Shown: piece after piece, positions 1 to 64,000 of the stretch
How the letters are laid out: each line of letters starts with the position of its first letter
Position numbering within the stretch: the first letter of the stretch is position 1
Virus record (IMG/VR): IMGVR_UViG_3300025383_000009
DNA: 64,000 nt
DNA from: a virus
Taxonomy: Duplodnaviria > Caudoviricetes
Strand: one strand, 5' to 3'
The notes under the pieces: model-generated
Told to the model about the DNA's origin: nothing
The model's input: only the letters and a program-made list of their open reading frames with translations
Database searches by the model: none
Translations under genes and position numbers: made by a program

Positions 1-1
1 A

Positions 2-643
2 ATATCTGCTGTTCAAACATATATTAGTAAATTACAAACAGAAATACAAGACCTAACATCTCATAAAGATAACCTTGAAGATGAGAATGCTAAATTAAAA
101 GAACTTAAAGAAGCTCTTGCTGAATTGATTGCAAAACAGGAAGAATTATCTGTTGAAAAACAATATCTAGAAATTGCTTCATCATTATTAAAAGATACAG
201 GTATCAAAACAAAGATTATTCGCCAATACTTACCTATCATGAATAAATTGATTAATAAGTATTTGGCTGCAATGGATTTCTTCGTGAATTTTAATATCAA
301 TGAGAATTTTGAAGAAACAATTAAATCTAGACACCGAGATGAATTTAGTTATGCTAATTTTTCAGAAGGCGAAAAGATGAGAATTGATTTGGCACTATTA
401 TTTACATGGCGCCAAATTGCTAAACTAAAGAATTCTACAAATACCAATCTATTAATATTAGACGAAGTGTTTGATTCTTCTTTAGACGGTGTAGGTACGG
501 AAGAGTTTTTAAAACTAATACACGATATGCGAACTGATACGAATGTATTTGTCATCTCTCACAAAGGTGACCAATTGTTTGATAAGTTCCGTTCAATAAT
601 CAAATTTGAGAAAATTAATAACTTTAGTCAGGTGGCAAAATGA
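2..643 (+). CDS. 46: Recombination endonuclease ATPase subunit (T4 gp46, Rad50/SbcC-like), 5'-truncated by window edge
   Basis: Frame open from base 2; ABC signature FSEGEKMRIDLAL, Walker B LILDEVFDSSLD, ISHK. Confidence 0.93.
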   Translation: MSAVQTYISKLQTEIQDLTSHKDNLEDENAKLKELKEALAELIAKQEELSVEKQYLEIASSLLKDTGIKTKIIRQYLPIMNKLINKYLAAMDFFVNFNINENFEETIKSRHRDEFSYANFSEGEKMRIDLALLFTWRQIAKLKNSTNTNLLILDEVFDSSLDGVGTEEFLKLIHDMRTDTNVFVISHKGDQLFDKFRSIIKFEKINNFSQVAK

Positions 644-1209
644 GTGATGAAATAAAATTTAATACGGAAGAATTAGCAAAACCAACCTTAACAAAGGTAC
701 CAGTTGAAACATTTCAATTGGTTCCTGAAACACATCCCTTACTTAAACAGGTTTTACCAGAGTTTGATTTCTCTAAACCTCCTGTTGATCCAAATAAATT
801 CGCTTCTACATTGGTAGAAACTTGTAAGGCAAATCACGGTATTGGTTTATCAGCCAATCAATGTGGATTTAATCATAGAGTTTTTGTTATGGGTGCTAAT
901 GATGATTATGTGGCATTTTATAATCCAAAGATTACCAAATTTGAAGGCGAAGCACATATGATTGAAGGATGCTTATCTTTTCCTTTCTTGGCATTACGAA
1001 TCACTAGACCTGAAACGATTGAGGTTGAATACCAAGATTTCAATGGTGAAAAGAAAACTGCCAAATTTAGTGGATTATCTGCTCGTTGTTTCCAACATGA
1101 ATTGGATCACATGAACGGCCTTGTATACACATCAAAAGCAAAACCACTAGCTTTGAAAATGGGTATGGATAAAAGAAATAAAATTTTGAAGAAAATAGGA
1201 TTAAAATAA
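640..1209 (+). CDS. def: Peptide deformylase
   Basis: All three PDF motifs: GIGLSANQ, EGCLS, QHELDH. Confidence 0.95.
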   Translation: MSDEIKFNTEELAKPTLTKVPVETFQLVPETHPLLKQVLPEFDFSKPPVDPNKFASTLVETCKANHGIGLSANQCGFNHRVFVMGANDDYVAFYNPKITKFEGEAHMIEGCLSFPFLALRITRPETIEVEYQDFNGEKKTAKFSGLSARCFQHELDHMNGLVYTSKAKPLALKMGMDKRNKILKKIGLK

Positions 1210-2474
1210 TGGCAACACCAATTGAATTTGTAGAGAAACAATGGTCAGAATGGCAAGAGGCCAATCCTCCATCATCTATTGAACATATTGACGAAGCAGA
1301 GCTCAAAGAAAAACTTATTTCTGATTTGACTTATGCATCTCAAATGGATGTTAAAGAATATACTCTCTATCAAAAATGGTGTGAAGTGAAAGAAAGATAT
1401 CCAACTCAAATGGTGTCTACACTATTTGGTGAAGAACTTCAAATGGTTAATCCAGAACAAGAAAAGATTATTAAAGATGTTAAAACAAACTTTTGGATGC
1501 CAGATAATCCAGATGATTATGAAAAGTTACAACCTATATTAGAATTATCTAATGGAGATTTGGCAGAAAGATGGAATGCTATTAGAACATTCTCATCAAC
1601 AATGAAAAATAATTCAAATATTGGCAGAAATCTATTCTATACAGTAAAAGATGAACCTACTGGCAAATATCTTGGTGTGATTTGTATCTCATCTGACTTT
1701 CTTGATTTGACACCAAGAGATAAAGCAATTGGTTGGTCTAGAGATGTTAAAACACAACAAGGCATGATTAATCATACAGCAATTGGTTCAACAATTGTTC
1801 CATTACAACCGCTTGGTTATAATTACATGGGTGGTAAGTTGCTTGCTTTATTATGTTTAGATGATAGAATTCAGAAAGATTGGAAAGAAAGATATGGTGA
1901 TACTCTTGTGGCAGTTACCACAACATCACTATATGGTAAAGCAAAAGCTGGTGGGTTATCTCAATATGATGGTCTAGAACATTGGAACGCTATGGGATTC
2001 TCATCTGGTTCTGTTGCCTTTGAACCTAAACGCACAACCTCAAAGATGATATATGATTGGATTAAAGAGAATTATCCACGCAAATACTTTGAATGGTGGG
2101 ATGCCAAAAATACTCAAGGTCTTCCACTTAAGCGTGACCATAAGAACCGTTCATTAAACTTTGCTTATCCAAAACTTGGTATACCTAAGCAACTTATTAG
2201 AACAGAGCATCAACGTGGTATTTACTTTGCACCACTCTATAACAATACAAACGAATATTTAAGAAAAGAAATTACTGACGACCAGTTGGTTAAATCATTT
2301 GATACTTCTACTAAAGCACTTACTGATATTTGGAAAACCAAATATGCTAAAGGTAGAATATCAATGCTCAAGAAGAAAGATAAGGTATCTAAAGAATCCT
2401 TATTCTATGATGACTTAATTTACCTCACTTGGGAAGAAACAAAAGAAAAATATCTTGTTCAAGTTGGTAGATAG
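1209..2474 (+). CDS. DUF4338 / Druantia DruA-like protein
   Basis: Motifs GRNLFYTV, YLGVICISSD, IVPLQPLGYNYMGGKLLALL, TTTSLYG resemble DUF4338/DruA as recalled. Confidence 0.6.
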   Translation: MATPIEFVEKQWSEWQEANPPSSIEHIDEAELKEKLISDLTYASQMDVKEYTLYQKWCEVKERYPTQMVSTLFGEELQMVNPEQEKIIKDVKTNFWMPDNPDDYEKLQPILELSNGDLAERWNAIRTFSSTMKNNSNIGRNLFYTVKDEPTGKYLGVICISSDFLDLTPRDKAIGWSRDVKTQQGMINHTAIGSTIVPLQPLGYNYMGGKLLALLCLDDRIQKDWKERYGDTLVAVTTTSLYGKAKAGGLSQYDGLEHWNAMGFSSGSVAFEPKRTTSKMIYDWIKENYPRKYFEWWDAKNTQGLPLKRDHKNRSLNFAYPKLGIPKQLIRTEHQRGIYFAPLYNNTNEYLRKEITDDQLVKSFDTSTKALTDIWKTKYAKGRISMLKKKDKVSKESLFYDDLIYLTWEETKEKYLVQVGR

Positions 2475-2552
2475 TAGTAAGGATATTAATTCAGTAGAAT
2501 TAGTATCTGGTAGTATTATTTTAGATGTTCTAATTTAATTAAGGAGAATTAT

Positions 2553-3605
2553 ATGAAAGCACTATTTGATGTGCAAAAATCTTTAGAAATGTGTCCTCCA
2601 AAATATCCAAAAGGAGTTAGCCACATTAAAAGAGTAGTTTTAAAAAGAGGCGTGGATGTTACTTATCCAAAAGATAAAAATCCAAGATTACTTAAAGTGG
2701 TAGTAGAAAGAATTCCAGAATTAAGAGATTCATTTCTTGTTAATGGATTTATTAATACTTGTTCGCCACCTACAGTAAAAGTTGATCCAAATAATAAAAA
2801 TAGATTTATTGGATTATCTGGTTACCATAGAGATGCAGCTGCAGAACAAGCTAAATGGGATACAATGATATATGATGTATTAGAATTTGATTCTCCAAAA
2901 GATGAAAGAATTCATAGAGTAACAACTAATCATCATTTAACGCCAGTTATACCAAATACACTGGATGATATTGTTAAGCAAGTTGTTGAATCTATATCTA
3001 GTAAAGAAATACCTAATGATGATAATGATGTAAAAGAACTTATATCAGTATTAGCAGCAGATAAAACTCCAAATAACCAAAAAACAATTTTTGAGAGAGT
3101 TAGAAGGCAAGTATCTTTTTCTGATACTTTGTTATGTTATCATGCCGGTACAGGTTCAAATTCAACCAAAACATTTGCTGAAAAAAATAATCTCCCATTT
3201 CAAGGAGAAGCAAGATATGGTAAAACAAATAGATTGGGTTATATCACAAGTCAAAAAACTCCAAAAACAACATTATATGAATCTAAAAATTTATATAAAG
3301 ATTATAATGGACAACAAATTGAATATTTTGCTTGGATCTCTAAACCAGAACCTGCTCCTAAATTATACAAACAAAGAAAACAATACAAACAAGCTTTTGA
3401 TAATTTTATCCGACTTGATTGTGAAGCAGAAGTTTTCCGTATGCAAAAACTAGGTTTAAAAGTAAAATTAGAAGATATTATTGCTAGCCATCCAATAAAA
3501 TTTATTGGATTTTTAGCACAAGATATTACACCTGATCCATTCAATAACGGCAAACCAAAAGAAAGTGGTGTTGTTGATATTAATGGAAAAGCGGTAGTAA
3601 TTTAA
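2553..3605 (+). CDS. Hypothetical protein, possible ParB/Srx-like N-terminal domain
   Basis: SD AAGGAG upstream; PPTV...FIGLSGYHRDAAA resembles the ParB GxxR motif. Confidence 0.4.
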   Translation: MKALFDVQKSLEMCPPKYPKGVSHIKRVVLKRGVDVTYPKDKNPRLLKVVVERIPELRDSFLVNGFINTCSPPTVKVDPNNKNRFIGLSGYHRDAAAEQAKWDTMIYDVLEFDSPKDERIHRVTTNHHLTPVIPNTLDDIVKQVVESISSKEIPNDDNDVKELISVLAADKTPNNQKTIFERVRRQVSFSDTLLCYHAGTGSNSTKTFAEKNNLPFQGEARYGKTNRLGYITSQKTPKTTLYESKNLYKDYNGQQIEYFAWISKPEPAPKLYKQRKQYKQAFDNFIRLDCEAEVFRMQKLGLKVKLEDIIASHPIKFIGFLAQDITPDPFNNGKPKESGVVDINGKAVVI

Positions 3606-3622
3606 ATATGCCACAAAATGTA

Positions 3623-3652
3623 TTGACTTATGTCATACATATATGATATGAT
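3623..3652 (+). promoter_or_regulatory. sigma70-type promoter
   Basis: TTGACT-N18-TATGAT with extended TG, upstream of the wHTH gene. Confidence 0.6.
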
Positions 3653-3705
3653 GTTATTTCTCGTTGTGATACGAGGTTTTTTATTAAATTATGAAGGAGT
3701 TATAT

Positions 3706-3972
3706 ATGAAGTTATCAGCAAAAGAAAAAATGTTAGCAGCCTTAAAACAAGAATCTGGCTACAACACATTCACAGTTAAGCAAGCACAACGCCGTTTTGG
3801 TATCAAAAATGTGTCTGCTCGTATTGACGAATTACGTCAAGAAGGTAATGTTATCTACACTAACACAAAGTTAGATGCTAATGGTAACAAAGTAAAATAC
3901 TATCGCTTAGGCACTCCATCTAAAGCACTTGTTCAAGCTGCTTTACGTGCTGGCTATTCTTTCACTGCTTAA
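3706..3972 (+). CDS. Small winged helix-turn-helix DNA-binding protein
   Basis: NVSARIDELRQEG helix followed by beta wing KYYRLG; SD AAGGAG at 3694 places the start at 3706. Confidence 0.6.
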   Translation: MKLSAKEKMLAALKQESGYNTFTVKQAQRRFGIKNVSARIDELRQEGNVIYTNTKLDANGNKVKYYRLGTPSKALVQAALRAGYSFTA

Positions 3973-3991
3973 TCAATAAGCAGATTCAAAG

Positions 3992-4025
3992 AGGAGTTAG
4001 CCGCAATGACTAACTCCTTTTTTTT
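3992..4025 (+). terminator. Rho-independent terminator
   Basis: AGGAGTTAG-loop-CTAACTCCT followed by a T-run. Confidence 0.8.
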
Positions 4026-4042
4026 ATTATTACGGAGAGCAT

Positions 4043-4861
4043 ATGGAAATTTCAATTAAAAAAGAACAGTTACAGACAAAAAGATTATTTGTAGCAACAC
4101 CAATGTATGGTGGCATGAACCATGGTTTATACATGAAGTCATGTTTAGATTTACAAGCTATTTGTATGCAATATGGCATTCAAAGTAAATTCTCATTCCT
4201 ATTCAATGAATCATTAATTACACGAGCAAGAAATTATCTTGTTGATGAGTTTATCCATCGTTCAGATGCTACTCATTTACTATTCATCGACTCTGACATC
4301 AATTTCAATCCACAAGATGTTATTGCTATGTTAGCATTAGATAAAGATGTTATTGGTGGTCCTTATCCTAAAAAGGCAATTAAGTGGCGTTCAGCAGCTA
4401 CAGCACTTAAAAAGAATCCAACTATGAACCCACAAGATTTAGAAAAAGTTGTTGGTGATTTCGTATTCAATCCAGTTAAAGGCACGGCTCAATTTAATGT
4501 ATCAGAACCATTAGATGTATTAGAAATTGGTACAGGTTTCATGATGGTAAAACGAGAAGTGTTTGCTAAAATGGAAAAACAATATCCAGAAATTAGATAT
4601 AAACCAGACCATGTTGGTCAAGCACACTTTGACGGTTCAAGATACATTCACGCTTTCTTTGATACCGTTATCGATACAAAAGATAGTATCACAGGTGGCG
4701 GCTCTGACAGATACCTTTCAGAAGACTATATGTTCTGTCAAATGTGGCGTAAAATGGGTGGACAAATCTACTTATGTCCATGGATGAGAACTGCACACAT
4801 TGGTACCTATCACTTCCACGGTGATATGCCTGCTGTTGCTAATTTTGTTGGAGAAATGTAA
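4043..4861 (+). CDS. GT-A fold glycosyltransferase-like protein
   Basis: FVATPMYGG, ESLITRARN, THLLFIDSDI (DxD), EIGTGFMMV, YLSEDYMFC. Confidence 0.55.
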   Translation: MEISIKKEQLQTKRLFVATPMYGGMNHGLYMKSCLDLQAICMQYGIQSKFSFLFNESLITRARNYLVDEFIHRSDATHLLFIDSDINFNPQDVIAMLALDKDVIGGPYPKKAIKWRSAATALKKNPTMNPQDLEKVVGDFVFNPVKGTAQFNVSEPLDVLEIGTGFMMVKREVFAKMEKQYPEIRYKPDHVGQAHFDGSRYIHAFFDTVIDTKDSITGGGSDRYLSEDYMFCQMWRKMGGQIYLCPWMRTAHIGTYHFHGDMPAVANFVGEM

Positions 4862-4974
4862 TGTCTAATATTGATAAAATTAGAGATTTGTTATCTAAAA
4901 TTGAATACAGACCAATTGAAGCTAACACCTCCAATATCCAACAAATTCAATCATTATACCAAAAACGTAAATGA
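4861..4974 (+). CDS. 37-aa small ORF (MSNIDKIRDLL...), not in ORF track
   Basis: Start shares a base with the upstream TAA; stop is ATGA-coupled to the dNMP kinase start. Confidence 0.5.
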   Translation: MSNIDKIRDLLSKIEYRPIEANTSNIQQIQSLYQKRK

Positions 4975-5639
4975 TTATCGGGTTTGTAGGCTTCATGGGG
5001 TCAGGTAAAGGGACTGCCGGTGAGATTCTAAAAGATATGAACTTTCATCAAGAGAGTTTCGCCAATGGCGTTAAAGATGTCGCCTCCGTCATGTTTGGAT
5101 GGCCTAGGCATCTTTTAGAAGGTGATACTGATGAATCCCGTCAGTTTAGAGAAACACCAGATAAATTTTGGTCTGATAAGATGAGCAGAGATTTTACCCC
5201 TCGTGAAGCACTACAAAAAGTTGGTACTGAAGCAGGTCGTGATACATTCCATAAAGATTTTTGGGTGTTGTCATTAGAGAATAGGATTAAATTTGCTACG
5301 GATTATGTTATTACTGATGTTCGTTTTCCAAATGAAATAGATTGGATACACGAAAAAGGTGGTATTGTAATCGAACTCAAAAGAGGACAAAATCCTATTT
5401 GGTATGAAGATATGGCCAACGATAATGACATGGAATTTAAAATAGAATTAATGAAAAAATTTGGTGTCCATGAATCAGAATGGGCATGGGTAGGAAGTCA
5501 TACCGATGCCACAGTTTGTAACAATGGCACAAAGGCAGAATTACAGGTCAATCTAATCAAAGTATTGACAAGTAAGTTAGGAAGCAGTATAATGAATAAA
5601 CTACTATATCATGGAGAAGAATTATATGAAGTTATCTAA
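4971..5639 (+). CDS. 1: Deoxynucleoside monophosphate kinase (T4 gp1-like)
   Basis: P-loop GFMGSGKGT, FANGVKD, TPREALQKVGTE, ITDVRFPNE. Confidence 0.85.
   Translation: MIIGFVGFMGSGKGTAGEILKDMNFHQESFANGVKDVASVMFGWPRHLLEGDTDESRQFRETPDKFWSDKMSRDFTPREALQKVGTEAGRDTFHKDFWVLSLENRIKFATDYVITDVRFPNEIDWIHEKGGIVIELKRGQNPIWYEDMANDNDMEFKIELMKKFGVHESEWAWVGSHTDATVCNNGTKAELQVNLIKVLTSKLGSSIMNKLLYHGEELYEVI
5565..5593 (+). promoter_or_regulatory. sigma70-type promoter for gp45, inside the 3' end of the kinase gene
   Basis: Perfect TTGACA-N17-TATAAT. Confidence 0.75.
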
Positions 5640-6300
5640 TGAAACATTAAGCGTATTGAAGAATTTCTCTTCAATCAACCAAGGCATTCAGTTTAAGAAA
5701 GGCACTAAACTAACAACAGTTTCAGCAAGTAAGACTGTGTTAGCACAAGCTATTCTTAAAGACGATTTCCCACAAGATTTTTGTATTTACGATTTGAATC
5801 AATTCTTATCAGTCCATTCTTTATTTAAAGATTCAGCTGAACTAGATTTTGACTCAACAAATATCGTATTCAAAAGCGGTAAACGTAAAACAAGTTATCG
5901 TATGACCGCTAAAGAAATGATTGTAACACCACCAGAAAAAGAATTAACTCTTCCATCTGTTGATTGTTCATTCACATTATCATCCGAAGATTTAGATTGG
6001 GCTTTAAAAACAGCATCTGTTTTATCATCACCTCATATCGGAATTAAATCTGACGGAGATAAAATCGAAGTAATTACTTTTGATGCCGCAGACAACTCAG
6101 CACACACAAACGCAATTGAAGTCGGCACAGGTAACGGTAAACAATACAACATTGTATTTAAAACCGAAAATATTAAACTAATACCAGGAAGTTATGATGT
6201 TCAAATTTCTTTCAAAGGTATTGGTCATTTTAAAAACACCAAAGATGATATTCAATATTGGATCGCATTTGAGGCTAAAGAATCTAAATTAGGAGCATAA
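5626..6300 (+). CDS. 45: DNA polymerase sliding clamp
   Basis: MKLSNETLSVLKNFSSIN N-terminus, IYDLNQFLS, QYWIAFE; synteny with 44/62/regA. Confidence 0.92.
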   Translation: MKLSNETLSVLKNFSSINQGIQFKKGTKLTTVSASKTVLAQAILKDDFPQDFCIYDLNQFLSVHSLFKDSAELDFDSTNIVFKSGKRKTSYRMTAKEMIVTPPEKELTLPSVDCSFTLSSEDLDWALKTASVLSSPHIGIKSDGDKIEVITFDAADNSAHTNAIEVGTGNGKQYNIVFKTENIKLIPGSYDVQISFKGIGHFKNTKDDIQYWIAFEAKESKLGA

Positions 6301-6301
6301 T

Positions 6302-6493
6302 ATGTTATTATCATTTACAGAAGCCGATTCAGGCAAACCAATCTCAATTAACCCAGCGCATGTTGTATTAGTATTTACAGCAAAACCTGAAGATAAAGAA
6401 GAACGCACACTTATCAATATGTTGAACGGTAATGTTGCAGTTGCTGAACCATATCTTGATGTTGTTGGCGCTATTCAAGCAGAAATTAAATAA
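6302..6493 (+). CDS. Hypothetical protein
   Basis: Tightly packed ORF between 45 and the DsbA-like gene. Confidence 0.65.
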   Translation: MLLSFTEADSGKPISINPAHVVLVFTAKPEDKEERTLINMLNGNVAVAEPYLDVVGAIQAEIK

Positions 6494-6768
6494 TGGCTAC
6501 AATTCAAACACTATTTGGCACCTTTAATGATGAGCAATTAAAGACACTTAAAGGTGCTGTTGATGAAATGGTTCTTGTCATGCACAAGGCCGACACACTT
6601 AAAGGTGATATGAAAGATATTGTGGATTCTACACATGACCTCTTAAAAGTTCCTAAAAAGATTATTAAGAAAATGGCTAAAGTGCAGTATAAACAATCCT
6701 TTCAAACCGAAGTTGCAGAGTCAAAAGAGTTTGAAGCATTATTTGAAGGCATTTCAGAAGTTAAATAA
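6493..6768 (+). CDS. dsbA: T4 DsbA-like double-stranded DNA-binding protein
   Basis: 91-aa helical pattern (DMKDIVD...LKVPKKIIKKMAK...EFEALFE) resembles T4 DsbA. Confidence 0.55.
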   Translation: MATIQTLFGTFNDEQLKTLKGAVDEMVLVMHKADTLKGDMKDIVDSTHDLLKVPKKIIKKMAKVQYKQSFQTEVAESKEFEALFEGISEVK

Positions 6769-7379
6769 TGCAACCAATTATAATAGACAATTTTATTCCT
6801 GAAGTATATCAGGATTCTATTCTTTATCTATTAACTGGTTCAGAATTTGGCTGGACATTAAATGACGATTCAGCTGGTTACGGTGACGAGCCAGCTGATA
6901 AGTATTTTCATGTAAATATTCCAACTAAAGACCATATCCAGTTTAGACACACTTTCGTCAAAGAGAATGAATTAAAAAGTGATTTTTTAAAATATATTGG
7001 CGTATTAGTTGCTGAATTTGAAAATACAATGAAAGCAAGAGTCAAATATACAAAAAGAATCAAATCTAATTTGTTGGTAAGTAATCAAGTTGGTCCATGG
7101 ATACAACCACCTCATGTTGATGGAATGAATTTAAAAGATGGCGTTGTTGATGCTATTGGTAAATATTCACTATTATATTATGTAAATAATTCAGATGGTG
7201 ATACTACACTATATAATGAATACTTTACTGGAGAGTCTGTTGGTGAATTAACCGTTCAACAAAAGATTTTGCCTGTAAAAGGTCGAGCAGTTATATTTGA
7301 TTCTAATCAGATACATTCTGCTAGTTGTCCTAAAGTTAATGATACTCGTATTGTCATTAATTGTATTTTTGAGATTTAA
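6768..7379 (+). CDS. 2OG-Fe(II) oxygenase
   Basis: PPHVD...YYVNNSDGDT...GRAVIFDSNQIHSASCP...RIVIN (HxD...H...R). Confidence 0.8.
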   Translation: MQPIIIDNFIPEVYQDSILYLLTGSEFGWTLNDDSAGYGDEPADKYFHVNIPTKDHIQFRHTFVKENELKSDFLKYIGVLVAEFENTMKARVKYTKRIKSNLLVSNQVGPWIQPPHVDGMNLKDGVVDAIGKYSLLYYVNNSDGDTTLYNEYFTGESVGELTVQQKILPVKGRAVIFDSNQIHSASCPKVNDTRIVINCIFEI

Positions 7380-7399
7380 TTTTATTATGGGAGTTTTGA

Positions 7400-8329
7400 A
7401 TGCAAGAATTATTATGGGTAGAGAAGTATCGTCCTAAAAAAGTAGAAGATTGTATTTTACCTGATACAATCAAAACTACATTCCAAGAGTTTGTAAATCG
7501 TAAAGAAATACCAAATCTATTACTATCTGGTTCAGCAGGCGTAGGCAAAACTACTATTGCTAAAGCATTGTGTGAAGAAGTTGGTTGTGATTATCTAGTT
7601 ATCAATGGTTCAGATGACAGAGGTATCGCAACGATGCAAACCACAGTCAAGAACTATGCTACTTCAATCAGTCTATCTGGTGGTAGAAAAGTTATCATCC
7701 TAGACGAAGCAGATAATATTACACCAGATGCACAAAAGGCATTAAGAGGCATGATGGAGGCAGTATCTATCAATTGCTCATTCATCTTTACTTGTAATTT
7801 CAAAAACAGAATTATTGATGCTATTCATTCAAGATGTTCAGTTATCGATTTCAAAATCAACGGCTCTAAAGCTAAAATGGCAGCATCTTTCTTTAAGAGA
7901 GTTGAATGGATTCTCGAACAAGAAAATATCACATATGATAAAGAAGTTGTTGCTTCAATTATCACAAAACACTTTCCAGACAATCGTAGAATATTAAATG
8001 AACTTCAAAGATATTCTGTAACAGGCACTATTGATAAAGGCATTCTATCAAACGTATCTGATATTCAAATTGAAGCCCTAGTCAAATCACTTAAAGATAA
8101 AGACTTTTCTGCTTGTCGTAAATGGGTTACAAACAATCTAGACAATGACCCAGCTAAACTGTTCCGTAAGTTATATGATGCATTATTTGAATCACTAAAA
8201 CCAAATGGTATTGCACAGTTGGTAATCATTCTTGCTAGGTATCAATATCAATCTGCTTTTGTTGCTGACCAAGAAATCAATACTATTGCTTGTTTAACAG
8301 AAATTATGGTAGATTGTGAATTTAAATAA
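7400..8329 (+). CDS. 44: Clamp loader large subunit
   Basis: WVEKYRP, GSAGVGKTT, IILDEAD, SRC. Confidence 0.95.
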   Translation: MQELLWVEKYRPKKVEDCILPDTIKTTFQEFVNRKEIPNLLLSGSAGVGKTTIAKALCEEVGCDYLVINGSDDRGIATMQTTVKNYATSISLSGGRKVIILDEADNITPDAQKALRGMMEAVSINCSFIFTCNFKNRIIDAIHSRCSVIDFKINGSKAKMAASFFKRVEWILEQENITYDKEVVASIITKHFPDNRRILNELQRYSVTGTIDKGILSNVSDIQIEALVKSLKDKDFSACRKWVTNNLDNDPAKLFRKLYDALFESLKPNGIAQLVIILARYQYQSAFVADQEINTIACLTEIMVDCEFK

Positions 8330-8718
8330 TGGCAGACTTATTTAAAGAAGTTATTCCGTCAATATTACAGACAAAAAAGTCAGTCTTACATGATGATGTG
8401 GATGTAAAAAAATACGATGCTTTTATTGTCAACCGAGCGTTGTCCTATCACATGGATTGTGTTCTCCACGCTAATGAGATAAATAAGAATCCTAGCTTAG
8501 ATAATGATATGCAATACCAATATTATCTAAATAATATAAGACCTATGAAACGGAAATTTCAACCGTGGCAGAAATCAGAGGTCATAAAAGACATAGATTC
8601 AATCAGGCGATATTTTGGTTACTCCAATGAGAAGGCCAAAGAAGCATTAAGAATTTTGACTGACGAACAAATCGCTGAAATAAAAATAAAAACCGATAAA
8701 GGCGGGATAAACAAATAA
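8329..8718 (+). CDS. 62: Clamp loader small subunit
   Basis: FIVNRALS, YFGYSNEKAKEAL; lies between 44 and regA. Confidence 0.9.
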   Translation: MADLFKEVIPSILQTKKSVLHDDVDVKKYDAFIVNRALSYHMDCVLHANEINKNPSLDNDMQYQYYLNNIRPMKRKFQPWQKSEVIKDIDSIRRYFGYSNEKAKEALRILTDEQIAEIKIKTDKGGINK

Positions 8719-9125
8719 TGATTTCAATTACAAGTTTAGTTGAAGTTACACTAGCAGAAAAAGACGACTTCTTAAAGGTTCGTGAAACCTTAACTCGCAT
8801 TGGTGTTGCTTCAAAGAAAGATAGAACATTGTATCAATCGTGCCATATATTACATAAACAAGGCAGATACTATATTGTTCACTTTAAAGAATTATTTGCA
8901 TTAGACGGTAAACCTACAGATATCACAGAGAATGATTTATCTCGTAGAAATGCTATTGCTAAACTATTACAAGATTGGGAATTAGTAAAAATTGTAGATA
9001 AAAAATCTATTGAAACACCAGAACCAATCTTTTTATCTCAAGTAAAAATCATCTCACATAAAGAAAGAGATGAGTGGAATTTAGTACCAAAATATAACAT
9101 TGGTAAAAAAGCACAAAGCTATTGA
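8718..9125 (+). CDS. regA: Translational repressor RegA
   Basis: DDFLKVRETLTRIGVAS, LYQSCHILHKQGRYYIVHFKELF. Confidence 0.95.
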   Translation: MISITSLVEVTLAEKDDFLKVRETLTRIGVASKKDRTLYQSCHILHKQGRYYIVHFKELFALDGKPTDITENDLSRRNAIAKLLQDWELVKIVDKKSIETPEPIFLSQVKIISHKERDEWNLVPKYNIGKKAQSY

Positions 9126-9152
9126 CATTGTAATTGAGGTGTGATATAAATA
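9122..9152 (+). promoter_or_regulatory. Overlapping sigma70 and T4 late promoter for hsp20
   Basis: TTGACA-N17-TATAAA; late consensus TATAAATA at 9145-9152. Confidence 0.7.
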
Positions 9153-9213
9153 TAAGTGTAAGGTGCCTTCGGGGTCTTACATTTTTTTAACTCGCTTAAT
9201 AGGAGATTTTAAC

Positions 9214-9627
9214 ATGACAGCTTTACAAGGCTATCGGCATTTATTGCCTCAAACAGTAGGATTTGACCATTTATTTTCAACACTTGATGAAATGGTGGAT
9301 TTAAAGACTACTTCATACCCACCCTACAATATCAAAAAAATTGACGAAACAAACTATAGTATAGATGTTGCGATTGCAGGCTTCAATAAAGATGAAGTCG
9401 AAATCCGTGTAGAAGGTGACAAACTTACCGTAATAGGTGAAACTATCAATGAAGACACTTCAACCTACTTACACAAGGGAATTGCTAATAGAAACTTTAC
9501 ACTAAACTTTACATTATCAGATACAGTTGTTGTTGGTGATGCAGAGTTTAATAATGGTATATTATCTATTGGTTTAGAGAACGTAATACCAGATTCTAAA
9601 AAACCAAGAACAATTACTATTAAATAA
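9214..9627 (+). CDS. hsp20: Small heat shock protein Hsp20/IbpA
   Basis: VGFD, YPPYNI, LHKGIANRNF, NGILSI; SD AGGAG. Confidence 0.92.
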   Translation: MTALQGYRHLLPQTVGFDHLFSTLDEMVDLKTTSYPPYNIKKIDETNYSIDVAIAGFNKDEVEIRVEGDKLTVIGETINEDTSTYLHKGIANRNFTLNFTLSDTVVVGDAEFNNGILSIGLENVIPDSKKPRTITIK

Positions 9628-9632
9628 GTTTT

Positions 9633-9706
9633 TACCCTGTAGTGTAACGGTAGCATAAGAGCCTCCAAATCTCTCGGTCGCAGTTCAAATCTGTGCAGGG
9701 TAGCCA
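9633..9706 (+). tRNA. trnW: tRNA-Trp(CCA) with encoded CCA end
   Basis: Acceptor TACCCTG/CAGGGTA, anticodon loop CTCCAAA, T arm CGCAG-TTCAAAT-CTGTG, ends GCCA. Confidence 0.9.
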
Positions 9707-9732
9707 ATTAACTAAAAGAAAGAAGGTAAAAA

Positions 9733-10089
9733 ATGGACTCTTGGGGTTATCACTTAATTTTGGATGTAAGAGGTTGTGATATTGAAAAAGCAACTAATCC
9801 AGATTATATTCGTGATTTTACTAAAGAATTAGTTAAACGAATAGATATGAAACCTTATGGAGAACCCCAAGTGGTTCATTTTGCTGATAATACTGATTTA
9901 GCAGGTTGGACAGTATTACAACTAATTCATACCTCTAATATTACTGCTCATTTCTGTGATATTAATGGTGACTTGTATTTAGATGTGTTTTCATGTAAGG
10001 AATTCGATGGAGATGTCGTGGTTCAGTTCCTAAACGATTCTTTTAAACCATTGAGAATAACCTCTAGATATCTTTACAGAACAGCGTAG
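9733..10089 (+). CDS. speD: Pyruvoyl-dependent SpeD/AdoMetDC-family decarboxylase proenzyme
   Basis: GYHLILD, QLIHT-SNITAHF, LYLDVFSCKEF. Confidence 0.8.
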   Translation: MDSWGYHLILDVRGCDIEKATNPDYIRDFTKELVKRIDMKPYGEPQVVHFADNTDLAGWTVLQLIHTSNITAHFCDINGDLYLDVFSCKEFDGDVVVQFLNDSFKPLRITSRYLYRTA

Positions 10090-10145
10090 ACCTAAATAAT
10101 GCTGTGTGGGATACCTAAAGATTATGCTATTAGTTGGAAATCTAA

Positions 10146-10676
10146 ATGCAAATCAGAATATCCAAATGTCCAGACAGTAAGAATTTCAGACCATATGTTA
10201 AAAGGGCTGTGGAATTCTATGGACAAGAGCTTATTAAAAATAAAAGACTATATAACAACATCTATGTTGATATTAAGTTTGACTCTAAAATAGATGCGTT
10301 TGGATATGCATCCATTGAAGGATACAATACTTTAGGTAAACCTAGAGAGTTTCTTATAGAGGTTCATCCTGGTATTAGTGCTAAAGACATATTGTCTACA
10401 TTAGCACATGAAATGGTTCATGTTCATCAGTATGCTACAGGGCTATTAACTGATGTAGAAAAAGACATAACTAGATGGTGTGGTAAAAAGATTGATCCAG
10501 ATAAACTAGACTATTATAGTCATCCATGGGAAATAGAAGCACATGGAAAAGAAATAGGTTTGCTTGCCAAATTTGTAGTAAAAGAACAGTTATGGAATAT
10601 ATTCGATAAAGTGAATGATCCATCTGCTCCAATCACAGATAAACCATTAGGTTGGAAAAATTTGGTAAACAAATAA
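10146..10676 (+). CDS. Zincin-like (HExxH) metallopeptidase
   Basis: TLAHEMVHVHQY and YSHPWEIEA. Confidence 0.6.
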   Translation: MQIRISKCPDSKNFRPYVKRAVEFYGQELIKNKRLYNNIYVDIKFDSKIDAFGYASIEGYNTLGKPREFLIEVHPGISAKDILSTLAHEMVHVHQYATGLLTDVEKDITRWCGKKIDPDKLDYYSHPWEIEAHGKEIGLLAKFVVKEQLWNIFDKVNDPSAPITDKPLGWKNLVNK

Positions 10677-10683
10677 CTTATGC

Positions 10684-10712
10684 TTGACATTATGTGTGAG
10701 TTATGAGATAAT
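10684..10712 (+). promoter_or_regulatory. sigma70-type promoter
   Basis: TTGACA-N17-GATAAT upstream of the tRNA-like element. Confidence 0.75.
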
Positions 10713-10739
10713 AATAAAACTGAAAGATTAAATGATTAT

Positions 10740-10807
10740 GCGGTGGGTTGTAGAACAAGCATTTCTTCCCGTTATGTTGCTTTGTGCAAGTCAAAGACAC
10801 CGCTCCA
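10740..10807 (+). ncRNA. Degenerate tRNA-like RNA
   Basis: Acceptor GCGGTG/CACCGC + T + CCA; T arm CTTTG-TGCAAGT-CAAAG; mini D arm TTGT-AGA-ACAA; weak anticodon stem. Confidence 0.55.
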
Positions 10808-10813
10808 AATTCG

Positions 10814-11017
10814 ATGGCAGCTAAAAACGATATCACCGGCGATTCAATCTCAACTAAAGTAAATTCAAAAGAATATACTGATAATTGGGATTTGATTTGG
10901 GGTAAAAAGAAAAAAGAAAGTCGTATGGATATTATAGGCCAAAACGGTAATGACGGTTCACATTATGAGGAGATAGAAAATGGCAACAGCAGCGAGAGTC
11001 CATCCGGGCAAACGTAA
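10814..11017 (+). CDS. Small hypothetical protein (MAAKNDITGD...)
   Basis: ATG 6 nt after the tRNA-like CCA; carries the IGQNGNDGxHY motif. Confidence 0.6.
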   Translation: MAAKNDITGDSISTKVNSKEYTDNWDLIWGKKKKESRMDIIGQNGNDGSHYEEIENGNSSESPSGQT

Positions 11018-11222
11018 AGCAGACCCAATGAAACATAAAACGGGCAAACCTAGATTAGGTCCACTAAATCTAAAACAATTAACAGACTTAATAGAAAAAA
11101 CTCAAGTCAAAAAAATCAAAGCAAAATTTCAAAGAGAATTGGAACGAAGAAATATTTTGGCAGTAAAGAAACAAGGTTTTAAAGTAAAGAAAAATCAAGT
11201 ATCAATTAATGAAAATCACTAG
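10980..11222 (+). CDS. Small basic protein (VHPGKR family), paralog of 48195-48383
   Basis: SD GAGGAG upstream; Lys/Arg-rich. Confidence 0.65.
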   Translation: MATAARVHPGKRKADPMKHKTGKPRLGPLNLKQLTDLIEKTQVKKIKAKFQRELERRNILAVKKQGFKVKKNQVSINENH

Positions 11223-11243
11223 TAACATTTAAGTAATAAATCC

Positions 11244-11272
11244 TTTACTTTTCGTTACATTCCTTATATAAT
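11244..11272 (+). promoter_or_regulatory. sigma70-type promoter of pqqA
   Basis: TTTACT-N17-TATAAT. Confidence 0.75.
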
Positions 11273-11277
11273 AATGG

Positions 11278-11299
11278 TGTTAGAGTAGAAATTCTAACA
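11278..11299 (+). promoter_or_regulatory. 5' leader hairpin (or palindromic operator) of the pqqA transcript
   Basis: TGTTAGA-N8-TCTAACA inverted repeat at the predicted +1. Confidence 0.55.
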
Positions 11300-11321
11300 T
11301 AACCTTTAAAGGAGATATACC

Positions 11322-11393
11322 ATGTGGACATCACCAGCTGCAACTGAAATGCGTTTTGGCTTCGAAGTTACTATGTATGTAATGAACAAGTAA
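11322..11393 (+). CDS. pqqA: PQQ precursor peptide PqqA (MWTSPAATEMRFGFEVTMYVMNK), not in ORF track
   Basis: 23 aa with the RxGFEVTMY core (E-x-x-x-Y); strong SD AAAGGAG; dedicated promoter and terminator. Confidence 0.93.
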   Translation: MWTSPAATEMRFGFEVTMYVMNK

Positions 11394-11415
11394 TTAACGA
11401 TTCAGTTTACTAAAT

Positions 11416-11446
11416 AAAACGAGAGCCTAAAAACTCTCGTTTTTTT
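11416..11446 (+). terminator. Rho-independent terminator after pqqA
   Basis: AAAACGAGAG-CCTAAAAA-CTCTCGTTTT plus T-run. Confidence 0.85.
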
Positions 11447-11467
11447 ATTTCCAAAAAGGACATCATC

Positions 11468-11764
11468 ATGAAATACCTTTTGATTGTTTTACTTTTAATA
11501 TTATCAACAGTAGCAATGTCAGAAGAATATTTGGTGATGTATTATAATCCTCATGTTAGGATTGTTTTATCAAAAGATACTTGTTTATTTAAAGAATTAG
11601 ATGGTAAGAGAGCGGCTGCTCAGAGGTCTGACGGACAGGTTCTTCAAGGTTGTTGGAATCCATCAAAAGACGGAAAACAAATCACAATTAAATGGCACAA
11701 TCCAGCAGTGCCTGATGATTCATCAACATTTGAAACAGAAAGATTTATTCCTACAACAGAATAA
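11468..11764 (+). CDS. Secreted/periplasmic small protein, paralog of 53529-53816
   Basis: Signal peptide; EYLV-YN-VRIVLS-C-GKRAAAQR-GCW. Confidence 0.7.
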   Translation: MKYLLIVLLLILSTVAMSEEYLVMYYNPHVRIVLSKDTCLFKELDGKRAAAQRSDGQVLQGCWNPSKDGKQITIKWHNPAVPDDSSTFETERFIPTTE

Positions 11765-13768
11765 TTATTTTGAGGTGGCACGATAAGTGCCGTCCCAATT
11801 TGCAGGTAATCCTTCTTCCATTCTTTCTATCATTTTAGAATAGTATTCTTTTATGGTAACATCATCATTGTTTAACATTTTTCTAGCCCAATCAATTGCT
11901 TTATCCCAATTACCACGATAATATTCTTTTAGATATTCATTGTGCATGTAAGCAATAGTTTTGCCTACTGTATAAATTTTGACACCTTCTGTTTTACCTT
12001 TAACTGCTATGTTGTCTAATTCAACAACGCTATAATTATCTTTAACTAATTCAGCAGTTAATGGACCAAGAATAATCTTAACGCCATAGGGTTTAGATTG
12101 TCCTTCAAGTCTACTTGATAGGTTGACTGCATCTCCGAGGCAAGTGTAATCAAAACGATAGCGGCTACCCATATTACCAACAACAACACTACCAGTATTG
12201 AGCCCAATCCCCATTCCGAACGGCGGTATGCCTTCTTTTTCAATTTCTTTATTAAATTCATCTAAATCTCCTAACATTTCTAAAGCTGTTTTTACGGCAT
12301 TGATGGCATGGTCTTTATCATCAAGAGGTGCATTCCAAAAAGCCATCTGAGCATCACCAATATACTTATCTAGCGTTCCATTATTATCTAAAATCTTTTG
12401 TGTCATAGCAGTCATATATCGGTTCATGATAGAAGTTAAACCTTGAACGTCTTTACCATAGTGTTCTGATATTGTGGTGAATCCACGAACATCAGTAAAC
12501 ATAATAGTTAAATCTTTTGTTTCACCACCGAGTTTTAATAATTCTGGATTCTTTTGTAATTTTTCAACAAGTGCTGGTGATAGGTACGTTCCAAATTGTT
12601 TTTTGATTTGTAATTTTTGATTTAACTCACTTATAAATTTAACAGTATACGCATGAGCATAAACAAGACAAAGAGTAAGAATAGGAAAGATACAGTCCAC
12701 CAAATAATTGTAATGATTAAAGGTATAATGAGAACCATAATATAAAGAAACAATAATAGTAACAATAAAGATAATAGCATATTTCCACCTCGATAATAAA
12801 ATTAATAATATAGACATCATAATTGTGAATAAAAGTTCGGCACCAGTAGCCCAATCAGGTCGTTCTATATTGACATTATTAGCTAAGGTGCCGATTACAG
12901 CAGCCTGCACATCTTGAGGCCATACTGAACCTATACTTGTAGGTAAAGGATTGCCTAATCCTGAAGCAGTTACTCCAACAATAACTATTCCTTTGTTAAA
13001 GTTTTTTGGTAGATTTACTGCTGAAACAGAATTTGATTTTTGTGACCAATCAACCCATATACGACCAAGTGAGTCTGTTGCAATTGGTCTAAAACTTGGT
13101 ATTCGCATCTTCTCAACTCCGTTCTCATTAAGTTTGACTTGAAATGTTGAGTCACCAGACATAACCCTTAACACTTCTAAAGATACACTTGGGTAAATAT
13201 TACCATTATATCCAACGAACAAAGGTATTCTACGATTAACACCGTCTATTTCAGGTAATGTGTTTGTTATTCCAACTCCAGCAGCCGAAGATTCTAATGA
13301 CGGAATGTTAGCAATAATACCTGGATAATTTAAAATAGTATTGATGTTTTCTGAACCAATAATAACAGAACCAGGTTTCTTTGCTGTATTTTTATTTGAT
13401 TGTGAAGGAGAGTTTACTAAAATTACAGGATGGTCTTTGATTGTATCTTCTAATGCTTTGTCACCACCTAATCGGTCGGCTTCAGGCATCATTATATTCC
13501 ATACAACTAAACCGGCATTATGAGCATACAACTGAGCAATTAAATTGGCATATTGGTCACGTTTAAATGGCCATTGACCATAACGGTCTAAAGTGTTTTC
13601 ATCAATATTAACCGTATAGATATTATTAACGGTTTGAGTTTTGCCTGAAATGAGAGTGTCAAAATATCGTAATCGGATTGATTCGATAAAGTTAGAATTG
13701 GAAACAGCAATCACTAACGCTAAGGTTAGTAATGCTGTCCATGGTGATAATAGATATTTCTTAAACAA
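11765..13768 (-). CDS. CHASE2-domain class III adenylate cyclase (membrane-bound)
   Basis: CHASE2 (LRYFD, IDENTLDRYGQWPF, D-DG-RR), 3 TM helices, cyclase motifs FTDVRGFT, DKYIGD, GNMGS-RFDYT-LGDAVNLSSRLE; probable TTG start at 13768. Confidence 0.93.
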   Translation of the reverse strand: MFKKYLLSPWTALLTLALVIAVSNSNFIESIRLRYFDTLISGKTQTVNNIYTVNIDENTLDRYGQWPFKRDQYANLIAQLYAHNAGLVVWNIMMPEADRLGGDKALEDTIKDHPVILVNSPSQSNKNTAKKPGSVIIGSENINTILNYPGIIANIPSLESSAAGVGITNTLPEIDGVNRRIPLFVGYNGNIYPSVSLEVLRVMSGDSTFQVKLNENGVEKMRIPSFRPIATDSLGRIWVDWSQKSNSVSAVNLPKNFNKGIVIVGVTASGLGNPLPTSIGSVWPQDVQAAVIGTLANNVNIERPDWATGAELLFTIMMSILLILLSRWKYAIIFIVTIIVSLYYGSHYTFNHYNYLVDCIFPILTLCLVYAHAYTVKFISELNQKLQIKKQFGTYLSPALVEKLQKNPELLKLGGETKDLTIMFTDVRGFTTISEHYGKDVQGLTSIMNRYMTAMTQKILDNNGTLDKYIGDAQMAFWNAPLDDKDHAINAVKTALEMLGDLDEFNKEIEKEGIPPFGMGIGLNTGSVVVGNMGSRYRFDYTCLGDAVNLSSRLEGQSKPYGVKIILGPLTAELVKDNYSVVELDNIAVKGKTEGVKIYTVGKTIAYMHNEYLKEYYRGNWDKAIDWARKMLNNDDVTIKEYYSKMIERMEEGLPANWDGTYRATSK

Positions 13769-13997
13769 GTGATAATAAAGTTTGTGTTGCTGTAACCAAC
13801 CATCTATAGGCAGTTTCATCATCTGCTAAAGCTTGTTGATTTTTTACATCTACGATTTCTTTAACAAGAAATGAATACTCTTCGTCAGATAAATCACCTG
13901 CTTGATGTTGCTCGGTAATTTTTACCAACTCAGCAGATAATTTACCAAGAACACCTGGATGTCCTGATTTTTCTCTTAATTCTTCTAATATTTTCAT
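13761..13997 (-). CDS. 78-aa helical protein, paralog of 41021-41257
   Basis: ATGA-coupled to the upstream lipoprotein; 36/78 ungapped identity to its paralog by manual count. Confidence 0.75.
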   Translation of the reverse strand: MKILEELREKSGHPGVLGKLSAELVKITEQHQAGDLSDEEYSFLVKEIVDVKNQQALADDETAYRWLVTATQTLLSLV

Positions 13998-14350
13998 CTT
14001 TGTCTCCATGATTCTGAAATAACTTCTACTCTAGATTGTGCAATTGTTAATGCTGATTGGCAAAATAACATACTCTTTGAATCTTTTGCTTTTGTCAGTT
14101 CTTCTTTTAACTTATCAAAGCTTGGTGATTGTGGGTCATTTCTAAGCGCTGAATAAACTTTGATATGTTGTATTTTTGAAGAGAGGTCTGGCCAAGTTGA
14201 TTTATTGGCACAATCTAAATTGTCTACTACGATTTTAATATCTACCAATTGGTCAAACATAACAGGGTCATGTTTAAGTGGCATTATTGATGTAATAGTT
14301 GAACAAGCGGTTAATGTAAGTAATGCAATAAGTGATATAATTTTTTTCAT
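13994..14350 (-). CDS. Lipoprotein, paralog of 41254-41610
   Basis: Lipobox LTAC; conserved Cys pair, RxDPQ. Confidence 0.75.
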   Translation of the reverse strand: MKKIISLIALLTLTACSTITSIMPLKHDPVMFDQLVDIKIVVDNLDCANKSTWPDLSSKIQHIKVYSALRNDPQSPSFDKLKEELTKAKDSKSMLFCQSALTIAQSRVEVISESWRQR

Positions 14351-14357
14351 GATTTAT

Positions 14358-15422
14358 TTAGTTGCTCTGTTGTTTAATAGTTATACTATTGGTTGTTTGG
14401 TCTTGATTTTTCAAATTTACTGTAACACCATTTTGTATGATATTTATATTATATCCTTTGTCTTTATCTATTAATACTGTAGCACTATCTTTAACCGTTC
14501 TTTGTATCATCCAATAAGTATTTTTATCAAAAATATACACTTGATTTAAAGAGTTATAACCTACCACAAAAGTTGCTAATATCATATTATCAAGAGCATT
14601 TGTTAAATAATTTGTGTCTAACGGATTTACATCTAATTCATTAAACCCAGCATAAGGGTCTTTAAAAACTTTTGCATCTAAAGCGTTTTGTTCTAATCCC
14701 GTAAATTCTAAAGCAGAACCTGATTTATTGATTATTTCAGCTTGTATTCTTTCAATGATTTGTTTTGGTGGTTTAACAATAAGCATATTATCAATAGATG
14801 ATTCAGATAATGCTAACAAAACAGGTTTTAATGGTTTAATTTCGGATGATTTTGTTACTGTAGCTTGAAACGCTTGGTTTAAAACTACTTTACCCATGGC
14901 TGTGCTAACTTCAATTGAACCAACTGAACCATCTGGATTTGGTAACAGAATAATAAGAGATTGTCCTATCTCATCTACAGTCATTGTGAATGCTGTACCA
15001 CGAACAGCAACTGAAGCGGTCGGAGTATTGATTGCTACATTTTTATTATTTTCGTGTGCGATATTACCAGATGCATAACGAACAGTTCCCATTGTTACAT
15101 TGAGAGCTAATTTACCTGCACCTTTTTTATTGGGGTCATAGACAAATTCGTCTATAAGAAGTTTTGAATGTTCTGTGACTTTTACTTGAGTTTTATCTTC
15201 AAATGTAATGCCTACTATTCCATTGCCTGTTTGAACAATATCATTACTATCTATATTTGATTTAGGTTTAGCCTCTATTACATCTTTATTTCTAGTAATA
15301 GAGGCTGGACCTTTTTGTTCAGTTATAGAACCAATTACCGCCCAACTAGTGTTGGATGACAGACACAGAAGCACCGCTACCAGTAAGGTTAACGATTGCA
15401 CTATTTGGGTTGGTCGTACCAT
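14358..15422 (-). CDS. FecR-domain periplasmic protein
   Basis: Signal peptide; DIVQTG, ITFEDKTQVKVTEHS, GTVRYASG, TPTASVAVRGTAF. Confidence 0.85.
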   Translation of the reverse strand: MVRPTQIVQSLTLLVAVLLCLSSNTSWAVIGSITEQKGPASITRNKDVIEAKPKSNIDSNDIVQTGNGIVGITFEDKTQVKVTEHSKLLIDEFVYDPNKKGAGKLALNVTMGTVRYASGNIAHENNKNVAINTPTASVAVRGTAFTMTVDEIGQSLIILLPNPDGSVGSIEVSTAMGKVVLNQAFQATVTKSSEIKPLKPVLLALSESSIDNMLIVKPPKQIIERIQAEIINKSGSALEFTGLEQNALDAKVFKDPYAGFNELDVNPLDTNYLTNALDNMILATFVVGYNSLNQVYIFDKNTYWMIQRTVKDSATVLIDKDKGYNINIIQNGVTVNLKNQDQTTNSITIKQQSN

Positions 15423-16053
15423 CTTGAGTCACACTTATATTATTTGAATTACCAATGTTGTTAATACTAATACTATGGCCTGCACCAGCACCAGTACCAT
15501 TTGCACCTGTTTGGCTTGTGGTGATACTGTTATTGTTACCTGCAATTGCTATAGTATCTGTAACATTTTTACTGTTTATGGTACTTGTTATCGAATTACT
15601 ATTTCCTACAGTAGTGATGCTATAGTTATAATTACTCGAATCTCTCATTGTTCCTATATTCAATACAGAATTATTGTTACTACCTGAAAACGATAAATTT
15701 AAATTACCGTTATCAGTACCAAAGTTTCCGTAATTCAATACGATACCGTTACTATTACCATCTTGAGATATTACTCCTGTAGAACCACCACCAACAAAAT
15801 TACCTGTGATAGAGTTGTTCATACCGTTTTGTGTGATACCTAAATTAATACTGTTACCATCAATCACAAATGATGGACTACCAACATTAGTAGGATCTCC
15901 TACCGTGTTGTTAGAACCTGTTTGTGTTATGGTGACTGTAGAATTATCAGCGTTAGTTTGGTCAATATAAACACTATTACCTCCACTATCGACTGCCAAA
16001 GCACTAAATGCTAATAACAAACCCATCACAAAAGTGATAAGCTTACTTTTCAT
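15346..16053 (-). CDS. Secreted curlin-like Asn/Gly/Ser-rich repeat protein
   Basis: Signal peptide; repeats QTGSNNTV, QNGMNNSI, QDGNSNGI, IAGNNNSI, NIGNSNNI; SD AAGGAG. Confidence 0.65.
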   Translation of the reverse strand: MKSKLITFVMGLLLAFSALAVDSGGNSVYIDQTNADNSTVTITQTGSNNTVGDPTNVGSPSFVIDGNSINLGITQNGMNNSITGNFVGGGSTGVISQDGNSNGIVLNYGNFGTDNGNLNLSFSGSNNNSVLNIGTMRDSSNYNYSITTVGNSNSITSTINSKNVTDTIAIAGNNNSITTSQTGANGTGAGAGHSISINNIGNSNNISVTQDGTTNPNSAIVNLTGSGASVSVIQH

Positions 16054-16825
16054 TCTTTTTCTCCTTAAATTGCCACATACCTTTTTTTTCACCTTGAATA
16101 ATCAATTGCTCTACCGCCAGGTCTGTAGCTGCTTTTATGGCGTGTATAGAAGCCTCTGTTTGAGATATTCCTATCTCTTGTTCAAAATTTTGTGTTCCAT
16201 TATCAAAAAACTTAAATATAGCTACACCTGCTGTATAACTCAATATGGTTTTTTGAGCGTTTACTGTTAATAGCACTTCACCTGTTTGTGTGCTAATTGC
16301 TCTTATGCTTACAGTTACAACATCTTCTTGATATTGTGTGTCTGGTCCAATTCCTAACCAACGAACACCAATACCACCTGTTCTTATGTTTGTATCGTAA
16401 CTTATAATACCTCCTTCAATAATCATACCTGCATATAACATAGGTCTGATACCAGAAGGATCTTTTGCTTCATCTCTTGCTGAACGAATTAATTGTCTTT
16501 CTTTTAATAAATTATCAATACCAACTCGTTCTACTATTCTAAACCATTTTCCGTCACCAGCATCTTCTAATGACTTTAACAATACTGTTTCACCACCTTG
16601 TGTTACAGCGGATGATAACTTAGCAATCGTAGCAGAATCTTTTCTTTGACCAGTTTTATCAGCAAAGCTATAAACAGCTACAACTACTTTACCATTAACA
16701 GGTTCAGGTAACGGAGTCTTAGCCCATTTCATTGGCATAAGCTCTGGTTCTTTTTTAATAACATTCATTGGCGGTGTGCAACCAATTACTGCTATACACA
16801 TAAGTGCTATTAATATTTTTTTCAT
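16043..16825 (-). CDS. csgG: Curli secretion channel CsgG-like lipoprotein
   Basis: Lipobox VIGC; VAVYSFADKTGQRK, SSAVTQGG, WFRIVER-LLKERQLIRS, EGGIISYD. Confidence 0.88.
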   Translation of the reverse strand: MKKILIALMCIAVIGCTPPMNVIKKEPELMPMKWAKTPLPEPVNGKVVVAVYSFADKTGQRKDSATIAKLSSAVTQGGETVLLKSLEDAGDGKWFRIVERVGIDNLLKERQLIRSARDEAKDPSGIRPMLYAGMIIEGGIISYDTNIRTGGIGVRWLGIGPDTQYQEDVVTVSIRAISTQTGEVLLTVNAQKTILSYTAGVAIFKFFDNGTQNFEQEIGISQTEASIHAIKAATDLAVEQLIIQGEKKGMWQFKEKKNEK

Positions 16826-16826
16826 A

Positions 16827-17264
16827 TTAGAAACTTAATGTTCCAATAGGAATACTAACTTGCGTCACATTACCATTTTGATCATTAACAGTCATGTTAA
16901 TCATGTCAGCTGTTTTGGTGTATGTAATAGTATTACCTTCAATGGTAACAGTTCCACTATTTTGTGGATTCTCACCAAACAGATTATTAATTAATTGTGT
17001 AGATAATTGAGCATAGACTCTGCTCTCAAAGTTAGTCAAGAACTTGGCTAATATAGTATTATTAGCGGCATTTGCTGCATCAATGGCTGCCTGTTTCTGT
17101 GCCGCTTCTATTGCTTGCTTGCGTGTGTATTCTGTGTTCTCGATAGTCTGTACATGAGAACTATATCCTATCCCAGAGAAGGAAGGAGATTTAAACTGAA
17201 ATACTTGTTCCGCATAAGCGTTACTGCTTATCAGTACTACTGCTAGGATCCTGGCGAGCTTCAT
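16827..17264 (-). CDS. csgF: Curli assembly protein CsgF-like
   Basis: Signal peptide; FKSPSFSG, FESRVYAQLSTQL, SGTVTIEGNTI; adjacent to csgG. Confidence 0.7.
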   Translation of the reverse strand: MKLARILAVVLISSNAYAEQVFQFKSPSFSGIGYSSHVQTIENTEYTRKQAIEAAQKQAAIDAANAANNTILAKFLTNFESRVYAQLSTQLINNLFGENPQNSGTVTIEGNTITYTKTADMINMTVNDQNGNVTQVSIPIGTLSF

Positions 17265-17502
17265 TCTTCTCTTTCTCTCTTAAAGACAGAATAACGTTCA
17301 CCTTTTGATTGAGCCTAATAAGATCGTTGTCTAACATACGAATACGATCTATCAGTTCAATCAATACCTTATTTGAATCACCTAAAACTGGTTTAATTTC
17401 TTCTGTTACCCACTTCCATACATAAAAGATTAGATAACCTAATCCTCCAGCAGCAATAATGGGAAACCCATATTTGTTAATTAAAAATGCTATATCACCC
17501 AT
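17221..17502 (-). CDS. Small single-TM + coiled-coil protein (GFPI motif, holin-like)
   Basis: KYGFPIIAAGGLGYLIFY; paralogous to the next gene. Confidence 0.6.
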   Translation of the reverse strand: MGDIAFLINKYGFPIIAAGGLGYLIFYVWKWVTEEIKPVLGDSNKVLIELIDRIRMLDNDLIRLNQKVNVILSLREKEKNEARQDPSSSTDKQ

Positions 17503-17503
17503 G

Positions 17504-17779
17504 TTAATCCCTTCGGGCGTCAGATTGTTCTGCTCTTGCTATTCTATCCAAATCAGGTGGGATACCTAAGGCATGACTTACTTTGGTATCTATACGAATG
17601 ACGTCATGATTCATAGCTGCGACTCTTTTGTCAAGGGCTATGATAATACCACTCATGCCTTTAACTCCAGATGTTACACCAGCTAAGATAAATTTGAGGG
17701 TTAAGAAAACGAAATATCCTCCAGCAAGAGCTGAGGCTATGGGAAATCCTACCTCTCCGACTAACTTAAGAAAATCCAT
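17504..17779 (-). CDS. Small single-TM + coiled-coil protein (GFPI motif, holin-like)
   Basis: EVGFPIASALAGGYFVF, NHDVIRIDTK. Confidence 0.6.
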   Translation of the reverse strand: MDFLKLVGEVGFPIASALAGGYFVFLTLKFILAGVTSGVKGMSGIIIALDKRVAAMNHDVIRIDTKVSHALGIPPDLDRIARAEQSDARRD

Positions 17780-17784
17780 ATAGC

Positions 17785-17792
17785 TATTTATA
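17785..17792 (-). promoter_or_regulatory. T4 late promoter heading the curli/FecR/cyclase operon
   Basis: TATAAATA 5 nt upstream of ATG 17779. Confidence 0.75.
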
Positions 17793-17796
17793 TAGA

Positions 17797-18885
17797 TTAT
17801 GTCTTAGTTTGGAGTTCGTCTATCTCTTGTTCTATAGTCTTATCAGGGTGTTCTGGGATATGATCTGCAGGCATCTTGGTTGGGTGCCAAGCTTCCTCAG
17901 TTGCTGGACTGATATACTCGTCAGGGTTAATACTATCCTCATAGTGCAAACCATGGTTGCCGTTCTGAGCTACAGTATCTATACGACTCTCATCCCAGTC
18001 TGCTTCTTCTGGGAGGGGTGTAGGATCTGGTTCAAGCCACTTACGTTTACGAGGCTTTTTCTTTTTAGGAGGATCAATAGGGTAATTGAGCCAAGGTTCT
18101 AGGTCCTCAGGTTCTACTTTAGGTTGACTTTTTTTTAGCGACCAGTTGACTGCTACTAACATTAGCACGGCAAGTGGATCGAACACTAACACGATCATGA
18201 TGATGACCCAACGGACAGCCTTTTCAAGCATGGTTTGGTCTAGAGTATCACCATAGATGAGTGCTGCGATGTACTTGATAGGACCAACCTCAGCCTCGAT
18301 CTTACGGGCTTGAGATGCCACGGGCGCACGTTCACCTTGTAGCTTAACTATAGCTGCCTGAGCTGATGAGATATCGTTCTGTAGTCTCTTACGTTCTGCA
18401 CCCTGTGATCGTCTAATCTGTACAGCTTTGTCTGCTCCTTGTTCGTCTGTAGATCTACTTAACTTCTGATCCACCTGAGCATCCATCTGAGCTAATGCTT
18501 TACGAGCTGCCTCGATGTTATCACGCTGTGTCTTGATCTTTTCATCAAAGATCTGTACTTGTGCTGATACGTCTCCAGCTGGGACAGCTTGGTCAAGGTG
18601 AGCTTTTGATAAGAAACCAAAAATACCCATAGATGTAATCATCATGAGGATAATTACTGCTGTAGTAAAGTAGATCCTAAATGTATTAGGAACATCTTGC
18701 CAGTTTCTGTATAACCATGAGGCTACGACTAACTTAGATACTTCAAGTATCCCACCCATGATGATGATTGGAACTACGGCTGCAGCAAATATAGCTGTTA
18801 AGCCTGCAATAGAGTAGAACGCAGCGATACAACTCAGCGATATTGCTGATACAAACATTATGCTCGTCATTACTTTATCGTTCAT
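17797..18885 (-). CDS. Membrane-anchored coiled-coil protein with acidic Pro-rich tail
   Basis: N-terminal TM helices, AEVGPIKYIA, VFDPLAVL; tail motif AQNGNHGLHY. Confidence 0.7.
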   Translation of the reverse strand: MNDKVMTSIMFVSAISLSCIAAFYSIAGLTAIFAAAVVPIIIMGGILEVSKLVVASWLYRNWQDVPNTFRIYFTTAVIILMMITSMGIFGFLSKAHLDQAVPAGDVSAQVQIFDEKIKTQRDNIEAARKALAQMDAQVDQKLSRSTDEQGADKAVQIRRSQGAERKRLQNDISSAQAAIVKLQGERAPVASQARKIEAEVGPIKYIAALIYGDTLDQTMLEKAVRWVIIMIVLVFDPLAVLMLVAVNWSLKKSQPKVEPEDLEPWLNYPIDPPKKKKPRKRKWLEPDPTPLPEEADWDESRIDTVAQNGNHGLHYEDSINPDEYISPATEEAWHPTKMPADHIPEHPDKTIEQEIDELQTKT

Positions 18886-19172
18886 TTTTTCTTTGTTCTA
18901 GCTCTTGTCTCTACAATAAGAGCATCTTGTATACGGATCTTATCGTCCTGTGCCTTAATTTGTTTCTTTAAATCTTCTATACGTTCGATCAATATTAGAT
19001 CTTCTGAGTTTAGGTTATTCCATCTACTCGTTGCTTCATCTATACGTTTATTTTGATAGACGATCTGCTCATGATAATCCACCATCTGGATATAACACAT
19101 GAATGATGTATATAAACATGCAGCGCATAATAACGTTAACATGAATCCAATTACTCTCAACTTAATTCTCAT
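18882..19172 (-). CDS. Hypothetical TM + coiled-coil protein
   Basis: ORF tiling; N-terminal hydrophobic helix. Confidence 0.6.
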   Translation of the reverse strand: MRIKLRVIGFMLTLLCAACLYTSFMCYIQMVDYHEQIVYQNKRIDEATSRWNNLNSEDLILIERIEDLKKQIKAQDDKIRIQDALIVETRARTKKK

Positions 19173-19593
19173 ACTTTATATGACTCCTATGTACACGACA
19201 GTTCACGATCCCATTATACCACTTATCTGGGTTTTCTAATACTTCATTTTGCATTTGTAATTTTGCTTCAAAATAACTTGCGGTACCTTTGGATAAGCAA
19301 AACATTAGGATTTCCCGTTTGAACTTATCTTCTCCTAATGCCTTGACATCATCTATTACTTCTTTTGATGAGGACCAATATGTCCTCCAATCTGATTCTA
19401 TCTTGCTGCGGATTTTCTTTTTCTTTTTGTTACCGTTTTTAAGCGTAACTGTTCTTGTAGCAGTCTTAGAAAATTTAGTGAGTTTCTTACCAATATACTT
19501 TTTATTGGTAATGCAGTTAGTAATGATATATACAAACCCAACATATTTATCGTCAATAGTCTCAACGGGCACATTGTTGTACATCCATGTCAT
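19162..19593 (-). CDS. GIY-YIG endonuclease (short)
   Basis: GFVYIITNCITNKKYIGKK, YWSSS, YNGIV. Confidence 0.8.
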   Translation of the reverse strand: MTWMYNNVPVETIDDKYVGFVYIITNCITNKKYIGKKLTKFSKTATRTVTLKNGNKKKKKIRSKIESDWRTYWSSSKEVIDDVKALGEDKFKREILMFCLSKGTASYFEAKLQMQNEVLENPDKWYNGIVNCRVHRSHIKYEN

Positions 19594-19733
19594 TCATCAT
19601 CCTCGTCTTCTTCAAATATATCTGCACCGCATACTGGACAATACACAATATCTTCAATCGTAACATCGTTAGTCTTAACGGTCACCTTGCCTGTTGACTC
19701 ACAGTTCTCGCAATGAAAATATTTTGTTGCCAT
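19590..19733 (-). CDS. 47-aa zinc-ribbon protein, not in ORF track
   Basis: MATKYFHCENC...YCPVCGADIFEEDEDDE; TAATG-coupled to nrdB and ATGA-coupled to the GIY-YIG gene. Confidence 0.75.
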   Translation of the reverse strand: MATKYFHCENCESTGKVTVKTNDVTIEDIVYCPVCGADIFEEDEDDE

Positions 19734-20713
19734 TATTGGGCTCCTCCCCATACATCTTCCCATGAACCTTTAAGTGCACCCTTCGCATAGTCGGTTACAC
19801 GGTTCTCAAAGAAGTTACCATGAACTGGAGCATTGATCATCTCCTCAACCCATGGTAGCGGGTTCTTTTTAACTTTAAAAATACCTTTTAATCCGAGTGA
19901 GATCAAACGCCTATCAGCGATGTAACGGATGTATTGTTTAACATCTACTGGCTCTAACTCTCTCATGTGTGTACCTGAGAATGATAAATCAATAAACTTA
20001 TCTTCGAGTTGAACCATCTTCTCAGCTATAGTATATATGCGACCCTTCAAGTCATCATTCCATATCTCGTTGTTCTCTTTGATAAATGTTTTAAATAGCT
20101 TAATCATGTTCTCAGCGTGCATAGTTTCATCAACGATTGACCATGTAACGATCTGACCCATACCTTTCATCAAACCATGACGAGGAAAATTAAGCAGCAT
20201 GATAAAAGAACTAAAAAGCTGCATACCCTCCGTGAAAGCAGAGAATACTGCGATGTGCGTTGCAGTTGAAGATAAGTCACCGTTTTTCGAACTGAGTTCC
20301 GTAACATAGTCGTGTTTGTCCTTCATTTCTTGGTATTCAAGGAATTCATTATATGTAGATTCTGGCATACCTAACGTCTCAATCAAGTGAGAGTATGCTG
20401 CGATATGTAATGCTTCGCGAGCCGCAAAGCCCATAAGCATCATTCGAACTTCTGGTTGAGGGAAGTATGGTAGGTAGTTCTTAACATAACCGCCGGCAAC
20501 GTCGATGTCACCTTGCGTAAAGAACCTAAATATATTAGTAAGGAACTGCTTCTCTTCCTTTGTTAACTTCTTCTTCCAGTCCTTAACATCTTCTGCCATA
20601 GGAACTTCTGTATGTAACCAATGTGCCTGTTCATGTTTCAACCATGCGTCATATGCCCATGGATAATTGAATGGCTTAAAGTATTCTCTCGTATCGGTTA
20701 ATTTGTCTGCCAT
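19733..20713 (-). CDS. nrdB: Ribonucleotide reductase class I beta subunit
   Basis: Diiron ligands in REALH and DETMH, EGMQLFSSF, NFFENRVTDY. Confidence 0.96.
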   Translation of the reverse strand: MADKLTDTREYFKPFNYPWAYDAWLKHEQAHWLHTEVPMAEDVKDWKKKLTKEEKQFLTNIFRFFTQGDIDVAGGYVKNYLPYFPQPEVRMMLMGFAAREALHIAAYSHLIETLGMPESTYNEFLEYQEMKDKHDYVTELSSKNGDLSSTATHIAVFSAFTEGMQLFSSFIMLLNFPRHGLMKGMGQIVTWSIVDETMHAENMIKLFKTFIKENNEIWNDDLKGRIYTIAEKMVQLEDKFIDLSFSGTHMRELEPVDVKQYIRYIADRRLISLGLKGIFKVKKNPLPWVEEMINAPVHGNFFENRVTDYAKGALKGSWEDVWGGAQ

Positions 20714-21255
20714 TAGATGTTCAACTCTTTCTTTAGTTCGTTAAATAAATTCATACAATGATCAAATCCTGCTATTGCTTCGTCTAATAGATCTATACTT
20801 AACTTAGAGTCTATGTATGCAATGCATGCAGGTCTATCTTCAAATGCATAAGCATGACTGGGTCCTGGTACTAACTTACCTATCATCTTACCACCGTATA
20901 AATCACCCATATGTCTTACATATACATGAGCCATGATCTGGTCTGGTCGACTATCAGCTAAAGATAATAGATGAAACATGTAATTCTTTGTACTTATATA
21001 AGGTGCCACGATAGTTCCACCTAACTCTGCAATATCAAGTGATATCTTATGAGTACGTCTAAGGTCTTCCATACCTTCAAACAGCCCATGAACTGTAGCG
21101 CATGCTTCTAGTGTAGAGTATATATGCCACATCTGTTGAAGGTATGTAAGATAGTGTTCCTTAGTTATCTTACCAGTGAACATATACTGGACAAAATCAG
21201 ATCCTTCGACCTCTTTGTGTTTTGCTCGAGTATGTTCTGTAAGTATCGTTGCCAT
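20713..21255 (-). CDS. Heme oxygenase
   Basis: TRAKHKEVE (proximal His), AHVYVRHMGDLYGG. Confidence 0.88.
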   Translation of the reverse strand: MATILTEHTRAKHKEVEGSDFVQYMFTGKITKEHYLTYLQQMWHIYSTLEACATVHGLFEGMEDLRRTHKISLDIAELGGTIVAPYISTKNYMFHLLSLADSRPDQIMAHVYVRHMGDLYGGKMIGKLVPGPSHAYAFEDRPACIAYIDSKLSIDLLDEAIAGFDHCMNLFNELKKELNI

Positions 21256-21971
21256 TACTTAGCGATTGGTAAGTTAAACTTAATACCAGTTGCTTGCTCG
21301 ATTGCTGGTACAGTTGTTTGATACTTAGGCAAGTCTTTAACGGGTAATGCAGCGTTTGGCATTAACCATGCAGTAACTTTCTTACTATTCTTTTCATAAA
21401 CGATCTTATATAAACGAGTAGGGATACCTAAACCACTACCGATCTTTTGATAACCTTGATCCCAAATACCACCAGAGATAACATAGAAGTCTGTGTTTGG
21501 TGTTGCAACCCATTGACGTTCATATGTTTCTGCTTGTTTCCAAATACCACGATTGTTGTTAGCTACTTGTGGAACCATGTTTGATAAGTTAAAACTCTCA
21601 CTCATGATCGCATCGCTCTGTGTGTTGTTACCTGCTGGTGCCATATGACCGCGGTCATGTGTTTTACCAACGATAGCATAGTCAGCTAGGGATGCTGAAC
21701 AGTTAGGTGTTACTAATGCATCAGGGTGAAAATTATCTTTACGTTTTGCTGGTCCACTGATTGCTGCTTTTGTTAAATGCTCAAACACTGCTTCTGGAGC
21801 TTTAACATCACAACGATGGATTACTGCATAGTTTAAATGACATAACTCTTGGTCACCTGCTTTTGCTGTATATGTTGGTAATGCTGCTTCAAACTGACTG
21901 CAGTCTTTTAAACCTGCAAATGCTGCTGTTGTTGCTGATGCAAAAAATAATGCTGCTATAATCTTTTTCAT
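21255..21971 (-). CDS. Secreted DNA/RNA non-specific endonuclease (NucA/EndA family)
   Basis: Signal peptide; DRGHMAP, ESFNLSNMVPQ, NNRGIW, GIPTRLYK. Confidence 0.92.
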   Translation of the reverse strand: MKKIIAALFFASATTAAFAGLKDCSQFEAALPTYTAKAGDQELCHLNYAVIHRCDVKAPEAVFEHLTKAAISGPAKRKDNFHPDALVTPNCSASLADYAIVGKTHDRGHMAPAGNNTQSDAIMSESFNLSNMVPQVANNNRGIWKQAETYERQWVATPNTDFYVISGGIWDQGYQKIGSGLGIPTRLYKIVYEKNSKKVTAWLMPNAALPVKDLPKYQTTVPAIEQATGIKFNLPIAK

Positions 21972-22165
21972 TTATTGTCCTCGGTTTCTAAATATATATT
22001 ACACTCACTTACTGTTATGTCTTTGATCTTCACTTTCTTACCATCAATCCTCACAAAGACATGAGGTTCAACGTACTTCTTCTTTAAAGATGCTGCATTG
22101 TTTGTTGCTAAAAAGATATTACGTCCAGCATCTTTTAATCTTTTAATCATTCCTTCGATATGCAT
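21968..22165 (-). CDS. Hypothetical protein
   Basis: Probable start 22165, directly after the hss stop. Confidence 0.55.
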   Translation of the reverse strand: MHIEGMIKRLKDAGRNIFLATNNAASLKKKYVEPHVFVRIDGKKVKIKDITVSECNIYLETEDNK

Positions 22166-22166
22166 G

Positions 22167-23606
22167 TTATGTCCAGACCCTATAGTTTTCGTAAGCACAT
22201 GGATTTTTTGGATCCAACTCTCTGTAGAATAAACTGTTGACATCTTTGAATGGTGTCCATTTTGTCTCGACGAATGGGACTTTACCTAGATATGGGTCAG
22301 CATACTTCAATACGAAGTCATATGGTATTGCTTCTGGCTCCACATAACCTTCATTAGGATTCTCTATTGCCCATATCATTGCACCTAACATTGATGCAAC
22401 AACCTGTAATGATGTAGCGTTCTCTCCTGGTATTAGTCTCCTTGCTTCCTCGATAGTTAACTGTGAACCGTGCCACATACCAAAGTCATCCCCCAATAAT
22501 AGCACACCTAATTCATCCATACCACCCACGATCTCATCCTTAGCGATGCGTAGTTTAGTATGTAGATCTAACTCTTTACCTCTCATCTCATGTACTGAAG
22601 CGATAGCTGCATCACATGGTTGATAGACGTAGTATACTGATGGCCTAAACGATTTATCTTTAGTTTCAAAGTATTCTGATATCGTTACAGCTTCTGAGTG
22701 TTGGATATGGAAGCCATTGTATTGACCACCTAATGGAACCCATGATCTTAGTAACACTGATACACCGGGTTGGAATAGGTATGCAGTGTTACCTTGTGCT
22801 TTACCATTCTCTGGGTTAGTATCTTCGTGTGTACCCCAACCCATCTCAGCGGGAGCTCTACCTTCTGCCCAAAAACCTTCACATGACCATGTATTTACAA
22901 ACTCATTCTTTTCTTTTGGTTCACCAAGGACTTGTGTGTCACGTTCTGCAACATGTACTACCTTAACACCAACCTTCTTCATCAACTGTGCCCAACCTTC
23001 TTTATCGGTTGGTACTACATACTTGATGCCTTTCTTTTCTGCTAACTTGAGTAACGCTCTCTTAGTAAGGTGTGTCACCAAACCAGGGTTTGCACCATGA
23101 GTTCCAACAACCGTTGCTGCACCTTTGTACTTCTCTGCCATAGCACGAACTTCTTTATGAGTATGGTATAGTGTACGTTCTGCTAGTTTAGGGATAGTCT
23201 CGTCTGGTTCATCTTCCCATCTTTCAAGAGATGTATTGATGTAATGAACACCATGTTTTAAACACCATTCAAGGATCTCAAGTGCACCGATGTTTAGTGA
23301 TACATCGATAACAAACCCACCTTCATCTACATACTTTGATAGTGTAGATTCTAAGTTATTCCTTAAGATCTCTTTCTTAATGTATGTGACTGCAGACTTA
23401 CCATTACGTTCTTTAAAAGTTTTTTCGTTCTCACCCTTCTCAAGCACTATAATGTTAGATGCTTCAGATGTGATGTGTCTAAGGATTATTGGTAAGATCG
23501 CTTGACCTACAGATCCATAACCTAAGATCAAGATCTTCCTACCATCAAACTTTACATACTTCTTATTTTTATAGTCTATGAACTTACTAAAATTTTCTAT
23601 TGCCAT
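22167..23606 (-). CDS. hss: Homospermidine synthase
   Basis: Rossmann LGYGSVG, HGANPGLV, HVAERDTQ, NTWSCEGF, NATSLQV. Confidence 0.92.
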   Translation of the reverse strand: MAIENFSKFIDYKNKKYVKFDGRKILILGYGSVGQAILPIILRHITSEASNIIVLEKGENEKTFKERNGKSAVTYIKKEILRNNLESTLSKYVDEGGFVIDVSLNIGALEILEWCLKHGVHYINTSLERWEDEPDETIPKLAERTLYHTHKEVRAMAEKYKGAATVVGTHGANPGLVTHLTKRALLKLAEKKGIKYVVPTDKEGWAQLMKKVGVKVVHVAERDTQVLGEPKEKNEFVNTWSCEGFWAEGRAPAEMGWGTHEDTNPENGKAQGNTAYLFQPGVSVLLRSWVPLGGQYNGFHIQHSEAVTISEYFETKDKSFRPSVYYVYQPCDAAIASVHEMRGKELDLHTKLRIAKDEIVGGMDELGVLLLGDDFGMWHGSQLTIEEARRLIPGENATSLQVVASMLGAMIWAIENPNEGYVEPEAIPYDFVLKYADPYLGKVPFVETKWTPFKDVNSLFYRELDPKNPCAYENYRVWT

Positions 23607-23639
23607 TTTAATCCCTATATTTTGTGAATAGTGTGAAGG

Positions 23640-25424
23640 TCATCCTTCACAGGCAAGACAAGTGTCTCCGTCTGTCATTGCTTTAAGGTTGATTTCCGCT
23701 ATCACTTCACGTTCAATACGTTTAGATACTTTGTCTGCCTTAGCAATCTTATCCGAACGACAATAATACATAGTCTTTAATTTTTGTTTCCATGCCATAA
23801 AGTGTACTGCATGGACGTATTTGATGTTACTATCTGGTCTAAAGAATACGTTTAAGCTTTGTGCTTGGTCGATAAACTCTTGACGGTCTGCTGCATGCTG
23901 CACCACCCATCGTTGGTCAATCTCCATAGAAGTCTTGAACACATCCTTGGTCCAATCGTCAAGTATATCCAAATGTTGAACTGAACCATCATTCGCAATA
24001 ATTGAAGACCAAACCTCATCATATTTATCACCAGCTTTCTCCTTTATAATCTTGTCAAGGTACTGGTTCTTGTGTAGATGGGATCCTGATAAGGTATCTT
24101 GTCTATACGCATTTGCTCTAAATGGTTCGATTGAGGGTGATGTATTTCCCATGAGGATCGAAGAACTAGCGTTAGGAGCAATAGCCATAAGATGACTAAA
24201 ACGGTTACCCGTACCCACTGCGTCGGGTGCTTCACCTCGTTCTTTACCCAATTGCTGATTCGCTTTGTCCAAGCTTGATCTAATGTGTGCGAAGATCTGT
24301 TTATTAAGTCCCGTTGCCATTGCACTTTCCCAGGGAGTATTTCTTCGCTGAAGGAGAGCATGCCAGCCAAGAGCACCAATGCCAATGCTCCGCTCACGAG
24401 AAGCAGAATACTTAGCACGCTTAATAGTGCTAGGAGCATTGTCAATAAAATATTGCAAGACATTATCCAGCATTTCTGCAACATCTTTAAGAAAAAGTTT
24501 GTCATCTTTCCAATCATCATAATACTCCAAGTTTAAACTAGATAAGCAGCATACAGCTGTTCTCTTTTCATTAGTAGGTAAAATAATCTCGGAGCATAGG
24601 TTAGATTGATGTACTTTTAAACCTTTGTCCTTTAACCATTGAGGCAACTTTCTATTAGACTCATCGATAAAGTGCAGGTATGGTTCACCTGTTTGCATAC
24701 GTAATTCTAATAGCTTTTGCCATAATTCTTTTGCTGATACCACTTCCCTTACTTCACCTGAGTGTGGATCTTTTAGTTCCCAATCATCGTTAGCTTCAGG
24801 ATCCTTCATACAATTTTCAATAATCTCCATGAATGCATCAGGAATATTAACACCATGATGTAAGTTCAAGCATCGCATGTTTTGGTCACCTGTTGGCTTA
24901 CGCATTTCCAAGAACATCATAATGTCCGGATGACTAATGTCAAGGTAAGCAGCGTAGCTACCCCTACGAGTACGACCTTGGCGGTATGCGAGAGAACTAG
25001 CGTCGTACATTTTAAGATGAGGCATAACACCAGTAGATTTGTCATCAGCACTACGAATACCAAAGCCGATGCCAACACCACCCCCAAGCATAGATAGCCA
25101 ATTTGTTTCAGATAAGTTTTCAACTAAACCCTCCGCGGTGTCTTCAATAAAGTTAAGGAAGCAGGAAATTGGAAGACCTCGTTTGCTGCGGCCAAATGAA
25201 AGGATAGGAGTAGCATAGGATAACCAGTGCTTGCTGCTATACTCATATAATCTTTGCGCATGGAATTTATCTGTTGCGAAGGCTGATGATACGAATGCAA
25301 ACCTCTCTTGAGGACTTACTTCATTATCTGCCATGTATGACTCTTTTAACCTAATCATTCCCAATTCATCGAACAATGAATCTCGTGAATAGTCTACCTT
25401 AATACCGTGGACTTCGTCAGTCAT
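23640..25424 (-). CDS. nrdA: Ribonucleotide reductase class I alpha subunit (short, no ATP cone)
   Basis: LPISCFL, SNLCSEI, AIAPNASSS, TMYYCR, CLACEG. Confidence 0.96.
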   Translation of the reverse strand: MTDEVHGIKVDYSRDSLFDELGMIRLKESYMADNEVSPQERFAFVSSAFATDKFHAQRLYEYSSKHWLSYATPILSFGRSKRGLPISCFLNFIEDTAEGLVENLSETNWLSMLGGGVGIGFGIRSADDKSTGVMPHLKMYDASSLAYRQGRTRRGSYAAYLDISHPDIMMFLEMRKPTGDQNMRCLNLHHGVNIPDAFMEIIENCMKDPEANDDWELKDPHSGEVREVVSAKELWQKLLELRMQTGEPYLHFIDESNRKLPQWLKDKGLKVHQSNLCSEIILPTNEKRTAVCCLSSLNLEYYDDWKDDKLFLKDVAEMLDNVLQYFIDNAPSTIKRAKYSASRERSIGIGALGWHALLQRRNTPWESAMATGLNKQIFAHIRSSLDKANQQLGKERGEAPDAVGTGNRFSHLMAIAPNASSSILMGNTSPSIEPFRANAYRQDTLSGSHLHKNQYLDKIIKEKAGDKYDEVWSSIIANDGSVQHLDILDDWTKDVFKTSMEIDQRWVVQHAADRQEFIDQAQSLNVFFRPDSNIKYVHAVHFMAWKQKLKTMYYCRSDKIAKADKVSKRIEREVIAEINLKAMTDGDTCLACEG

Positions 25425-25456
25425 TTTAACTCCAATAATTTAATTTAACTATTTTG

Positions 25457-25464
25457 TATTTATA
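25457..25464 (-). promoter_or_regulatory. T4 late-type promoter upstream of nrdA
   Basis: TATAAATA. Confidence 0.55.
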
Positions 25465-26341
25465 CTTGGGATTCTACTCGATAGGCTGATAGACACATAT
25501 CTTTCAAACTATACTGTGGGTGTAACAGGTTGAATTGATTAGTAATTGCTAGGGATGCTGGATCACCATCTCTTCGACCTGCCATTTTTACTTGAAAATC
25601 TATACCTGTGACCTCTTTCATGGTCTTAACGACTTCTTTGACTGAGTATCCATTTCCTGTTCCAATGCATTCATACGGCGTGTTAAAAGGACCATGCTTA
25701 ATAGTATCACGAATAGCGTTAACAAGATCCACAACATGAATATAGTCCCGCACGCAACTCCCATCACGTGTATCATAATCATCTCCATAAATTGACATAT
25801 AATCTCTTTTACCTGCAGCTGTCTCTGCTGCTATCCTAATTAGATGTGATGCTCGACCAACTTGTCTGTGTATACCATCAGAACCTGCAACGTTAAAGAA
25901 CCTGAATATGGTATATGACCTTGATTGTTCTTTGATGACGTCTTCTGCTGCCAACTTAGACCTTGCATAAGGTGACTGTGCATCAAATGCTCCAGCTGTA
26001 GACGCAAATATGAAGTGAGGTTCACCATTTATACGCTGCCTTAACATGTTTACAGTACCACCGAGGTTTGCTGAGTAGTACTTAGTTGGTCTTGCAACGC
26101 TTTCTTCTACTTGGATTAACCCTGCAAGGTGTACGATGACATCATAGTCTTCATCAACCACATGCTTTGTTACATCTTTGATAAGGATTCGTTGACAGTA
26201 TCTTGTAACATCATGATTATGTTTCTTCCATTCAATATCAAGACCGGTTATCTGGTGTCCAGCTTCAAATAAAACCTTTGCTAGATGAGATCCGATATAA
26301 CCTGTAACACCTGTGATTAATACTTTCAACATTTTCTCCAT
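25460..26341 (-). CDS. galE: UDP-glucose 4-epimerase-like SDR
   Basis: TGVTGYIGSH, YARSK, RFFNVAG, DGSCVRDYIHV. Confidence 0.88.
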   Translation of the reverse strand: MEKMLKVLITGVTGYIGSHLAKVLFEAGHQITGLDIEWKKHNHDVTRYCQRILIKDVTKHVVDEDYDVIVHLAGLIQVEESVARPTKYYSANLGGTVNMLRQRINGEPHFIFASTAGAFDAQSPYARSKLAAEDVIKEQSRSYTIFRFFNVAGSDGIHRQVGRASHLIRIAAETAAGKRDYMSIYGDDYDTRDGSCVRDYIHVVDLVNAIRDTIKHGPFNTPYECIGTGNGYSVKEVVKTMKEVTGIDFQVKMAGRRDGDPASLAITNQFNLLHPQYSLKDMCLSAYRVESQV

Positions 26342-27333
26342 TCAATAAACTTAAGCTTTGCTTCCATACCTTGGAATGTATTCGTATTTATCGTATCCAT
26401 GATAGACTCAATAGATTTACCATGTAACACCATCTCATTAATATCTTTATATTCTATGGTTTCTGGCCATAGGCATACTGCGTAGTCCTCATCAATTAAC
26501 TTCTCAATAAAGTTACAGATTTGTATGGATCTTGGTTCATTATCCATGATAAGAGTTGCATTATCTTTGATTGCTTGTATGAACTTAGTATCAAACCCTG
26601 CACCAGCCACAGCTATTGCATTAGGGATAAACATAGAATCTATTGGACCTTCTGTTACATAGATCCTCTTTATATGATCCATACGATCTATACCATAAAT
26701 CTTTTCTTTCTTTTCATCTAACTTAATTGTGATGTACTTGGGTTGTTCTTTACCAAGTGCTCTACCTTGAAAAGCAATGCATTTACCATCTTCATCATAG
26801 AACGGGATGATTAACCTTGGTGTATCATATGTTGTATCTGTAAAACTATATTTTAGTTTATTGACAAACTCTTTAAACTTGGGTACATAGTAGAGATCTT
26901 TCCAACGATCTTGCGGTATCTTACGAGATATAACATATTGTAAAGCTTCTTGGTTAGATTGTAAAGGTTGTGCACCTGCCAAGATAAGGTCTGTACATAT
27001 AGGCTGTGTGATCTCAGGTACGACTTCTTCGACCTTAGCATGAGGTGTGTGCTTAGAAGTATTTTCTTTATACCGTTCTAGTACATACTCGCTATAGACA
27101 GCTGGGTCAAGGTGTTTAATGAGGTTACCAATGCTCATGGATATGCCACAGTTATGGCACTTATACACTAACCTGTCTTTGTTCTTATAGACAAAGCCTC
27201 GAGCCTTTAACTCGTTCTTTTTGGAATCACCACATATCGGACAACTAAAGTTCCAATAGTAGTCATTTTTCTTTTTAAAGTTACGGAGTTTGTAGGAGAT
27301 TTGACCTACGAATCTTGCATCAATGTATAACAT
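26326..27333 (-). CDS. 61: DNA primase
   Basis: CPICGDS, YKCHNC zinc finger; VTEGPIDS; KDINEM. Confidence 0.94.
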   Translation of the reverse strand: MLYIDARFVGQISYKLRNFKKKNDYYWNFSCPICGDSKKNELKARGFVYKNKDRLVYKCHNCGISMSIGNLIKHLDPAVYSEYVLERYKENTSKHTPHAKVEEVVPEITQPICTDLILAGAQPLQSNQEALQYVISRKIPQDRWKDLYYVPKFKEFVNKLKYSFTDTTYDTPRLIIPFYDEDGKCIAFQGRALGKEQPKYITIKLDEKKEKIYGIDRMDHIKRIYVTEGPIDSMFIPNAIAVAGAGFDTKFIQAIKDNATLIMDNEPRSIQICNFIEKLIDEDYAVCLWPETIEYKDINEMVLHGKSIESIMDTINTNTFQGMEAKLKFIEWRKC

Positions 27334-27339
27334 AGAACC

Positions 27340-27368
27340 ATTATATAATATAACTCAATTAAAGTACA
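27340..27368 (-). promoter_or_regulatory. sigma70-type promoter, probably leaderless primase mRNA
   Basis: TGTACT-N17-TATAAT-N6-ATG. Confidence 0.75.
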
Positions 27369-27635
27369 TTAATTTTCTAATACTGCTACGATGTTCTCTT
27401 CCAAGATCATGACACGTTGGGCACCATCCACGGTTGCCAGCTGAGCTTTTGACCAGTCCAATAGGATCTTGTCACCCACCTGCACTTCTGTCACCTCTGG
27501 GCCGATAGCCAGCACTGTACCTGTCTTTGATTCCCCATGACGGTCTGAACCCTCGATTAATATGCCTGATGCAGTTTGGTTATCACGTTTGTTCTCTGCT
27601 ACTAATACTTTCTTGCCTAATGGTCTTACTGCCAT
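27369..27635 (-). CDS. groES: Co-chaperonin GroES
   Basis: RPLGKKVLV, TASGILI, GTVLAIGP, VQVGDKIL. Confidence 0.88.
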   Translation of the reverse strand: MAVRPLGKKVLVAENKRDNQTASGILIEGSDRHGESKTGTVLAIGPEVTEVQVGDKILLDWSKAQLATVDGAQRVMILEENIVAVLEN

Positions 27636-27639
27636 GATG

Positions 27640-27873
27640 TTATCCTTTAATGAGCCAGATGTAGCTGGCAAATATGTTTAAGAAAAAGAAGTAAACATTT
27701 TGAATCAAGAGGGGTTTGTTTGGGTGGACCTTATGGAAATGGTGCACAAGGATACCATGAGCTATGACAAAGCCTGGGAAAGCATACTTCATGAACGGCA
27801 GTTTTAATGCCACAGATGTACCGCATAGGATGAAAAGAGTCGTGGATAACCACTTAATATCAAAGTACTTCAT
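27640..27873 (-). CDS. Small membrane protein
   Basis: Three hydrophobic segments. Confidence 0.6.
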   Translation of the reverse strand: MKYFDIKWLSTTLFILCGTSVALKLPFMKYAFPGFVIAHGILVHHFHKVHPNKPLLIQNVYFFFLNIFASYIWLIKG

Positions 27874-27878
27874 AATGT

Positions 27879-27907
27879 ATTATAATATAAACGTCAATTA
27901 ATGTAAA
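27879..27907 (-). promoter_or_regulatory. sigma70-type promoter, probably leaderless
   Basis: TTTACA-N17-TATAAT-N5-ATG. Confidence 0.7.
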
Positions 27908-27912
27908 ATTAA

Positions 27913-28110
27913 TTAAGCGTAGTTAGGTGTTTCTGTGCCGTTAGCGATTGTAGTAACTAAGTTATTACTTTCATCATAGATCTTAATGTTATGATGAGTG
28001 TGTTTATGCTTATAAGCGTGCTCTTTAGCTTGATCTAATGTTTCAAAGTCCATTGAATAGACTCTTAACATAGGACCTTGCCATTTTGTTAATTTAACTT
28101 TATGTGCCAT
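27913..28110 (-). CDS. Hypothetical protein
   Basis: SD GGAG; ORF tiling. Confidence 0.6.
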   Translation of the reverse strand: MAHKVKLTKWQGPMLRVYSMDFETLDQAKEHAYKHKHTHHNIKIYDESNNLVTTIANGTETPNYA

Positions 28111-28113
28111 GTC

Positions 28114-29163
28114 TTACTCCTGAAAATAATTTAACCAGATTTCTCTACTATTTATACAATATTCATTTAGTAAAGCTTGATGAACTTTTACGTTATACTC
28201 TGGATACTGATGAGCCTGATCCAGTGTGTATGCAATATTGTTACTACTTGTTGGATCAGAGTGAAAGTCCTCATGCATCCATGGTATCTCGATACTTCCT
28301 ATAACTGGTACACCTTGACTAACAAAGTCAGCAGCCACAATATTAAATGTTTCAGAGAAGCTTACCTGCATACCTATATCCATTGTAGAACATAGTTGAA
28401 TGAACTCTTCCCTTGGTGTCCATTCATGATTAACCAATCTATGACCACGATCATAGAGGTGTTCAAATAGTCCAATAAGGTTACTTAACACTGGACCACC
28501 ATTCATTTCAAGTCTTGCCGTATTAATATGGAAGTTTAATAGTTTACCAGATTCCTCAGCAAATTTTAAAGCACCGTACGCCTGTACGAGATGACTCTTT
28601 AATGGTCTTACCGCACCAAAGCAACCAATATCTATCGTATCTTTATTTGATATGTATTCTTTTGTCTTATAGCCTGGTGGATAGTAGTTTGGTAGATATA
28701 CAACCTTTTCGTTTACCTCATCGTCTGATAAACCAAAAGCTGTTTGTATATAGAACTGTACCTCATCAAGCATTCTAGGAGCGTTGCAGGATAATATAAT
28801 GTTCTTATGCATGGCGTATTCAGCTATCCAATTCATAGCTGGTCCTTCACCCGCCATAAACGGCATCTCTGAATGGATTCTTATAATCCACTTAACGTTT
28901 GGATGAAGTTTTTGAAGGATTACAAATTTTTCTGGTACAACCCATAGTGCCTCAATGATAACATGGGTTGGTCTAAATAGGGTTACTTCTCGATCGATCT
29001 TATTATTATCCTCAACAACAACGAGCTTTGATTCAATACCAGCTGCCTGAAGCATGTCGTCCATGAATTTTGCGGAATTATAGAGACCAGTGGATACTCC
29101 TATATGGTCGTCTTGTTTTGCGTAGAAGTTTGTTTTACGCTTTAGGATGAATAATGTTTTCAT
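28114..29163 (-). CDS. GT-B (GT4-like) glycosyltransferase
   Basis: GCFGAVRPLK, DIGMQVSFSETFNIVAAD, GVPVIGS. Confidence 0.75.
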   Translation of the reverse strand: MKTLFILKRKTNFYAKQDDHIGVSTGLYNSAKFMDDMLQAAGIESKLVVVEDNNKIDREVTLFRPTHVIIEALWVVPEKFVILQKLHPNVKWIIRIHSEMPFMAGEGPAMNWIAEYAMHKNIILSCNAPRMLDEVQFYIQTAFGLSDDEVNEKVVYLPNYYPPGYKTKEYISNKDTIDIGCFGAVRPLKSHLVQAYGALKFAEESGKLLNFHINTARLEMNGGPVLSNLIGLFEHLYDRGHRLVNHEWTPREEFIQLCSTMDIGMQVSFSETFNIVAADFVSQGVPVIGSIEIPWMHEDFHSDPTSSNNIAYTLDQAHQYPEYNVKVHQALLNEYCINSREIWLNYFQE

Positions 29164-29197
29164 TGTTTAGTGTCAGTCAAGTCAGTTTTAATAATTG

Positions 29198-29205
29198 TAT
29201 TTATA
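29198..29205 (-). promoter_or_regulatory. T4 late promoter
   Basis: TATAAATA upstream of the GT gene. Confidence 0.7.
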
Positions 29206-29917
29206 ACGACAGGGCTTGATCCTGTACATCTTTTTTGTATCGAGCCATCTTGTCTAAGTAACCTTGATTACGTAGTTCCTTAAACACTAGGTTCTCGAAT
29301 GAGAATTCACCACCTTTTAGGATGGCAGCGCCTCTCATGTCTCTTAGTTTATCCTTGAGGTTATTGAATGCTTCTACATCCATCTTGTTCTTGATCATAT
29401 CATCGATCATATCCATATAGAACTTAATCTTCTTCTTAAGGTATGGGTTCTTTAGGAAATCATCACCAATGAATTCTGGCTTGGCGATCCATTCATCCTT
29501 TGTCAATGAATAGACACCTTGGTCTTTAGGGTATGCTACTGACTCATCTTGTGCATAAGGCTCAAGACCATATCCAAGGATGGTGATCTTATGGGCCATA
29601 GTCCACATGACTTTCTTATCTTGTAAGTAGTCGTCTAGTAATGGGTTATCTTTGGCAATCTCGGACTTATTAACAACCAAGTGAACATCAATATCAGATA
29701 GATCAGTATAGTTGTAGTTGGCGTTGCCGCCGAGCATGATAACTTCTTTAACTGCACTTTTAGGGATCTTAGCAAATTCTCTCCATGCTTCTGCAAACTG
29801 AAGTAGCTTGGCTCTTACTTCAGGCTTTAGTTGGTATTCGTTCCAGAGTTTTGGGTTTAGTTCGGTATGGTACTGTAGTTGAAGTTTTAACTCTGATATG
29901 TACTGAGCGTATTTCAT
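29201..29917 (-). CDS. Pol-beta-superfamily nucleotidyltransferase with CTS-like N-terminus
   Basis: GGNANYNYTDLSDIDVH; starts MKYAQYISE; GEFSFENLVFKELR. Confidence 0.75.
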   Translation of the reverse strand: MKYAQYISELKLQLQYHTELNPKLWNEYQLKPEVRAKLLQFAEAWREFAKIPKSAVKEVIMLGGNANYNYTDLSDIDVHLVVNKSEIAKDNPLLDDYLQDKKVMWTMAHKITILGYGLEPYAQDESVAYPKDQGVYSLTKDEWIAKPEFIGDDFLKNPYLKKKIKFYMDMIDDMIKNKMDVEAFNNLKDKLRDMRGAAILKGGEFSFENLVFKELRNQGYLDKMARYKKDVQDQALSL

Positions 29918-30297
29918 TTGAAAGTTTTATTAATCAACCAACCAATAACAACAGCTCCGCCGATGACTACCCAGCGCCATACTTCAAGGACTTTAACACG
30001 AGCATCGATGCCTTTAAGCTTCTCTTCTATAGCAGATTGGATCTTAGCATGACCTTCTATGCTGTTAGCCATAGACTGGTCTAGCTTCTTATTGATCTCT
30101 TTAGCTATGTTATCTATCTTTACGTGTATGTCTCTTATGTCGTCTTCGTTACGCACAGTATCTTTCTCTATGACATTTATTCTTGTATCATGTACAGCTA
30201 ATAGTTTACTAACATTATTACTAACTTCAGTAAGCTTATCTATCGATAAATCAAGCTTCTCAACTATACGTTCTAATTGTTCGAAATCATTTGCCAT
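29914..30297 (-). CDS. Coiled-coil protein with C-terminal TM (holin/hemolysin-like)
   Basis: Heptad pattern; WRWVVIGGAVVIGWL. Confidence 0.55.
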   Translation of the reverse strand: MANDFEQLERIVEKLDLSIDKLTEVSNNVSKLLAVHDTRINVIEKDTVRNEDDIRDIHVKIDNIAKEINKKLDQSMANSIEGHAKIQSAIEEKLKGIDARVKVLEVWRWVVIGGAVVIGWLINKTFK

Positions 30298-30886
30298 TAT
30301 AGATCTTTTCCTGTGATGTTACCCAGTCTTGTAGTGCTTTTAGTTGCTCTGATAACTGATGGTAGTTGTTATAGTTGATGCTTATTGTTTCTCCGACGGC
30401 AGAGAGATTAACTCCGGAGGCGGATCCATCAATTCCTTTGGAGGTGTCGGGAACTTCATTTTTTGCGGCAGAATCGTGGAGCAAGACAAAAGACTTAGGC
30501 ACACTGCACTTAGCATCAGACTCTTTAACATGTTGAGATAACTTCTTGATTTCATTACCCTTCTCCTTGATTACCTTTGTTTGTGTTACATATTTCGTTA
30601 CAATTTGTTTTGATCTCTTATCAGCTTCAGCAACCTTACGATCCATGTCAGCCTGAAGCTTCTCAGCTTCAGCTCTCCATAACATATCCTTAGAGTATGC
30701 ACCAGTAAAATAACAACCAACGCATAGTACTACTAATGATACCCATTTAAGTATGATGGCTGATAGCTTAACACCTGGGATATTACCGAGTATGGTGAAT
30801 ATTACAAATCCAATCCCACCTACACCCACTAACATCGTTGTTGCTTTTAATAACCATGCATCTGGAATAAATGATAATAAGAACAT
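30287..30886 (-). CDS. Spanin-like (Rz-type) membrane protein
   Basis: N-terminal TM helices, coiled coil, C-x-VP-x-FV-x-LHD, NYNNY..L..QL-ALQ-W. Confidence 0.55.
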   Translation of the reverse strand: MFLLSFIPDAWLLKATTMLVGVGGIGFVIFTILGNIPGVKLSAIILKWVSLVVLCVGCYFTGAYSKDMLWRAEAEKLQADMDRKVAEADKRSKQIVTKYVTQTKVIKEKGNEIKKLSQHVKESDAKCSVPKSFVLLHDSAAKNEVPDTSKGIDGSASGVNLSAVGETISINYNNYHQLSEQLKALQDWVTSQEKIYNGK

Positions 30887-30887
30887 A

Positions 30888-31475
30888 TTAAAATACCTTG
30901 TTGTTTCGGCGCGCCATACTTACTGCACCTTGATTTGTCTTCTTATACTTATCTATGTCTTTCTTCTTGAGTAATGGTGTAGTAGCTGCATCTGTAGATG
31001 TCATCACCCCTGTTGCATTAGCTGGAGCTGCACCTGCACCACCTCCACCTGAAACACCACCACCTCCAGCACCACCATCTTCTTCAATGCTCTTGATGAA
31101 CTTTTCAAGAAGGATAGTTTCCTCAGCAAAGTAAACACCCATACCCATCAAAGTATGGAATCTTTGTTCCATCATTGATGTCGTCCTATCATTCTTTTCA
31201 TAATACTCTTTGATTAGGAAGTATGCTGTAACTAAACTCTTTAGCTTATTTTCTCCACCTGGCAGTTTGTTGATTATCTTCTTCATGTTAAAGACCAATC
31301 GATGTAGGAACGTGTACGCATTTCTTTGTTCACTCGTCGTGAAAAAAGATGGCTTTATGAGATTTTTTCCTTTTTTATCGATGATGCCAAGCTTAAAGGC
31401 ATCAGTCTCACTGAAGGGCTTAACCAACATGGTAAGTACTCTTAACGCTATTAAATTATCTATTACTTGTGACAT
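30888..31475 (-). CDS. Conserved T4-like late hypothetical protein
   Basis: AFKLGIID, YTFLHRLVFNMK; Gly-rich tail. Confidence 0.65.
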   Translation of the reverse strand: MSQVIDNLIALRVLTMLVKPFSETDAFKLGIIDKKGKNLIKPSFFTTSEQRNAYTFLHRLVFNMKKIINKLPGGENKLKSLVTAYFLIKEYYEKNDRTTSMMEQRFHTLMGMGVYFAEETILLEKFIKSIEEDGGAGGGGVSGGGGAGAAPANATGVMTSTDAATTPLLKKKDIDKYKKTNQGAVSMARRNNKVF

Positions 31476-31852
31476 TAAATCTTCCTAAGTATTTTTATTA
31501 TGTGTTCATCTAGCTTGACATCAGACATCTTTAGCTTGTGTTCTGGTAACTCATCTGGCATCCTGTTAAGGAATATCAAAAACGTTACTAAGTAACTCCA
31601 ATACTCTTCATCTATCTTAAAGAATAACATGTTTGTTGTTTGATCACCAAATAAGTTATATAGTACTATCAAGTGGTTAAGTATTAGGTTCTCTTTAAGA
31701 TCCCCTTCGCTCTTATACCTATTGAATAGCTTCTTTAAGTATAGAAACCTCTTAAGATCATCATTAAACTCTTCCAACGAATAGCATTGGGTATTGTCAT
31801 AATGATGCATCGCATAGGTTAAAAAATTATCATCTGTCAACAATTGGTCCAT
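31475..31852 (-). CDS. Conserved T4-like late hypothetical protein
   Basis: LTDDNF-YAMHHYDN-C-EEF-DLKRF, LILNHLI. Confidence 0.65.
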   Translation of the reverse strand: MDQLLTDDNFLTYAMHHYDNTQCYSLEEFNDDLKRFLYLKKLFNRYKSEGDLKENLILNHLIVLYNLFGDQTTNMLFFKIDEEYWSYLVTFLIFLNRMPDELPEHKLKMSDVKLDEHIIKILRKI

Positions 31853-31855
31853 ATT

Positions 31856-31878
31856 AAAAGAGGGGAGTTAACCTCCCC
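31856..31878 (-). terminator. Rho-independent terminator
   Basis: GGGGAG-GTTAA-CTCCCC followed by TCTTTT on the minus strand. Confidence 0.7.
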
Positions 31879-31885
31879 CACTTAG

Positions 31886-32830
31886 TTAAGCTGTTACTGT
31901 TAATGTTACTGCGTTAGAGATAGCATTTGTATTAGCTGTATCAGTACCACAGATTACACGGATCTTCATACCAGTATCACCTACAGCTAGATGGCCAGAA
32001 TTAATACCTAATGTATTAGTATTATAGCCCTTCCATGCTGCACCGCTGATGTTAGTCCATGTAGTACCACCATCAGTACTTTGTTGCCATTGGTATGTTA
32101 AGCTATTATAAGCACCAGTTGCAGCAGAAGTTACTGTGAATAATGCATCAACTCCAGCATTTGCTGCAGCTGTAGCGTTAACCGGTTGTGCAGTAATGAT
32201 TGTAGTAGCATCAAGTAATACTGAATCGTCAGCTGTACCTGTTGCACCAGAAGCACCTTTAGCTGGGTTAGCATCACCTGTTACTGATTGTGTTTGTGCT
32301 GAGCCCATAGCTATTAAGATCTCTGATTTATGACGTACGTTACCGTTAGAGTCTGTATATGATACATACTCAACCCAACCTGGTGTCTTAAGACCACGAC
32401 CACGGTTTTCAGCGTTTGAAGCTTCGTCTACGTCTTCGAAGTATAAACCTCTACCGTTGTAGTTATGGTCATTAACGTTAGCTTCACCAGTACGTTGTAG
32501 TGTTTGAACGCCAACACCAGCACCTGTTAAGTTAACTTTACCTGTAGCACCACCCGCGATAGCATTAGCTTGTGTATCATAAAGACTGATAATACCTGAT
32601 GTAGCTGTAAGACCTACATAGTAAGTTTTACCGTCTGTTAAGCCACCGATGACTGTACCACCATTGATTGAATATACAACACCGTCGCCCTTAGCGAAGT
32701 CAGTGTTTGCACCCGTTAAATCTATTGTTTCTGCTGTAGTATTAACAGTCGTTGCACTGTTAAAGTACGCAATCCTTGCGACATACTTAGGCTTTGAAGC
32801 CTGATTGTCGTGATTTCCCCATAAAGCCAT
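31886..32830 (-). CDS. Virion structural protein with C-terminal Ig-like domain
   Basis: MALWG, PGWVEY-YTD-G-RHKSE; ITAQP...LTYQWQ...W...AVTLTV; late promoter upstream. Confidence 0.65.
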   Translation of the reverse strand: MALWGNHDNQASKPKYVARIAYFNSATTVNTTAETIDLTGANTDFAKGDGVVYSINGGTVIGGLTDGKTYYVGLTATSGIISLYDTQANAIAGGATGKVNLTGAGVGVQTLQRTGEANVNDHNYNGRGLYFEDVDEASNAENRGRGLKTPGWVEYVSYTDSNGNVRHKSEILIAMGSAQTQSVTGDANPAKGASGATGTADDSVLLDATTIITAQPVNATAAANAGVDALFTVTSAATGAYNSLTYQWQQSTDGGTTWTNISGAAWKGYNTNTLGINSGHLAVGDTGMKIRVICGTDTANTNAISNAVTLTVTA

Positions 32831-32855
32831 TTTATTACTCCTTAATTAGATTAGT

Positions 32856-32863
32856 TATTTATA
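32856..32863 (-). promoter_or_regulatory. T4 late promoter
   Basis: TATAAATA. Confidence 0.75.
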
Positions 32864-35441
32864 CTCTAGCACCTGACTTAGATCCCGCTGGTCTGCCACG
32901 TCCGCGTTTCTCTTTTGTTTCATCATCAGGTTTCTCATCAGTCTCATCATCTTTTTGATTAGCACCACCATACGCTGTACCTTTAACTAGATTGATATGC
33001 GGATGGCTTGTATCTGGTTTAAACTTAGGATCATACGCTGATTGACTAGCTTGTCTTAACTTCTGAGCGTCTCTTAAGTCATCGATCTTACCTTCATCCA
33101 TAACTGCTAAAGTACCTTTAACGTATGGAGACATTTCTTGTGAAACTTCTTCTTTAACACCAGAAGCTTTATGAATTTTCTCATGAGCTTTGCTTGATTG
33201 ACGTAATGCAGCATCATCAGATCGAGAAGCTTTTCCATCATCCATATTATCATAATGATATCTTTGTTTAAGATGATGAGCTACTGACTTTTCAACATCC
33301 TTACCAATGCCCTTATCACCTAGCTTTTTAGAAGCTCTTGCTAAACCTGTTAATCTATTTTGAAGTGGTTTATGACCATATTTTCCTTGATTATTTTTTC
33401 CACCTTGAATTTCAAGTTCATGTCTTGTAGGTGTTCCACTATCATATGCATCATGTGCTTTATCTTGAGCATCATCCGTAGCTTTATGAGCATATGAACC
33501 TAAAGTCTTTTTAGATAATTCATCAATCTGTGTTAACTTTTCTTCGATGCGTTCTACTTCTTCTTTAGATAATGATTGCATACCACGTTGAGCTAAAGCT
33601 TTAGCACGATCCATACCTTTACCAGGTTCTACTGGTTTCTTGAAGTGAGTATCTGCTTGTTGTGCAGTCTTATGACCGGCAACAATAGCAAGTTCTTTAC
33701 CTGAGATACCATGTTGTTTACCAACTGTCTCATAATCTGTAGGTGTAAACTGTTTATGACTTGAGTAACCCTTCTTGGTAGCATGATCCATCATGTCAGT
33801 ATAGATGTCTTTCATCTTGCCTTCATCGATCTTACCTTCATCCATAACTTGTAGTGTAGCTTTAAGGTATGGTGATATCTCTTGTGAAACTTCTTCTTTA
33901 ACAGGGTTACCAGTCTTAGGATCTAACTTAGTAACTTTACTAAAGTAATGTGAGTGTTGTTTCATTGCATCTGAAGATTTTACTGGTTTAGCCATTGAAT
34001 CATTTTTAGACCAACCGTCTTTAGGAAAACGCATTTCGTCCTCACACATTTCGCCTTCGTTAACACCAGCTGCTTTCATGAACTTAGCATGATCGAAGCG
34101 TGGGTTTTGTTTAGCGAAGATACCTGCATGATGTGTAGCAAGTTCTTTACGTTTCTCTGCAGATTCGTGACCTTTAATAAGATCAGCAACCATTTGGAAG
34201 TCTTTACGTGTAGTAGCTTCTTCTAATTCTACTTCTTCTTTAGCAATCTTCTTGCCAGCTCTTTCTAAACCTGACATCCTGTTAGAAGCACGACGACCAT
34301 GCTCTGATGCTTCTGGAGCATCATCATTTTCTTCTGCATCACGCTCATTATGGATAGACGATGCTAAATCTGATGAAGCTTTCTTAACGTAGTTACCTAA
34401 AGTCTTATTAGATAACTCATCGATCTGTGTTAACTTCTCTTCGATGCGTTCTACTTCTTCTTTGGATAATGATTGCATGCCGCGTTGAGCTAAAGCTTTA
34501 GCACGATCCATTTCATGGCCTTTTTCTACTGGCTTCTTGAAATTTGTAGGATCGTAATGATGTTTAGGATGACCATAGTGTTTATGGAACTCGTCATGAC
34601 CCATGTTTTGTAAGTCATAAGCAAGTTCTTTCATCTTACCTTCATCTAACTGAACGTCTTCTTTTAATTTGTCAACAGCTTTATCATGGCCTTTCTCACG
34701 CTTCCATGCTTGAGATTGGTATTTGCCAGCAAGACTATCCCATGTTTCTTTCTTTCTTGGGTTTCTTGCATGTGCAGCTTTACTCTTAAAGTCTGCAGCT
34801 ACATGTTGTTTGATACGTGCATCATGTGAAGCTTTCTTAGTATATGATGCTAATGTGTCTTTTGATAACTCATCGATCTGTTCTACTTCTTCTTTTTGTA
34901 CTTTAACAGGGTATGTTTTACCTTGGAACTCAAACTCTTTCTTACCCTCTTTATGAGCTGCATGAGCTGCCATACGGAGACCTGATTCGTCTACGTCTGC
35001 CTCTGACATCTTAGCTTTACCAGCTTGTGCAGACCAAGATTCTTTAACATGCTTTTTCTCTAATCTTTCAGCTTTTAATCTATGATACTCAGATGCTCTT
35101 TCATGACCAAAATATGAACCATGTTCTTCTTGATTAGCTGGACTTAAGTGATGTTCACCGGATTCTGATTCATGATGAAAAATTCGTGCTTCATCATGAT
35201 GAGTCTCCATGTGTTTATGATAAGCATGCATGTCACCTTTTTTCTTTGCAGCTTCAGCTTTTTCTTTATGCTTAGTGATCTCATGAGCCCATTTATTAAT
35301 GTCTTTAGCTTCACCATGTTCAGCACCGCTATCATAATCAGATCTCTTTGTAGATAAAGGTTCATGTTTCCAATGAGAATCTTTAATATTCTCCTCATTG
35401 AGCTGTACATTTTCCTTTAAAAAATCATTGAACTTTAACAT
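32859..35441 (-). CDS. 860-aa modular His-rich protein with CTS-like N-terminus (putative internal-head polyprotein)
   Basis: Starts MLKFNDFLKE; repeated (K)EEVE-x-IDE-LSKxTLxSY modules. Confidence 0.7.
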   Translation of the reverse strand: MLKFNDFLKENVQLNEENIKDSHWKHEPLSTKRSDYDSGAEHGEAKDINKWAHEITKHKEKAEAAKKKGDMHAYHKHMETHHDEARIFHHESESGEHHLSPANQEEHGSYFGHERASEYHRLKAERLEKKHVKESWSAQAGKAKMSEADVDESGLRMAAHAAHKEGKKEFEFQGKTYPVKVQKEEVEQIDELSKDTLASYTKKASHDARIKQHVAADFKSKAAHARNPRKKETWDSLAGKYQSQAWKREKGHDKAVDKLKEDVQLDEGKMKELAYDLQNMGHDEFHKHYGHPKHHYDPTNFKKPVEKGHEMDRAKALAQRGMQSLSKEEVERIEEKLTQIDELSNKTLGNYVKKASSDLASSIHNERDAEENDDAPEASEHGRRASNRMSGLERAGKKIAKEEVELEEATTRKDFQMVADLIKGHESAEKRKELATHHAGIFAKQNPRFDHAKFMKAAGVNEGEMCEDEMRFPKDGWSKNDSMAKPVKSSDAMKQHSHYFSKVTKLDPKTGNPVKEEVSQEISPYLKATLQVMDEGKIDEGKMKDIYTDMMDHATKKGYSSHKQFTPTDYETVGKQHGISGKELAIVAGHKTAQQADTHFKKPVEPGKGMDRAKALAQRGMQSLSKEEVERIEEKLTQIDELSKKTLGSYAHKATDDAQDKAHDAYDSGTPTRHELEIQGGKNNQGKYGHKPLQNRLTGLARASKKLGDKGIGKDVEKSVAHHLKQRYHYDNMDDGKASRSDDAALRQSSKAHEKIHKASGVKEEVSQEMSPYVKGTLAVMDEGKIDDLRDAQKLRQASQSAYDPKFKPDTSHPHINLVKGTAYGGANQKDDETDEKPDDETKEKRGRGRPAGSKSGARV
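33079..33902. repeat. ~80-bp imperfect direct repeat (33079-33158 and 33823-33902)
   Basis: Both copies encode KEEVSQE-SPY-K-TL-VMDEGKID. Confidence 0.85.
33499..34541. repeat. 146-bp near-identical direct repeat (33499-33644 and 34396-34541)
   Basis: Both copies encode KPVE...MDRAKALAQRGMQSLSKEEVERIEEKLTQIDELS-KTLG. Confidence 0.9.
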
Positions 35442-35442
35442 A

Positions 35443-38166
35443 TTAATATCCCTCTCTTCTTAGTTTTTTAGCGGCATCAATGATGCGTTGGTTATGTTTT
35501 GAAATCTTGCCTTTAATGCCAGCTTTTTCTGCAGGATGTTCTGCTGCTGCATGTTGTTTATGAAGCTCATGAGCATGTGTCAATGACTTACCCATATAGT
35601 CTGTCCACTTTTCATCAGTAGGCATGTTTGCTTCTGCGACTCTTTCTATGTCTGCAGTCCTGATACCAAACATCTTACGATGTTGAGATTTATGTTTACC
35701 ATACTTCTTAAAGTATTTGAGGCTATCTAAGTTTTTCATATCGTCCTCAACGTTCTTTGTTAAGAAGCCTTCTTTCATACCCATCATCTTTTTCTTTTGT
35801 TCTGCATCCTTCTTAGGAGTCTCTATGCCTTTATCAGCAGGGTTGTTTTGACCTGTAAAAGCTCTCTGTGCAACTTCTCTATTCTTAAAAAAGTTAGCAA
35901 GTACTTTATGACCTCTTGACTCTTCAACTTCTTCCTTCTTCATGACTTTAGATTGTGTCTTAACTTGCATGGTTTTAGGTTTAACTTGTGATCCTGGAAT
36001 ACCATCATGATGATGGGCTTCTGTTAATGATTTATGCGGTACAGATGTCTTTTGTGTACCATATGAACCACCATGGAAGTGTACTGTATCATTGTCACGT
36101 GTAGCTTTCCATTTACGACCTGTCTCATCTTTAAATGAATGAGATTCACCATGTTTTAACTTAGCGATTGGCTCATGGTGTTCAGGATGTAGTGGGATCG
36201 AGAATGATTTACCGTGGTTAACAGTCTTCATTGTACCCCAATCATACTTACGTGATGACACTGTTGCTTCTTCGATATGTTCTACCTCTTCTTTTTGTGT
36301 GCCAAGCTTCTTAGTAGCACGGTCAATACCAGCGATACGTTTGTTTGCTTTCTTAAAGTCTGCATAAGACTTCTTAGAGTGTTTCTCTGCAGCTTCCCAG
36401 TCACCAGCTCTTGTATAGTGTGATGCCCATTCTCCAGCTTCTTTACCTGCATAAGTATGGGAACCAACATCTCTTGATGCTTTAGGAATGTATCTCATAA
36501 GTGTTGACTTAGATACTTCATCGATCTGTACTGATTCACCAATAGTATGAGCTAACTTATGTCTTTTAGCAAATTTTTGTGCTTGTTCAACATGATCTGC
36601 ATGTCCATGAAATTTACCTGATTTATCAATATTATTTTTAATATGATTTAAATCGCGTGACATCACTTTAACATTAAAATTAGATTTGTTATGATCCAAT
36701 TCTTTATCTACAGCATCATGAAATTTAGCAGGTTCATGAAATGTAATAGATTTTGCTTCATCGATCTGCTCTTCTTTAAGTGATCTCTCTGCACGCTCAT
36801 CACCTTTAACTCTATTTGATAGCTTACGCATATCATCTTTAGCAGTCTTCTTATAAGGGCTTTGATGGATAGCATAAGCACGATTCACGTCCTTAGCAGC
36901 TTTATCTCTGTAAGATTGGTATGTGCTCTTCTTTAACTCGTCAAGGTTAACTACTTCTTCTTTAGTTAATTTTTGTTTAGGTGTAACTGTTTGTCCTGCA
37001 GTTGCAGCATCATAAGCTTGACGTATAGTCTTATACTTAGATGGGCCACCTTCAACTGGAACTCCATTTCGTGTTGCACCACCACCTGCTTGTACTTTAA
37101 TTGGTTTAGTAGCGACCATCTTCTTAGTGATAGGATCGTATACTTTAGATTCGTCTAACTCTACGTCTTCTTTAGCGAGTTTTTGTTTTGCTTTATAAAC
37201 ACCATCTGCACGATTAAGATACTTCTTATCAAGATGTTTCATTTCAGGTGTATCATCAGAGAATTTACCATGTGTTTTGTCTCTAATATCTCTGAGTTTA
37301 GAATAGTTTTGTTGATACTTATCTTCTTCCTTCTCAGCTTTCTTAACATAAGAACCTAAAGTCTTCTTTGAGATCTCGTCGATTTGTTCAACTTCTTCTT
37401 TTAATTTAGCTACTCTATGTTTGTGCATCTTAACTATATCACCGCTAGCAGTTTTAATATGCCACATATCACCAGTACGTTCTTTTGATGAACCAACAAC
37501 TGTGCCGTGTTTACCAGAATCAAGACCAGAACCAGCTAATACAGCAGCTTTATGACCAACTGCTACTTTAGCATCACGATCGATAGGGCCATGTTCATAT
37601 CCTTCTTTAAAATCTTTAACTTCTTTTTTCTTTTGTGTTAAAGGGATAGGAGGATTTAAAACCTTTTTCTTGTCAACTACATCTGTACCGATACCTTTAT
37701 ACTCAATAGCTTCTGAAAGGTGTGCATCACATGATTTATGTGGACACTTATTAACATGATGCATGAAGTTTTGTGCATGTTCTTTTGATGGGAATTTAAA
37801 GAATACACCTTTATCAGATCCACCTGCATGTTCACCACCATGTTGTTTAACACCAGCCATGACATGCTCTACATCTTTTTCATGTGGTTGTTCATCGTAC
37901 TTAGAACCATCAGATACATGTACTAAATGCTCTTCTTTAGCTTCTCTCATGTCAACTTCTGCTGTAGAATTTTGTGATACTGCAGCTGACTCTTCTCTTT
38001 GTTTAGAATAGTATGCTGCGAGTGCCATTTGTTTACGCTTTGCAGCAGACTTACCTGCAAACTTAGGATTATCTGAGTGTACAAAGTCATCTATCCACTT
38101 ACCAGCTGGTGTGGACTTGGTTAAGATCTCATCTAGTCTTTGTGTTAGGTCTTTGTACGACTTCAT
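35443..38166 (-). CDS. 907-aa modular His-rich protein with CTS-like N-terminus (putative internal-head polyprotein)
   Basis: Starts MKSYKDLTQRLDE; linkers EEVEQIDE, EDVELDE, EEVVNLDE, EEQIDE, ESVQIDE, EEVEHIEE. Confidence 0.7.
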   Translation of the reverse strand: MKSYKDLTQRLDEILTKSTPAGKWIDDFVHSDNPKFAGKSAAKRKQMALAAYYSKQREESAAVSQNSTAEVDMREAKEEHLVHVSDGSKYDEQPHEKDVEHVMAGVKQHGGEHAGGSDKGVFFKFPSKEHAQNFMHHVNKCPHKSCDAHLSEAIEYKGIGTDVVDKKKVLNPPIPLTQKKKEVKDFKEGYEHGPIDRDAKVAVGHKAAVLAGSGLDSGKHGTVVGSSKERTGDMWHIKTASGDIVKMHKHRVAKLKEEVEQIDEISKKTLGSYVKKAEKEEDKYQQNYSKLRDIRDKTHGKFSDDTPEMKHLDKKYLNRADGVYKAKQKLAKEDVELDESKVYDPITKKMVATKPIKVQAGGGATRNGVPVEGGPSKYKTIRQAYDAATAGQTVTPKQKLTKEEVVNLDELKKSTYQSYRDKAAKDVNRAYAIHQSPYKKTAKDDMRKLSNRVKGDERAERSLKEEQIDEAKSITFHEPAKFHDAVDKELDHNKSNFNVKVMSRDLNHIKNNIDKSGKFHGHADHVEQAQKFAKRHKLAHTIGESVQIDEVSKSTLMRYIPKASRDVGSHTYAGKEAGEWASHYTRAGDWEAAEKHSKKSYADFKKANKRIAGIDRATKKLGTQKEEVEHIEEATVSSRKYDWGTMKTVNHGKSFSIPLHPEHHEPIAKLKHGESHSFKDETGRKWKATRDNDTVHFHGGSYGTQKTSVPHKSLTEAHHHDGIPGSQVKPKTMQVKTQSKVMKKEEVEESRGHKVLANFFKNREVAQRAFTGQNNPADKGIETPKKDAEQKKKMMGMKEGFLTKNVEDDMKNLDSLKYFKKYGKHKSQHRKMFGIRTADIERVAEANMPTDEKWTDYMGKSLTHAHELHKQHAAAEHPAEKAGIKGKISKHNQRIIDAAKKLRREGY

Positions 38167-38168
38167 TC

Positions 38169-38627
38169 TTATTCTCCGGGTTTCTTAATTTGTTTTAATG
38201 ATGCGAGGATTTGCCATTCCCACATCTTATGTTTATCCATACGGTCTGCTACAAAGTTAGCAAGGCCTTGTTGTTTTTCTCTTGTAGCATCATCAAATAG
38301 CTCTGTCAATACGTGTAGTATCTCTGTGTTTGCATGTAGTAAGTTAACTAACATCTCACTGATGTTTTCAGGCTTAACTTTATCTTCCTCTATAGTCTTA
38401 TAGCTATGGATCTCTTCAAGGCTGATAGGTGCATACACATCAAGCTTACGCAAGTTCTCTGCAAATGGGTCTACAGCTCCATAGGTGTCTTCATAGATCT
38501 TTTGGAAGAACTTATGGTACTGACTAAAGAACATCCCTTCCACGTTCCAATGGTATGAATGACTCTTGAAGTACATACAAAACGTATTACCCAATGCAAC
38601 CTTCAACGTAGCGATTAGCTTTTCCAT
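38169..38627 (-). CDS. dps: Dps/ferritin-like protein
   Basis: HSYHWNVEG, YHKFF, DPFAE, HKMWEWQ. Confidence 0.85.
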   Translation of the reverse strand: MEKLIATLKVALGNTFCMYFKSHSYHWNVEGMFFSQYHKFFQKIYEDTYGAVDPFAENLRKLDVYAPISLEEIHSYKTIEEDKVKPENISEMLVNLLHANTEILHVLTELFDDATREKQQGLANFVADRMDKHKMWEWQILASLKQIKKPGE

Positions 38628-38629
38628 AT

Positions 38630-40402
38630 TTATTTTCTCTCGGTTTGCTGTCTCATCCATGAATCATAATCTAGGAGAGTATTAAGGTTTTCTTTTTTAA
38701 TCTTCTTTTCAAAGAAAGCACTAAAGCCTTTGCCTTTTTGTTTATTTGGTTCATCATCTGCTGGTGGTGCCATATTAGCTGGTAGTGGTACAACCTTAGT
38801 AACCTTTTGGCCTTCTACTTCACCGTCTGCCGACTCCTGTGTATACTCGCCGTCTTTTGTGATGTAGCATTCTTTACCGTACTTCTTACCAGCTGCTCCA
38901 GCTTCTCCTCTTGATTTATGAGGGCCAGATAAGATATCGTTTGACGCTGTACATCTTACGTAGTAACCAGCTTCGTGTTCAGGTTTGATCTGTACACCTG
39001 CTGTCTCGTTCTTTGTCATCACAGACTCAGTAGCATACATGACTTTACGTCTACGTAGGTGACGATCTGTCTCTAGTGTATGACCAACTTCGGTATGTTT
39101 ATGGAACGGGTACTTTTGTAAATCATCGATCTGCTGTGAGATGTTAGGGTCTAAGACTTGCTTGATCTCTTTGTCATCAGGTATGATGCCTTGGTTCATC
39201 TTATGTAGTTTCATGAAGTCAGAGTATCTTAATACGTCTTGAGCTATGTTATAGGTGTTAGATACGCCTTCCTTGATAGTCATCTTATCAAGCTCGGCTT
39301 TATGTTTTTCCCAATGTTCTTTGTGAGAATCAAAGCATCCTAGTTTCTCTAGTGATTCTCTTGACTTCTTATGAGCTTCTTGAGCATCCTTAACATGTTT
39401 AAAGCCATATAGTTCTGGCTTGGACGGGTCGAAGTCATAGATCTTAAGGTATGCATCAGTTGTCTTGATAGCATTTAACATAGCAACTGGATCTGTAGCT
39501 TTGTCCATAGTTAGTTTAAAGGCTTTTGAGCCTTGTGGACAATGATGCATATTAGTTGTCGTGTAGCCTTTGTAGGAGATCTCATGACCTTCGTTGACCT
39601 CTACTTGCTCAGGCACACAGTTAGGGACTGTCTTACCATTTTTCTTTTTAAGGCCGATAGCCTTGTAGCCTTTCCAACATGCTTTAGATAGGGACTTAGC
39701 TTCTACTAATGACACATCCTTCACCCATTTCCTATGTAAGGTGCCAGTGTTATCAACTACGACTAGGTAGTTTGATCCACGGTCCATGATCTCGTACTGA
39801 TGACCAGCAGACTCAACGATGTCACCCACATGGTAGATCTCACCTTTAAAGTACTTCTCTCTAAGTATGTCTACTGAGAACTTGATATCTTCTTTGATTA
39901 GTTCAAGACCTTGGACTTGTCTCATCTCGTTCATGATCCTACGAGCGTCAAGTTCACGTACCATTGATGGCAGTTGTTTCTTAAACGATGTAAAGTCACC
40001 CTTGGTGACCATTGATTTGATCTTTGAGAAGTCAACGTCATTGCCTGTGGTGACAACGTTCATTGACTCGTATAGCTTGGCTTTATCTTCTGAAGCAACT
40101 ACGATGACATCCTTGTACCTCTTCTTAAGAGCTGTTAGTTCAGAAGCAAAGTTTGACTCGTTCAATGCCTTAAAGTTCATTGAACCAAACATCATCTCAA
40201 GGAAGTGTAGCTTACGATCTACTGGTAGGCTATCCTTGTCTTCTGTAACATAGATTATGTGGTCGGCAGAGTTTGACTCAACTAGCTTATGGACTAGCTT
40301 AAGAGTCATCTCAGTGACCGAGGTAGGCGGGTTAAAGCTTCCGACTGTCATGATGACGGTCTTAGAAGGCAATTCCCGTATGAGTTGTCTATAGTTCTTC
40401 AT
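38630..40402 (-). CDS. CTS-bearing modular protein with degenerate cytidylyltransferase-like N-domain
   Basis: Starts MKNYRQLIRE; GSFNPPT without the catalytic His; SH3-like segment; CWKGY...VPNCVPE module. Confidence 0.65.
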   Translation of the reverse strand: MKNYRQLIRELPSKTVIMTVGSFNPPTSVTEMTLKLVHKLVESNSADHIIYVTEDKDSLPVDRKLHFLEMMFGSMNFKALNESNFASELTALKKRYKDVIVVASEDKAKLYESMNVVTTGNDVDFSKIKSMVTKGDFTSFKKQLPSMVRELDARRIMNEMRQVQGLELIKEDIKFSVDILREKYFKGEIYHVGDIVESAGHQYEIMDRGSNYLVVVDNTGTLHRKWVKDVSLVEAKSLSKACWKGYKAIGLKKKNGKTVPNCVPEQVEVNEGHEISYKGYTTTNMHHCPQGSKAFKLTMDKATDPVAMLNAIKTTDAYLKIYDFDPSKPELYGFKHVKDAQEAHKKSRESLEKLGCFDSHKEHWEKHKAELDKMTIKEGVSNTYNIAQDVLRYSDFMKLHKMNQGIIPDDKEIKQVLDPNISQQIDDLQKYPFHKHTEVGHTLETDRHLRRRKVMYATESVMTKNETAGVQIKPEHEAGYYVRCTASNDILSGPHKSRGEAGAAGKKYGKECYITKDGEYTQESADGEVEGQKVTKVVPLPANMAPPADDEPNKQKGKGFSAFFEKKIKKENLNTLLDYDSWMRQQTERK

Positions 40403-40988
40403 TTTTTGTCGCCAGTTTTTTGCTTAATATTGTTGCTGCTATTTTAGCTTTAGTTTCTTCAGACCTTGGCACTCCTTTAAATGCTGCAGATATTTTAGCT
40501 TTAGTTTCTGCGGAACGTGGAGATCCTTTTACCCAAGGGCATGATTTACCTCTTTTAGCTTCTGACATTTTCTGTTTTGTTTGTTCAGCAATAATTTTGC
40601 CTTTAGCTGAATTAGACATATTTGTTCTTTGTTTTTCAGTATAAATTTTACCTAATTTAGCTTTAGATTGTTTTTCTCTTGTTAACTTAGTAACTATTAT
40701 ACCGCTAGTACCTTCTCCACCATCTGTCATATTATATAATAACCCGGTTCCAAGATCTTTACGACCCCACCAACGGATCATACGACGTTCAAGAGCTAAA
40801 GCTCCAATCTCAGTAAGATTAGTTTCTAGTAGTATTATTTTATTCTTGTCTTTAGGCACTTTAATTCGGCCGTGTGTTTCATACGCACGATCGTTTTTAC
40901 CCTTACCAATATAGTAAGGAATGCCTTTTTTACTTAGATAGGCATATATGTAATATATAGTGCCTAATGGGCTGGGTTTATTCTTCAT
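40389..40988 (-). mobile_element. Free-standing GIY-YIG homing endonuclease with NUMOD3-like repeats
   Basis: YIYAY...YYIGKGK-RAY, YNMTDGGEG, repeated SEETKAKI; AT-rich relative to flanks. Confidence 0.88.
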
Positions 40989-41017
40989 TTAAATCCATCT
41001 ATATAAAAGTATATTAT

Positions 41018-41025
41018 TATTTATA
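41018..41025 (-). promoter_or_regulatory. T4 late promoter upstream of the homing endonuclease
   Basis: TATAAATA overlapping the upstream stop codon. Confidence 0.7.
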
Positions 41026-41257
41026 CTACAGAAAGTATCGTTTTTGTAATATTCACGACCCATCTTGCAGTTACCTCATCTTGTGCAAGCTCTGCGTTAG
41101 CTTGGACGTTACCAATCTCGGTAACTAGATCCTTATACTCTACGTCTGTAAGTATGCCATCATTGTATTGCTCTGTGATGTCATGTAACTGTTGAGCTAA
41201 TGCGCCTTTGATTCCCGGCTCTGCCATGGCAGATCTTAATTCGGTTAAAACACTCAT
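41021..41257 (-). CDS. 78-aa helical protein, paralog of 13761-13997
   Basis: ITEQ, L-D-EY--LV-EI, DE---RW; ATGA coupling. Confidence 0.75.
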   Translation of the reverse strand: MSVLTELRSAMAEPGIKGALAQQLHDITEQYNDGILTDVEYKDLVTEIGNVQANAELAQDEVTARWVVNITKTILSVV

Positions 41258-41610
41258 GATCTTCCTTTCCATGCTGACTCAATCACTTGAAGACGAGTCC
41301 TATTAAGTTTAATGGTGGCTTCACAGTATGCTGGGCTTCCGTCTCTAGCTTTTTGTGCTGCGATGTAGAACTCAGTTACTGCCTTCTGTTGAGGGTCATC
41401 CCTCCATGCTGTATATACATCCAACCAACGGGCATCCTCAATAAGCTTTGCCCAGTCAACTTCTTTCTTATCATTGCAAGATACCTTCTCAATATCTACT
41501 TTAAGGTCTGTAAGCTTGGCTGCTTCTGCAGTATCATGATGCTTGGGTAGTAGGTTAGTTATAGCACACCCATTCAATAGTAGTACACTTACTAATAGTA
41601 GTCTCTTCAT
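41254..41610 (-). CDS. Lipoprotein, paralog of 13994-14350
   Basis: Lipobox LNGC; RDDPQ. Confidence 0.75.
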   Translation of the reverse strand: MKRLLLVSVLLLNGCAITNLLPKHHDTAEAAKLTDLKVDIEKVSCNDKKEVDWAKLIEDARWLDVYTAWRDDPQQKAVTEFYIAAQKARDGSPAYCEATIKLNRTRLQVIESAWKGRS

Positions 41611-42221
41611 TACTTGCTCCCTTGTTGTACGTCATGCATTAGTTCTTTTGCATGTTTATCTGATACATGCTCTGGTACACCCTTACGAAACTCATGGAAG
41701 TTACCTGATTTTGCATGCTCTCTTTGTTTAGTGCCTGATACGCCTGATGTACCCTCAGAATCTGGATCTCTATGACCAGCAGAGTGTACTGTTATCTTCT
41801 TAAAGTTATAATGCCCGTGTCCGGCTTTCTTGTTATTATACCTATTTAACAGCGTCGTCATCTCCTTCTTACGATCTGATCCTACCACAACATGTAGGTG
41901 AGTTACACCTTTCTTATGTAGATCAGCTGCATGGTGTAATATGGTTGGATGCTCGGCAGATGATGCCTTAATGTTTGTCTTAGGTGAGAAGCGTTTAAGG
42001 TGTTTAAGCTTTTGCTCTGGTGATAGTGGGTTCTTTTTCTTATCATGGCTATGTGATGTCACCACTGTATGACCAGCTTCATGTTTATCAGCCACGTCAT
42101 GGACCTTCTTGATAAGTGAAAGATGACCAGTCGTAGGAGGGTTCATACGACCATAAGTCAATACATGATGCTTAGCACCAGTATCCTCTGTGATAAAATC
42201 TTTTAGACTTAGCAATTCCAT
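41610..42221 (-). CDS. Cytidylyltransferase/NMNAT-like (HxGH-class) nucleotidyltransferase with CTS-like N-terminus
   Basis: GRMNPPTTGH, VVGSDR, SAGHRDPD, VSGTKQR; starts MELLSLKDFITE. Confidence 0.78.
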   Translation of the reverse strand: MELLSLKDFITEDTGAKHHVLTYGRMNPPTTGHLSLIKKVHDVADKHEAGHTVVTSHSHDKKKNPLSPEQKLKHLKRFSPKTNIKASSAEHPTILHHAADLHKKGVTHLHVVVGSDRKKEMTTLLNRYNNKKAGHGHYNFKKITVHSAGHRDPDSEGTSGVSGTKQREHAKSGNFHEFRKGVPEHVSDKHAKELMHDVQQGSK

Positions 42222-42484
42222 TTTCTTAAAGCTAATGCCTTCCTTGTTGGTTTGCCATGTTCATCCTTCATAGGACCTTTAACTCCACCCATACGAGCGC
42301 AGAAAGACTTACGTCGTCCTGCAGCCTTACCACCTTTTTTAAGTTTGGATGGTGGTGTTGTTACAGCCATTTTTAAATGATGACCAGGATTCTCTCTGTT
42401 ATACTTATCTACACCAGCACGGGTTAAACCACCGGTCTCTGACTTGTACTTGTCTTCTTTAAGGTACTCTTTAAACGTTAGCAT
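42209..42484 (-). CDS. Small basic CTS-bearing protein (GGLT...RRKSFCARM family)
   Basis: Starts MLTFKEYLKE; RRKSFCARMGG, LALRKWNC. Confidence 0.7.
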   Translation of the reverse strand: MLTFKEYLKEDKYKSETGGLTRAGVDKYNRENPGHHLKMAVTTPPSKLKKGGKAAGRRKSFCARMGGVKGPMKDEHGKPTRKALALRKWNC

Positions 42485-43661
42485 TTGGTTTACGGTTCCT
42501 CATTAAGTTTGCACGACTAAACTCAGCTCTATCTACAAGCTTTGTTGGTTCGTTCTTATGGTTAACTACATAGCCTTCTGGATGTGTCTCCTTACCTTCA
42601 ATGTGATGGCTTAGAGTTCCAGGATGTTGGTTCAATGTCTTTACCAATACGTTCTTTGCTTTTTGGATATGCTGATGCATCTTCAATAAGTTCTCGTATG
42701 AGCTTGCATGCTTATTGATATGGTTAATTTCTTGCTGTGCACCGCGTTGCTTCTCTTCTGCAGCCTTTGTAGTCTTAAGCCTTGATTGGACGATCTGTGA
42801 TTTGTCCATGACATGTTGCTGTAAGCCTCTTACTGTTGGCTTTGCGTTGTTTCGTACTGTTTGGTTGATGTATGTAGCTAGATGACCAGATGCACCTTGA
42901 TGTGGCTCAGTAGCAGCATACATAGTCTTCTTATGTTCGTCATGGATCTTTTGTGCAGCATCCATATGTTTATGAAACTCTTGTTGAGCTTTGTCTCCAT
43001 AGTTTATGATACGTGTATCATGCTCAGCAGTCTTATGCCATACATCTGGATGCTGTCTGAACTTATGCTCGATCTCAGGGCTTGCCTTCATATCACCTAT
43101 ATCTCGACCATGATACTGCTGATGGACGACTACGCCAACCTTTGCTTTCTTAACTTTATTAGCTTCTTGTCCATGAGCTGAGTAGGTAATGGTATTTGGA
43201 GTAAACGAAGTTGATCCGTTTGGATTATGAACCACATCATGATGACTAAACATCATGTCGCCTTGATAGACACCTTTCTTAGGAGTTACCTTTGGTAGAT
43301 GTGTTAATGCATCTTTAAGTTTTTGCACAAGACCTGGAGCATGACCATGATTTCTTTCAATGTCTTCAGGCGTATGGTTAATCTTAGGGTTCTTATTGAA
43401 TGCAGACTTGGTAGCTACAAAGAACTTACCCGTCTTTGGATGATGACCGAATACGATCGCTGGTGAGCCATCATACTTCATCGTTAGGCTTTTATCCTTC
43501 TTACCAGACTTGATATGCTCAGACGCTTGGTTCAATGCACCCTTTGCATGCTCAAAACCTTTGGCTCCATTGATAAGAGGTCTATCCTCAGGATGGGCTA
43601 TATGTGATACTTTGCCCTCTGTAGATATAGCTTCTGTTAAGTATTGTGAAAATGATATCAT
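42471..43661 (-). CDS. RNA-ligase-like nucleotidyltransferase with CTS-like N-terminus
   Basis: Ligase motif I KYDG, FVATK, YQGD, motif IV EGYVV, motif V KLV; starts MISFSQYLTE. Confidence 0.6.
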   Translation of the reverse strand: MISFSQYLTEAISTEGKVSHIAHPEDRPLINGAKGFEHAKGALNQASEHIKSGKKDKSLTMKYDGSPAIVFGHHPKTGKFFVATKSAFNKNPKINHTPEDIERNHGHAPGLVQKLKDALTHLPKVTPKKGVYQGDMMFSHHDVVHNPNGSTSFTPNTITYSAHGQEANKVKKAKVGVVVHQQYHGRDIGDMKASPEIEHKFRQHPDVWHKTAEHDTRIINYGDKAQQEFHKHMDAAQKIHDEHKKTMYAATEPHQGASGHLATYINQTVRNNAKPTVRGLQQHVMDKSQIVQSRLKTTKAAEEKQRGAQQEINHINKHASSYENLLKMHQHIQKAKNVLVKTLNQHPGTLSHHIEGKETHPEGYVVNHKNEPTKLVDRAEFSRANLMRNRKPNANV

Positions 43662-43662
43662 A

Positions 43663-44754
43663 TTATCTTAATGTAAATGTTCCTGCAGTACCTTTATGCG
43701 GACCTGATGTTGATTTAAAAGTCTGTGTAGCTACAGCTTTAACTTTACCATGATCTTTATGACCAGGATTATGGTATGTACCATGGATCGTAGCGCTGAT
43801 GCCACCATGTTTAACATGTAAGTTCTTAAAGTGTTTAAGGTGTTCGTCAGCTATGTGCTCTGAATCATGGACATGTGATGTAGCGGATCCATCATCATGT
43901 ACATGGCTATGAGCTACAAGGTGCTTGAACTTAGTTGGAGGGGATACTTGATCTCTAATATGCTTCCTAAGTTCTGAATCAGACTTCTTAGATAATCCTT
44001 TTGCGTGCTCCTTAGCCATAGCCGTTCTTACAGCAATAGATGATTGTTCAGCTTCATGGGCGCGCTTAGCATCTTTAGACTTTGGTTTAAATTCACCCGT
44101 ACCTTTATGTGCTTTCTTTTCTGCTTCTAACTTAGCTTTATCCATCTTATAGTGTTCGTGTCTTTGCTGTGTAGTACCGTGATAGCCAATAATTTGCATA
44201 TTGTTTTCATGGGCTTTTTGGAGTTTAGTATAGATCCCATGTTTACCTGAATGCTTTTCAAGTGATGCTAGTCCAGCATTCTTAAAATTAGGTTGAGCGT
44301 TTGAACCATACTTTGCTGATATCGGATGGAAATGTTTCTTACCTTTCTTATCATGAGAAGTTACTATCACGTCTGCGTTTGAGTTAACATCCTTATGACC
44401 TGTGGTCTTTTCATGATCTCCAGCTTTTTTCTCTGTGTCTCTGTTGGAAGTCCAATGAACTGCATGGATAGTATGACCTTTTGGGATATGTTTCTTTATC
44501 TCACCTGCAGTTTGCTTAGCATGTTTGTCTATCTCTTTGTATGCTGCATCACCAATCTTTTTCTTTAGTTTAGTGTGTACTTGTTCAGGTGTTCCAGAGT
44601 GTTCAGGGTTATCTGACACAGCTCTATGGTGTTCAGGGAGTTTACCTTTTGGATGGAGATGCTTAGCTAATAATAATTCATGCATCTTACCTTTATCATC
44701 AGCGGCCACTGAAGAGGTTGCAGATTCTACTAAAAAGTCATTAAAGCTTAACAT
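43663..44754 (-). CDS. His-rich CTS-bearing protein, possible PD-(D/E)xK nuclease
   Basis: Starts MLSFNDFLVE; G-x-x-E...NADVIV...ISAKY. Confidence 0.5.
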   Translation of the reverse strand: MLSFNDFLVESATSSVAADDKGKMHELLLAKHLHPKGKLPEHHRAVSDNPEHSGTPEQVHTKLKKKIGDAAYKEIDKHAKQTAGEIKKHIPKGHTIHAVHWTSNRDTEKKAGDHEKTTGHKDVNSNADVIVTSHDKKGKKHFHPISAKYGSNAQPNFKNAGLASLEKHSGKHGIYTKLQKAHENNMQIIGYHGTTQQRHEHYKMDKAKLEAEKKAHKGTGEFKPKSKDAKRAHEAEQSSIAVRTAMAKEHAKGLSKKSDSELRKHIRDQVSPPTKFKHLVAHSHVHDDGSATSHVHDSEHIADEHLKHFKNLHVKHGGISATIHGTYHNPGHKDHGKVKAVATQTFKSTSGPHKGTAGTFTLR

Positions 44755-44763
44755 ACATCTTCC

Positions 44764-45363
44764 TTATTTTATCGTGGTAACAGAGCCATCTTCCTTGGCC
44801 ATGTATGCCTCAAAAGTTATAGATGGGAACTCTTTCTTTAGTTTTAAAAATTCTTTTAGGTTACTCATACTGTCATCAAATAGTCTTACCCTTGAGAACT
44901 GTCTTGTCTTAAGGTAGTTCCTAATGATAATAGCTTTCTTAAAAGCTGGGATCATTTGCCCTTCGATCCTACCGGCTCTCTCGATCCTAACCTTATTTAT
45001 TGGAAACCCATACTTACTAAAAGTAGCAAGTACTTTGTTCTTATCATCAAAGTTATTCCTAGCTGTGATGATGACTACTTTACTATTAGGTGTATTAGCT
45101 GCGTTCTTAGCGATGGCTCTAGCTTTGTTAAACATCTTAGAGATCGGTGTAGACTCTTTAAGAAACTTCTCGGAGCTAGCAAATTGGGTGAAGTCAAACT
45201 TCTCCCCTGGCTTCAACTTATAATCGTTGAACTGTTGGTTGGTGAGTGTCTTTACTACCTGCCCATTCTTGACCACTCCTACTTGTGCCGTAGTCTTGAA
45301 TAAGGTATCATCTATATCAAATATAGTAAGACCACCATTTAGGTTTTGTAATTCTTCAGCCAT
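44764..45363 (-). CDS. HAD-superfamily phosphatase
   Basis: FDIDDTLF, IITAR, LFDDSMSNL. Confidence 0.8.
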   Translation of the reverse strand: MAEELQNLNGGLTIFDIDDTLFKTTAQVGVVKNGQVVKTLTNQQFNDYKLKPGEKFDFTQFASSEKFLKESTPISKMFNKARAIAKNAANTPNSKVVIITARNNFDDKNKVLATFSKYGFPINKVRIERAGRIEGQMIPAFKKAIIIRNYLKTRQFSRVRLFDDSMSNLKEFLKLKKEFPSITFEAYMAKEDGSVTTIK

Positions 45364-45391
45364 GATCCATCGATAAAAGTAAATTATTAAT

Positions 45392-45399
45392 TATTTATA
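45392..45399 (-). promoter_or_regulatory. T4 late promoter heading the CTS cluster
   Basis: TATAAATA just downstream of the gp41 terminator. Confidence 0.78.
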
Positions 45400-45401
45400 A
45401 T

Positions 45402-45426
45402 AAAAAAAGGCTACCGAAGTAGCCCT
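45402..45426 (-). terminator. Rho-independent terminator after gene 41
   Basis: GGCTAC-TTCG-GTAGCC + T7 (UUCG tetraloop). Confidence 0.9.
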
Positions 45427-45429
45427 TTG

Positions 45430-46818
45430 TTAGAACTTGAATCCCGAGAATTCCTCGGTGGCCACCCGTTTGCCAAAGTCGGACTTATCAAAGACTGGTC
45501 TATCATCTTGACCAGAGTCTGCTATGCCTTTCTGAGCTGTGACCTCTACATCATATAGCTTCATCTTAGACCTATCCACACCAATCACAAAACGTTTATA
45601 ATATGATGGATCATTATATCGATTCTTAAGCTGCTTGACCATGATCTGACCAAGGCCCTCAAGATCCTCTGTGGATATAAGAGCTAACATGAGATCAACA
45701 GTTGCTGGCAAACCAAAGGATTCGGATGTGTCCTCAAGACCTGGGTCGGAGTTCGTAAAACCGGACCGAGTAGTCTGTGTGGCACTCACGATAGGTACAT
45801 TATACTCAACTGCCAAACCCCTTAGTTCCTCAGCAATCGTCTTGACATAGGTATAACTGTTTACGTTAGCCCCATATCGAAGTCGTTGTGAACTACAAAT
45901 ATTTAGATAGTCAATGTAGATAATGTCAGGTTGAAACTCTTGTTTAAGTTTTAACTCTTCAAGTAATGCCCTAAAATGACCAGCATGGGCACCGGCAGTT
46001 GGGTATTCCTTGATGATCAACTTACCTTGAGACTTCTTCCTGACCTTATCTAAACGACTATCAAAGATGGGCTTATCGACCACCTTCAACTCATCCATAG
46101 AGAGGTTAAGTAAGTTTGCATCGACACGTTCTGCGATACGTTCCTCTGCCATCTCCATGGTAATATACAACACGTTCTTATTATCAAGTAGGTTTGCTGC
46201 CGCACAATGACACATGAATAATGACTTACCCACGCCTGTACCTGCTAACACTACGTTCAACGTCTTCTTACTTAGACCACCCTTAGTGATCTTATTAAGC
46301 ATATCCAAGTCAAACTTAATCTTTTCTTCTACATGATGATAAAACTCATACCTTTGATCAGAATCAGCAAGATAGGAATGCCCAACATGACTATCGAAAC
46401 TAACGCCAAGAGCATCTGAAAGGAGGCTAGGGATAGCATCCTCTGACCTATTTTTGTCTTTGCCATCGATGATACCGATCGCGTCGAGGATTGCATTATA
46501 GACTGCTTTCTTTTGGCAAAAGTTTTCTGTTTCATTTAATAACCACTCCTCATTAGTGTCTTGTTGTTTCAGTTCAGAGATCAATTGCTGTTGATCTTTT
46601 AAATCGCTGTCAGAGATGTCCTTACGGTTGTTTACTTCTATCGCAAGGATCTCTGGTGTTATTGGTTTGTTATACGTTTCAAAGAACTTAGATATCTCTT
46701 CGAATACGATTGCTTCTTTACGTTCAGAAAAGTACCTACGTTTTAAGAATGGTATGACCTTACGGCTATACTCTTCATTGAATATAAGGTTACTTAGTAT
46801 GGTTGTTTCAATCCTCAT
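45430..46818 (-). CDS. 41: Replicative DNA helicase
   Basis: AGTGVGKS, ITMEMAEE, IDYLN, SATQTTRSG, SESFGLPATVD. Confidence 0.96.
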   Translation of the reverse strand: MRIETTILSNLIFNEEYSRKVIPFLKRRYFSERKEAIVFEEISKFFETYNKPITPEILAIEVNNRKDISDSDLKDQQQLISELKQQDTNEEWLLNETENFCQKKAVYNAILDAIGIIDGKDKNRSEDAIPSLLSDALGVSFDSHVGHSYLADSDQRYEFYHHVEEKIKFDLDMLNKITKGGLSKKTLNVVLAGTGVGKSLFMCHCAAANLLDNKNVLYITMEMAEERIAERVDANLLNLSMDELKVVDKPIFDSRLDKVRKKSQGKLIIKEYPTAGAHAGHFRALLEELKLKQEFQPDIIYIDYLNICSSQRLRYGANVNSYTYVKTIAEELRGLAVEYNVPIVSATQTTRSGFTNSDPGLEDTSESFGLPATVDLMLALISTEDLEGLGQIMVKQLKNRYNDPSYYKRFVIGVDRSKMKLYDVEVTAQKGIADSGQDDRPVFDKSDFGKRVATEEFSGFKF

Positions 46819-47113
46819 CGACACCGCCTGTATAAATTAAATCATTCTTCTTTACACCATCATCAAGCATCTGCATCAATAGATCTCCCACAAACCGTTC
46901 AAACTGGTTTATTTCAGCTTGTGTTTGGAACTCTACTGGATTCTCTATTATATCATAGTGGTACTTTAAAGTACAGTTATCTTGCTCAGGGTTTTCCTTA
47001 AGCTCAACTTTACCCATTAGGAACTTGATACCTTGATATTGGCCCTCAGTGATCTCGATCCCATACTTGTCTACTGAGTATGGGAACTCTTCATATTGGA
47101 TCTTATGCAACAA
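46808..47113 (-). CDS. Hypothetical protein (position of T4 gp40)
   Basis: Lies between uvsX and 41; assignment by synteny only. Confidence 0.5.
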   Translation of the reverse strand: MLHKIQYEEFPYSVDKYGIEITEGQYQGIKFLMGKVELKENPEQDNCTLKYHYDIIENPVEFQTQAEINQFERFVGDLLMQMLDDGVKKNDLIYTGGVDED

Positions 47114-48185
47114 GGTCTTCGTCCTCTATTGCTGCTAGAGATTCATCGATGTCTATATCCTCATCTCGAATGATAGCACCATGAGCGACTTGATACTTGT
47201 CTTTGACTGCATCTTGGAAAGTTTTATCAGTCAAGATGGGCAACCAAAACTCTTTAGAGTCTGTATCCTTGATTCGATACTTATCACCGATCTCACCAGT
47301 ATCTTTGTTTAAGCGAGCAAACCAACCAACAGATGGCTTAACCACATGACCAGTTTCGAGAGCAATATCAAGAAGGCCAGACCACTTGCTAATACCGCCA
47401 TCAAAACTAACAGTAACAGGTATCTTACTTTTTTCTCTGACATATCTAGATTTCTCCACATTAATAATAAAGTTCCAACCAGTTAACTCTGTACCATCCT
47501 TATCTTGTTGACGACCAAGGATGTAGATGTTATCTGCTGAATAGTATGAGCCTGTACCACCACCAACTACTGGTTTAGAGTACATCTCCATAGTCATGTA
47601 AGTATGGTTAACAACAACCATCGGGATATCTTTAAGTGTAAGGTGCGGTGTAACCATACGGAATAATGACTTGATTTGTTTTGCTCTTGACATATCTGCA
47701 ACAGATTTACCGTCAAGCGTATCTTCAACTTCCTTCTTAGAAGCAAGGTTACCGATTGAGTCGATGATAATCATGATCTTGTCATCACGCTCGATGCCTT
47801 GGATCTGCTTCATGATATCAAACTTAAGCTGCTCTACGTCTGTAACTGGAGTATGTAGCACCCTTGTTTGGTCGATACCAAACGATTCAAAGTACGATTG
47901 AGGTGTACCAAACTCTGAATCATAGAATAATAATACTGAATCTTTGTATTTGTCCATGTAAGACTTAGCCATCAGCAATGAGAAAGCTGTCTTAAAGTGT
48001 TTGGATGGACCTGCCCACATCGTTAGACCGGGTGTTAAACCACCGTCAAGTCTACCACTCAATGCAATGTTGATTGCTGGAATGGATGTAGGTATCATGT
48101 CCTTCTTTGTAAAGAACTTAGACTTGGATAATACTTCCGAGTCCTTGATCGTTGAGTTACTTCTGATCTTATCTAATAATCCCAT
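47103..48185 (-). CDS. uvsX: RecA-like recombinase UvsX
   Basis: GPSKHFKT, FYDSEFG, DSIGNLASKKE, DMSRAK. Confidence 0.95.
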   Translation of the reverse strand: MGLLDKIRSNSTIKDSEVLSKSKFFTKKDMIPTSIPAINIALSGRLDGGLTPGLTMWAGPSKHFKTAFSLLMAKSYMDKYKDSVLLFYDSEFGTPQSYFESFGIDQTRVLHTPVTDVEQLKFDIMKQIQGIERDDKIMIIIDSIGNLASKKEVEDTLDGKSVADMSRAKQIKSLFRMVTPHLTLKDIPMVVVNHTYMTMEMYSKPVVGGGTGSYYSADNIYILGRQQDKDGTELTGWNFIINVEKSRYVREKSKIPVTVSFDGGISKWSGLLDIALETGHVVKPSVGWFARLNKDTGEIGDKYRIKDTDSKEFWLPILTDKTFQDAVKDKYQVAHGAIIRDEDIDIDESLAAIEDEDLVA

Positions 48186-48194
48186 GATTTTTCC

Positions 48195-48383
48195 TTATTT
48201 TGTTTTTCTATCAATTTGATTCTGGATCTTACGTTTCTCTTTCTTTGCTGCAGTCTTTTCTAACAACGCTGTTAGTCTTGCTAGGTTATAACCTCTGATA
48301 CGAGGTTTACCGTTCTTATATGTATCAGGATTATTGTGTCTTTTTCCTGGATGAACTTTACCGCCTTTGCCTGGTTGCGCCAT
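48195..48383 (-). CDS. Small basic protein (VHPGKR family), paralog of 10980-11222
   Basis: VHPGKR, GKPR, NL-L-LLEKT, KK-K-KIQ; SD GAGGAG. Confidence 0.65.
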   Translation of the reverse strand: MAQPGKGGKVHPGKRHNNPDTYKNGKPRIRGYNLARLTALLEKTAAKKEKRKIQNQIDRKTK

Positions 48384-48385
48384 GA

Positions 48386-48841
48386 TTACTCCTCATTGAT
48401 TACAAATACTGCAACACCAGCTTCAGCAAACATTGCTATGGACTTTTTCCATGAATCGTTCCAATGTGGCCTAGCTTCGATGCACTGTTTTGATACTACT
48501 ACTTTCTTAATCCCTACTTGGATGATACCCTTTGCACACTCTGAGCATGCTGGTAAACCATGAATGAATATGGTTGAACCGTCTAATGATACGCCTGAGT
48601 ATGTAGCATTATATATTGCATTCATCTCAGCATGTACAATTAATGATAGCTTTAGTTCTCTATCACTTAATCTTTTATTTGAATCAGCTATACCTCTTGG
48701 AAAACCATTATAGCCTTGAGATAAGATCTGACCCTTTGATCCAACTACCACTGCACCAACTTGTGTGTTAGGGTCTTTTGACCATGTAGCTACTTCTTTT
48801 GCAAGCTTGAGGTATCGCTTATACCATTTATTGATCGCCAT
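48386..48841 (-). CDS. cd: dCMP deaminase
   Basis: SKDP-TQVGAV, GYNGFPRG, HAEMNA, PACSEC. Confidence 0.92.
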   Translation of the reverse strand: MAINKWYKRYLKLAKEVATWSKDPNTQVGAVVVGSKGQILSQGYNGFPRGIADSNKRLSDRELKLSLIVHAEMNAIYNATYSGVSLDGSTIFIHGLPACSECAKGIIQVGIKKVVVSKQCIEARPHWNDSWKKSIAMFAEAGVAVFVINEE

Positions 48842-49511
48842 CGATGAACTTAAAATGCCTTTCATAAACATGAAGAGATGCTACGTTCCAATAGATATCA
48901 CCAATTTCAAGTGTTTCTAACCATTCGTTTCTTAAGTCTATTACTAGCTGTTCCAATACATGTTTTTGCCATGCATAATCGTTCTTATAACCAAACACGG
49001 CATCATTTGATCTCATATAGACCAATGCGTTTACTTTATTGTTCCTGATAAGATACTGCACTGCATTAGTACACATAAAGTCTGACATACCACCTTTGTT
49101 ATAATCATCATGCATAGTAGGACGATTATAGATCATTGTAGCTCTACGAGATAGTGGGTTCTTTATGAGTTCATTAAGTACGTTCTCATATTGATCTCCA
49201 TTCTGTTGCGAATAGATGCACCACCCATAGTTTGAGTTGATATATCCATTAGGGTTTGCAACCATTTTCCAGATTTCTGGTGGTCCACCTGGGATGTCAT
49301 TAACGTTAAGTGACATTGACTTATACCATTCTAATTCTCTTTCTACATAGTCATGATTGACTGTACCAAAGATTGATGGTTCATTAGCAAAGAATGCTGC
49401 GTTTATGATCTCAACTGTCTTGACACCAGTCTTATCAGTAACGAAGTCGCCCATCTTTAACTTCTCTTTAAAGATGTTTCTGATATTACTTACACCATAG
49501 ACTGTACTCAT
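48828..49511 (-). CDS. 42: Thymidylate-synthase-family dCMP hydroxymethylase (T4 gp42-like)
   Basis: DFMCTNAVQYLIR, MRSNDAVFGYKNDYAWQ, WNVASLHVYERHF closely match T4 gp42 as recalled; Asp at the specificity position. Confidence 0.8.
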   Translation of the reverse strand: MSTVYGVSNIRNIFKEKLKMGDFVTDKTGVKTVEIINAAFFANEPSIFGTVNHDYVERELEWYKSMSLNVNDIPGGPPEIWKMVANPNGYINSNYGWCIYSQQNGDQYENVLNELIKNPLSRRATMIYNRPTMHDDYNKGGMSDFMCTNAVQYLIRNNKVNALVYMRSNDAVFGYKNDYAWQKHVLEQLVIDLRNEWLETLEIGDIYWNVASLHVYERHFKFIDGDQ

Positions 49512-49849
49512 TTTGTCACCTTCTTATTAAAGATGTCTCGATCTTTGGTTTGACCAGGAACTTGATGTCTAAGGTATGCTACCACAAAGGATGCATAGTT
49601 GATCATGTCAAGAGCAGAGTCTTCAACTGATTCATAGTTAGGTTTACCACCGGCTTCTTGTGCTTCTAATACAGATACCATTCGAAGGTATTTTGCTTTG
49701 ATGATGTCAAGCAATGTCCATACACCATGCTCATAGTAGTCGGCTTGTTGCACACGACTTGAGGCATTGTTATAGTCATTGCCTTTCTTTTCTTGGATAT
49801 CAGCAGCTTCTAATAAGATGTTTGCTGACGGTCTTGAATACTGTTTCAT
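49508..49849 (-). CDS. Nucleotide-modification-associated domain protein (DUF1599/Nmad1-like)
   Basis: KKGNDY, K-LRM, ESVEDSALDMINYASF. Confidence 0.65.
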   Translation of the reverse strand: MKQYSRPSANILLEAADIQEKKGNDYNNASSRVQQADYYEHGVWTLLDIIKAKYLRMVSVLEAQEAGGKPNYESVEDSALDMINYASFVVAYLRHQVPGQTKDRDIFNKKVTK

Positions 49850-49874
49850 AATATAACTCCCATGTTATAGATAC

Positions 49875-49903
49875 ATAATACCACAATTAATATATAAAGT
49901 AAA
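49875..49903 (-). promoter_or_regulatory. sigma70-type promoter
   Basis: TTTACT-N17-TATTAT. Confidence 0.6.
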
Positions 49904-49904
49904 A

Positions 49905-50312
49905 TTATTTTTTAACCCAACCTCTACCATTCCAATCATAGATCCCATTCAATTCATAGTCATCTGATTCTTTGTCATTGATCCATATATAGACACGAGT
50001 AGGATGCGTCCTCCATGACTCTTGTATACGTTCTGCACACCTATCTAATATGTATGGTACATTGCCTATATGTTGTGTAACTTTAACCTCAATAGGCGTA
50101 TCATCGGGTTCAAATAGATCTTTATATGGTCTAGTATCATCGATGTATCCTATCGATAGTAGGTATACCTCTGCTGCTTGACCGTATAAGCATGCTTCAA
50201 GGATCTGTTGGTAGTTTCTACCAGTCTTGTCTTTAACAACTATCTTACTAGCCTCTGCCTCAGCTCGAGCTAATAATAATTGCTGGTCTAGTTTTGATCT
50301 ATTAAATTTCAA
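49905..50312 (-). CDS. Hypothetical protein, possible small PD-(D/E)xK fold
   Basis: GQAAE...YKDL...IEVK. Confidence 0.45.
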   Translation of the reverse strand: MKFNRSKLDQQLLLARAEAEASKIVVKDKTGRNYQQILEACLYGQAAEVYLLSIGYIDDTRPYKDLFEPDDTPIEVKVTQHIGNVPYILDRCAERIQESWRTHPTRVYIWINDKESDDYELNGIYDWNGRGWVKK

Positions 50313-50710
50313 TCGTAGATCTTTTCAAATAATCCGATGTTACCAACATGAGTAGGTGCAACCCAGCCTTCAGGCTTAATAAGATCCGGTAAACCTAGTG
50401 GGTTTGGTCTTGATGCTTTAATACCGACCTCCTTAGTAATATTTGCTGTATACACTTTATCCCATGCCATATTAGCATGTACATCAAATAAATCCAATGT
50501 GCCTATAGCAAACACAGATAAGTCGATCAATGCATCCACCGCATCATCACCGTTCTTTGCTGCTTTAAGTTCATCAAGTTCTTCTTGTAAACACTTGATG
50601 CGGAACTCAAGGAACTCTGCTAACTTATTAGCATCCATCTTTTGCACTACTTCTTTTACACCAAACTTATGGTGCATCTCACTCATATCTTTTGCCCAGT
50701 TGTAACTCAT
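50309..50710 (-). CDS. MazG-like NTP pyrophosphohydrolase
   Basis: LQEELDEL, VDALIDL, AWDKV--AN, IKPEGW. Confidence 0.8.
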   Translation of the reverse strand: MSYNWAKDMSEMHHKFGVKEVVQKMDANKLAEFLEFRIKCLQEELDELKAAKNGDDAVDALIDLSVFAIGTLDLFDVHANMAWDKVYTANITKEVGIKASRPNPLGLPDLIKPEGWVAPTHVGNIGLFEKIYD

Positions 50711-51049
50711 TTACTTGCCTTTCTTTTCTTTAAGTGAATTAATAATTTGCACGGCTTCCACTGACAATTCTTGTCTACTTCTTTTTTGCATATTTCGCAC
50801 TTCATATTTTACCTTTACTCTACAAAAATTCTTATGTTGAAACATGTGAAACGTACTACAATCTTTATCTACTATCTTACTTATTGCATGGTCAGTCAAT
50901 GTCTTACCTGTAGACACTGATGATAATCCATCACCCACTGTCTTTACTTCAGATGCTACCTTAATAGCTTCAATTGTACCAGGATTTAAAGCTATACATC
51001 CATTGATACTAACCAAAGAAAGACTCAAGAGAAGCTTTCTCTTCAGCAT
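50711..51049 (-). CDS. Small lipoprotein
   Basis: Lipobox INGC; TGKTLTDHAIS---KDC. Confidence 0.55.
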   Translation of the reverse strand: MLKRKLLLSLSLVSINGCIALNPGTIEAIKVASEVKTVGDGLSSVSTGKTLTDHAISKIVDKDCSTFHMFQHKNFCRVKVKYEVRNMQKRSRQELSVEAVQIINSLKEKKGK

Positions 51050-53492
51050 GCCATCCTAACGGATCAATAACAATGTTTAGTGCATCGAGGAATACCTTCT
51101 CGAACTGTAGATCATAATCTATATAGTCATCAAGACCAAACTCAGATGGTAATACACTATTAAACGAGATGACGTTCTCATTGATAGGGTTTGGTGTACG
51201 TAGGTACACAAACTTGATCTTGTTTCCATTAGTGATAGGCTCATACTTACGTGTTAAGCCTTTCATCTTGAGGTAGTGGTTAAACAGTAGTGCACCCCGA
51301 ACTTGGATAGGTGTACCTTTCTTGTATATCGGTGTGCCGCTGTATTCTTTTAAGGAAGATACCGATCTAGGAAAAGACACATCAGGGATAGAGAGTTTCT
51401 GGAAATCCTTCTTGAATTCTTTGACGAACGTCTGAAGTGCACTTTGGTCCTTATGCAAGATGACCTCAAGTGCATCCTTGAGTTTCTTGCGTACGACAGC
51501 AGGTGTCGACGATTTGACCATTTCAAGGCCCATAACTTTAATCTTAGGTTTCGCATATTGTACTCCTTCGGAATTATGTACGTTTAACACATATCGTTTC
51601 TTGGCAACCCATATTGCCTTATCAGCCAACACTTCGCGTTTCATCGACATCTTTTGTGCATAGGCATTCATGTACTCTGCGAGTTCTTGATACCCACCAT
51701 CAATGAATGGTTGGATAACCTGTTCACATGTCTTATCCATAAACTTAATCTTATCTTCAGGTGTTTTACCTGCACACACCTTCTCAACTAGATCTTCGAG
51801 TGATAGATAGATCGAATCGGTGTCGATAGCGATCACATAGTCTTTGTCATCAGTCTTGAGTGTCTTGTTCATAAACTGATTAAGCTTGTTAGCCATCCAT
51901 CGAATACTTAGTTGACCTGACAGTGTGATGCCTTCTGCGATACGTAGATCATAGTATCTAAAGTACTTATTACCGATCGCACCGTAAGCTGAGTTCAATG
52001 CGATCTTCATGGCCATCTGTAGGTTCTTGAGACGTGAGATGTCTTTGACCAACTGTGGATCTTTGTTATGTTCGTACTCTTGTTCAGCTTTTAACATCTG
52101 CTTCTTAAACTTAGAACGGTTGTTGTACATCTCTTCCATCAGTGCTGGTAAGAAACCTTTCTTATCTTTTGTGTAGCACCAACCATTACCTGATGTTGAT
52201 AGACCGACTGGTACATTCATCGGCGTTTTAGCTAATAGTTTATCCACGTTTATATCGATACGAGTATCAGTTAATGTTTCAGGTGACATGTTATACTGCA
52301 TGATAAGGTGTGGATACAGTGAGTTCAAGTCGAATGATGCAACCCATTTATGAGGACCAACGAGTGGATCCTTAACATAAGCACCTTCAAATACCTCTGA
52401 CTTGCCATTATCCTCTTTGAGAGGGATCGTGATGTTACGTTCATACAGGTAATTGAATATGATGCAGTCCCACATCCGTACAGGAGAGAATACATCCTCA
52501 TAGTTGATCTTAGAGCTATAAGCTAGAGTATAGACAAGTTCAATGAGCTTCATCTTATCTTCGAGTTCATCTACGAGTTCAGTATCGTGGATGTTATAAT
52601 CTACGAATGTTTTCCAATGATCAGTGTAGAAGTCTTTGAAGTTATCCTCAGGATTCTCAAGCTTCTTCTTGCCGAGTTCTACGCTTGCGATATAGTCAAG
52701 CTTATATGATTCTTGGTTTGTATAGGTAAACTTCTTATATAGGTCGAGGTAATCTAAGACTGATATACCTACAAAGTTATATGATTGGATCGATGTACCA
52801 CCACCCACATAAGCTTTCTTATCGTTAACTATACCCCATGGAGACATACGTTTGACATATTCATCACCTAGTACAAGACGGATCCGGTTGACAAGGTATG
52901 GTATATCGAATGCATTGATGTTCCAACCAGTGACCACATCAGGATAGTTGTTAGACCAAAATACGACGAACATCTTGAGTAAGTCTGATTCATCTTTACA
53001 GTGCATATACTTTACATCCTTACGATCAGTCATGTATGGACGAGAACCAAAAGTTACGATCTGTTTGTGATGGTTATCTTTAATAGTGATAAGCAATACT
53101 TCTTCGTTTGCTTCAGATACGTTTGGAAAACCATTCTCAGTTGCAGTCTCGATGTCGATTGAGAATAGCTTGATCATATCCTTATCCCAGTTTATGGTCT
53201 TAGGATAAGTCTCTGTGATGTATTGGTATTGGAATTGCGTTTGACCATGGAATGTAAAGCCTTCCACGTCTTTATAGCGTTCTACATATTCCATGCCTTC
53301 TTTGATGGATTCGAACTTAACAGGAGACACTGGTGTGCCTTCCAATGTATGCCAATCAGAATCACCATCTTTTTTAGGTACGAATAATGTGGGACGGTAA
53401 GGCACTTTACTCTTGAATGCTTGACCGTTATTGACATAACGGAGCAATAGAGAATTACCGTACTTGACTACGTTTGTATAGAATCTACTCAT
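51009..53492 (-). CDS. 43: B-family DNA polymerase
   Basis: Exo DIET, YNIHD; FDLNSLYP, KIALNSAYG, IDTDS. Confidence 0.97.
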   Translation of the reverse strand: MSRFYTNVVKYGNSLLLRYVNNGQAFKSKVPYRPTLFVPKKDGDSDWHTLEGTPVSPVKFESIKEGMEYVERYKDVEGFTFHGQTQFQYQYITETYPKTINWDKDMIKLFSIDIETATENGFPNVSEANEEVLLITIKDNHHKQIVTFGSRPYMTDRKDVKYMHCKDESDLLKMFVVFWSNNYPDVVTGWNINAFDIPYLVNRIRLVLGDEYVKRMSPWGIVNDKKAYVGGGTSIQSYNFVGISVLDYLDLYKKFTYTNQESYKLDYIASVELGKKKLENPEDNFKDFYTDHWKTFVDYNIHDTELVDELEDKMKLIELVYTLAYSSKINYEDVFSPVRMWDCIIFNYLYERNITIPLKEDNGKSEVFEGAYVKDPLVGPHKWVASFDLNSLYPHLIMQYNMSPETLTDTRIDINVDKLLAKTPMNVPVGLSTSGNGWCYTKDKKGFLPALMEEMYNNRSKFKKQMLKAEQEYEHNKDPQLVKDISRLKNLQMAMKIALNSAYGAIGNKYFRYYDLRIAEGITLSGQLSIRWMANKLNQFMNKTLKTDDKDYVIAIDTDSIYLSLEDLVEKVCAGKTPEDKIKFMDKTCEQVIQPFIDGGYQELAEYMNAYAQKMSMKREVLADKAIWVAKKRYVLNVHNSEGVQYAKPKIKVMGLEMVKSSTPAVVRKKLKDALEVILHKDQSALQTFVKEFKKDFQKLSIPDVSFPRSVSSLKEYSGTPIYKKGTPIQVRGALLFNHYLKMKGLTRKYEPITNGNKIKFVYLRTPNPINENVISFNSVLPSEFGLDDYIDYDLQFEKVFLDALNIVIDPLGWHAEEKASLESFFG

Positions 53493-53498
53493 GATATA

Positions 53499-53527
53499 AT
53501 TATACCACCAAAGTTATTTAATGTACA
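53499..53527 (-). promoter_or_regulatory. sigma70-type promoter, probably leaderless gp43 mRNA
   Basis: TGTACA-N17-TATAAT-N6-ATG. Confidence 0.78.
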
Positions 53528-53528
53528 C

Positions 53529-53816
53529 TTATTCCTTGACGGGATAGAAGTTTGTGGCAGGGAATGTAGATGAATCTCCACCAATCCATTGGATCTTGAT
53601 GTTACCCTTGATGGTTTGGTCATTAATCCAGCATCCTTTAAGATAATGCTTGTCAATCCTTTGTGCTGCAGCTCTCTTACCACCATATTGTTTAGGACAC
53701 TCATTATTTGATAAGACGATTCGTACATTCTCATTGTATTGATAGACCAAATATTCATCAGGCGCCTCAGCTGCATATACAACCAAAGGCAATAGTAAAA
53801 GCGTCAGATATTTCAT
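53529..53816 (-). CDS. Secreted/periplasmic small protein, paralog of 11468-11764
   Basis: Signal peptide; EYLV-YN-VRIVLS-C-GKRAAAQR-GCW; CATAAATA late-like promoter upstream. Confidence 0.7.
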   Translation of the reverse strand: MKYLTLLLLPLVVYAAEAPDEYLVYQYNENVRIVLSNNECPKQYGGKRAAAQRIDKHYLKGCWINDQTIKGNIKIQWIGGDSSTFPATNFYPVKE

Positions 53817-53851
53817 GATCGCTCCTTATTGAAGTAGGTTTTATATTTATG

Positions 53852-54049
53852 CTACCAATGCCTCAATATACCTGCTATGATGAATATACATGTGATAAGA
53901 TTAATGACTGCTATGATAGTCCTAAATAACGCCACACTATCTGCTTCATCATCACACTCAGATGCTTTCTCACCTAATGCTTTTGCCCATAACCTCCAAA
54001 GTGTTTTATGTTTTGGTGGTTGGTCTAAAAAATCATGTTCTAAAATCAT
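53852..54049 (-). CDS. Small membrane protein
   Basis: WRLWAKALGEKA; C-terminal TM helix. Confidence 0.6.
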   Translation of the reverse strand: MILEHDFLDQPPKHKTLWRLWAKALGEKASECDDEADSVALFRTIIAVINLITCIFIIAGILRHW

Positions 54050-55332
54050 TTTATACCCCCAGACGAATCTGCTTTATCTTTGTCCTCACGGATCTCCACA
54101 AAGATTGGGAGGAATAAACTCTCATCTTCGTGTTTACTCCTAATACGAGCGTTGTACTTGATAGCCACCACCTTACCGAGGACATCTTGCTTTTTAATCT
54201 TCTTGCGATCTTCATCGTTAAATCCACTCCCTACTTTAACTTTAATAATGCCATCCTCTGATTCACAGACGAGGGCTCCTAACATACCTTCATACTTTCC
54301 TGTGCCGTCTTCAACATCGACGATCTTTAAATCACATTCTAATTCACCTTTGAACTTAATCAAAGACTTAGATCTTTTATTTTCCCAAAATGCTTTTGGA
54401 TCCTTGAGGATAATACCTTCCTCACCGATATCGTAGTACTCTTTAAACTTAGCTTGTGCTTCCTCAATGTTATTGACTATGAAGTTAGGCACTATTGATA
54501 TCTTTTCAGATGGTGGATATAACTCATCCATCCTATATTCATATTCTACAGGACATTCACCATCTATGAAGTATGCATAAGGAATATAATCCCACACCGT
54601 GGCTCTAACCATAGCTGCTTCAGCTGCTGATATCGTACCCTTTAACGCTTTGTTAAGGATACCATTTCCTGTTTGTCTGTTTAATGGAAAGCCACTATCG
54701 TCGTATACGAGTAACTCACCATCAAATACACAATCACGTCCATTTGACTTATCTATAAACTCTTGTTCAAGGTTACCTAACAAGTCGATCGTCTTACCGT
54801 TGCGAGACTTGAATTCACATTGACCATCGCGAACGACGGCATTAAACCTCATGCCGTCGAGTTTTAACTGTACGTATGCTGGCCATTTCATCTTATCAAC
54901 CAGCTTCTGTTCATATTGGGATGCTAACATACATGGATAGTCAACGACTAATCCAAGCCAAACATCATTGGCTGTAGCAGTAGATACACCGCATCGCAGG
55001 TCCTTAGCTATGATACGTTCAAGTACCATGGCATTTTTCGGAGAGAGTGAAGTAAGGACCTGTGTGAGGTGTTCTATTGCAGCATGACCAGTTACGGCCC
55101 TACTGCTTAACTCAAACAGTTGATCCATTGCTTGCATAAGGCATCCACTCCCAGTCGCCTCATACTTTGGAATCTTTCTAATGTAGAACTGTGTAAACGG
55201 ATCTAATGCTAATCGAACCACTTCGCGTAGGACTTGATTGTCCTTATGCTCTTCAAGCTTTGCGATCTTATAGTTACGCGAAGCGTTAGCAGCAAGATCC
55301 TCTAATATATCAAATACTTCCATTAAATCCAC
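54046..55332 (-). CDS. 30: ATP-dependent DNA ligase
   Basis: QLKLDGMR, FDGEL, EGIILK, KFK, C-terminal OB fold SLFLPIF. Confidence 0.94.
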   Translation of the reverse strand: MDLMEVFDILEDLAANASRNYKIAKLEEHKDNQVLREVVRLALDPFTQFYIRKIPKYEATGSGCLMQAMDQLFELSSRAVTGHAAIEHLTQVLTSLSPKNAMVLERIIAKDLRCGVSTATANDVWLGLVVDYPCMLASQYEQKLVDKMKWPAYVQLKLDGMRFNAVVRDGQCEFKSRNGKTIDLLGNLEQEFIDKSNGRDCVFDGELLVYDDSGFPLNRQTGNGILNKALKGTISAAEAAMVRATVWDYIPYAYFIDGECPVEYEYRMDELYPPSEKISIVPNFIVNNIEEAQAKFKEYYDIGEEGIILKDPKAFWENKRSKSLIKFKGELECDLKIVDVEDGTGKYEGMLGALVCESEDGIIKVKVGSGFNDEDRKKIKKQDVLGKVVAIKYNARIRSKHEDESLFLPIFVEIREDKDKADSSGGIK

Positions 55333-55544
55333 TCTTCAGGTGTAAGTTGTAAATTTTGACCAATACGTTTCATAAGTGCATCGGCTATCTCTACTTGAAC
55401 GTCATAGTCACTGATGCCTTCATCGTTGAATATTTCAGTGAGTCTTTCGTTTATCATATCTATGACATCATCAGTGAAAAAGCCTGAGTGATCGTCTACG
55501 AATTCTGTGATTACTTTTGCGTTGTTTACTTGTGTGACTGACAT
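55323..55544 (-). CDS. Early hypothetical protein
   Basis: SD GGAG; ORF tiling. Confidence 0.6.
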   Translation of the reverse strand: MSVTQVNNAKVITEFVDDHSGFFTDDVIDMINERLTEIFNDEGISDYDVQVEIADALMKRIGQNLQLTPEEWI

Positions 55545-55545
55545 G

Positions 55546-55827
55546 TTATCTCCTATAGATGTAGACATCAAGTTTAGTTGCGTTCTTGATACCGCCCACG
55601 ATGTTACCAGCCCAATCGTATGAAACTGGATTGAATGAACCGCGATGGTAATAACCAGATGGTGTAGGCATCTTAACTAGTGGTTTACGACCACGAAGCA
55701 CAACGCGTTTCTTATTAGTACGATTTTCGTTTGTGATTGCTACAGCTTGCTTGATGATGTTTAGCTTTTCCATATCAGCAACTGAATTGACATCGACTGT
55801 CATTACATAGCTTTTAGATGTTCTCAT
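55546..55827 (-). CDS. Early hypothetical protein
   Basis: ATGA-coupled; SD GGAGG. Confidence 0.65.
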   Translation of the reverse strand: MRTSKSYVMTVDVNSVADMEKLNIIKQAVAITNENRTNKKRVVLRGRKPLVKMPTPSGYYHRGSFNPVSYDWAGNIVGGIKNATKLDVYIYRR

Positions 55828-56054
55828 CTTAACACCTCCGCACAACCAGCAGGGATCCTACGATTAAGACGACGGATTTGTTCCATCGTTTCTCTTAGGA
55901 CTTTTTTGAGGTTTGAAGGTTCTTGAACTGAAGCGATGGCCTTTTCGATATCCATTGCAAAGATTACAAGTTCTGTTCTACGGTTGAACTTAGCAGCATG
56001 TTCTGCTGGGACTAAGTACTTTTCACCAAATTGACTTACTATTACTTTTTGCAT
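55824..56054 (-). CDS. Early hypothetical protein
   Basis: First gene after a strong promoter; SD AAGGAG. Confidence 0.65.
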   Translation of the reverse strand: MQKVIVSQFGEKYLVPAEHAAKFNRRTELVIFAMDIEKAIASVQEPSNLKKVLRETMEQIRRLNRRIPAGCAEVLR

Positions 56055-56082
56055 TAATCTCTCTCCTTATTAATATAGAACC

Positions 56083-56153
56083 ATTATACCAAACTGATGA
56101 ATTAATGTACATAGGCCAGCTAAAATTAAATTGTCTATATGGATCAATAACTT
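56083..56153 (-). promoter_or_regulatory. Early promoter with upstream AAGTTATTGAT element
   Basis: TGTACA-N17-TATAAT (56111-56083); AAGTTATTGAT at 56143-56153. Confidence 0.75.
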
Positions 56154-56246
56154 GCATAATATATAAGTCTTTGATTACATTGGGCTTTTATTTGGGTGTG
56201 CCCGGGAGCGCCCAGGACAGCGATTACTATAGGTTATATCGTACTA

Positions 56247-56453
56247 TTAAGCGCAGTCTGAAAGTGATTCCAGCCAGCGTTTGCTACATACTGCGTCTTT
56301 GGGACCACATGGATAGTCATTCACTGTTTCAGTCTTGACTTGTTTTGCCTCAAATACTGTGGTGATCTTTTCATCGACGACGATCACTTCGTCTTTTTGT
56401 TTGAATTCCATTGCTTTTCCTTGTGGGAGTTTATTGAGTTGGATTTTGTCCAT
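56247..56453 (-). CDS. Hypothetical protein
   Basis: Ends CGPKDAVCSKRWLESLSDCA. Confidence 0.6.
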   Translation of the reverse strand: MDKIQLNKLPQGKAMEFKQKDEVIVVDEKITTVFEAKQVKTETVNDYPCGPKDAVCSKRWLESLSDCA

Positions 56454-56583
56454 TATTATTTATCTTTTTTACGTGTTTAAAAATCTTAAGCTGCCAAGCA
56501 AATCTGCGTGGCTCTACATCAGGGTGTGCTAGTCGTTCTCCATAGAATTCATAGAGTTGACTCCATAATTCTTCTAATCCCAT
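56431..56583 (-). CDS. Hypothetical protein
   Basis: MGLEELW...LAHPDVEPRRF. Confidence 0.6.
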   Translation of the reverse strand: MGLEELWSQLYEFYGERLAHPDVEPRRFAWQLKIFKHVKKINNNGQNPTQ

Positions 56584-57206
56584 AATGCGGTATAGTATTT
56601 TCCAAAAAGGTTTAATCCATTTTGAATACGAGCCCAATGTTTATCATGAGCCTTCTTATCGAACTTCAATGTGTGCTTAGGACCCTTTTTTATTTCAACG
56701 TTACCGTTAGGTAATTTAACCCATTTTTGATCTACTTTACCTGTCCAGAATGGTGCAGCCCAATCTTCTTTACTTAACTCTGTAAATGACCATATCATCT
56801 GATCCATCACATAGTCCCAGCGTTTAAAATAATTCTTGTCCGTCTCACCATTCTTTGATTGTACTTTACGTTTATCTCTTAAGTTTGTAGGAACATCTTT
56901 GTTATCAACATGTGGTGCACCATGCTTGTCCTTCTTAAGTTGCTTAAGCATAGGCAAGATAATAGGTGTAAGAGTGCTATCCATCGACCATGTATCCCAT
57001 TTGTCTATTTTAATATACTGAATATCTCGTTCAAAGATACGTCTAATATCAAATAAGACTGAGCAGAACCAACCAAGTTTTGTGTACTTGATTATGTTTT
57101 CAACTAATGGTTCGTCATAGTCAATCTCACGCCAAAAGATTACCTTCTCAACAATTTCATATGGAGAGATCCAACTATCTTTTGGTTTATTCATATAAAT
57201 TTTCAT
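56574..57206 (-). CDS. Hypothetical protein
   Basis: IDKWDTWSMDSTL, LKKDKHGAP, GLNLFGKYY-LWD. Confidence 0.7.
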   Translation of the reverse strand: MKIYMNKPKDSWISPYEIVEKVIFWREIDYDEPLVENIIKYTKLGWFCSVLFDIRRIFERDIQYIKIDKWDTWSMDSTLTPIILPMLKQLKKDKHGAPHVDNKDVPTNLRDKRKVQSKNGETDKNYFKRWDYVMDQMIWSFTELSKEDWAAPFWTGKVDQKWVKLPNGNVEIKKGPKHTLKFDKKAHDKHWARIQNGLNLFGKYYTALWD

Positions 57207-57439
57207 AGCATGCTCCTTACCTTTTTAAATACTTCTCGTCTATCACTAAATTTAACTTTGCCCTGTATTTCAACAGGACTAAAAAATGCAGTCCAGCCAT
57301 GATCAGCATGAAATGTTCCTGTAACTTTTTTACCATTAATTGTATCAAAATAAATCCAAGGGTAATTGGCCGCAAAGGTTACATCTATACCTAATTTATT
57401 AAGTCTCGACTTAAATGTTTTTATTCGATATTCATTCAT
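57203..57439 (-). CDS. Hypothetical protein
   Basis: ATGA coupling at both ends. Confidence 0.6.
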   Translation of the reverse strand: MNEYRIKTFKSRLNKLGIDVTFAANYPWIYFDTINGKKVTGTFHADHGWTAFFSPVEIQGKVKFSDRREVFKKVRSML

Positions 57440-57630
57440 TTGCTTCTCCTAAAATAATGTCTCCACAGCGCAGACCTAATGATGCTGACCGCTGTGAATA
57501 TCAACGTGATGCCCATACTGTCCCAAATAGTTGGGTGTAATCCGAACCATGGGAATATGATTATCTGTATGAGCAGTGACAAAAGGAAACCACTACCAAC
57601 ATCTATGAAGCTTTCAATGAAGTGGTTCAT
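57436..57630 (-). CDS. Small two-TM membrane protein
   Basis: Hydrophobic hairpin with basic C-terminus. Confidence 0.6.
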   Translation of the reverse strand: MNHFIESFIDVGSGFLLSLLIQIIIFPWFGLHPTIWDSMGITLIFTAVSIIRSALWRHYFRRSK

Positions 57631-57803
57631 TTCATCTCACGTCTACATTCGATGATAACATTATATATGCCTTTGGATCCGTAATCATGCTCGATCTCAT
57701 CAGCTCTTACATTACAAGCATGTAGATCGTAACATGGCTCTCTACCTATCTCTTTCGGTGTTCCATGAACCAGCATACTTATGACTAAGATGTAGGAATA
57801 CAT
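57627..57803 (-). CDS. Small secreted protein with Cys pair
   Basis: Probable start MYSYILVISML, TAATG-coupled. Confidence 0.5.
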   Translation of the reverse strand: MYSYILVISMLVHGTPKEIGREPCYDLHACNVRADEIEHDYGSKGIYNVIIECRREMK

Positions 57804-57967
57804 TAATGCACCGTTGGAATTAATAATTCCGCAGTTAAATTCCAATCCTCGACCTTAGCTCCTCGCGGTACATCAATACCTTCAATGATTGCCTTCTTAA
57901 CAAACTCCATAAGAAGAGCGTTATAAACTTCGTCAGGTATCTCTTTAATATCTAATTTAATCTTCAC
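57803..57967 (-). CDS. 54-aa hypothetical protein (GTG start), not in ORF track
   Basis: MKIKLDIKEIPDEVYNALLMEF...; fills the gap between coupled genes. Confidence 0.55.
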   Translation of the reverse strand: MKIKLDIKEIPDEVYNALLMEFVKKAIIEGIDVPRGAKVEDWNLTAELLIPTVH

Positions 57968-58738
57968 TTATACCTCCACATATTTTAATTTAAAAGAACC
58001 GTGCTGATTTTCTCGTGGATATCCACGAGGGTTACACACAACACGGGTTATTCCAATTGTATAATCAAACTCATCATGTGTATGACCATGTACCCATAGT
58101 TTAATATTATCGCTAAGCTCCATCATGTAATCAAGCTTATTATGAAATGCGCCATTCATAAGAGTTTCATGCTTATACTTAGGATGACAACTATTTTCAG
58201 ATGGACTATGATGCGTTATCACTACACAATCTTTAGAGTTGCTCAATGCGTGTTTAATATACTCGAGACTCTTTTTGTTTTCTTTTGTGGATTGCTCAGG
58301 TGTATACTTATAATAGTTTACACCATCAAAGTACTTGACAATCCTAAAATCAGGCATTGAAAATAAAGCAGCGTTCATCGTCATAGGATCTTCATTATTC
58401 ATGTCTGTCCATAGAGTAGAGCCAATAAATGTCTTGTCTTCTAACTCAAACGTTTCATTATCTAATACATGGATGTTCTCCCATGTTGATAATGTTTCCT
58501 TTAGATCGTTTACTGTATCATTAAACATATAGTTATAATGCTCATGGTTACCCACCACATACAGCACATGTTTAAACTGCTCAGAGCAATTCTTAAAAAA
58601 ATCTAAGTATTGATATTTTTGAAGATGCTTAACTACGCATATATCACCTGCAAGGATAAGCACATCAGCGTTCTCAGTATTATTTAATGTAATAGCTTCA
58701 AACTCCAAGTGTAGATCTGATGCGATTGCTAGTTTCAT
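57968..58738 (-). CDS. Calcineurin-like metallophosphoesterase
   Basis: SDLHLE, AGD, VGNHE, THH, VHGHTH, NPRGY. Confidence 0.92.
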   Translation of the reverse strand: MKLAIASDLHLEFEAITLNNTENADVLILAGDICVVKHLQKYQYLDFFKNCSEQFKHVLYVVGNHEHYNYMFNDTVNDLKETLSTWENIHVLDNETFELEDKTFIGSTLWTDMNNEDPMTMNAALFSMPDFRIVKYFDGVNYYKYTPEQSTKENKKSLEYIKHALSNSKDCVVITHHSPSENSCHPKYKHETLMNGAFHNKLDYMMELSDNIKLWVHGHTHDEFDYTIGITRVVCNPRGYPRENQHGSFKLKYVEV

Positions 58739-58757
58739 TCTTTGCTCTTTTTACCTA

Positions 58758-58979
58758 TTATAAAATTCCAATGTTATGTAGTAGTAAGAATAGTAGCACA
58801 AAGAAACCTATAATCCACCAATTAATCTTTTCGCTTGGACTTTTGATACCTTTGAACTGAGATTGATATTCACCCCATCCGATTTCCTTAGTGCTGTGCG
58901 GGAAATGATACTGTCTTGGATCACGGTTGTAATCCCAGTACCCACCCCAATTATCTGTGCGTCTATCTTTTTCAGGCAT
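58758..58979 (-). CDS. Small protein with C-terminal TM helix
   Basis: ORF tiling. Confidence 0.55.
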   Translation of the reverse strand: MPEKDRRTDNWGGYWDYNRDPRQYHFPHSTKEIGWGEYQSQFKGIKSPSEKINWWIIGFFVLLFLLLHNIGIL

Positions 58980-59338
58980 TACCCTCTCCTCATCTTTGAA
59001 ATATCGACTGCGTCTTCTGCTTTAAAAATTGGCACTGCGTTTGATTTGTGCAACTGACCGATACCTAACATAGCATCACCAGTATACTGCATCACGGCTT
59101 TTTTACCAGTCCCACCTGCTCCAGTGTCCAGACTAGGGATATGGCTAGTGCTACGACTAGGATCCACGATAACACGAGGATGATCCAAGCTAATAATACG
59201 GGATGGTTTTTGTACCACTTTTTTAGTAGGTTTAACATCGTACTTCTCCAATAGTTTTTGCCATGAAGCCCTTTGTGCACGTTGCTTGGCGTTTGGCTTA
59301 CGAGGTTTACGTTTAGGTATGTGTGTATGAATAATCAT
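58979..59338 (-). CDS. Basic hypothetical protein
   Basis: YTGD-MLGIGQLHKSNAVPIF, DISKMRR. Confidence 0.65.
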   Translation of the reverse strand: MIIHTHIPKRKPRKPNAKQRAQRASWQKLLEKYDVKPTKKVVQKPSRIISLDHPRVIVDPSRSTSHIPSLDTGAGGTGKKAVMQYTGDAMLGIGQLHKSNAVPIFKAEDAVDISKMRRG

Positions 59339-59673
59339 TAAGCAGATTCCAATTCGTTTTGTTTTTCACGGTAATACTCGAGAAGATCATAAACACGAGT
59401 TGACTCGCTTGAATAGATAACCCAGTTACCATACTCTTGACGAGAAAAGTCGTTGACATACTCGAATCCACCATAATACTTAACACTACGATCGTCAACT
59501 TTGTTGATGATGATATAATCAAAGCCATCAGTGTAAGCGTAGCCAAAAGATCTACGGTCCATACCAAAAGCTTCGGGTTCTACTTTAGTATAGTCTGATC
59601 CATTGAGCATTATCTCAAAGTCTTGATCAAATTTATTTAATAAGTTATACATAATTAATCTCTTCGTTATCAA
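59338..59673 (-). CDS. Early hypothetical protein
   Basis: First gene after a strong promoter. Confidence 0.6.
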   Translation of the reverse strand: MITKRLIMYNLLNKFDQDFEIMLNGSDYTKVEPEAFGMDRRSFGYAYTDGFDYIIINKVDDRSVKYYGGFEYVNDFSRQEYGNWVIYSSESTRVYDLLEYYREKQNELESA

Positions 59674-59684
59674 TTTATATAACT

Positions 59685-59743
59685 ATTATACCAAATTAGC
59701 TAATTAATGTACATAATTAAATATGTATATAAATCAATAACTT
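59685..59743 (-). promoter_or_regulatory. Early promoter with upstream AAGTTATTGAT element
   Basis: TGTACA-N17-TATAAT (59713-59685); AAGTTATTGAT at 59733-59743. Confidence 0.75.
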
Positions 59744-60797
59744 ATGAAAAGAATGATTCTAGGCCTCCGGGGGCGGACTTGGGTGTGTTCCAATACGAAC
59801 CAGTCCAATATGGGTATGATGCCCGTGATAGATGGACTGACTTTGGCTTCTCCATGTATTCGAAGTCAAGCTCACCCTTAGAGTTAATCATGTTGTCTAC
59901 CCATAAGTATACCGGGAACTTGTCTTGAGACATGATCTCTTCTTTGAATATCTGACGAAGGTTGTCACGTTCCTTCTGTGTTCCGGTAAATGGTACACCT
60001 TTATAGTAACCAGTCTTTGGTAATACTCGTGACTCGTTCTCAATAGGTAATAGTTCCCACATAGTCACCTCCGCATCATACATATCTGAGATACGTTGAC
60101 ACTCTTGGATATACTTTGCTGCGAGTTCTTTAGTTGACTGAACCGGATCCGGAAACCTCATGAGATGGTGGCGGATATCGATGTTACCAAAGTAAACTTC
60201 TATTTCGTTATATTTTCCTTCTGGTATGAATGTGTCAAAGCCTTGCTTGATTGCACCATGTAGTGTCTTAAATGGTGTAGACACGTTCATCCATTCTGGT
60301 CGATACATACAAATAGCATGAGAATCCCCAATAGCAATCTTTGGATATCTCTTAGCAAGGTTAGGATCATAAGTGATAGCACGATCTTGTAGATCTTTGA
60401 GGTTGCCCCAATTTACATCATGCCATAAACGATTTATCTTCTTACCATCTTTGATTGCTTTCTCTACACGCGGATACAACATACCATAGTAATCAGGCAT
60501 ATCGATCACTAATGACCATACTGCACCTCTAAAGTTTGATAGCGCGATGATGTACTCGATGTTCGAATAGTTCTCCAACCCACCGAATAAGTTGAGTGAT
60601 CCACCCCAGTCGTTACCATGATAGAGAGCAACCGTATCATATGCATTGTAATCATGTATCTGGTTACCTGTCATGTGTACAGTTACATCCATACCTGCAG
60701 TCATTAGTTGATCTGCATAGATGATACCTTGCGCAGCTTTGTGTGAATGGATCTTGTTAGAAACCGGCGAGAGTGGCTGTGTTAGTAGTAACTTCAT
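59742..60797 (-). CDS. Putative fusion: beta-glucosyltransferase-like N-domain + SGNH/GDSL-like C-domain
   Basis: N-terminal YD-V...LNLFGG...LVID resembles T4 BGT (DYDRLIV...INFFGG...LFTD); C-terminal IAIGDSHA, YFGNIDIRHH. Confidence 0.5.
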   Translation of the reverse strand: MKLLLTQPLSPVSNKIHSHKAAQGIIYADQLMTAGMDVTVHMTGNQIHDYNAYDTVALYHGNDWGGSLNLFGGLENYSNIEYIIALSNFRGAVWSLVIDMPDYYGMLYPRVEKAIKDGKKINRLWHDVNWGNLKDLQDRAITYDPNLAKRYPKIAIGDSHAICMYRPEWMNVSTPFKTLHGAIKQGFDTFIPEGKYNEIEVYFGNIDIRHHLMRFPDPVQSTKELAAKYIQECQRISDMYDAEVTMWELLPIENESRVLPKTGYYKGVPFTGTQKERDNLRQIFKEEIMSQDKFPVYLWVDNMINSKGELDFEYMEKPKSVHLSRASYPYWTGSYWNTPKSAPGGLESFFS

Positions 60798-61656
60798 CTT
60801 TTTTCCATTTTCTATATGAATTTGTTGTGTCAATAATACTATGATCTTTTAATATTGGGTCTGTGCCAACGTTCCACATCAATATATCTCTACCCGTATT
60901 TTTAGGTATGTACTTCCAAACCTTTGCATCGTATGTACGTACTGTTGGGAATGGTGGTAAGTTCTCGTATTTTTCTGGTGTTGCAAACTCTGCAGGTTCT
61001 GATATAAACTCTGCGCGACCTAACTCACCTTCTTGTAAGTTACGGGCTACTGCAACTGAATGGAACTTGGCATTTGGCCATGCTATCTGTAATGCTCGTG
61101 ATAGTACACCAGTACTTATAGCTACATAAACTTCTTCAGGTTCTTTGATCTTACTTGCAGCGTATACGATACCTGCTGTTGCTAGTTCATGCTTCAAACC
61201 AAGTGGGATGAATGCATAACCGTTTTCTTCCGCGTATTTTTTAGCAGCGAGGTTTAGGTTAGGCATCGCTGCTATCCGTTCAAAGTGTACCTCTGCTCCA
61301 CGTTCAATACAACATGCCTGATGATGTGATATCTGCTTGGATGATGGCATGAATAGTACAATCTTTTTACCATGTATCTTTGCTACATCACATAGAGACA
61401 CACCAGCAAGCCCGACTCTTGGCTGTACATAAACTAATGTATCGTTTGGGATCTTGGCTGCAAGCAGATCACCAGCTCTTGTCTTTGTACCAACGATGAG
61501 ATCATCTCGAACAACTCGTACACCTTCATGCATCACTGTAACAGGATCCGGATTGTACGGTGTCCATCCTTCACATAGAGATAGGTAATACTCTTTGGCT
61601 TGTGGCCATGTCATCATACCTACTTCTTTGTTTATACCCTCAACGAACGTTCTCAT
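60757..61656 (-). CDS. PLP-dependent (fold type II, PALP) enzyme
   Basis: VRDDL-GTK (Schiff-base Lys), VAISTGVL, YDAKVW, LMWNV. Confidence 0.75.
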   Translation of the reverse strand: MRTFVEGINKEVGMMTWPQAKEYYLSLCEGWTPYNPDPVTVMHEGVRVVRDDLIVGTKTRAGDLLAAKIPNDTLVYVQPRVGLAGVSLCDVAKIHGKKIVLFMPSSKQISHHQACCIERGAEVHFERIAAMPNLNLAAKKYAEENGYAFIPLGLKHELATAGIVYAASKIKEPEEVYVAISTGVLSRALQIAWPNAKFHSVAVARNLQEGELGRAEFISEPAEFATPEKYENLPPFPTVRTYDAKVWKYIPKNTGRDILMWNVGTDPILKDHSIIDTTNSYRKWKKDEVTTNTATLAGF

Positions 61657-61763
61657 ACTTTCCTCAATTTACAATTATCAAAATGCCATCTTTTCATAGC
61701 AGGTAAACTACCATTTAAACCACAATGGGGGCATACTATGGTTTGTTGAGCTCCTGTAGGCAT
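61653..61763 (-). pseudogene. 36-aa CPHC...RWHFDNC zinc-finger mini-ORF (homing endonuclease C-terminal remnant)
   Basis: MPTGAQQTIVCPHCGLNGSLPAMKRWHFDNCKLRKV, ATGA-coupled to the PLP gene. Confidence 0.55.
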
Positions 61764-61767
61764 CCAT

Positions 61768-62784
61768 TCATGCTGGGAAGACTTTTTTTCCGTCTGGTCG
61801 TTTGGCCAAATCAAAACTATTAGGAAATATCCAATTATATGGTATACGCTTGGTAGGAGATTTTACTCCATGATTGATAGCAATGTGTTTCCAAAATAGA
61901 CATGACTTGTCTTCTATGTTCAACCATTTTTGCTCTCTCATAGGATTGCGAGGATCATTTACTAATATATTCATTTGCTCAAGCCACATGTGTGCATGCT
62001 TGTTCTTAGGTACGAACTGACCATCTGGATCTATCTCATATTGTACCTTACCATTGAGGTTTACACCAAAGATCTGATGCATGCCATCAAAGTGTCCTGT
62101 ACCACCAAACAATACTGACTCAGGATCTACGATATCAGGATATGCCATAGCCATGTATCGTGCAGTGTTCTTGCATGGATACAGTGGACTTCTAAAGTTT
62201 TGTTTCTCTTTGAAATACTTCTCAAGTAGTTTAGCATACTCCATCATGGTGAATGGTCGTCCTAACCTATTACGATGTTTATCTAAAAACTCCCACATCT
62301 CCTCAGCTGCCTTCTTAGGACCATCGATCAGCCAATCTTTAACTAACGTGTTCTTAGGATAGTAGATTTGGAATAGATCATTACGTGCATGTCGGTGTTC
62401 TTTAAAGTGTTCTCTTAGATTCTCTGGACCTTGATACATCAACCGTGTTAGTGTACCCCAATGTTCGTTACTAAATGAGAACGTTAGTGTATACCACAAT
62501 CTTAACTTAGGATCTGTGACCTTCTTCATGATATCACAGAACGGATGTTCATGCCAATGGAGTCTATGCGAAAAGATCTGGTAATCTTCTGCTAACAACT
62601 GATCTCGACGTAGATCAAACTCTTGGCAAAACTCAAAAAACTTATCAAGACGTTTTTCAAGTGGCCAATCTTTCATCCATGATTCAGTAGGTTTGCCATC
62701 TTTTAATACTACAGGACTTGTACCCTTATAGGTAATATTCTTATACTCGATACCAGATATGAATTGAGCTAGAGTGTTTTGCAT
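61768..62784 (-). CDS. Amino acid/amine:DNA transferase-like protein (aGPT-Pplase1-like), paralog B
   Basis: D-LL---Y-F-HR, LTFSFSN, AMAYPDIVDPES-LFGGTG, NIEDKSCLFWKH. Confidence 0.55.
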   Translation of the reverse strand: MQNTLAQFISGIEYKNITYKGTSPVVLKDGKPTESWMKDWPLEKRLDKFFEFCQEFDLRRDQLLAEDYQIFSHRLHWHEHPFCDIMKKVTDPKLRLWYTLTFSFSNEHWGTLTRLMYQGPENLREHFKEHRHARNDLFQIYYPKNTLVKDWLIDGPKKAAEEMWEFLDKHRNRLGRPFTMMEYAKLLEKYFKEKQNFRSPLYPCKNTARYMAMAYPDIVDPESVLFGGTGHFDGMHQIFGVNLNGKVQYEIDPDGQFVPKNKHAHMWLEQMNILVNDPRNPMREQKWLNIEDKSCLFWKHIAINHGVKSPTKRIPYNWIFPNSFDLAKRPDGKKVFPA

Positions 62785-63935
62785 AGTTCCTTATATTGAT
62801 CCACTGTCATATTATGTATCTTCAAGACATAATCGTCTGAAGGATGAGATGTTAATCTATTGAATGAATCTATTAGTTTAAGATCAAGCATTGCTTTCTG
62901 TCTACCGAATGGATGATCTAAGATCTTACATGATGAGAATATAACATCACGATCTATATGGTTATAGTCTGATCCAGGTCGTACATAGTTTTCTACCCAA
63001 CGGATGAAGTCACAGCACACGTCTTCTGCATTATATGGGTATGCACCAGTCTCTACATAGATCCGTTCCATAACTTGATCGAGGAACTCTTCTTGCTTCA
63101 TCTTAGTTAATGGTTTTGCAAGATATGAGATACACTCTACTGCATTTGTACCGTAGTAGAACGGTGATGTCTTATCAACGTACTGTGGGTACCAATCAGC
63201 CACGTCTGCAACTACTGCAGCATACTGGAAGTGGTACTGTCTTAAGTTATTCTTAACGTTCCAATCTAACATGAACGAACCGATCTCTCTTAGTGATCTC
63301 TGTCCACCAGATTCTAAAAACTCTGCTAGTTCTCTTGCTAATCGTGGTGCATACTCTGATAGGTAATAATCTCCACCACGTTTATATCTTGATCCTGCAG
63401 GTGGTTTAGGAAATGCTGGGAATTGGTATCCAACAGAAGTGTAGAAGGAGTATGGATAGTTGTTCACCATCTCGACCATGTCCTCAATAGTCTTACAGTT
63501 ATGTAGCGAGAACAATAAGGTATTGTGGTATCCACTAGGTTTCGTACTGTAATTAATTGCAGAACCACATACACGATGGAGGATGAATATGTACAGCCAT
63601 TCGGGCAGTTTAAAGTCGGAATGTTTTCCTGTCCAGTTATGTGCTACAGTATCTCGTTGATGTGTGATCTTACCTGCTTCCATCTTTTTCCAATATGGAT
63701 GCTGATCCGTCCAACCATAAAAGCAATCATTAACGATCTGAGAGAAACCTGCATACTTACGTTCGACCACATCATACAATTCTACATGATGCAGTAGATC
63801 ATCATTCATGTTTGACTCTACATGTGATATCATGCCATAAGGTGGTGTAAGAGATACATTACACTTCTCTTGCTGATCCTTTGCAAGGTTAAAGTATCTT
63901 ATGTACTCATCATAGTATTGTGTTGTTTCAATCAA
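62769..63935 (-). CDS. Amino acid/amine:DNA transferase-like protein (aGPT-Pplase1-like), paralog A
   Basis: DDLL---ELYDVVER, LHRVCGS, VADVADWYPQYVD-S-FYYGTNA, NAEDVCCDFIRW; TTG start overlapping the upstream TGA. Confidence 0.6.
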   Translation of the reverse strand: MIETTQYYDEYIRYFNLAKDQQEKCNVSLTPPYGMISHVESNMNDDLLHHVELYDVVERKYAGFSQIVNDCFYGWTDQHPYWKKMEAGKITHQRDTVAHNWTGKHSDFKLPEWLYIFILHRVCGSAINYSTKPSGYHNTLLFSLHNCKTIEDMVEMVNNYPYSFYTSVGYQFPAFPKPPAGSRYKRGGDYYLSEYAPRLARELAEFLESGGQRSLREIGSFMLDWNVKNNLRQYHFQYAAVVADVADWYPQYVDKTSPFYYGTNAVECISYLAKPLTKMKQEEFLDQVMERIYVETGAYPYNAEDVCCDFIRWVENYVRPGSDYNHIDRDVIFSSCKILDHPFGRQKAMLDLKLIDSFNRLTSHPSDDYVLKIHNMTVDQYKELCKTL

Positions 63936-64000
63936 TATAAACCAACCTCAGTTAAAAATGTTTGTAGTCTAAGCAGCATACCAACTTCATAGGCTTTACT
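63932..64000 (-). CDS. C-terminal fragment of an upstream gene (SKAYEVGMLLRLQTFLTEVGLY*)
   Basis: Open frame to the window end; stop overlaps the next start (TTGA). Confidence 0.55.
   Translation of the reverse strand, partial: SKAYEVGMLLRLQTFLTEVGLY

Follow-up and report, generated by a model that had tools for sequence, protein, structure and literature searches.

The stretch of viral DNA analysed here, referred to as the window (64,000 nucleotides; IMG/VR record IMGVR_UViG_3300025383_000009), encodes two giant proteins, p907 and p860, that consist of many small modules joined by short acidic linkers. What are such chains for, and do they remain chains? A preliminary description had regarded them, together with the 590-residue protein p590, as polyproteins that are cut by a prohead protease. 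We tentatively favour a related reading in which p860 and p907 are targeted to the capsid as internal (ejection) proteins and cut at their linkers into pieces that accompany the DNA; p590 would belong to this class only by its leader and a single linker.

The source is a T4-like aquatic myophage: its DNA polymerase shares 54% identity with those of Synechococcus myophages, T4-like replication genes are present in the window and the gene order is syntenic with that of the Kyanoviridae phage Melnitz.

Module architecture of p907 and p860

Both ORFs and their motifs were found as previously described, as strings of modules on acidic linkers. Their parts are:

35443..38166, minus strand: p907, mosaic ORF of 907 aa, a leader and about 10 modules
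38128..38166, minus strand: p907 aa 1-13, CTS-like leader MKSYKDLTQRLDE
37987..38127, minus strand: p907 aa 14-60, helical N-module ILTKSTPAGKWIDDFVHSDNPKF...MALAAYY, the most conserved part
37702..37938, minus strand: p907 aa 77-155, alpha/beta (ferredoxin-like) mini-domain, pLDDT 74-91, matching phrog_26930
37375..37398, minus strand: p907 aa 257-264, linker 1, EEVEQIDE
37150..37374, minus strand: p907 aa 265-339, SKxTL module 1, C-terminal linker EDVELDE
36937..37149, minus strand: p907 aa 340-410, basic module SKVYDPITKK..., C-terminal linker EEVVNLDE
36757..36936, minus strand: p907 aa 411-470, SKxTL-type module 2 (LKKSTYQSY...), ending in EEQIDE
36517..36756, minus strand: p907 aa 471-550, His-rich module, C-terminal linker ESVQIDE
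36268..36516, minus strand: p907 aa 551-633, SKxTL module 3, C-terminal linker EEVEHIEE
35920..36267, minus strand: p907 aa 634-749, beta-rich and His-rich module ATVSSRKYDWGTMK..., ending in KEEVEE
35446..35919, minus strand: p907 aa 750-907, strongly basic C-terminal region, net charge +14
32859..35441, minus strand: p860, mosaic ORF of 860 aa, about 10 modules
35412..35441, minus strand: p860 aa 1-10, leader MLKFNDFLKE
34641..34868, minus strand: p860 aa 192-267, SKxTL module behind EEVEQIDE, C-terminal linker EDVQLDE
34218..34415, minus strand: p860 aa 343-408, SKxTL module, C-terminal linker EEVELEE
34056..34217, minus strand: p860 aa 409-462, ATTRKDF...NPRFDHAKF module between LEE and VNE
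33480..33651, minus strand: internal duplication of 172 nt in p860, 85% identical to 34377-34548
32862..32909, minus strand: p860 aa 845-860, AT-hook-like C-terminal tail KRGRGRPAGSKSGARV

The start of p860 lies 1 nt past the p907 stop. The duplication in p860 extends across the linker EEVERIEE-KLTQIDE into the first part of an SKxTL module, and the AT-hook-like tail represents a C-terminal class that recurs in the p860/p907 family. Modules of the SKxTL type, an unnamed family (our profile A2), have an N-helix [LIV]SKxTLxSYxxKA and a C-helix KRxxGIxKAxxKLxKEE that flank a variable middle, with T5, Y9, A64, E70 and E76 invariant in 58 aligned copies. Six copies occur across p860 and p907, and a regex scan found six linkers that directly precede [LIV]SKxTLxxY, in agreement with the six blocks noted before; the TRKDF...NPRFDHAKF, SH3-like and CWKGY...VPNCVP blocks were likewise all recovered. 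A search for a relative of the SKxTL module in the PDB found none. The number of products had been put at dozens of peptides per gene, which is overstated, as our upper estimate is about 10-12 pieces per gene.

The linkers and the predicted structure

The linker consensus is K-E-E-V-(E)-x-[I/L/V]-[D/E]-E. By regex scan p860 and p907 have five linkers each and p590 has one (EEVEQIDE and EEVERIEE twice; EDVQLDE, EEVELEE, EDVELDE, EEVVNLDE, ESVQIDE, EEVEHIEE and EQVEVNE). Among 123 homologous proteins, 454 matches stand against 11.2 expected from residue shuffles, an approximately 40-fold excess, and the copies vary in synonymous codons, which places the conservation at the protein level. In the homologs P3 is I, L or V, P2 is usually Asp, and P1 is Glu in 300 cases and Asp in 15. 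The suspected likeness of the linker ends to protease sites is thereby borne out, since they match the published motif of T4 gp21, which cleaves after L/I-x-E, and have Glu far more often than Asp as the last residue. The linker ending thus corresponds to a T4-type head-protease cutting motif at which cleavage may occur, and because of this ending, capsid loading and cutting into many small proteins is probable.

An alternative is that the proteins are packaged with loss of the leader alone, in the manner of T4 IPI-III and Alt, and are injected as long chains in which KEEVxxIDE serves as a helix cap or hinge and as a recombination joint. The T4 internal proteins are indeed cut just once. The K-E-E-V part is more conserved than the known minimal gp21 motif requires, and in the SKxTL modules KL-KEEV is part of the conserved C-terminal helix. 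Moreover, [IL]xE is not depleted within the modules (ratio 1.07), so that selection against extra cuts is unsupported. AlphaFold predicts confident separate modules with a pTM of 0.27, which speaks against a single global fold, and it places linkers inside or at the ends of helices: the only p907 linker modelled confidently (aa 257-264) lies within a continuous helix, 235-297, with a pLDDT of about 82-88, and the next two are at helix ends in regions of lower confidence. A flexible loop was predicted for none. However, an acidic cap fails to explain the preference for Glu at P1 beside a mostly-Asp P2, and linkers stand in front of many unrelated module types. Leader and linker can also replace each other: one module follows the leader (ending in RLDE) in p907 and the linkers EDVELDE and EDVEQVDE in the related genomes G004 and G006, so that at the level of sequence both are interchangeable at the same module boundary. 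Fusions of p907 and p860, found in 20 of 120 homologs, keep the internal leader MLKFNDYLKE directly behind ...KKESR. We consider injection as chains uncut at the linkers unlikely.

Putative capsid-targeting leaders and genomic setting

In the T4 capsid-targeting sequence (CTS), MKTYQEFIAE, targeting depends on residues 4 and 7 and processing on residues 8 and 10; with Asp at position 10 the sequence is not cleaved. Seven clustered late genes between 32859 and 44754, including those of p860, p907 and p590, start with leaders of this kind. The leader regex matched 8 of the 92 ORFs of the window, seven of them in this cluster, and in a scan of the whole Melnitz genome its matches within the first 140 kb were confined to the syntenic cluster. 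The leaders of p860 (MLKFNDFLKE) and p590 (MKNYRQLIRE) fit the CTS rules (positions 4 and 7; I/L at 8; Glu at 10) exactly, and that of p860 agrees with the T4 sequence at positions 1, 4 (aromatic), 7, 8 and 10. The p907 leader MKSYKDLTQRLDE is a 13-residue variant of which relatives have the 10-mer MKSYKDMINE; its E13 is invariant in 44 homologs. The neighbouring features are:

38169..38660, minus strand: ferritin/Dps-like gene between p590 and p907, without leader
38630..40402, minus strand: p590, ORF of 590 aa, leader MKNYRQLIRE
39590..39700, minus strand: p590 aa 235-271, CWKGY...VPNCVP mini-module between LVE and VNE
41018..41025, minus strand: T4-late-promoter-like box TATAAATA upstream of the run HEG-p590-ferritin-p907-p860
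41610..44754, minus strand: four upstream genes with CTS-like leaders
within 41610..44754, minus strand: 203-aa cytidylyltransferase-like protein, leader MELLSLKDFITE
within 41610..44754, minus strand: 91-aa DUF6321 protein, leader MLTFKEYLKE
within 41610..44754, minus strand: 396-aa DUF6267 protein, leader MISFSQYLTE
within 41610..44754, minus strand: 363-aa unknown protein, leader MLSFNDFLVE
45392..45399, minus strand: TATAAATA box 29 nt upstream of the first gene in the leader-tagged cluster

Boxes of the TATAAATA type stand 25-40 nt upstream of cluster genes. p590 is composed of a cytidylyltransferase-like domain (aa 11-170), an SH3-like block (176-234), the CWKGY..PNCVP module with the linker EQVEVNE (235-271) and a C-terminal region of 320 aa. 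Its previous description as a further bead string is therefore correct only for the presence of a linker, and of one only; the protein as a whole is an enzyme-like multidomain protein.

The p860, p907 and p590 genes are located between the helicase and the primase-side genes, surrounded by genes of replication and nucleotide metabolism instead of head genes, which counts against packaging. This setting, the Dps-like gene inside the operon, a His content of about 6% in p860 and p907 and the AT-hook-like tail would also suit late cytoplasmic proteins outside the virion, which bind or condense DNA or bind metal together with the Dps/ferritin and whose likeness to CTS and linkers has nothing to do with the protease. 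Such a role appears rather improbable to us, as the leader agrees with T4 wherever a function has been mapped to a residue and is restricted to the cluster, and as the same modules occur in a head-gene cluster beside the protease. In addition, homologs of four cluster genes were detected in the published proteome of CsCl-purified virions of the cyanophage S-CREM2. ORF154 of these virions has the leader MKNFSSFLTE and is 35% identical to the 203-aa protein of the window, ORF156 is 49% identical to the product of the gene at 29201-29917, and ORF160 has a CWPGY..NCV module followed by KEETEISE and is homologous to the CWKGY module of p590. The S-CREM2 authors considered co-purification possible, and the detection could hence reflect carry-over.

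A gp21-type protease (Peptidase_S77) is encoded in five of five near-complete genomes that carry the p907 N-module. Melnitz has such a gp21-type Peptidase_S77, too, and the propeptide of its gp23 ends in FLSE, followed by AAPT.

Module shuffling and relatives

Comparison of module order across close strains confirmed the proposed cassette-like shuffling, with modules both duplicated and swapped, and breakpoints of BLAST homology pile up at the linkers. Module content differs greatly among near-identical strains; one close relative is 98% identical across all 907 aa. Fast module turnover and the lack of a known domain might suggest that the ORFs are non-functional hypervariable filler whose repeats are selfish or arose by slippage. 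We regard this as very improbable, given that the long ORFs stay intact in hundreds of phage contigs, that the SKxTL profile matched 4390 cluster representatives, that one relative is nearly identical over the full length and that conservation acts on the protein with synonymous variation underneath.

In G004 and G006 a mosaic gene is located between portal gp20 and protease gp21, which is the slot of T4 gp67/gp68, and the p907 N-module (aa 14-60) recurs inside its product. This position raises the alternative of sacrificial accessories of the prohead core or scaffold, chopped like gp22/gp67/gp68 and expelled as fragments before packaging, without a function in the next host. In T4, cleavage breaks the core proteins into many fragments, most of which exit the head, and the charged, helical composition of p860 and p907 resembles gp22. 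In the window, p860, p907 and p590 are encoded away from the portal-protease slot typical of gp22/gp67/gp68. However, strongly varying module content among near-identical strains would be unusual for an assembly factor, the predicted pieces are mostly basic (pI above 9) and one bears an AT-hook-like tail, both of which fit retention with DNA, and folded alpha/beta and Cys-containing mini-domains are unlike a scaffold. A purely sacrificial function is accordingly improbable, in our judgement more so than a cytoplasmic one.

Proposed processing and comparison with known systems

We assume the following sequence of events for internal proteins cut at their linkers. The p860 and p907 genes would be expressed late, and the T4 CTS-type leader of about 10 residues would direct the proteins into the scaffolding core of the prohead. 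There a gp21-type prohead serine protease would remove the leader after [I/L]-x-E and cut each K-E-E-V-x-x linker behind its terminal [I/L/V]-[D/E]-E, so that each precursor of about 100 kDa gives some 8-11 small products of 5-18 kDa, most of them basic. The pieces would remain beside the DNA after packaging and accompany it into the cell. Recombination at the linker-coding repeats would at the same time duplicate and swap modules and carry them from gene to gene. As to the function of the pieces, we would guess at DNA-associated or host-directed small proteins. The anti-defence arsenal previously envisaged found no match in a defence-library screen (PADLOC, plus Pfam and NCBIfam), and such a role of the modules would be conjectural.

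T4 IPI, IPII, IPIII and Alt are the closest in kind: they belong to a T4-like phage, have a leader of about 10 residues (aromatic at 4, hydrophobic at 7, I/L at 8, Glu at 10), share the [I/L]-x-E motif and represent basic cargo that is hypervariable, looks non-essential and is encoded away from the head cluster. They differ in being single small proteins with one cut, whereas one ORF here combines up to about 11 modules, the cut motif is repeated in a conserved linker of 8-9 residues and modules move between genes; p860, p907 and p590 have no sequence similarity to any T4 IP. With T4 gp22/gp67/gp68 the mosaics have in common several L/I-x-E cuts by gp21, predicted in our case, and, through the G004/G006 paralog, the gp20-gp21 slot, but those core proteins act as conserved assembly factors and most of their fragments exit, in contrast to hypervariable mosaics of folded mini-domains. 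The inner-body proteins of phiKZ, 201phi2-1 and SPN3US are large, head-internal, paralogous and DNA-associated, with multiple x-x-E sites and a gp21-related protease, yet they come from another lineage, use an S/A-x-E motif, are unrelated in sequence and have no reported linker cassette or shuffling of this kind.

Polyvalent proteins (PMC5512222) are likewise multi-domain and combinatorial in architecture, and the prediction for them is delivery alongside the DNA and processing into separate effectors. They comprise large enzymatic domains, and zincin-like peptidase domains of their own are predicted to cleave them (Iyer et al. 2017, PMC5512222), in contrast to mostly non-enzymatic modules of 40-90 aa here and a capsid maturation enzyme proposed to act in trans. 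Neither several enzymatic domains nor a metallopeptidase of their own is found in p860 and p907: searches of Pfam, PHROGs, NCBIfam and PADLOC gave no enzymatic domain for them, a search for a peptidase domain in p860, p907 and p590 had no match, and p590 has the cytidylyltransferase-like domain only. RNA-virus polyproteins are comparable by analogy only, as one ORF yields several products via repeated short protease sites; they make the replication and structural core, and here we propose accessory cargo cleaved in the procapsid, without homology.

It is conceivable, though we hold this broader view with less confidence than the packaging and cutting of p860 and p907, that in a large group of aquatic T4-like phages the maturation protease doubles as a polyprotein processor and that the KEEVxxIDE cassette provides a combinatorial injected cargo recombined at its linkers. 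If so, a phage could use the cassette to attach any small module downstream of a capsid-targeting leader, each head would carry a combinatorial set of 5-18-kDa proteins that is injected with the DNA, and recombination between linker repeats would reshuffle this cargo among the strains of one population.

Linker-jointed mosaic proteins

The mosaic genes and the neighbours considered here are the following.

29201-29917 (-): 238-aa protein (MKYAQYISE...)
31886-32830 (-): 314-aa protein, directly after p860
32859-35441 (-): p860, 860 aa
35443-38166 (-): p907, 907 aa
38169-38660 (-): Dps/ferritin-like protein, between p590 and p907
38630-40402 (-): p590, 590 aa; leader, cytidylyltransferase-like domain, SH3-like block, CWKGY...PNCVP mini-module with one linker, then 320 residues
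40389-40988 (-): 199-aa protein with NUMOD3 motifs, between an 83-aa gene and p590
41610-42221: 203-aa cytidylyltransferase-like protein, a paralog of the p590 domain
42471-43661 (-): DUF6267 protein
44764-45363 (-): protein with an N-terminal HAD-like motif

The three large ORFs p860, p907 and p590 run in the same direction, and genes in this stretch are separated by 1-2 nt or overlap. The family-B DNA polymerase of the window shares 54% identity with Synechococcus myophage polymerases; a DnaB-like helicase, a primase and a ribonucleotide reductase are also encoded, and the gene order is that of the cultured phage Melnitz (Kyanoviridae; host OM43 Methylophilales). The closest record, G001, is a 40.7-kb fragment whose p907 is 98% identical. 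Megablast and tblastn searches of a phage collection with p860, p907 and p907 aa 1-260 gave no match, for which the low-complexity filter is possibly responsible.

Lys, Glu, Ala, Asp and His (about 6%) are abundant in p860 and p907. A scan for the acidic linker K-E-E-V-(E)-x-[ILV]-[DE]-E found five copies in each of these two proteins, in line with the strings of linker-joined blocks noted in the preliminary description, whereas p590, there counted as a third polyprotein, has a single copy. Across the three proteins, [LIV]SKxTLxxYxxKA directly follows six linkers. The linker-coding DNA forms dispersed direct repeats of 30-67 nt with 61-90% identity, among them a 67-nt family of six copies (61-79% identity), and p860 contains one 172-nt and one 81-nt internal duplication. 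These linker repeats probably aid module shuffling. Conservation of the linker solely as a DNA recombination site was nevertheless rejected as the only cause because its codons vary synonymously (GAA/GAG, GTA/GTT, GAT/GAC), which indicates that the motif is maintained at the protein level.

At least 617 homologs of p907 were found, of 500-1460 aa and many from contigs of 150-170 kb. Their BLAST alignments are partial over the query, and alignment ends accumulate at linkers. Shuffling of modules between strains, as had been proposed, is seen among p860 orthologs: in G001 the order differs and one module is tandemly duplicated together with its linker, and the 511-aa ortholog of a relative with 48% identity has yet another set of modules. 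In 123 proteins the linker expression matched 454 times (11.2 expected from residue shuffles), and many unrelated module types stand behind the linkers. The SKxTL module, whose N- and C-terminal helices are conserved, qualifies as a true domain; its profile matched 4390 representatives of 50% identity clusters (E <=1e-3), a single protein holds up to 10 copies, and the carrier phages have very abundant marine and freshwater bacteria as hosts. No solved-structure relative of this module was found, no Pfam family was matched by any module searched, and a search for stand-alone forms of the beta module turned up only two fragments of other mosaics. The architecture is real and widespread; in the literature searched for four of the family's motifs we found no description of it.

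C-terminal tail classes also recur (P0006, P0009, P0015, P0018, P0022 and others), namely an AT-hook KRGRGRPAGSKSGARV, DDKVYDEKWK...KGAK and GGIPVHNLHLPK, which points to a limited number of conserved end modules.

Leaders, linkers and the prohead protease

The T4 prohead protease gp21 cuts after L/I-x-E. In the T4 capsid targeting sequence, MKTYQEFIAE, residues 4 and 7 serve targeting and residues 8 and 10 processing, and Asp at position 10 prevents cleavage. p860 (MLKFNDFLKE) and p590 (MKNYRQLIRE) begin with leaders of precisely this form, as do the products of four upstream genes, the 203-aa cytidylyltransferase-like protein, a DUF6321 protein, the DUF6267 protein and an unknown 363-aa protein. 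The p907 leader is a variant of 13 residues, and relatives of p907 carry MKSYKDMINE. When the whole Melnitz genome was scanned, leader matches in its first 140 kb fell only within the syntenic cluster.

At the linkers, P3 is occupied by Ile, Leu or Val and P2 mostly by Asp; at P1, Glu occurs 300 times and Asp 15 times. Selection by a glutamyl-specific protease would give such a pattern, and a generic acidic spacer would not produce this bias. Three facts tie leader and linker together. The boundary is interchangeable: the most conserved p907 module (ILTKSTPAGKWIDDFVHSDNPKF...) starts directly after the leader end ...RLDE in p907 and behind an internal linker (EDVELDE or EDVEQVDE) in the near-complete T4-like relatives G004 and G006, where the module is found at 79% and 66% identity. 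In these relatives the mosaic gene is flanked by the portal and Peptidase_S77 genes, and the T4 gene slot between portal and protease holds the gp21 substrates gp67 and gp68. Finally, a p907-type gene is joined to a p860-type gene in 20 of 120 homologs, and the internal leader is kept (...KKESR/MLKFNDYLKE). Peptidase_S77 is encoded by all five of five near-complete genomes carrying the p907 module and also by Melnitz, where the gp23 propeptide ends as FLSE/AAPT. Conservation of the K-E-E-V part exceeds the known minimal gp21 motif. [IL]xE inside modules is not depleted (ratio 1.07), a value that neither supports nor excludes linker cleavage.

The mosaic proteins with the same linkers between portal gp20 and gp21 measure 334 aa in G004 (L076, 2431-3435) and about 672 aa in G006 (L104, ~2335-4353). 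A recurrent C-terminal class among the SKxTL-profile matches (...GFEEILGFAREAL) looks like the C-terminal end of the G006 protein and may thus mark the head-cluster type.

Structure prediction and searches for function

AlphaFold, run on p907 with a 44-sequence alignment, modelled aa 21-58, 80-150 and 240-335 confidently as separate modules, with a pTM of 0.27. A single continuous structure, which the preliminary description had named as refuting its polyprotein reading, is therefore not predicted. The linker at aa 257-264 lies within a continuous helix in this model, and the next two linkers are at helix ends with lower confidence. A single-sequence prediction (pLDDT 47) was too poor for use. 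Foldseek comparison of the aa 1-420 model with PDB and AFDB returned weak ferredoxin-like/ACT/RRM-type matches of the aa 80-150 module (E >=0.002), and we treat the ferredoxin-like match of this predicted mini-domain as a fold class with no function implied. An ESM Atlas search with the beta module was uninformative.

Neither p860 nor p907 had a meaningful match in Pfam, NCBIfam or PADLOC; sub-threshold hits to SAM_KIDINS220, HTH_60 and Cas6_IIIa (E 1e-4 to 5e-3) were dismissed as noise. The suggestion that the modules form an anti-defence arsenal found no backing in these libraries, as no module matched a defence or anti-defence family. The majority of predicted pieces are basic, and at its C-terminus p860 carries an AT-hook-like KRGRGRPAGSKSGARV tail, features that would fit DNA-associated cargo.

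Related proteins in a published virion proteome

Among the proteins detected in virions of S-CREM2, a T4-like cyanophage, are ORF154 (cytidylyltransferase), ORF155, ORF156 and ORF160 (PMC10665884). Its authors remark that cytidylyltransferases are often found in cyanophage virions and that carry-over is possible (PMC10665884). ORF154, with the N-terminus MKNFSSFLTE, is 35% identical to the 203-aa protein of the window, and ORF156 is 49% identical to the 238-aa protein. ORF160 contains a CWPGY...NCV module followed by KEETEISE and matches p590 aa 240-272.

Neighbouring genes

Several cluster genes are preceded, at a distance of 25-40 nt, by a TATAAATA box. Counted over the whole window, these boxes show no excess over chance (9, with 7.9 expected); it is only their position ahead of start codons that is suggestive. 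The 314-aa protein, which has its own box 26 nt upstream, matches 'head protein' phrog_613 and begins with MALWG..., as does the product of a Melnitz gene that is annotated as S-layer protein. The HAD-like protein (FDIDDTLF) is the first after the box at 45392.

The Dps/ferritin-like gene (Pfam Ferritin, E 2e-18) lacks a leader and occupies the same position in G001 and L011. The NUMOD3 protein is likely a homing endonuclease; no ORF of about 199 aa was found at the equivalent place in G001 (L010), so this gene looks like a recent mobile insertion. The nucleotidyltransferase motif NPPTTGH is kept in the 203-aa paralog, and its GH is retained in the Melnitz, S-RIM8 and S-CREM2 homologs; p590 has NPPTSVTE instead (aa 20-32), and the transferase domain of p590 is thus possibly inactive. 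In the DUF6267 protein, MKYDGSPA represents a KxDG-type motif like that of ATP-dependent ligases and capping enzymes; the leader of this protein is present in the window and Melnitz and absent in cyanophage S-RIM8. Together with the nucleotidyltransferases, the HAD-like and ligase-like proteins could make up a set for the repair of RNA or nucleotides.

Model and implications

We propose a T4-type internal-protein system extended to leader-tagged, linker-jointed polyproteins, which the prohead protease would cut at the linkers inside the capsid. The closest systems are the T4 capsid targeting sequence with its internal proteins, the T4 core proteins and the phiKZ inner-body proteins; polyvalent proteins are near by analogy (PMC5512222). 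Capsid targeting is reasonably probable. The full model including linker cleavage is put forward tentatively and at somewhat short of even chances, and an anti-defence role appears less likely.

If the linkers are cut, DNA phages would possess a modular plug-and-play route by which many small proteins are delivered with the genome, and the T4 paradigm would widen from one gene for one cargo protein to a polyprotein with cassette-like exchange of parts. A considerable portion of viral dark matter would then gain a role, because the family is large, the modules searched are without Pfam match and the hosts of the carriers are very abundant. Leader and linker would together give a sequence rule that predicts virion cargo in uncultured T4-like phages, and would provide a ready-made scheme for loading T4-type capsids with several foreign proteins. 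Even without linker cleavage, the strict linker cassette with its shuffled modules represents clear domain-level recombination in phage proteins.

What the first reader, a model, noticed from the sequence alone, without database searches (positions are those of the whole stretch)
59742..64000. Candidate novel cytosine hypermodification pathway using thymine-type transferases
Seen: coupled cluster of two divergent aGPT-Pplase1-like paralogs, a PALP PLP enzyme and a BGT-like/SGNH protein, truncated upstream by the window edge. Known: characterised members (M6, PaMx11, ViI, phiW-14) act on kinase-activated 5hmU, adding amino acids or amines that PLP enzymes then decarboxylate. Inference: the only TS-family gene in view is dCMP-type, so this phage may build amino-acid- or amine-derived, possibly acylated or glycosylated, adducts on 5hmC, with two paralogs for two donors or sequence contexts. 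No 5hm-base kinase is visible in the window.
Basis: partly seen in the sequence, partly recalled or inferred. Interest (0 to 1): 0.85.

Follow-up and report, generated by a model that had tools for sequence, protein, structure and literature searches.

The report
Predicted hydroxymethylcytosine hypermodification gene cassette
An uncultured freshwater T4-like phage carries a tightly linked gene set, related to the enzymes that decorate thymine in other phages but here tied to the enzyme that makes 5-hydroxymethylcytosine and lacking the usual DNA kinase, so its DNA probably carries an undescribed cytosine modification.

Summary
The cluster is real. Four co-directional, mostly overlapping minus-strand genes lie at 59742-63935, and a fifth, UDG-like gene runs over the window edge.

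- **The two helical proteins.** No Pfam model hits them. P0003 folds like the solved amino-acid:DNA transferase PUGT (Z 9.1-9.4). P0004 is its distant homologue. Both families keep the catalytic Glu...Cys pair, as E-D-x-x-C where thymine-type enzymes have E-T-x-x-C.
- **P0002** is homologous to the DNA-acting PLP decarboxylase M6 gp52 (hhalign 98%).
- **P0001** has a clear SGNH domain and a weakly T4-BGT-like N-domain.
- **Linkage.** P0001 and P0004 always travel together and are fused in seven metagenomic proteins. In 27 related loci a gp42-type gene lies 0.4-2.7 kb upstream.
- **The target base.** The window's only thymidylate-synthase-family enzyme is of the T4 5hmdCMP-synthase type, not the dUMP or 5-hydroxy-C type. 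Relatives carry ThyX and no 5-hmU DNA kinase.

The "two paralogs for two donors" part is not supported: P0003 is accessory.

The scan has flagged this module before on other DNA, including one follow-up with the same verdict. I rate it a new variant of a known kind.

The parts
63932..64000 (-). 3' end of a 137-aa UDG-superfamily-like gene. The rest lies beyond the window end and was read from L002:9591-10004. It overlaps the P0004 start by 4 nt.
   Evidence: Flank recovered, translation. PF03167 scores E 0.0013, 19.3 bits, below the cut-off of 24.3, but covers profile positions 3-130 of 141. It has GQCPS and HPSPRN motifs at the positions I recall, from memory, for UDG motifs A and B. It is present upstream of P0004 only in the closer relatives.
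62769..63935 (-). P0004, 388 aa. Helical protein of the AADT / 5-hmU-kinase-helical-domain superfamily, and the constant partner of the SGNH protein.
   Evidence: No Pfam hit. ESM neighbours carry PF18723/PF18724, score 0.97. hhalign against the P0003 family gives 86%, E 4.8e-6, over 130 columns that include the VDPxS and E-D-x-x-C motifs. E304 and C308 are invariant in 63 diverse relatives. There are 928 relatives in 90% clusters. It forms the C-terminal half of seven fusion proteins whose N-terminal half is P0001-like. Its structure was not predicted.
61768..62784 (-). P0003, 338 aa. Second, accessory AADT-like protein.
   Evidence: AF2 pLDDT 85. Against PUGT 8z2n/8z2m: VIA Z 9.4 and 9.1 with 225 residues aligned, the only Z>=8 among 48,161 chains; the next hits are HhH DNA glycosylases. 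A BFVD protein annotated 'Amino acid:DNA transferase domain-containing' matches at 50% identity, E 8e-30. Atlas clusters carrying PF18723/PF18724 match at TM 0.68-0.86. E291-D-K-S-C295 is invariant in 33 relatives. It is absent from many related loci.
60757..61656 (-). P0002, 299 aa. Fold-type-II (PALP) PLP enzyme, homologous to the DNA-acting decarboxylase M6 gp52.
   Evidence: phrog_7093. 6 of 14 family members hit PF00291, best E 4.8e-12. Lys58, in G-T-K-T-R, is invariant. hhalign of the family against M6 gp52 (L077:2207-3160) gives 98%, E 2.1e-13, over 225 columns. The function of M6 gp52 is taken from PMC8989533.
59742..60797 (-). P0001, 351 aa counted from Met13 (the ORF is open to 60833). 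N-terminal Rossmann-like domain weakly similar to the acceptor-side domain of T4 beta-glucosyltransferase, plus a C-terminal SGNH domain.
   Evidence: AF2 pLDDT 91.5. SGNH fold: Foldseek 2hsj E 1.5e-6; VIA Z 13-14 over 166-168 residues; PatB O-acetyltransferase Z 11.9. Invariant GDSH, Gly181, G-N-I-D and His322. BGT likeness: Pfam E 0.046; hhalign E 1.7e-4, probability 50%, residues 26-99 against BGT 24-100; Foldseek 1j39 probability 0.82. Homologues in Aeromonas T4-like phages at 33% identity, E 1e-42.
48828..49511 (-). gp42-type dCMP hydroxymethylase, 227 aa. The presumed supplier of the 5hmC substrate. It lies 10 kb away here but adjacent to the cassette in many relatives.
   Evidence: PF00303 E 8e-16. 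The alignment with T4 gp42 shows the DFMC catalytic Cys and, in its M-R-S-N-D...K-N-D-Y-A-W stretch, Asp at the ThyA L143, D169 and N177 positions. These diagnostic residues are taken from PMC13326640.
48386..48871 (-). dCMP deaminase, part of the nucleotide-pool module around gp42.
   Evidence: PF00383 E 2e-21.
50309..50710 (-). MazG-like pyrophosphohydrolase, a candidate dCTP-clearing enzyme of the hmC module.
   Evidence: PF01503 E 8e-6. The same gene precedes gp42 in the minimal relative L058.

Best explanation
This is a post-replicative hypermodification cassette for 5-hydroxymethylcytosine in the DNA of a freshwater T4-like phage.

Shown: the phage encodes a T4-type dCMP hydroxymethylase, with a MazG-like enzyme and a dCMP deaminase beside it. 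The cassette encodes two proteins of the amino-acid:DNA-transferase (AADT) / kinase-helical-domain superfamily that keep the catalytic Glu and Cys. It also encodes a homologue of the PLP decarboxylase that acts on amino-acid-nucleobase conjugates in DNA, and a two-domain SGNH protein.

Inferred, step 1: P0004 and P0001 work as one unit. They are always adjacent and are sometimes one polypeptide. I propose they take the place of the missing 5-hmU DNA kinase. The helical protein would hold the flipped 5hmC. The SGNH domain would esterify the hydroxymethyl oxygen, or otherwise turn it into a leaving group.

Inferred, step 2: an AADT-type cysteine adds to C6 and the leaving group departs, giving an exocyclic methylene. 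An amino acid or amine then adds to it. P0003 would do this where it is present, and P0004 itself where it is not.

Inferred, step 3: P0002 decarboxylates the appended amino acid, leaving an aminoalkyl-type adduct on cytosine.

The conserved change from E-T-x-x-C to E-D-x-x-C may be the switch from thymine O4 to cytosine N4 recognition. It would parallel the Asn-to-Asp switch in thymidylate-synthase homologues.
For: - Fold of P0003: PUGT at Z 9.1-9.4, the only chain with Z>=8 in a search of 48,161 chains. BFVD and Atlas neighbours are annotated AADT or HMUDK_hel.
- P0004 is homologous to P0003. Glu and Cys are invariant in both families. Both residues are essential in M6 gp51 and ViI gp247 (PMC8989533). 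They correspond to E243 and C247 at the PUGT active site (PMC11472151).
- The P0002 family matches M6 gp52 at 98%, E 2e-13, with the PLP lysine kept.
- P0001 has the SGNH fold with the Ser/Gly/Asn/His blocks invariant. Its N-domain aligns weakly with the acceptor-side domain of T4 BGT.
- Seven fusion proteins combine a P0001-like half with a P0004-like half.
- Synteny in 56 viral loci: P4 and P1 co-occur wherever the contig reaches far enough, and a gp42-type gene lies 0.4-2.7 kb upstream in 27 loci. Sixteen of those were parsed as Asp/Asp/Asp.
- The window's TS homologue is of the T4 5hmdCMP-synthase type.
- Related records, one of them 84% complete, hold a single TS-family gene. Four of five carry ThyX. 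None holds a PF18723 match or a ViI-kinase-like protein.
- Aeromonas phages 44RR2.8t, 31 and 25 carry a P0001-like domain. They have genes 42 and 56 but no glucosyltransferase (PMC2993671).
Against: - No Pfam AADT or HMUDK_hel model hits P0003 or P0004. Only 1 of 63 P0004 relatives reaches PF18724, at E 1e-3. My local profile comparisons with four known AADTs and four known kinases were not significant.
- The P0004 structure was not predicted.
- A Z of 9 is modest for a helical protein.
- Every characterised relative acts on hmU derivatives activated by a kinase, and no SGNH enzyme is known to act on DNA.
- The acyl-activation step is pure inference. The donor molecule is unknown.
- In this window gp42 lies 10 kb from the cassette.
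- The window's own genome could not be searched, so a kinase or a dUMP hydroxymethylase elsewhere is not excluded.
- There is no expression data; no RNA run holds the stretch.
Confidence: 0.6

Rival explanations
1. The cassette is a conventional thymine-type pathway. 5hmU would arise from the phage dCMP deaminase acting on 5hm-dCMP, or from deamination in DNA, and the AADT-like and PLP enzymes would decorate 5hmU as in M6 and ViI.
For: All characterised AADTs and gp52-type decarboxylases act on hmU derivatives (PMC8989533). A dCMP deaminase sits next to gp42.
Against: No dUMP hydroxymethylase and no 5-hmU DNA kinase were found. ThyX supplies ordinary dTMP. The cassette is tightly linked to the Asp-type gp42. 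The Thr next to the catalytic Glu, which helps bind the metal on thymine O4 in PUGT, is replaced by Asp in 33 of 33 and 58 of 63 family members.
Confidence: 0.1
2. Only the P0001-P0004 pair modifies DNA, and the product is a simple ester or other small O-substituent on 5hmC. The helical proteins would serve as base-flipping or DNA-binding modules rather than as transferases. P0002 and P0003 would be lineage-specific extras with another role.
For: Minimal relatives have only gp42, an Nmad1-like gene, P4 and P1. The helical domains of the 5-hmU kinases also keep the Glu...Cys motif. SGNH enzymes include O-acetyltransferases such as PatB.
Against: P0002 is present in most relatives and is clearly homologous to a DNA-acting decarboxylase, which needs an amino-acid adduct as substrate. 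Glu and Cys are strictly invariant in both helical families.
Confidence: 0.12
3. The genes act on something other than DNA, such as free nucleotides, RNA or a surface glycan, or they serve as DNA glycosylases for repair or against host DNA. The fold is HhH-glycosylase-like and a UDG-like gene is attached.
For: After PUGT, the next structural neighbours of P0003 are HhH DNA glycosylases and a queuine-salvage enzyme, at Z 5-7. A UDG-like gene is translationally coupled in this lineage. Most SGNH enzymes act on lipids or glycans.
Against: A PLP decarboxylase homologue and an SGNH domain have no place in base excision. The UDG-like protein has Cys in its GQCPS motif, where I recall from memory that family-1 UDGs carry the catalytic Asp, and it is absent from most relatives. 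The gp42 linkage and the gp52 homology point to DNA pyrimidines.
Confidence: 0.08

Closest known systems
Thymidine hypermodification pathway of phages M6, ViI, PaMx11 and PhiW-14 (5-hmU DNA kinase, AADT / aGPT-Pplase clade 2, PLP decarboxylase); PMC8989533, and the PUGT structure in PMC11472151
   Same: A helical HhH-glycosylase-like transferase fold with a Glu...Cys pair. A gp52-type fold-II PLP enzyme (98% hhalign). Paralogous helical proteins in one cluster. Linkage to a thymidylate-synthase-family hydroxymethylase.
   Different: The hydroxymethylase is the cytosine (Asp) type. There is no P-loop kinase; a BGT-N-like/SGNH protein is the constant, sometimes fused, partner instead. The motif is E-D-x-x-C rather than E-T-x-x-C. 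The sequences are too divergent for the Pfam models. The host virus is a T4-like phage.
T4 5hmC pathway with alpha/beta-glucosyltransferases
   Same: gp42-type dCMP hydroxymethylase, a pyrophosphohydrolase and dCMP deaminase in a T4-like replication module. The N-domain of P0001 weakly resembles the acceptor-side domain of BGT.
   Different: No glucosyltransferase was identified. The UDP-sugar-binding half of BGT is replaced by an SGNH domain. AADT-like and PLP enzymes are added.
RB69/DLP3 5-hydroxycytosine arabinosylation (PMC13326640)
   Same: A T4-like phage with a dCMP-specific TS homologue and no T4-type glucosyltransferase.
   Different: The diagnostic D169N of 5hodCMP synthases is absent here, where Asp is kept. 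No arabinosyltransferase or NDP-sugar genes were seen in the cassette.
SGNH O-acetyltransferases and esterases (PatB/OatA type, PAF acetylhydrolase)
   Same: The fold and the Ser/Gly/Asn/His blocks of the P0001 C-domain (Z 12-14).
   Different: No known member acts on DNA. P0001 has a unique N-domain and occurs only in phage DNA-modification contexts.

Membership tests
AADT / aGPT-Pplase (PF18724) and HMUDK_hel (PF18723) | Match to the Pfam model above its cut-off | tested here: not met
   No hit for P0003 or P0004 even at E<=10. No PF18723 hit in five related records. 1 of 63 P0004 relatives hits PF18724 at E 1e-3. The positive controls M6, ViI, PaMx11 and W-14 all hit.
AADT / aGPT-Pplase (PF18724) and HMUDK_hel (PF18723) | PUGT-like two-bundle helical fold | tested here: met
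   For P0003 only: Z 9.4 and 9.1 over 225 of 287-289 residues, top of 48,161 chains; Atlas clusters carrying PF18723/PF18724 at TM 0.68-0.86. P0004 was not folded; it is linked to P0003 by hhalign at E 4.8e-6.
AADT / aGPT-Pplase (PF18724) and HMUDK_hel (PF18723) | Conserved catalytic Glu and Cys (E-x-x-x-C) | tested here: met
   E291/C295 in 33 of 33 and E304/C308 in 63 of 63 sequences. Their role is taken from PMC8989533 and PMC11472151.
AADT / aGPT-Pplase (PF18724) and HMUDK_hel (PF18723) | Thr after the catalytic Glu (E-T-x-x-C), the metal / thymine-O4 site of PUGT | tested here: not met
   Asp in 33 of 33 (P0003 family) and 58 of 63 (P0004 family). Thr in M6, PaMx11, W-14 and ViI.
AADT / aGPT-Pplase (PF18724) and HMUDK_hel (PF18723) | Co-occurrence with a P-loop 5-hmU DNA kinase and a dUMP hydroxymethylase | tested here: not met
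   Neither was found in the window flank or in related records. The hydroxymethylase is the Asp type. The window's own full genome was not searchable.
AADT / aGPT-Pplase (PF18724) and HMUDK_hel (PF18723) | Transfer of an amino acid or amine to an activated 5-hydroxymethylpyrimidine in DNA | not testable with these tools
   Needs enzyme assays or nucleoside mass spectrometry.
M6 gp52 / ViI gp226-type PLP-dependent DNA decarboxylase | Homology to gp52, with the PALP fold and the Schiff-base lysine | tested here: met
   hhalign 98%, E 2.1e-13, 225 columns. PALP hit in 6 of 14 members. Lys58 invariant.
SGNH hydrolase / acyltransferase superfamily | Fold plus the Ser, Gly, Asn and His blocks | tested here: met
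   Z 13-14 over 166-168 residues. GDSH, Gly181, G-N-I-D and His322 are invariant in 40 sequences. The acidic triad member is unclear: there is no D-x-x-H, though Glu316 is invariant.
T4 beta-glucosyltransferase (PF09198, GT-B) | Both Rossmann domains, including the UDP-glucose-binding C-domain | tested here: not met
   Only residues 26-99 align with BGT 24-100 (hhalign E 1.7e-4, probability 50%; Pfam E 0.046). The C-domain is SGNH.
T4 gp42-type dCMP hydroxymethylase | Catalytic Cys; Asp at ThyA N177 (cytosine), D169 (not the 5hoC type) and L143 (hydration) | tested here: met
   Alignment with T4 gp42, 44RR gp42, three dUMP hydroxymethylases and a TS. The criteria are taken from PMC13326640.
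Uracil-DNA glycosylase superfamily (upstream 137-aa protein) | Pfam match and a catalytic motif A | tested here: inconclusive
   PF03167 at E 0.0013, below the cut-off but nearly full length. The motif reads GQCPS, with Cys where I recall from memory that family-1 UDGs have the catalytic Asp.

The most novel reading that the evidence does not exclude
The SGNH/BGT-N-like protein together with the P0004-type helical protein is a kinase-independent activation system. It would O-acylate, or otherwise esterify, 5hmC in duplex DNA, creating a leaving group for AADT-type substitution. That would make it the first SGNH enzyme acting on a DNA base. The end product would be an amino-acid-derived, decarboxylated adduct on cytosine that replaces glucosylation in a large group of aquatic T4-like phages and in the Aeromonas phages 44RR2.8t, 31 and 25.
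Probability: 0.2. Interest if true: 0.85.

Novelty: new variant of a known kind. Interest (0 to 1): 0.72.

Why it matters
Phage DNA hypermodifications decide whether restriction enzymes, CRISPR nucleases and sequencing chemistries can read phage DNA. They have also supplied useful enzymes. All known amino-acid-type adducts sit on thymine and need a DNA kinase.

This module would extend that chemistry to cytosine with a different activation step. It is abundant: about 900-1,350 clusters at 90% identity for P0004 and P0001, in freshwater metagenomes from many studies.

It also offers a concrete candidate for an old open question: what, if anything, modifies 5hmC in the T4 relatives that have gene 42 but no glucosyltransferase, namely Aeromonas phages 44RR, 31 and 25? 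Those phages are cultured and can be tested directly.

Tried and rejected
- **Near-identical phage records.** A megablast search of the phage collection found none. The window's own assembly is not held. The nearest record, G001, shares only a 98-bp match in this region.
- **Direct sequence searches.** tblastn of P0004 against cultured phages found nothing at 1e-5. PDB sequence searches with the P0003 and P0004 family profiles gave only noise or nothing.
- **Profile comparisons with known enzymes.** Local hhalign of both families against small alignments of known AADTs and kinases was not significant, at E 0.05-0.25. The best local match for P0004 did fall on the E..C motif.
- **The 44RR fusion.** The P0004 family profile does not detect the C-terminal half of Aeromonas 44RR ORF233c. 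That half has only a sub-threshold PF18723 hit, E 4e-4. The cultured-phage 'fusion' is therefore secure for the P0001-like half only.
- **Complex prediction.** The run for P0001 with P0004 gave no verdict, score 0.00. It is neither support nor evidence against binding.
- **P0001 N-domain.** The protein-atlas search with the N-domain alone gave no usable hit.
- **Promoters and terminators.** The scan was at chance level.
- **The 53-aa ORF at 61653-61814.** It has a weak zinc-finger hit, but gene calls on identical contigs do not include it and relatives have no room for it, so I dropped it.
- **Literature.** Seven searches found no paper linking AADT-like or SGNH enzymes to 5hmC.

Full report
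**What is there.** The window comes from a T4-like phage. gp43 polymerase, UvsX, a gp41-like helicase and an ATP-dependent ligase lie just downstream. gp45, gp44, gp62 and RegA lie upstream, on an identical metagenomic contig (L002). Only freshwater metagenomes hold the stretch, and no RNA run does.

The finding covers four minus-strand genes:
- P0004, 62769-63935
- P0003, 61768-62784
- P0002, 60757-61656
- P0001, 59742-60797, counted from Met13

P0004/P0003 overlap by 16 nt and P0002/P0001 by 41 nt. A 111-nt gap separates P0003 from P0002. The flank shows one more coupled gene beyond the window edge. It is a 137-aa protein with a sub-threshold but nearly full-length UDG-superfamily match, and it carries GQCPS and HPSPRN motifs. 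Upstream of that are small unrelated ORFs and an HSP20 gene.

All four proteins have hundreds of relatives: 928, 392 and 1351 hits for P0004, P0003 and P0001. Their strong conservation marks them as real genes.

**The two helical proteins.** Pfam finds nothing in either, even at E<=10. Other evidence nevertheless places them in the aGPT-Pplase / AADT / 5-hmU-kinase-helical-domain superfamily.
- An AlphaFold model of P0003 (pLDDT 85) has the solved glycine:DNA transferase PUGT (PaMx11 gp46) as its best PDB match. This holds both in Foldseek and in a Foldseek-independent scan of 48,161 chains. There PUGT is the only chain with Z>=8 (Z 9.1, 225 residues), followed by HhH DNA glycosylases. The PUGT authors describe the same neighbours for PUGT itself.
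- Viral and Atlas models that match best are annotated AADT or HMUDK_hel.
- The P0004 family profile aligns with the P0003 family at E 4.8e-6 over 130 columns.
- Language-model neighbours of both proteins carry PF18723/PF18724.
- Both families keep, without exception, a Glu and a Cys spaced E-x-x-x-C. These are the residues whose mutation kills M6 gp51 and ViI gp247, and they line the PUGT active site.

One systematic difference stands out. Thymine-type AADTs read E-T-x-x-C, and in PUGT this Thr helps hold the metal bound to thymine O4. The two families here read E-D-x-x-C, in 33 of 33 and 58 of 63 sequences.

P0004 itself was not folded. My local profile comparisons with a handful of known enzymes were not significant. 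I therefore call both proteins distant superfamily members, not members of the Pfam families.

**The PLP enzyme.** P0002 alone misses Pfam, but 6 of 14 family members hit PALP and Lys58 is invariant. The family aligns with M6 gp52 at 98% probability (E 2e-13, 225 columns). M6 gp52 is the enzyme shown to decarboxylate glycine-thymine conjugates in DNA. Relatives of this domain are also found fused to a DNA methylase in Erythrobacter phage R6L, and next to ParB genes in a Microcystis phage.

**The SGNH protein.** The P0001 model (pLDDT 91.5) has a C-terminal SGNH domain. It scores Z 13-14 against PAF acetylhydrolase and carbohydrate esterases, and 11.9 against the O-acetyltransferase PatB. The Ser, Gly, Asn and His blocks are invariant. 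The N-domain aligns weakly with the first Rossmann domain of T4 beta-glucosyltransferase, sharing an N-[LF]-F-G-G stretch. That is suggestive only. The UDP-sugar-binding half of BGT is absent, so P0001 is not a glucosyltransferase.

**Comparative genomics.**
- An exhaustive search with P0004 found seven proteins of 640-790 aa. In each, the C-terminal half is P0004-like and the N-terminal half is P0001-like, at E 1e-23 to 1e-46.
- Across 56 viral loci, P4 and P1 co-occur wherever the contig extends far enough. P2 is usually present. P3 is present in about half. The UDG-like gene occurs only in the closer relatives.
- In 27 loci a gp42-type gene lies 0.4-2.7 kb upstream of P4. The minimal arrangement is MazG-like, an unknown gene, gp42, an Nmad1-like gene, P4, P1.

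The core is therefore the P4-P1 pair, genetically tied to the cytosine hydroxymethylase. P0003 is an accessory, not an equal partner.

**Which base.** The window's only TS-family protein (48828-49511) aligns closely with T4 gp42. It has Asp at the positions equivalent to ThyA L143, D169 and N177. Asp at N177 means dCMP rather than dUMP. Asp retained at D169 separates it from the recently described 5-hydroxy-dCMP synthases of RB69 and DLP3, which carry Asn there.

Five related viral records, one of them 84% complete, each hold a single TS-family gene. Four of the five carry ThyX. None has a PF18723 match or a ViI-kinase-like protein. The same PF18723 search finds the kinases of M6, ViI, PaMx11 and W-14. 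Thymidine is therefore probably made normally, and 5hmC is the available hydroxymethylpyrimidine.

**Proposed mechanism.** By analogy with the thymine pathway, the hydroxymethyl oxygen must become a leaving group before an AADT-type cysteine can drive substitution through an exocyclic methylene. With no kinase present, the constant SGNH partner is the best candidate for that step, for instance by O-acylation. P0004 would hold the flipped base, much as the helical domain is joined to the kinase in 5-HMUDK. P0003, or P0004 where P0003 is absent, would then add an amino acid, and P0002 would decarboxylate it.

Only the homologies and linkages are shown. The order of steps, the donor and the product are inferred. 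I put 0.6 on 'a 5hmC hypermodification cassette' and about 0.2 on the acyl-activation detail.

**Rivals.**
- A conventional 5hmU pathway, fed by deamination.
- A simple O-substituent made by the P4-P1 pair alone.
- A non-DNA or glycosylase role.

**Comparison and novelty.** The closest known system is the 5-HMUDK/AADT/PLP thymidine pathway. This one differs in the base-supplying enzyme, the missing kinase, the SGNH partner and the E-D motif.

Petrov et al. noted that Aeromonas phages 44RR, 31 and 25 have genes 42 and 56 but no glucosyltransferase. These phages carry a 795-aa protein whose first 345 residues are P0001-like. Its C-terminus has only a sub-threshold HMUDK_hel hit. They offer a cultured test case.

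Seven literature searches found no description of such a cytosine pathway. Within this scan the same module has been flagged on other genomes. One follow-up, e1-3434925, reached the same verdict, and first-reader notes describe variants with other accessory enzymes. I did not check those notes, apart from applying the 5-hydroxy-C caveat to this window.

Noticed in passing
L002:2917-3255 (about 7 kb beyond the window end, upstream of gp45): A 112-aa protein with a strong match to PF18909, the dATP/dGTP diphosphohydrolase N-terminal domain (E 1e-35). It points to further nucleotide-pool editing in this phage.
   Followed up: no
L002:7519-7779 and L002:8450-9001: The phage encodes a ribosomal protein S21 homologue (PF01165) and an HSP20 small heat-shock protein between regA and the cassette.
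   Followed up: no
L002:1-2120: An AAA_5/CbbQ-type ATPase (408 aa, E 2e-16) follows a 699-aa protein, an arrangement that resembles a MoxR/CobS-type pair.
   Followed up: no
L070:4792-7212 (Erythrobacter phage vB_EliS_R6L gp1) and L071:5992-6702 (Microcystis phage Mae-JY30): The gp52-like PALP domain is fused to an N6/N4 DNA methylase in R6L. In Mae-JY30 it stands alone next to two ParB/sulfiredoxin genes, and both are annotated 'DNA modification methylase'. PLP-dependent DNA modification may be wider than the known thymine pathways.
   Followed up: partly
L008:5444-9424 (Aeromonas phage 44RR2.8t ORF234c-ORF233c): The 795-aa protein with the P0001-like N-half sits directly after a sodium:solute symporter gene annotated as similar to sodium/glucose cotransporters.
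   Followed up: no
window 61653-61814 (-): A 53-aa ORF bridges the P0003/P0002 gap and has a weak zf_C2H2_6 hit (E 6e-4, below the cut-off). It is not called on identical contigs and is absent in relatives, so it is probably spurious. The 111-nt gap itself is unexplained.
   Followed up: partly
window 57968-58738 (-) and 56574-57206 (-): A calcineurin-like metallophosphoesterase (phrog_1649) and a 210-aa protein of unknown function (phrog_11543) lie between the cassette and the ligase. They are conserved in the same order on related contigs.
   Followed up: no

Follow-up and report, generated by a model that had tools for sequence, protein, structure and literature searches.

The A–D unit and the spread of gene D

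The window, the whole 64,000-nucleotide stretch of virus record IMGVR_UViG_3300025383_000009 (Duplodnaviria; Caudoviricetes) that we analysed, carries a conserved unit of genes A, B and C followed by D, which comes last. The unit comprises the following features.

62769..63935, minus strand: gene A, 388 aa, helical, with a probable HhH DNA-glycosylase-like fold
61768..62784, minus strand: gene B, 338 aa, helical protein without a Pfam family
60757..61656, minus strand: gene C, 299 aa, divergent fold-type-II PLP-like protein
59742..60797, minus strand: gene D (P0001), ATG at 60797, 351 aa, hybrid protein that closes the unit
60459..60797, minus strand: D residues 1-113, homology to the N-terminal domain of T4 β-glucosyltransferase (BGT) by hhalign; the folded domain reaches about residue 145 (60363)
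59802..60356, minus strand: D residues 148-332, SGNH-hydrolase-fold domain, from the predicted structure
59685..59713, minus strand: putative sigma-70-like promoter, TGTACA-17-TATAAT with a TG extension, from a consensus scan only

Gene C overlaps the start of gene D by 41 nt. The putative promoter lies directly past the D stop codon and would mark the end of the unit; promoter and terminator scans of the D region gave site counts no higher than expected from shuffled sequence.

Gene D belongs to a large family: over its full length it matches more than 1100 homologues clustered at 90% and 406 clusters at 50% identity. It corresponds to PHROG 13881/17781, both without an assigned function. Searches of PDB sequences with gene D and its family profile gave no useful match, NCBIfam gave none, and neither did megablast of the D region against cultured phages; the gene is also absent from G001, the record nearest to the window. 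Single distant members (P0164 and P0152) retrieved no loci when used as locus-search queries. Among 185,579 species genomes we found 20 gene D loci, 15 in MAG-labelled records and five in one metagenome bin, and the family is essentially restricted to phages. The gene set is very common in uncultured aquatic T4-like phages and occurs in cultured phages as well, with Aeromonas phages 44RR2.8t, 31, 25 and Aes508 and Tenacibaculum phage PTm1 as carriers.

Linkage of D to A, B and C persists across hundreds of uncultured T4-like phage contigs despite reshuffling of the order, which can be A-B-C-D, D-A-B-C, D-C-A, H485-D or gp42-cd-D. In the first scan, 39 of 46 loci had gene C linked to D (75 loci over the first two scans), as did 38 of 80 distant loci, and gene B was linked to D across the scans. 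The partner of D was A in 57 of 80 loci and an HMUDK_hel protein in the other 23, never both. Natural fusions join D to A (786 aa), to a helical domain in Aeromonas phages 44RR/31 (795 aa), and to a methyltransferase and HMUDK_hel in the order methyltransferase-HMUDK_hel-D (981 aa). An alternative cassette carries a myo-inositol-phosphate-synthase-like enzyme, a maker of a small-molecule donor. D does not stand alone: its pathway comprises four, probably five, genes, in contrast to T4 BGT, which works alone. The HhH-type helical partner that always accompanies D may itself flip the base.

The two domains of gene D

The AlphaFold2 model of the whole D protein has a pLDDT of 95.7 and a pTM of 0.92. 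T4 BGT, with which we compared its N-terminal region, is a GT-B enzyme (Pfam PF09198; PDB e.g. 1BGT/1JG6). The Pfam T4-Gluco-transf model matches D residues 43-112 below threshold (E 0.045; 13.9 bits, with the gathering cut-off at 27) and singly matches 11 of 93 family members, all below threshold (best E 0.0016). By hhalign, the D family profile aligned with T4 BGT alone at a probability of 87% (E 4e-6) and with an eight-member BGT alignment at 96.9% (E 1.6e-10), D residues 1-113 corresponding to BGT 1-118. A BGT profile run over three related phage genomes detected no full-length BGT, its sole match being the N-terminal part of D (E 3e-5 to 1.5e-7). The initial annotation had called the N-terminal ~130 residues BGT-like; the homology holds, but spans only the first ~115, short of the ~165 residues of the Rossmann-like N-terminal domain of BGT, over which stretch the motifs it had pointed to (YD..., N(L/F)FGG and VID/FTD) do align between the D family and BGT, the N-F-F-G-G loop included. 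The modelled N-domain has a β-α-β-β-α-β order that agrees with the aligned BGT segments. At the profile level, the first ~115 residues of D are evidently descended from the N-terminal domain of a T4-type BGT.

Across 93 D sequences, residues S18, H19, G61, N69 and G73 of this region are near-invariant. By general α/β geometry, S18, H19, N69 and G73, at strand ends of the N-domain, probably face the inter-domain cleft. Asp100, the catalytic base of BGT, is invariant within the BGT alignment; D99 aligns with it, in a column that is variable across the D family. The alignment ends at BGT 118, and the UDP-glucose domain, with R191, R195 and R269 invariant in the BGT alignment, is missing from D. 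Since D99 is variable and the homology is confined to ~115 residues, we can only infer that the N-domain binds a flipped 5hmC.

The same two features would also fit an enzyme acting on a small molecule, either hydroxymethyl-dCMP/dCTP before incorporation or a group-donor metabolite, with the BGT-like part kept as a scaffold. The cassette with the myo-inositol-phosphate-synthase-like enzyme agrees with such a role, as does the acceptance of 5hmdCTP by the 5hmC carbamoyltransferase (PMC8670742). The fusions of D to HhH-type DNA-enzyme domains argue against it, the many conserved Arg and His residues of D would suit a DNA backbone, and thymidine pathways that share the partner folds act after replication (PMC8989533). 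We regard a small-molecule substrate as very unlikely.

The C-terminal half of D adopts a three-layer α/β/α SGNH fold in the model and in structure searches. The SGNH domain filled the match lists of whole-model searches, and a BFVD search with the whole model also returned weak GT-B matches ('Glycosyl transferases group 1', probability 0.6-0.87). The solved SGNH proteins that matched are mostly esterases or deacetylases; the known SGNH/GDSL hydrolases and acyltransferases closest to D include PAF acetylhydrolase 1BWP, sialate O-acetylesterase 7PZG, S. pneumoniae 2HSJ, PatB 7TJB and OatA 6VJP. As first noticed from the DNA, GDSHA and GNID motifs stand where BGT has its UDP-glucose domain, and the proposed check by AlphaFold and structure search against SGNH structures bore this out. 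GDSHA occupies residues 157-161 (G157, D158, S159, H160; the Ser159 codon is at 60321-60323), past a β-strand and at the start of a helix, and provides block I, with G157 near-invariant. At the sequence level, candidates for the oxyanion-hole blocks II and III, TLHGA (G181) and GNID (residues 204-207: G204, N205, I206, D207; position 205 is N or S across the family), fall in the expected places. His322, invariant, sits in MEKPKSVHLS. On the model, the predicted nucleophile S159 and H322 belong to an SGNH-fold domain standing in for the UDP-glucose-binding domain.

Unlike typical SGNH/GDSL enzymes, D lacks the block V DxxH acid, position -3 from H322 being a lysine (K319); E316, also invariant, might act as the catalytic acid. 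About 60 residues are inserted ahead of His322, the sequence similarity is below threshold, and D is fused to a glycosyltransferase half-domain with a DNA base as its presumed substrate. The residues invariant over the 93 sequences are D158, S159, H160, D207, H211, R257, R277, E316 and H322, and the extra ones among them (H160, D207, H211, R257, R277 and E316) hint at chemistry beyond that of a simple esterase. We know of no SGNH enzyme that acts on a DNA base, and literature searches found none. A calcineurin-type metallophosphoesterase reading of GDSHA...GNID...HH was dropped because the confident model has SGNH topology, and the fold gives no support to a phosphohexomutase-like Ser-His phosphoryl site.

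The invariant Ser/His pair, the esterases and deacetylases among the structural matches and the position of D at the close of the unit in the window's group would all suit a hydrolase acting later in the pathway to remove a group held by an ester bond, either from an intermediate on the DNA or from the donor molecule, the hydroxymethyl being activated by another factor. Against this, D is first in an alternative gene order and stays with a helical protein where C and B are absent, as in the H485-D pairs and the Aeromonas fusion; these two-part systems have no evident substrate for trimming, nor was an activating enzyme seen in them. On balance, we find a purely hydrolytic D unlikely.

Partner genes, 5hmC supply and genomic slot

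Within the unit, gene A is conserved best, and the solved structure nearest to its predicted model is PaMx11 gp46/PUGT, an amino-acid:DNA transferase. It had no Pfam match at E 0.1, PF18724 and PF18723 included; gene B had no Pfam match at the same E value and no PHROG match. The atlas gave leads for both genes. By its features, gene B looks like clusters under the names amino-acid:DNA transferase / HMUDK_hel (score 0.97-0.98); PF18723/PF18724 occurs in 12-36% of their members. H485, an alternative helical partner of D, matches PF18723 (37 bits), a family (HMUDK_hel) not found in G002-G004. Cultured phages gave no tblastn match to A or B, and the 795-aa fusion protein of the Aeromonas phages gave no BLASTP match to either. 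By hhalign, A against B reached E 0.01 (probability 4%), and A and B showed no match to the fusion protein or to the HMUDK_hel partner; these results support no sequence-level kinship among A, B and HMUDK_hel. Gene C matches PHROG 7093 'threonine dehydratase' (E 2.9e-37) and has weak CysK similarity; Lys58, in GTKTR, is invariant in its family alignment and is a candidate PLP-binding lysine. With profiles of A, B and C, the PDB yielded weak matches or none.

Replication and nucleotide-metabolism genes of the T4 type lie downstream of the unit in the window.

50309..50710, minus strand: MazG-like (PRA-PH) pyrophosphohydrolase (Pfam PF01503, E 8e-6)
48828..49511, minus strand: gp42-type dCMP hydroxymethylase, 10 kb downstream of the unit on the same strand
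48386..48871, minus strand: dCMP deaminase (Pfam, PHROG, T4 map)
47103-48185: UvsX, following dCMP deaminase as in T4 (Pfam, PHROG, T4 map)
45430-46824: gp41-type helicase, following UvsX as in T4 (Pfam, PHROG, T4 map)

The gp42 homologue matches T4 dCMP hydroxymethylase 1B49 (phmmer E 7e-85) and Pfam PF00303 (58 bits), and it retains the equivalent of the cytosine-specifying Asp179 (KNDYAW). It is the predicted source of 5hmC in this phage, and the MazG-like pyrophosphohydrolase may serve the 5hmC module as its dCTPase; in modified-cytosine phage contigs, hydroxymethylase genes are accompanied by this same Pfam set (PMC8670742). The hydroxymethylase of a distant D subgroup is also of the cytosine type, and a gp42-type gene lies within a few kb of D in 15 of the 20 loci in genome bins. 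In place of a dUMP hydroxymethylase or TET/JBP, the sources of 5hmU in thymidine pathways, there is this gp42-type hydroxymethylase with the cytosine Asp.

Relative G002, which is complete, reads gene 42 - cd - orf141 - A - B - C - D - uvsX - gp41, compared with 42 - b-gt - segA - uvsX - 40 - 41 in T4. The A-D cluster of G002 lies between gene 42 and uvsX, the slot of T4 b-gt; the phage of the window, like T4, is predicted to make 5hmC. The initial annotation had tied D to modified cytosine, a link strongly supported by the gp42 homologue, the b-gt slot and the DNA-transferase-like partners; it needs amending in that D is no stand-alone enzyme and its D99 is variable, and the acyl-transfer or hydrolase activity that it proposed for D is putative.

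SGNH domains are frequent in phage tail and lysis proteins and every Pfam match of D is below threshold, which could suggest an ordinary cell-envelope or lipid esterase, unrelated to DNA, with a chance fold-level resemblance to BGT. This reading, already disfavoured, is scarcely credible given the profile-profile alignment of the D family with BGT and the tight linkage to gp42, AADT-like and replication genes, which holds over hundreds of contigs with several orders and fusions. The annotated genes around D serve replication, recombination and nucleotide metabolism, and we saw no signal peptide or structural-gene context for D.

A possible cytosine hypermodification pathway

Thymidine hypermodification in phages M6, ViI, PaMx11 and PhiW-14 employs 5-HMUDK, AADT/aGPT-Pplase and a PLP decarboxylase (PMC5889632, PMC8989533, PMC11472151). 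The D unit resembles these pathways in making its hydroxymethylpyrimidine before replication, in its paired helical, seemingly HhH-like transferase-type proteins, in a TrpB-fold PLP enzyme (the thymidine-pathway PLP decarboxylases also model on a TrpB-like fold; PMC8989533), and in genes that are shuffled and fused modularly. It differs in that its base is cytosine, as the Asp of its gp42-type hydroxymethylase indicates, in that A and B match neither the AADT nor the HMUDK_hel Pfam models, and in that D takes the position in which an activating enzyme would be expected, no P-loop 5-hydroxymethyluracil DNA kinase (5-HMUDK) having been seen among the genes of the conserved clusters. Because D is a hybrid and its partners are relatives of enzymes that attach amino acids to thymine, it probably helps to build a chemically undescribed cytosine decoration. 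Probably, too, D works on 5hmC in DNA, with ester chemistry, in a pathway where no P-loop kinase is seen.

We propose that D, an enzyme of two domains, acts in a phage pathway by which 5hmC already in DNA is modified further through acyl activation, an explanation that, taken whole, is plausible though just short of probable. D would dock onto 5hmC-containing DNA, and its serine would carry an acyl group and pass it to the cytosine 5-CH2OH. The resulting ester would be the leaving group, a role played in thymidine hypermodification by the phosphate from the 5-hmdU DNA kinase. The amino-acid:DNA-transferase-like A/B would swap the ester for an amino acid or amine, which protein C would then trim, for instance by decarboxylation. 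The phage would end up with a hypermodified cytosine, carrying no sugar, that shields its DNA from host nucleases.

Several points count against the acyl-transfer step. The known cytoplasmic SGNH enzymes are mostly hydrolases, and SGNH acyltransferases usually use esters or a membrane partner rather than acetyl-CoA. In the D sequence itself, the missing DxxH, the N/S variation in block III, the extra invariant residues and the variable D99 weigh in the same direction. The fuller claim, that D is the first SGNH-fold enzyme to acylate a DNA base, a kinase substitute in a widespread and seemingly kinase-less cytosine pathway that arose by a swap of the BGT sugar-donor domain for an esterase fold, with an amino-acid- or amine-derived 5-substituted cytosine as product, is in our view possible but doubtful. 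Literature searches found no SGNH or kinase-less 5hmC pathway described, and the domain combination of D was not found described in the papers searched.

A precedent for O-acylation of 5hmC in phage DNA is 5-carbamoyloxymethylcytosine (PMC8670742). That 5cmdC system, found by MetaGPA, resembles the proposed pathway in that uncultured phages decorate 5hmC with a non-sugar group of the O-acyl type, and in its TS-family hydroxymethylase, PRA-PH/MazG and dCMP deaminase. Unlike D, its carbamoyltransferase is TobZ-like, of an unrelated family, depends on ATP and carbamoyl phosphate, and works alone, without helical or PLP partners (PMC8670742). In those phages, which carry the same accessory genes, the carbamoyl group is the finished modification, and D might likewise add a final decoration, an acyl or aminoacyl ester that persists on 5hmC while the helical partners present the base or tailor it later. 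Minimal systems of D and a helical protein exist, and BGT, from which the N-domain came, likewise adds the last group. Esters of a benzylic-type pyrimidine hydroxymethyl are labile by general chemistry, however; the solved structure nearest to the product of the most conserved gene, A, is a transferase that catalyses displacement of a leaving group, and the often-linked PLP enzyme suggests processing of a free amino-acid moiety. We therefore hold a persistent ester to be quite unlikely.

Whether a restriction or CRISPR defence works against a phage depends on its DNA hypermodifications, which have also yielded tools such as BGT for 5hmC mapping. To our knowledge, the elaborate non-sugar pathways known so far start from thymine and require a DNA kinase, and the known decorations of cytosine are sugars and one carbamoyl group. 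The D gene set points to a third route on cytosine. If the proposed chemistry is true, it would bring a new DNA base and a new mode of 5hmC activation, and it might provide a new 5hmC-labelling reagent.

A BGT-derived segment joined to an SGNH domain

The window belongs to a T4-like phage, with a family-B DNA polymerase, a gp41-type helicase, UvsX, ribonucleotide reductase and ligase. The hybrid protein D, placed by the initial annotation at 59742-60797, is encoded by a real open reading frame of 351 aa on the minus strand, with its ATG at 60797. An alternative TTG lies 36 nt upstream and would add 12 residues; the ATG was taken as the start because its MK(I/L) is also where the homologues and beta-glucosyltransferase (BGT) start.

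As a single sequence, D matched the Pfam family T4-Gluco-transf below threshold (E 0.045, residues 43-112). In profile-profile comparison, an alignment of 93 D members matched T4 BGT alone with a probability of 87% (E 4e-6) and an alignment of eight BGTs (28-100% identity) with a probability of 96.9% (E 1.6e-10, 104 columns), D residues 1-113 corresponding to BGT 1-118. The echo of BGT that had been noticed in the N-terminal part is borne out by this alignment, as are its individual motifs: the YD before strand 3, the N-(L/F)-F-G-G loop and D99, which pairs with BGT D100. Near-invariant residues in this half are S18, H19, G61, N69 and G73. AlphaFold2 gave a confident model of D from the same 93 members (pLDDT 95.7, pTM 0.92), in which the N-terminal 145 residues form a small α/β domain with its elements in the order of the aligned BGT segments. 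When three near-complete genomes of related phages were searched with a BGT profile, it matched the N-terminal part of D (E 3e-5 to 1.5e-7) and nothing else, with no full-length BGT found. When the 93 members were scanned singly, the only recurring Pfam families were T4-Gluco-transf (11 members) and GDSL/SGNH families (9), all below threshold. The N-terminal part of D is derived from BGT.

The C-terminal half, described initially as SGNH-like from its GDSHA and GNID motifs, agrees with that description in the model: residues ~148-332 match SGNH/GDSL proteins, Foldseek matching 2hsj at E 1.5e-7, with further matches to PAF acetylhydrolase, sialate O-acetylesterases and many 'GDSL lipases'. Against a viral structure library, the first matches were Aeromonas phage 31 ORF233c, a Tenacibaculum PTm1 protein and an uncultured phage protein; SGNH proteins came next, and a few GT-B 'group 1 glycosyltransferases' were matched at probability 0.6-0.87. 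Residues D158, S159, H160 and D207 are invariant across the 93 members, together with T178, H211, R257, G272, R277, E316 and H322. G157-D158-S159 follows a strand at the start of a helix, like SGNH block I, and the motifs TLHGA and GNID are at the expected places of blocks II and III. Residue H322 is the sole invariant histidine near the C-terminus, and three residues before it D has a lysine where the SGNH block normally has an aspartate. D carries an SGNH domain with conserved serine and histidine. The missing DxxH acid, the variation of block III between N and S, and the many additional invariant His, Arg and Asp residues argue against a simple esterase. That D is an unrelated esterase is highly improbable. 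A trimming hydrolase is an unlikely identity for D.

Clustering of the D family gives more than 1100 groups at 90% identity and 406 groups at 50%, with the BGT-like and SGNH halves nearly always together. D itself matches two PHROGs, both of unknown function, and the family is labelled 'hypothetical protein' under every database name. A search of 185,579 species genomes gave 20 loci, 15 in MAG-labelled records and five in a metagenome bin; the family is essentially confined to phage-like sequence.

The A-B-C-D gene unit and its variants

Upstream of D, on the same strand, lie the genes for a fold-II PLP-like protein (C) and two helical proteins (B and A):

60757-61656, minus strand: C, PHROG 'threonine dehydratase' (E 3e-37)
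61768-62784, minus strand: B
62769-63935, minus strand: A

No Pfam or PHROG family matched A or B. A search with D gave 46 IMG/VR loci, of which 39 contain C, 27 contain A and 26 contain B, most of the absences falling at contig ends; the order A-B-C-D holds throughout, and the genes downstream of D vary. A conserved 141-aa ORF, matching no Pfam or PHROG family, directly precedes A in 24 loci, beyond the window's end (L009:4555-4980; also in L003, L005, L006, L042 and L051-L053), and the unit therefore probably has five genes. Within the window, a 53-aa ORF with a CPHC...C motif (61653-61814, minus strand) spans the 111-nt B-C gap; it was found in two very close relatives only and may not be a gene. 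A candidate extended -10 sigma-70-type promoter consensus (59685-59713, minus strand), starting 29 nt past the D stop and preceding a small ORF at 59338-59673, fits with D as the last gene of a putative transcription unit. A calcineurin-like metallophosphoesterase (57968-58738, minus strand; Pfam E 2e-12, PHROG 1649), 1 kb downstream of D, is not kept beside the cluster in relatives.

A distant subgroup of D (L130-L208; 27-39% identical, 80 loci) shows two arrangements: 57 loci read D-A-B-C, and the other 23 carry, instead of A-B-C, a myo-inositol-phosphate-synthase-like gene, a 133-aa gene and the gene for a 485-aa protein that scores above the HMUDK_hel threshold of Pfam. No locus has both cassettes, and the alternative one suggests that a second cytosine decoration, perhaps derived from a sugar phosphate, is built around a shared D core. 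Its 133-aa protein has a weak polynucleotide-kinase PHROG match. In 74 of the 80 loci a 100-aa DUF6378 protein, which the window's group lacks, directly precedes D (L144:8685-8984). Additional orders in the 20 binned-genome loci are D-C-A, the 485-aa protein followed by D, and gp42-cd-D. Three natural fusions were found:

L131:2379-4739: D-A fusion, 786 aa, on a 225-kb viral contig
Aeromonas phages 44RR2.8t and 31: D joined to a helical portion of ~460 aa that is related to the HMUDK_hel partner, 795 aa in total
Methyltransferase-HMUDK_hel-D

The Aeromonas fusion adjoins a gene annotated as a sodium-dependent galactose transporter. From these cassettes, orders and fusions, the constant core is D with a helical partner; D is genetically tied to helical proteins of putative HhH type by obligatory linkage and fusions.

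Fold and context of the partners

In a protein-language-model atlas, A and B adjoin clusters in which 11-36% of members carry HMUDK_hel or the amino-acid:DNA transferase (AADT) family. The model of A is all-helical and of moderate quality (pLDDT 74.9, pTM 0.79). The nearest solved structure to A, the AADT PUGT, was also its top Foldseek match, at E 0.49 without significance. PUGT has been described as flipping bases and as having a fold like that of glycosylases (PMC11472151). Sequence-profile comparisons gave no link among A, B and the HMUDK_hel partner, and A and B are therefore described as AADT-like by fold and context, not as family members. C weakly resembles cysteine synthase, and its Lys58 is invariant; it shares its fold class with the PLP decarboxylases of thymidine pathways, ViI gp226 and M6 gp52, which model on a TrpB-like fold (PMC8989533). 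Domains 34-35% identical to C (H101-H103) occur inside genes annotated 'DNA modification methylase' in Erythrobacter phages vB_EliS_R6L and ZS04 and Microcystis phage Mae-JY30, and may be further fusions of the PLP-type domain with DNA-modifying enzymes.

Hydroxymethylcytosine supply and the role of D

The window encodes the following enzymes of nucleotide metabolism:

48828-49511: gp42-type dCMP hydroxymethylase (E 7e-85 to PDB 1B49)
50309-50710: MazG/PRA-PH pyrophosphohydrolase

The hydroxymethylase keeps the cytosine-specifying Asp and is adjoined by dCMP deaminase and UvsX; this Pfam combination of hydroxymethylase, deaminase and MazG/PRA-PH is characteristic of phage contigs with modified cytosine in the MetaGPA study (PMC8670742). 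The full T4-like block (45430-50710, minus strand) comprises MazG/PRA-PH, three small ORFs, the gp42-type gene, dCMP deaminase, UvsX, a small ORF and gp41 helicase. In the window, A-D lies ~10 kb from gene 42, with DNA polymerase and ligase in between. Relatives have A-D immediately between gene 42 and uvsX. The complete relative G002 (152.7 kb, terminal repeats) has the order gene 42 - dCMP deaminase - orf141 - A - B - C - D - uvsX - gp41, compared with 42 - b-gt - segA - uvsX - 40 - 41 in T4; the cluster therefore fills the b-gt slot. Of the 20 binned-genome loci, 15 have a gp42-type gene no more than a few kb from D, and in the distant subgroup, too, the hydroxymethylase most closely resembles cytosine enzymes, namely MilA and gp42. 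Aeromonas phage 44RR2.8t.2 has thymidylate synthase and a gp42-type gene; neither BGT nor C was found in it. A large cytidylyltransferase-like protein (590-618 aa; window 38630-40402, minus strand; L172:3481-5334), which in the distant subgroup is found repeatedly no more than ~7 kb from D, probably serves nucleotide or cofactor metabolism.

D is often linked to a PLP-type protein, with a cytosine hydroxymethylase in the same phage, and it probably has a role in post-replicative modification of 5-hydroxymethylcytosine (5hmC); a small-molecule substrate is improbable. In thymidine hypermodification, a kinase phosphorylates 5hmU in DNA, the phosphate is then displaced by an AADT, and decarboxylation is carried out by a PLP enzyme (PMC8989533). 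No kinase was seen in D clusters. By analogy, and with slightly less than even confidence, we propose an acyl-activation model in which D would activate 5hmC as an ester formed through its serine, A/B would displace this ester with an amino acid or amine, and C would trim the group so attached. That D instead installs an ester as the final decoration is rather doubtful, somewhat more so than the trimming role considered for its SGNH domain and a little less so than a small-molecule substrate.

Full-text literature searches returned no paper in which 5hmC is connected with an SGNH or GDSL protein or with an AADT-type cluster that lacks a kinase, and the architecture of a BGT half with an SGNH domain is undescribed in the literature searched. 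The D system probably belongs with the phage DNA hypermodification pathways, an already known class, within which new DNA-modification chemistry by the D unit is plausible.
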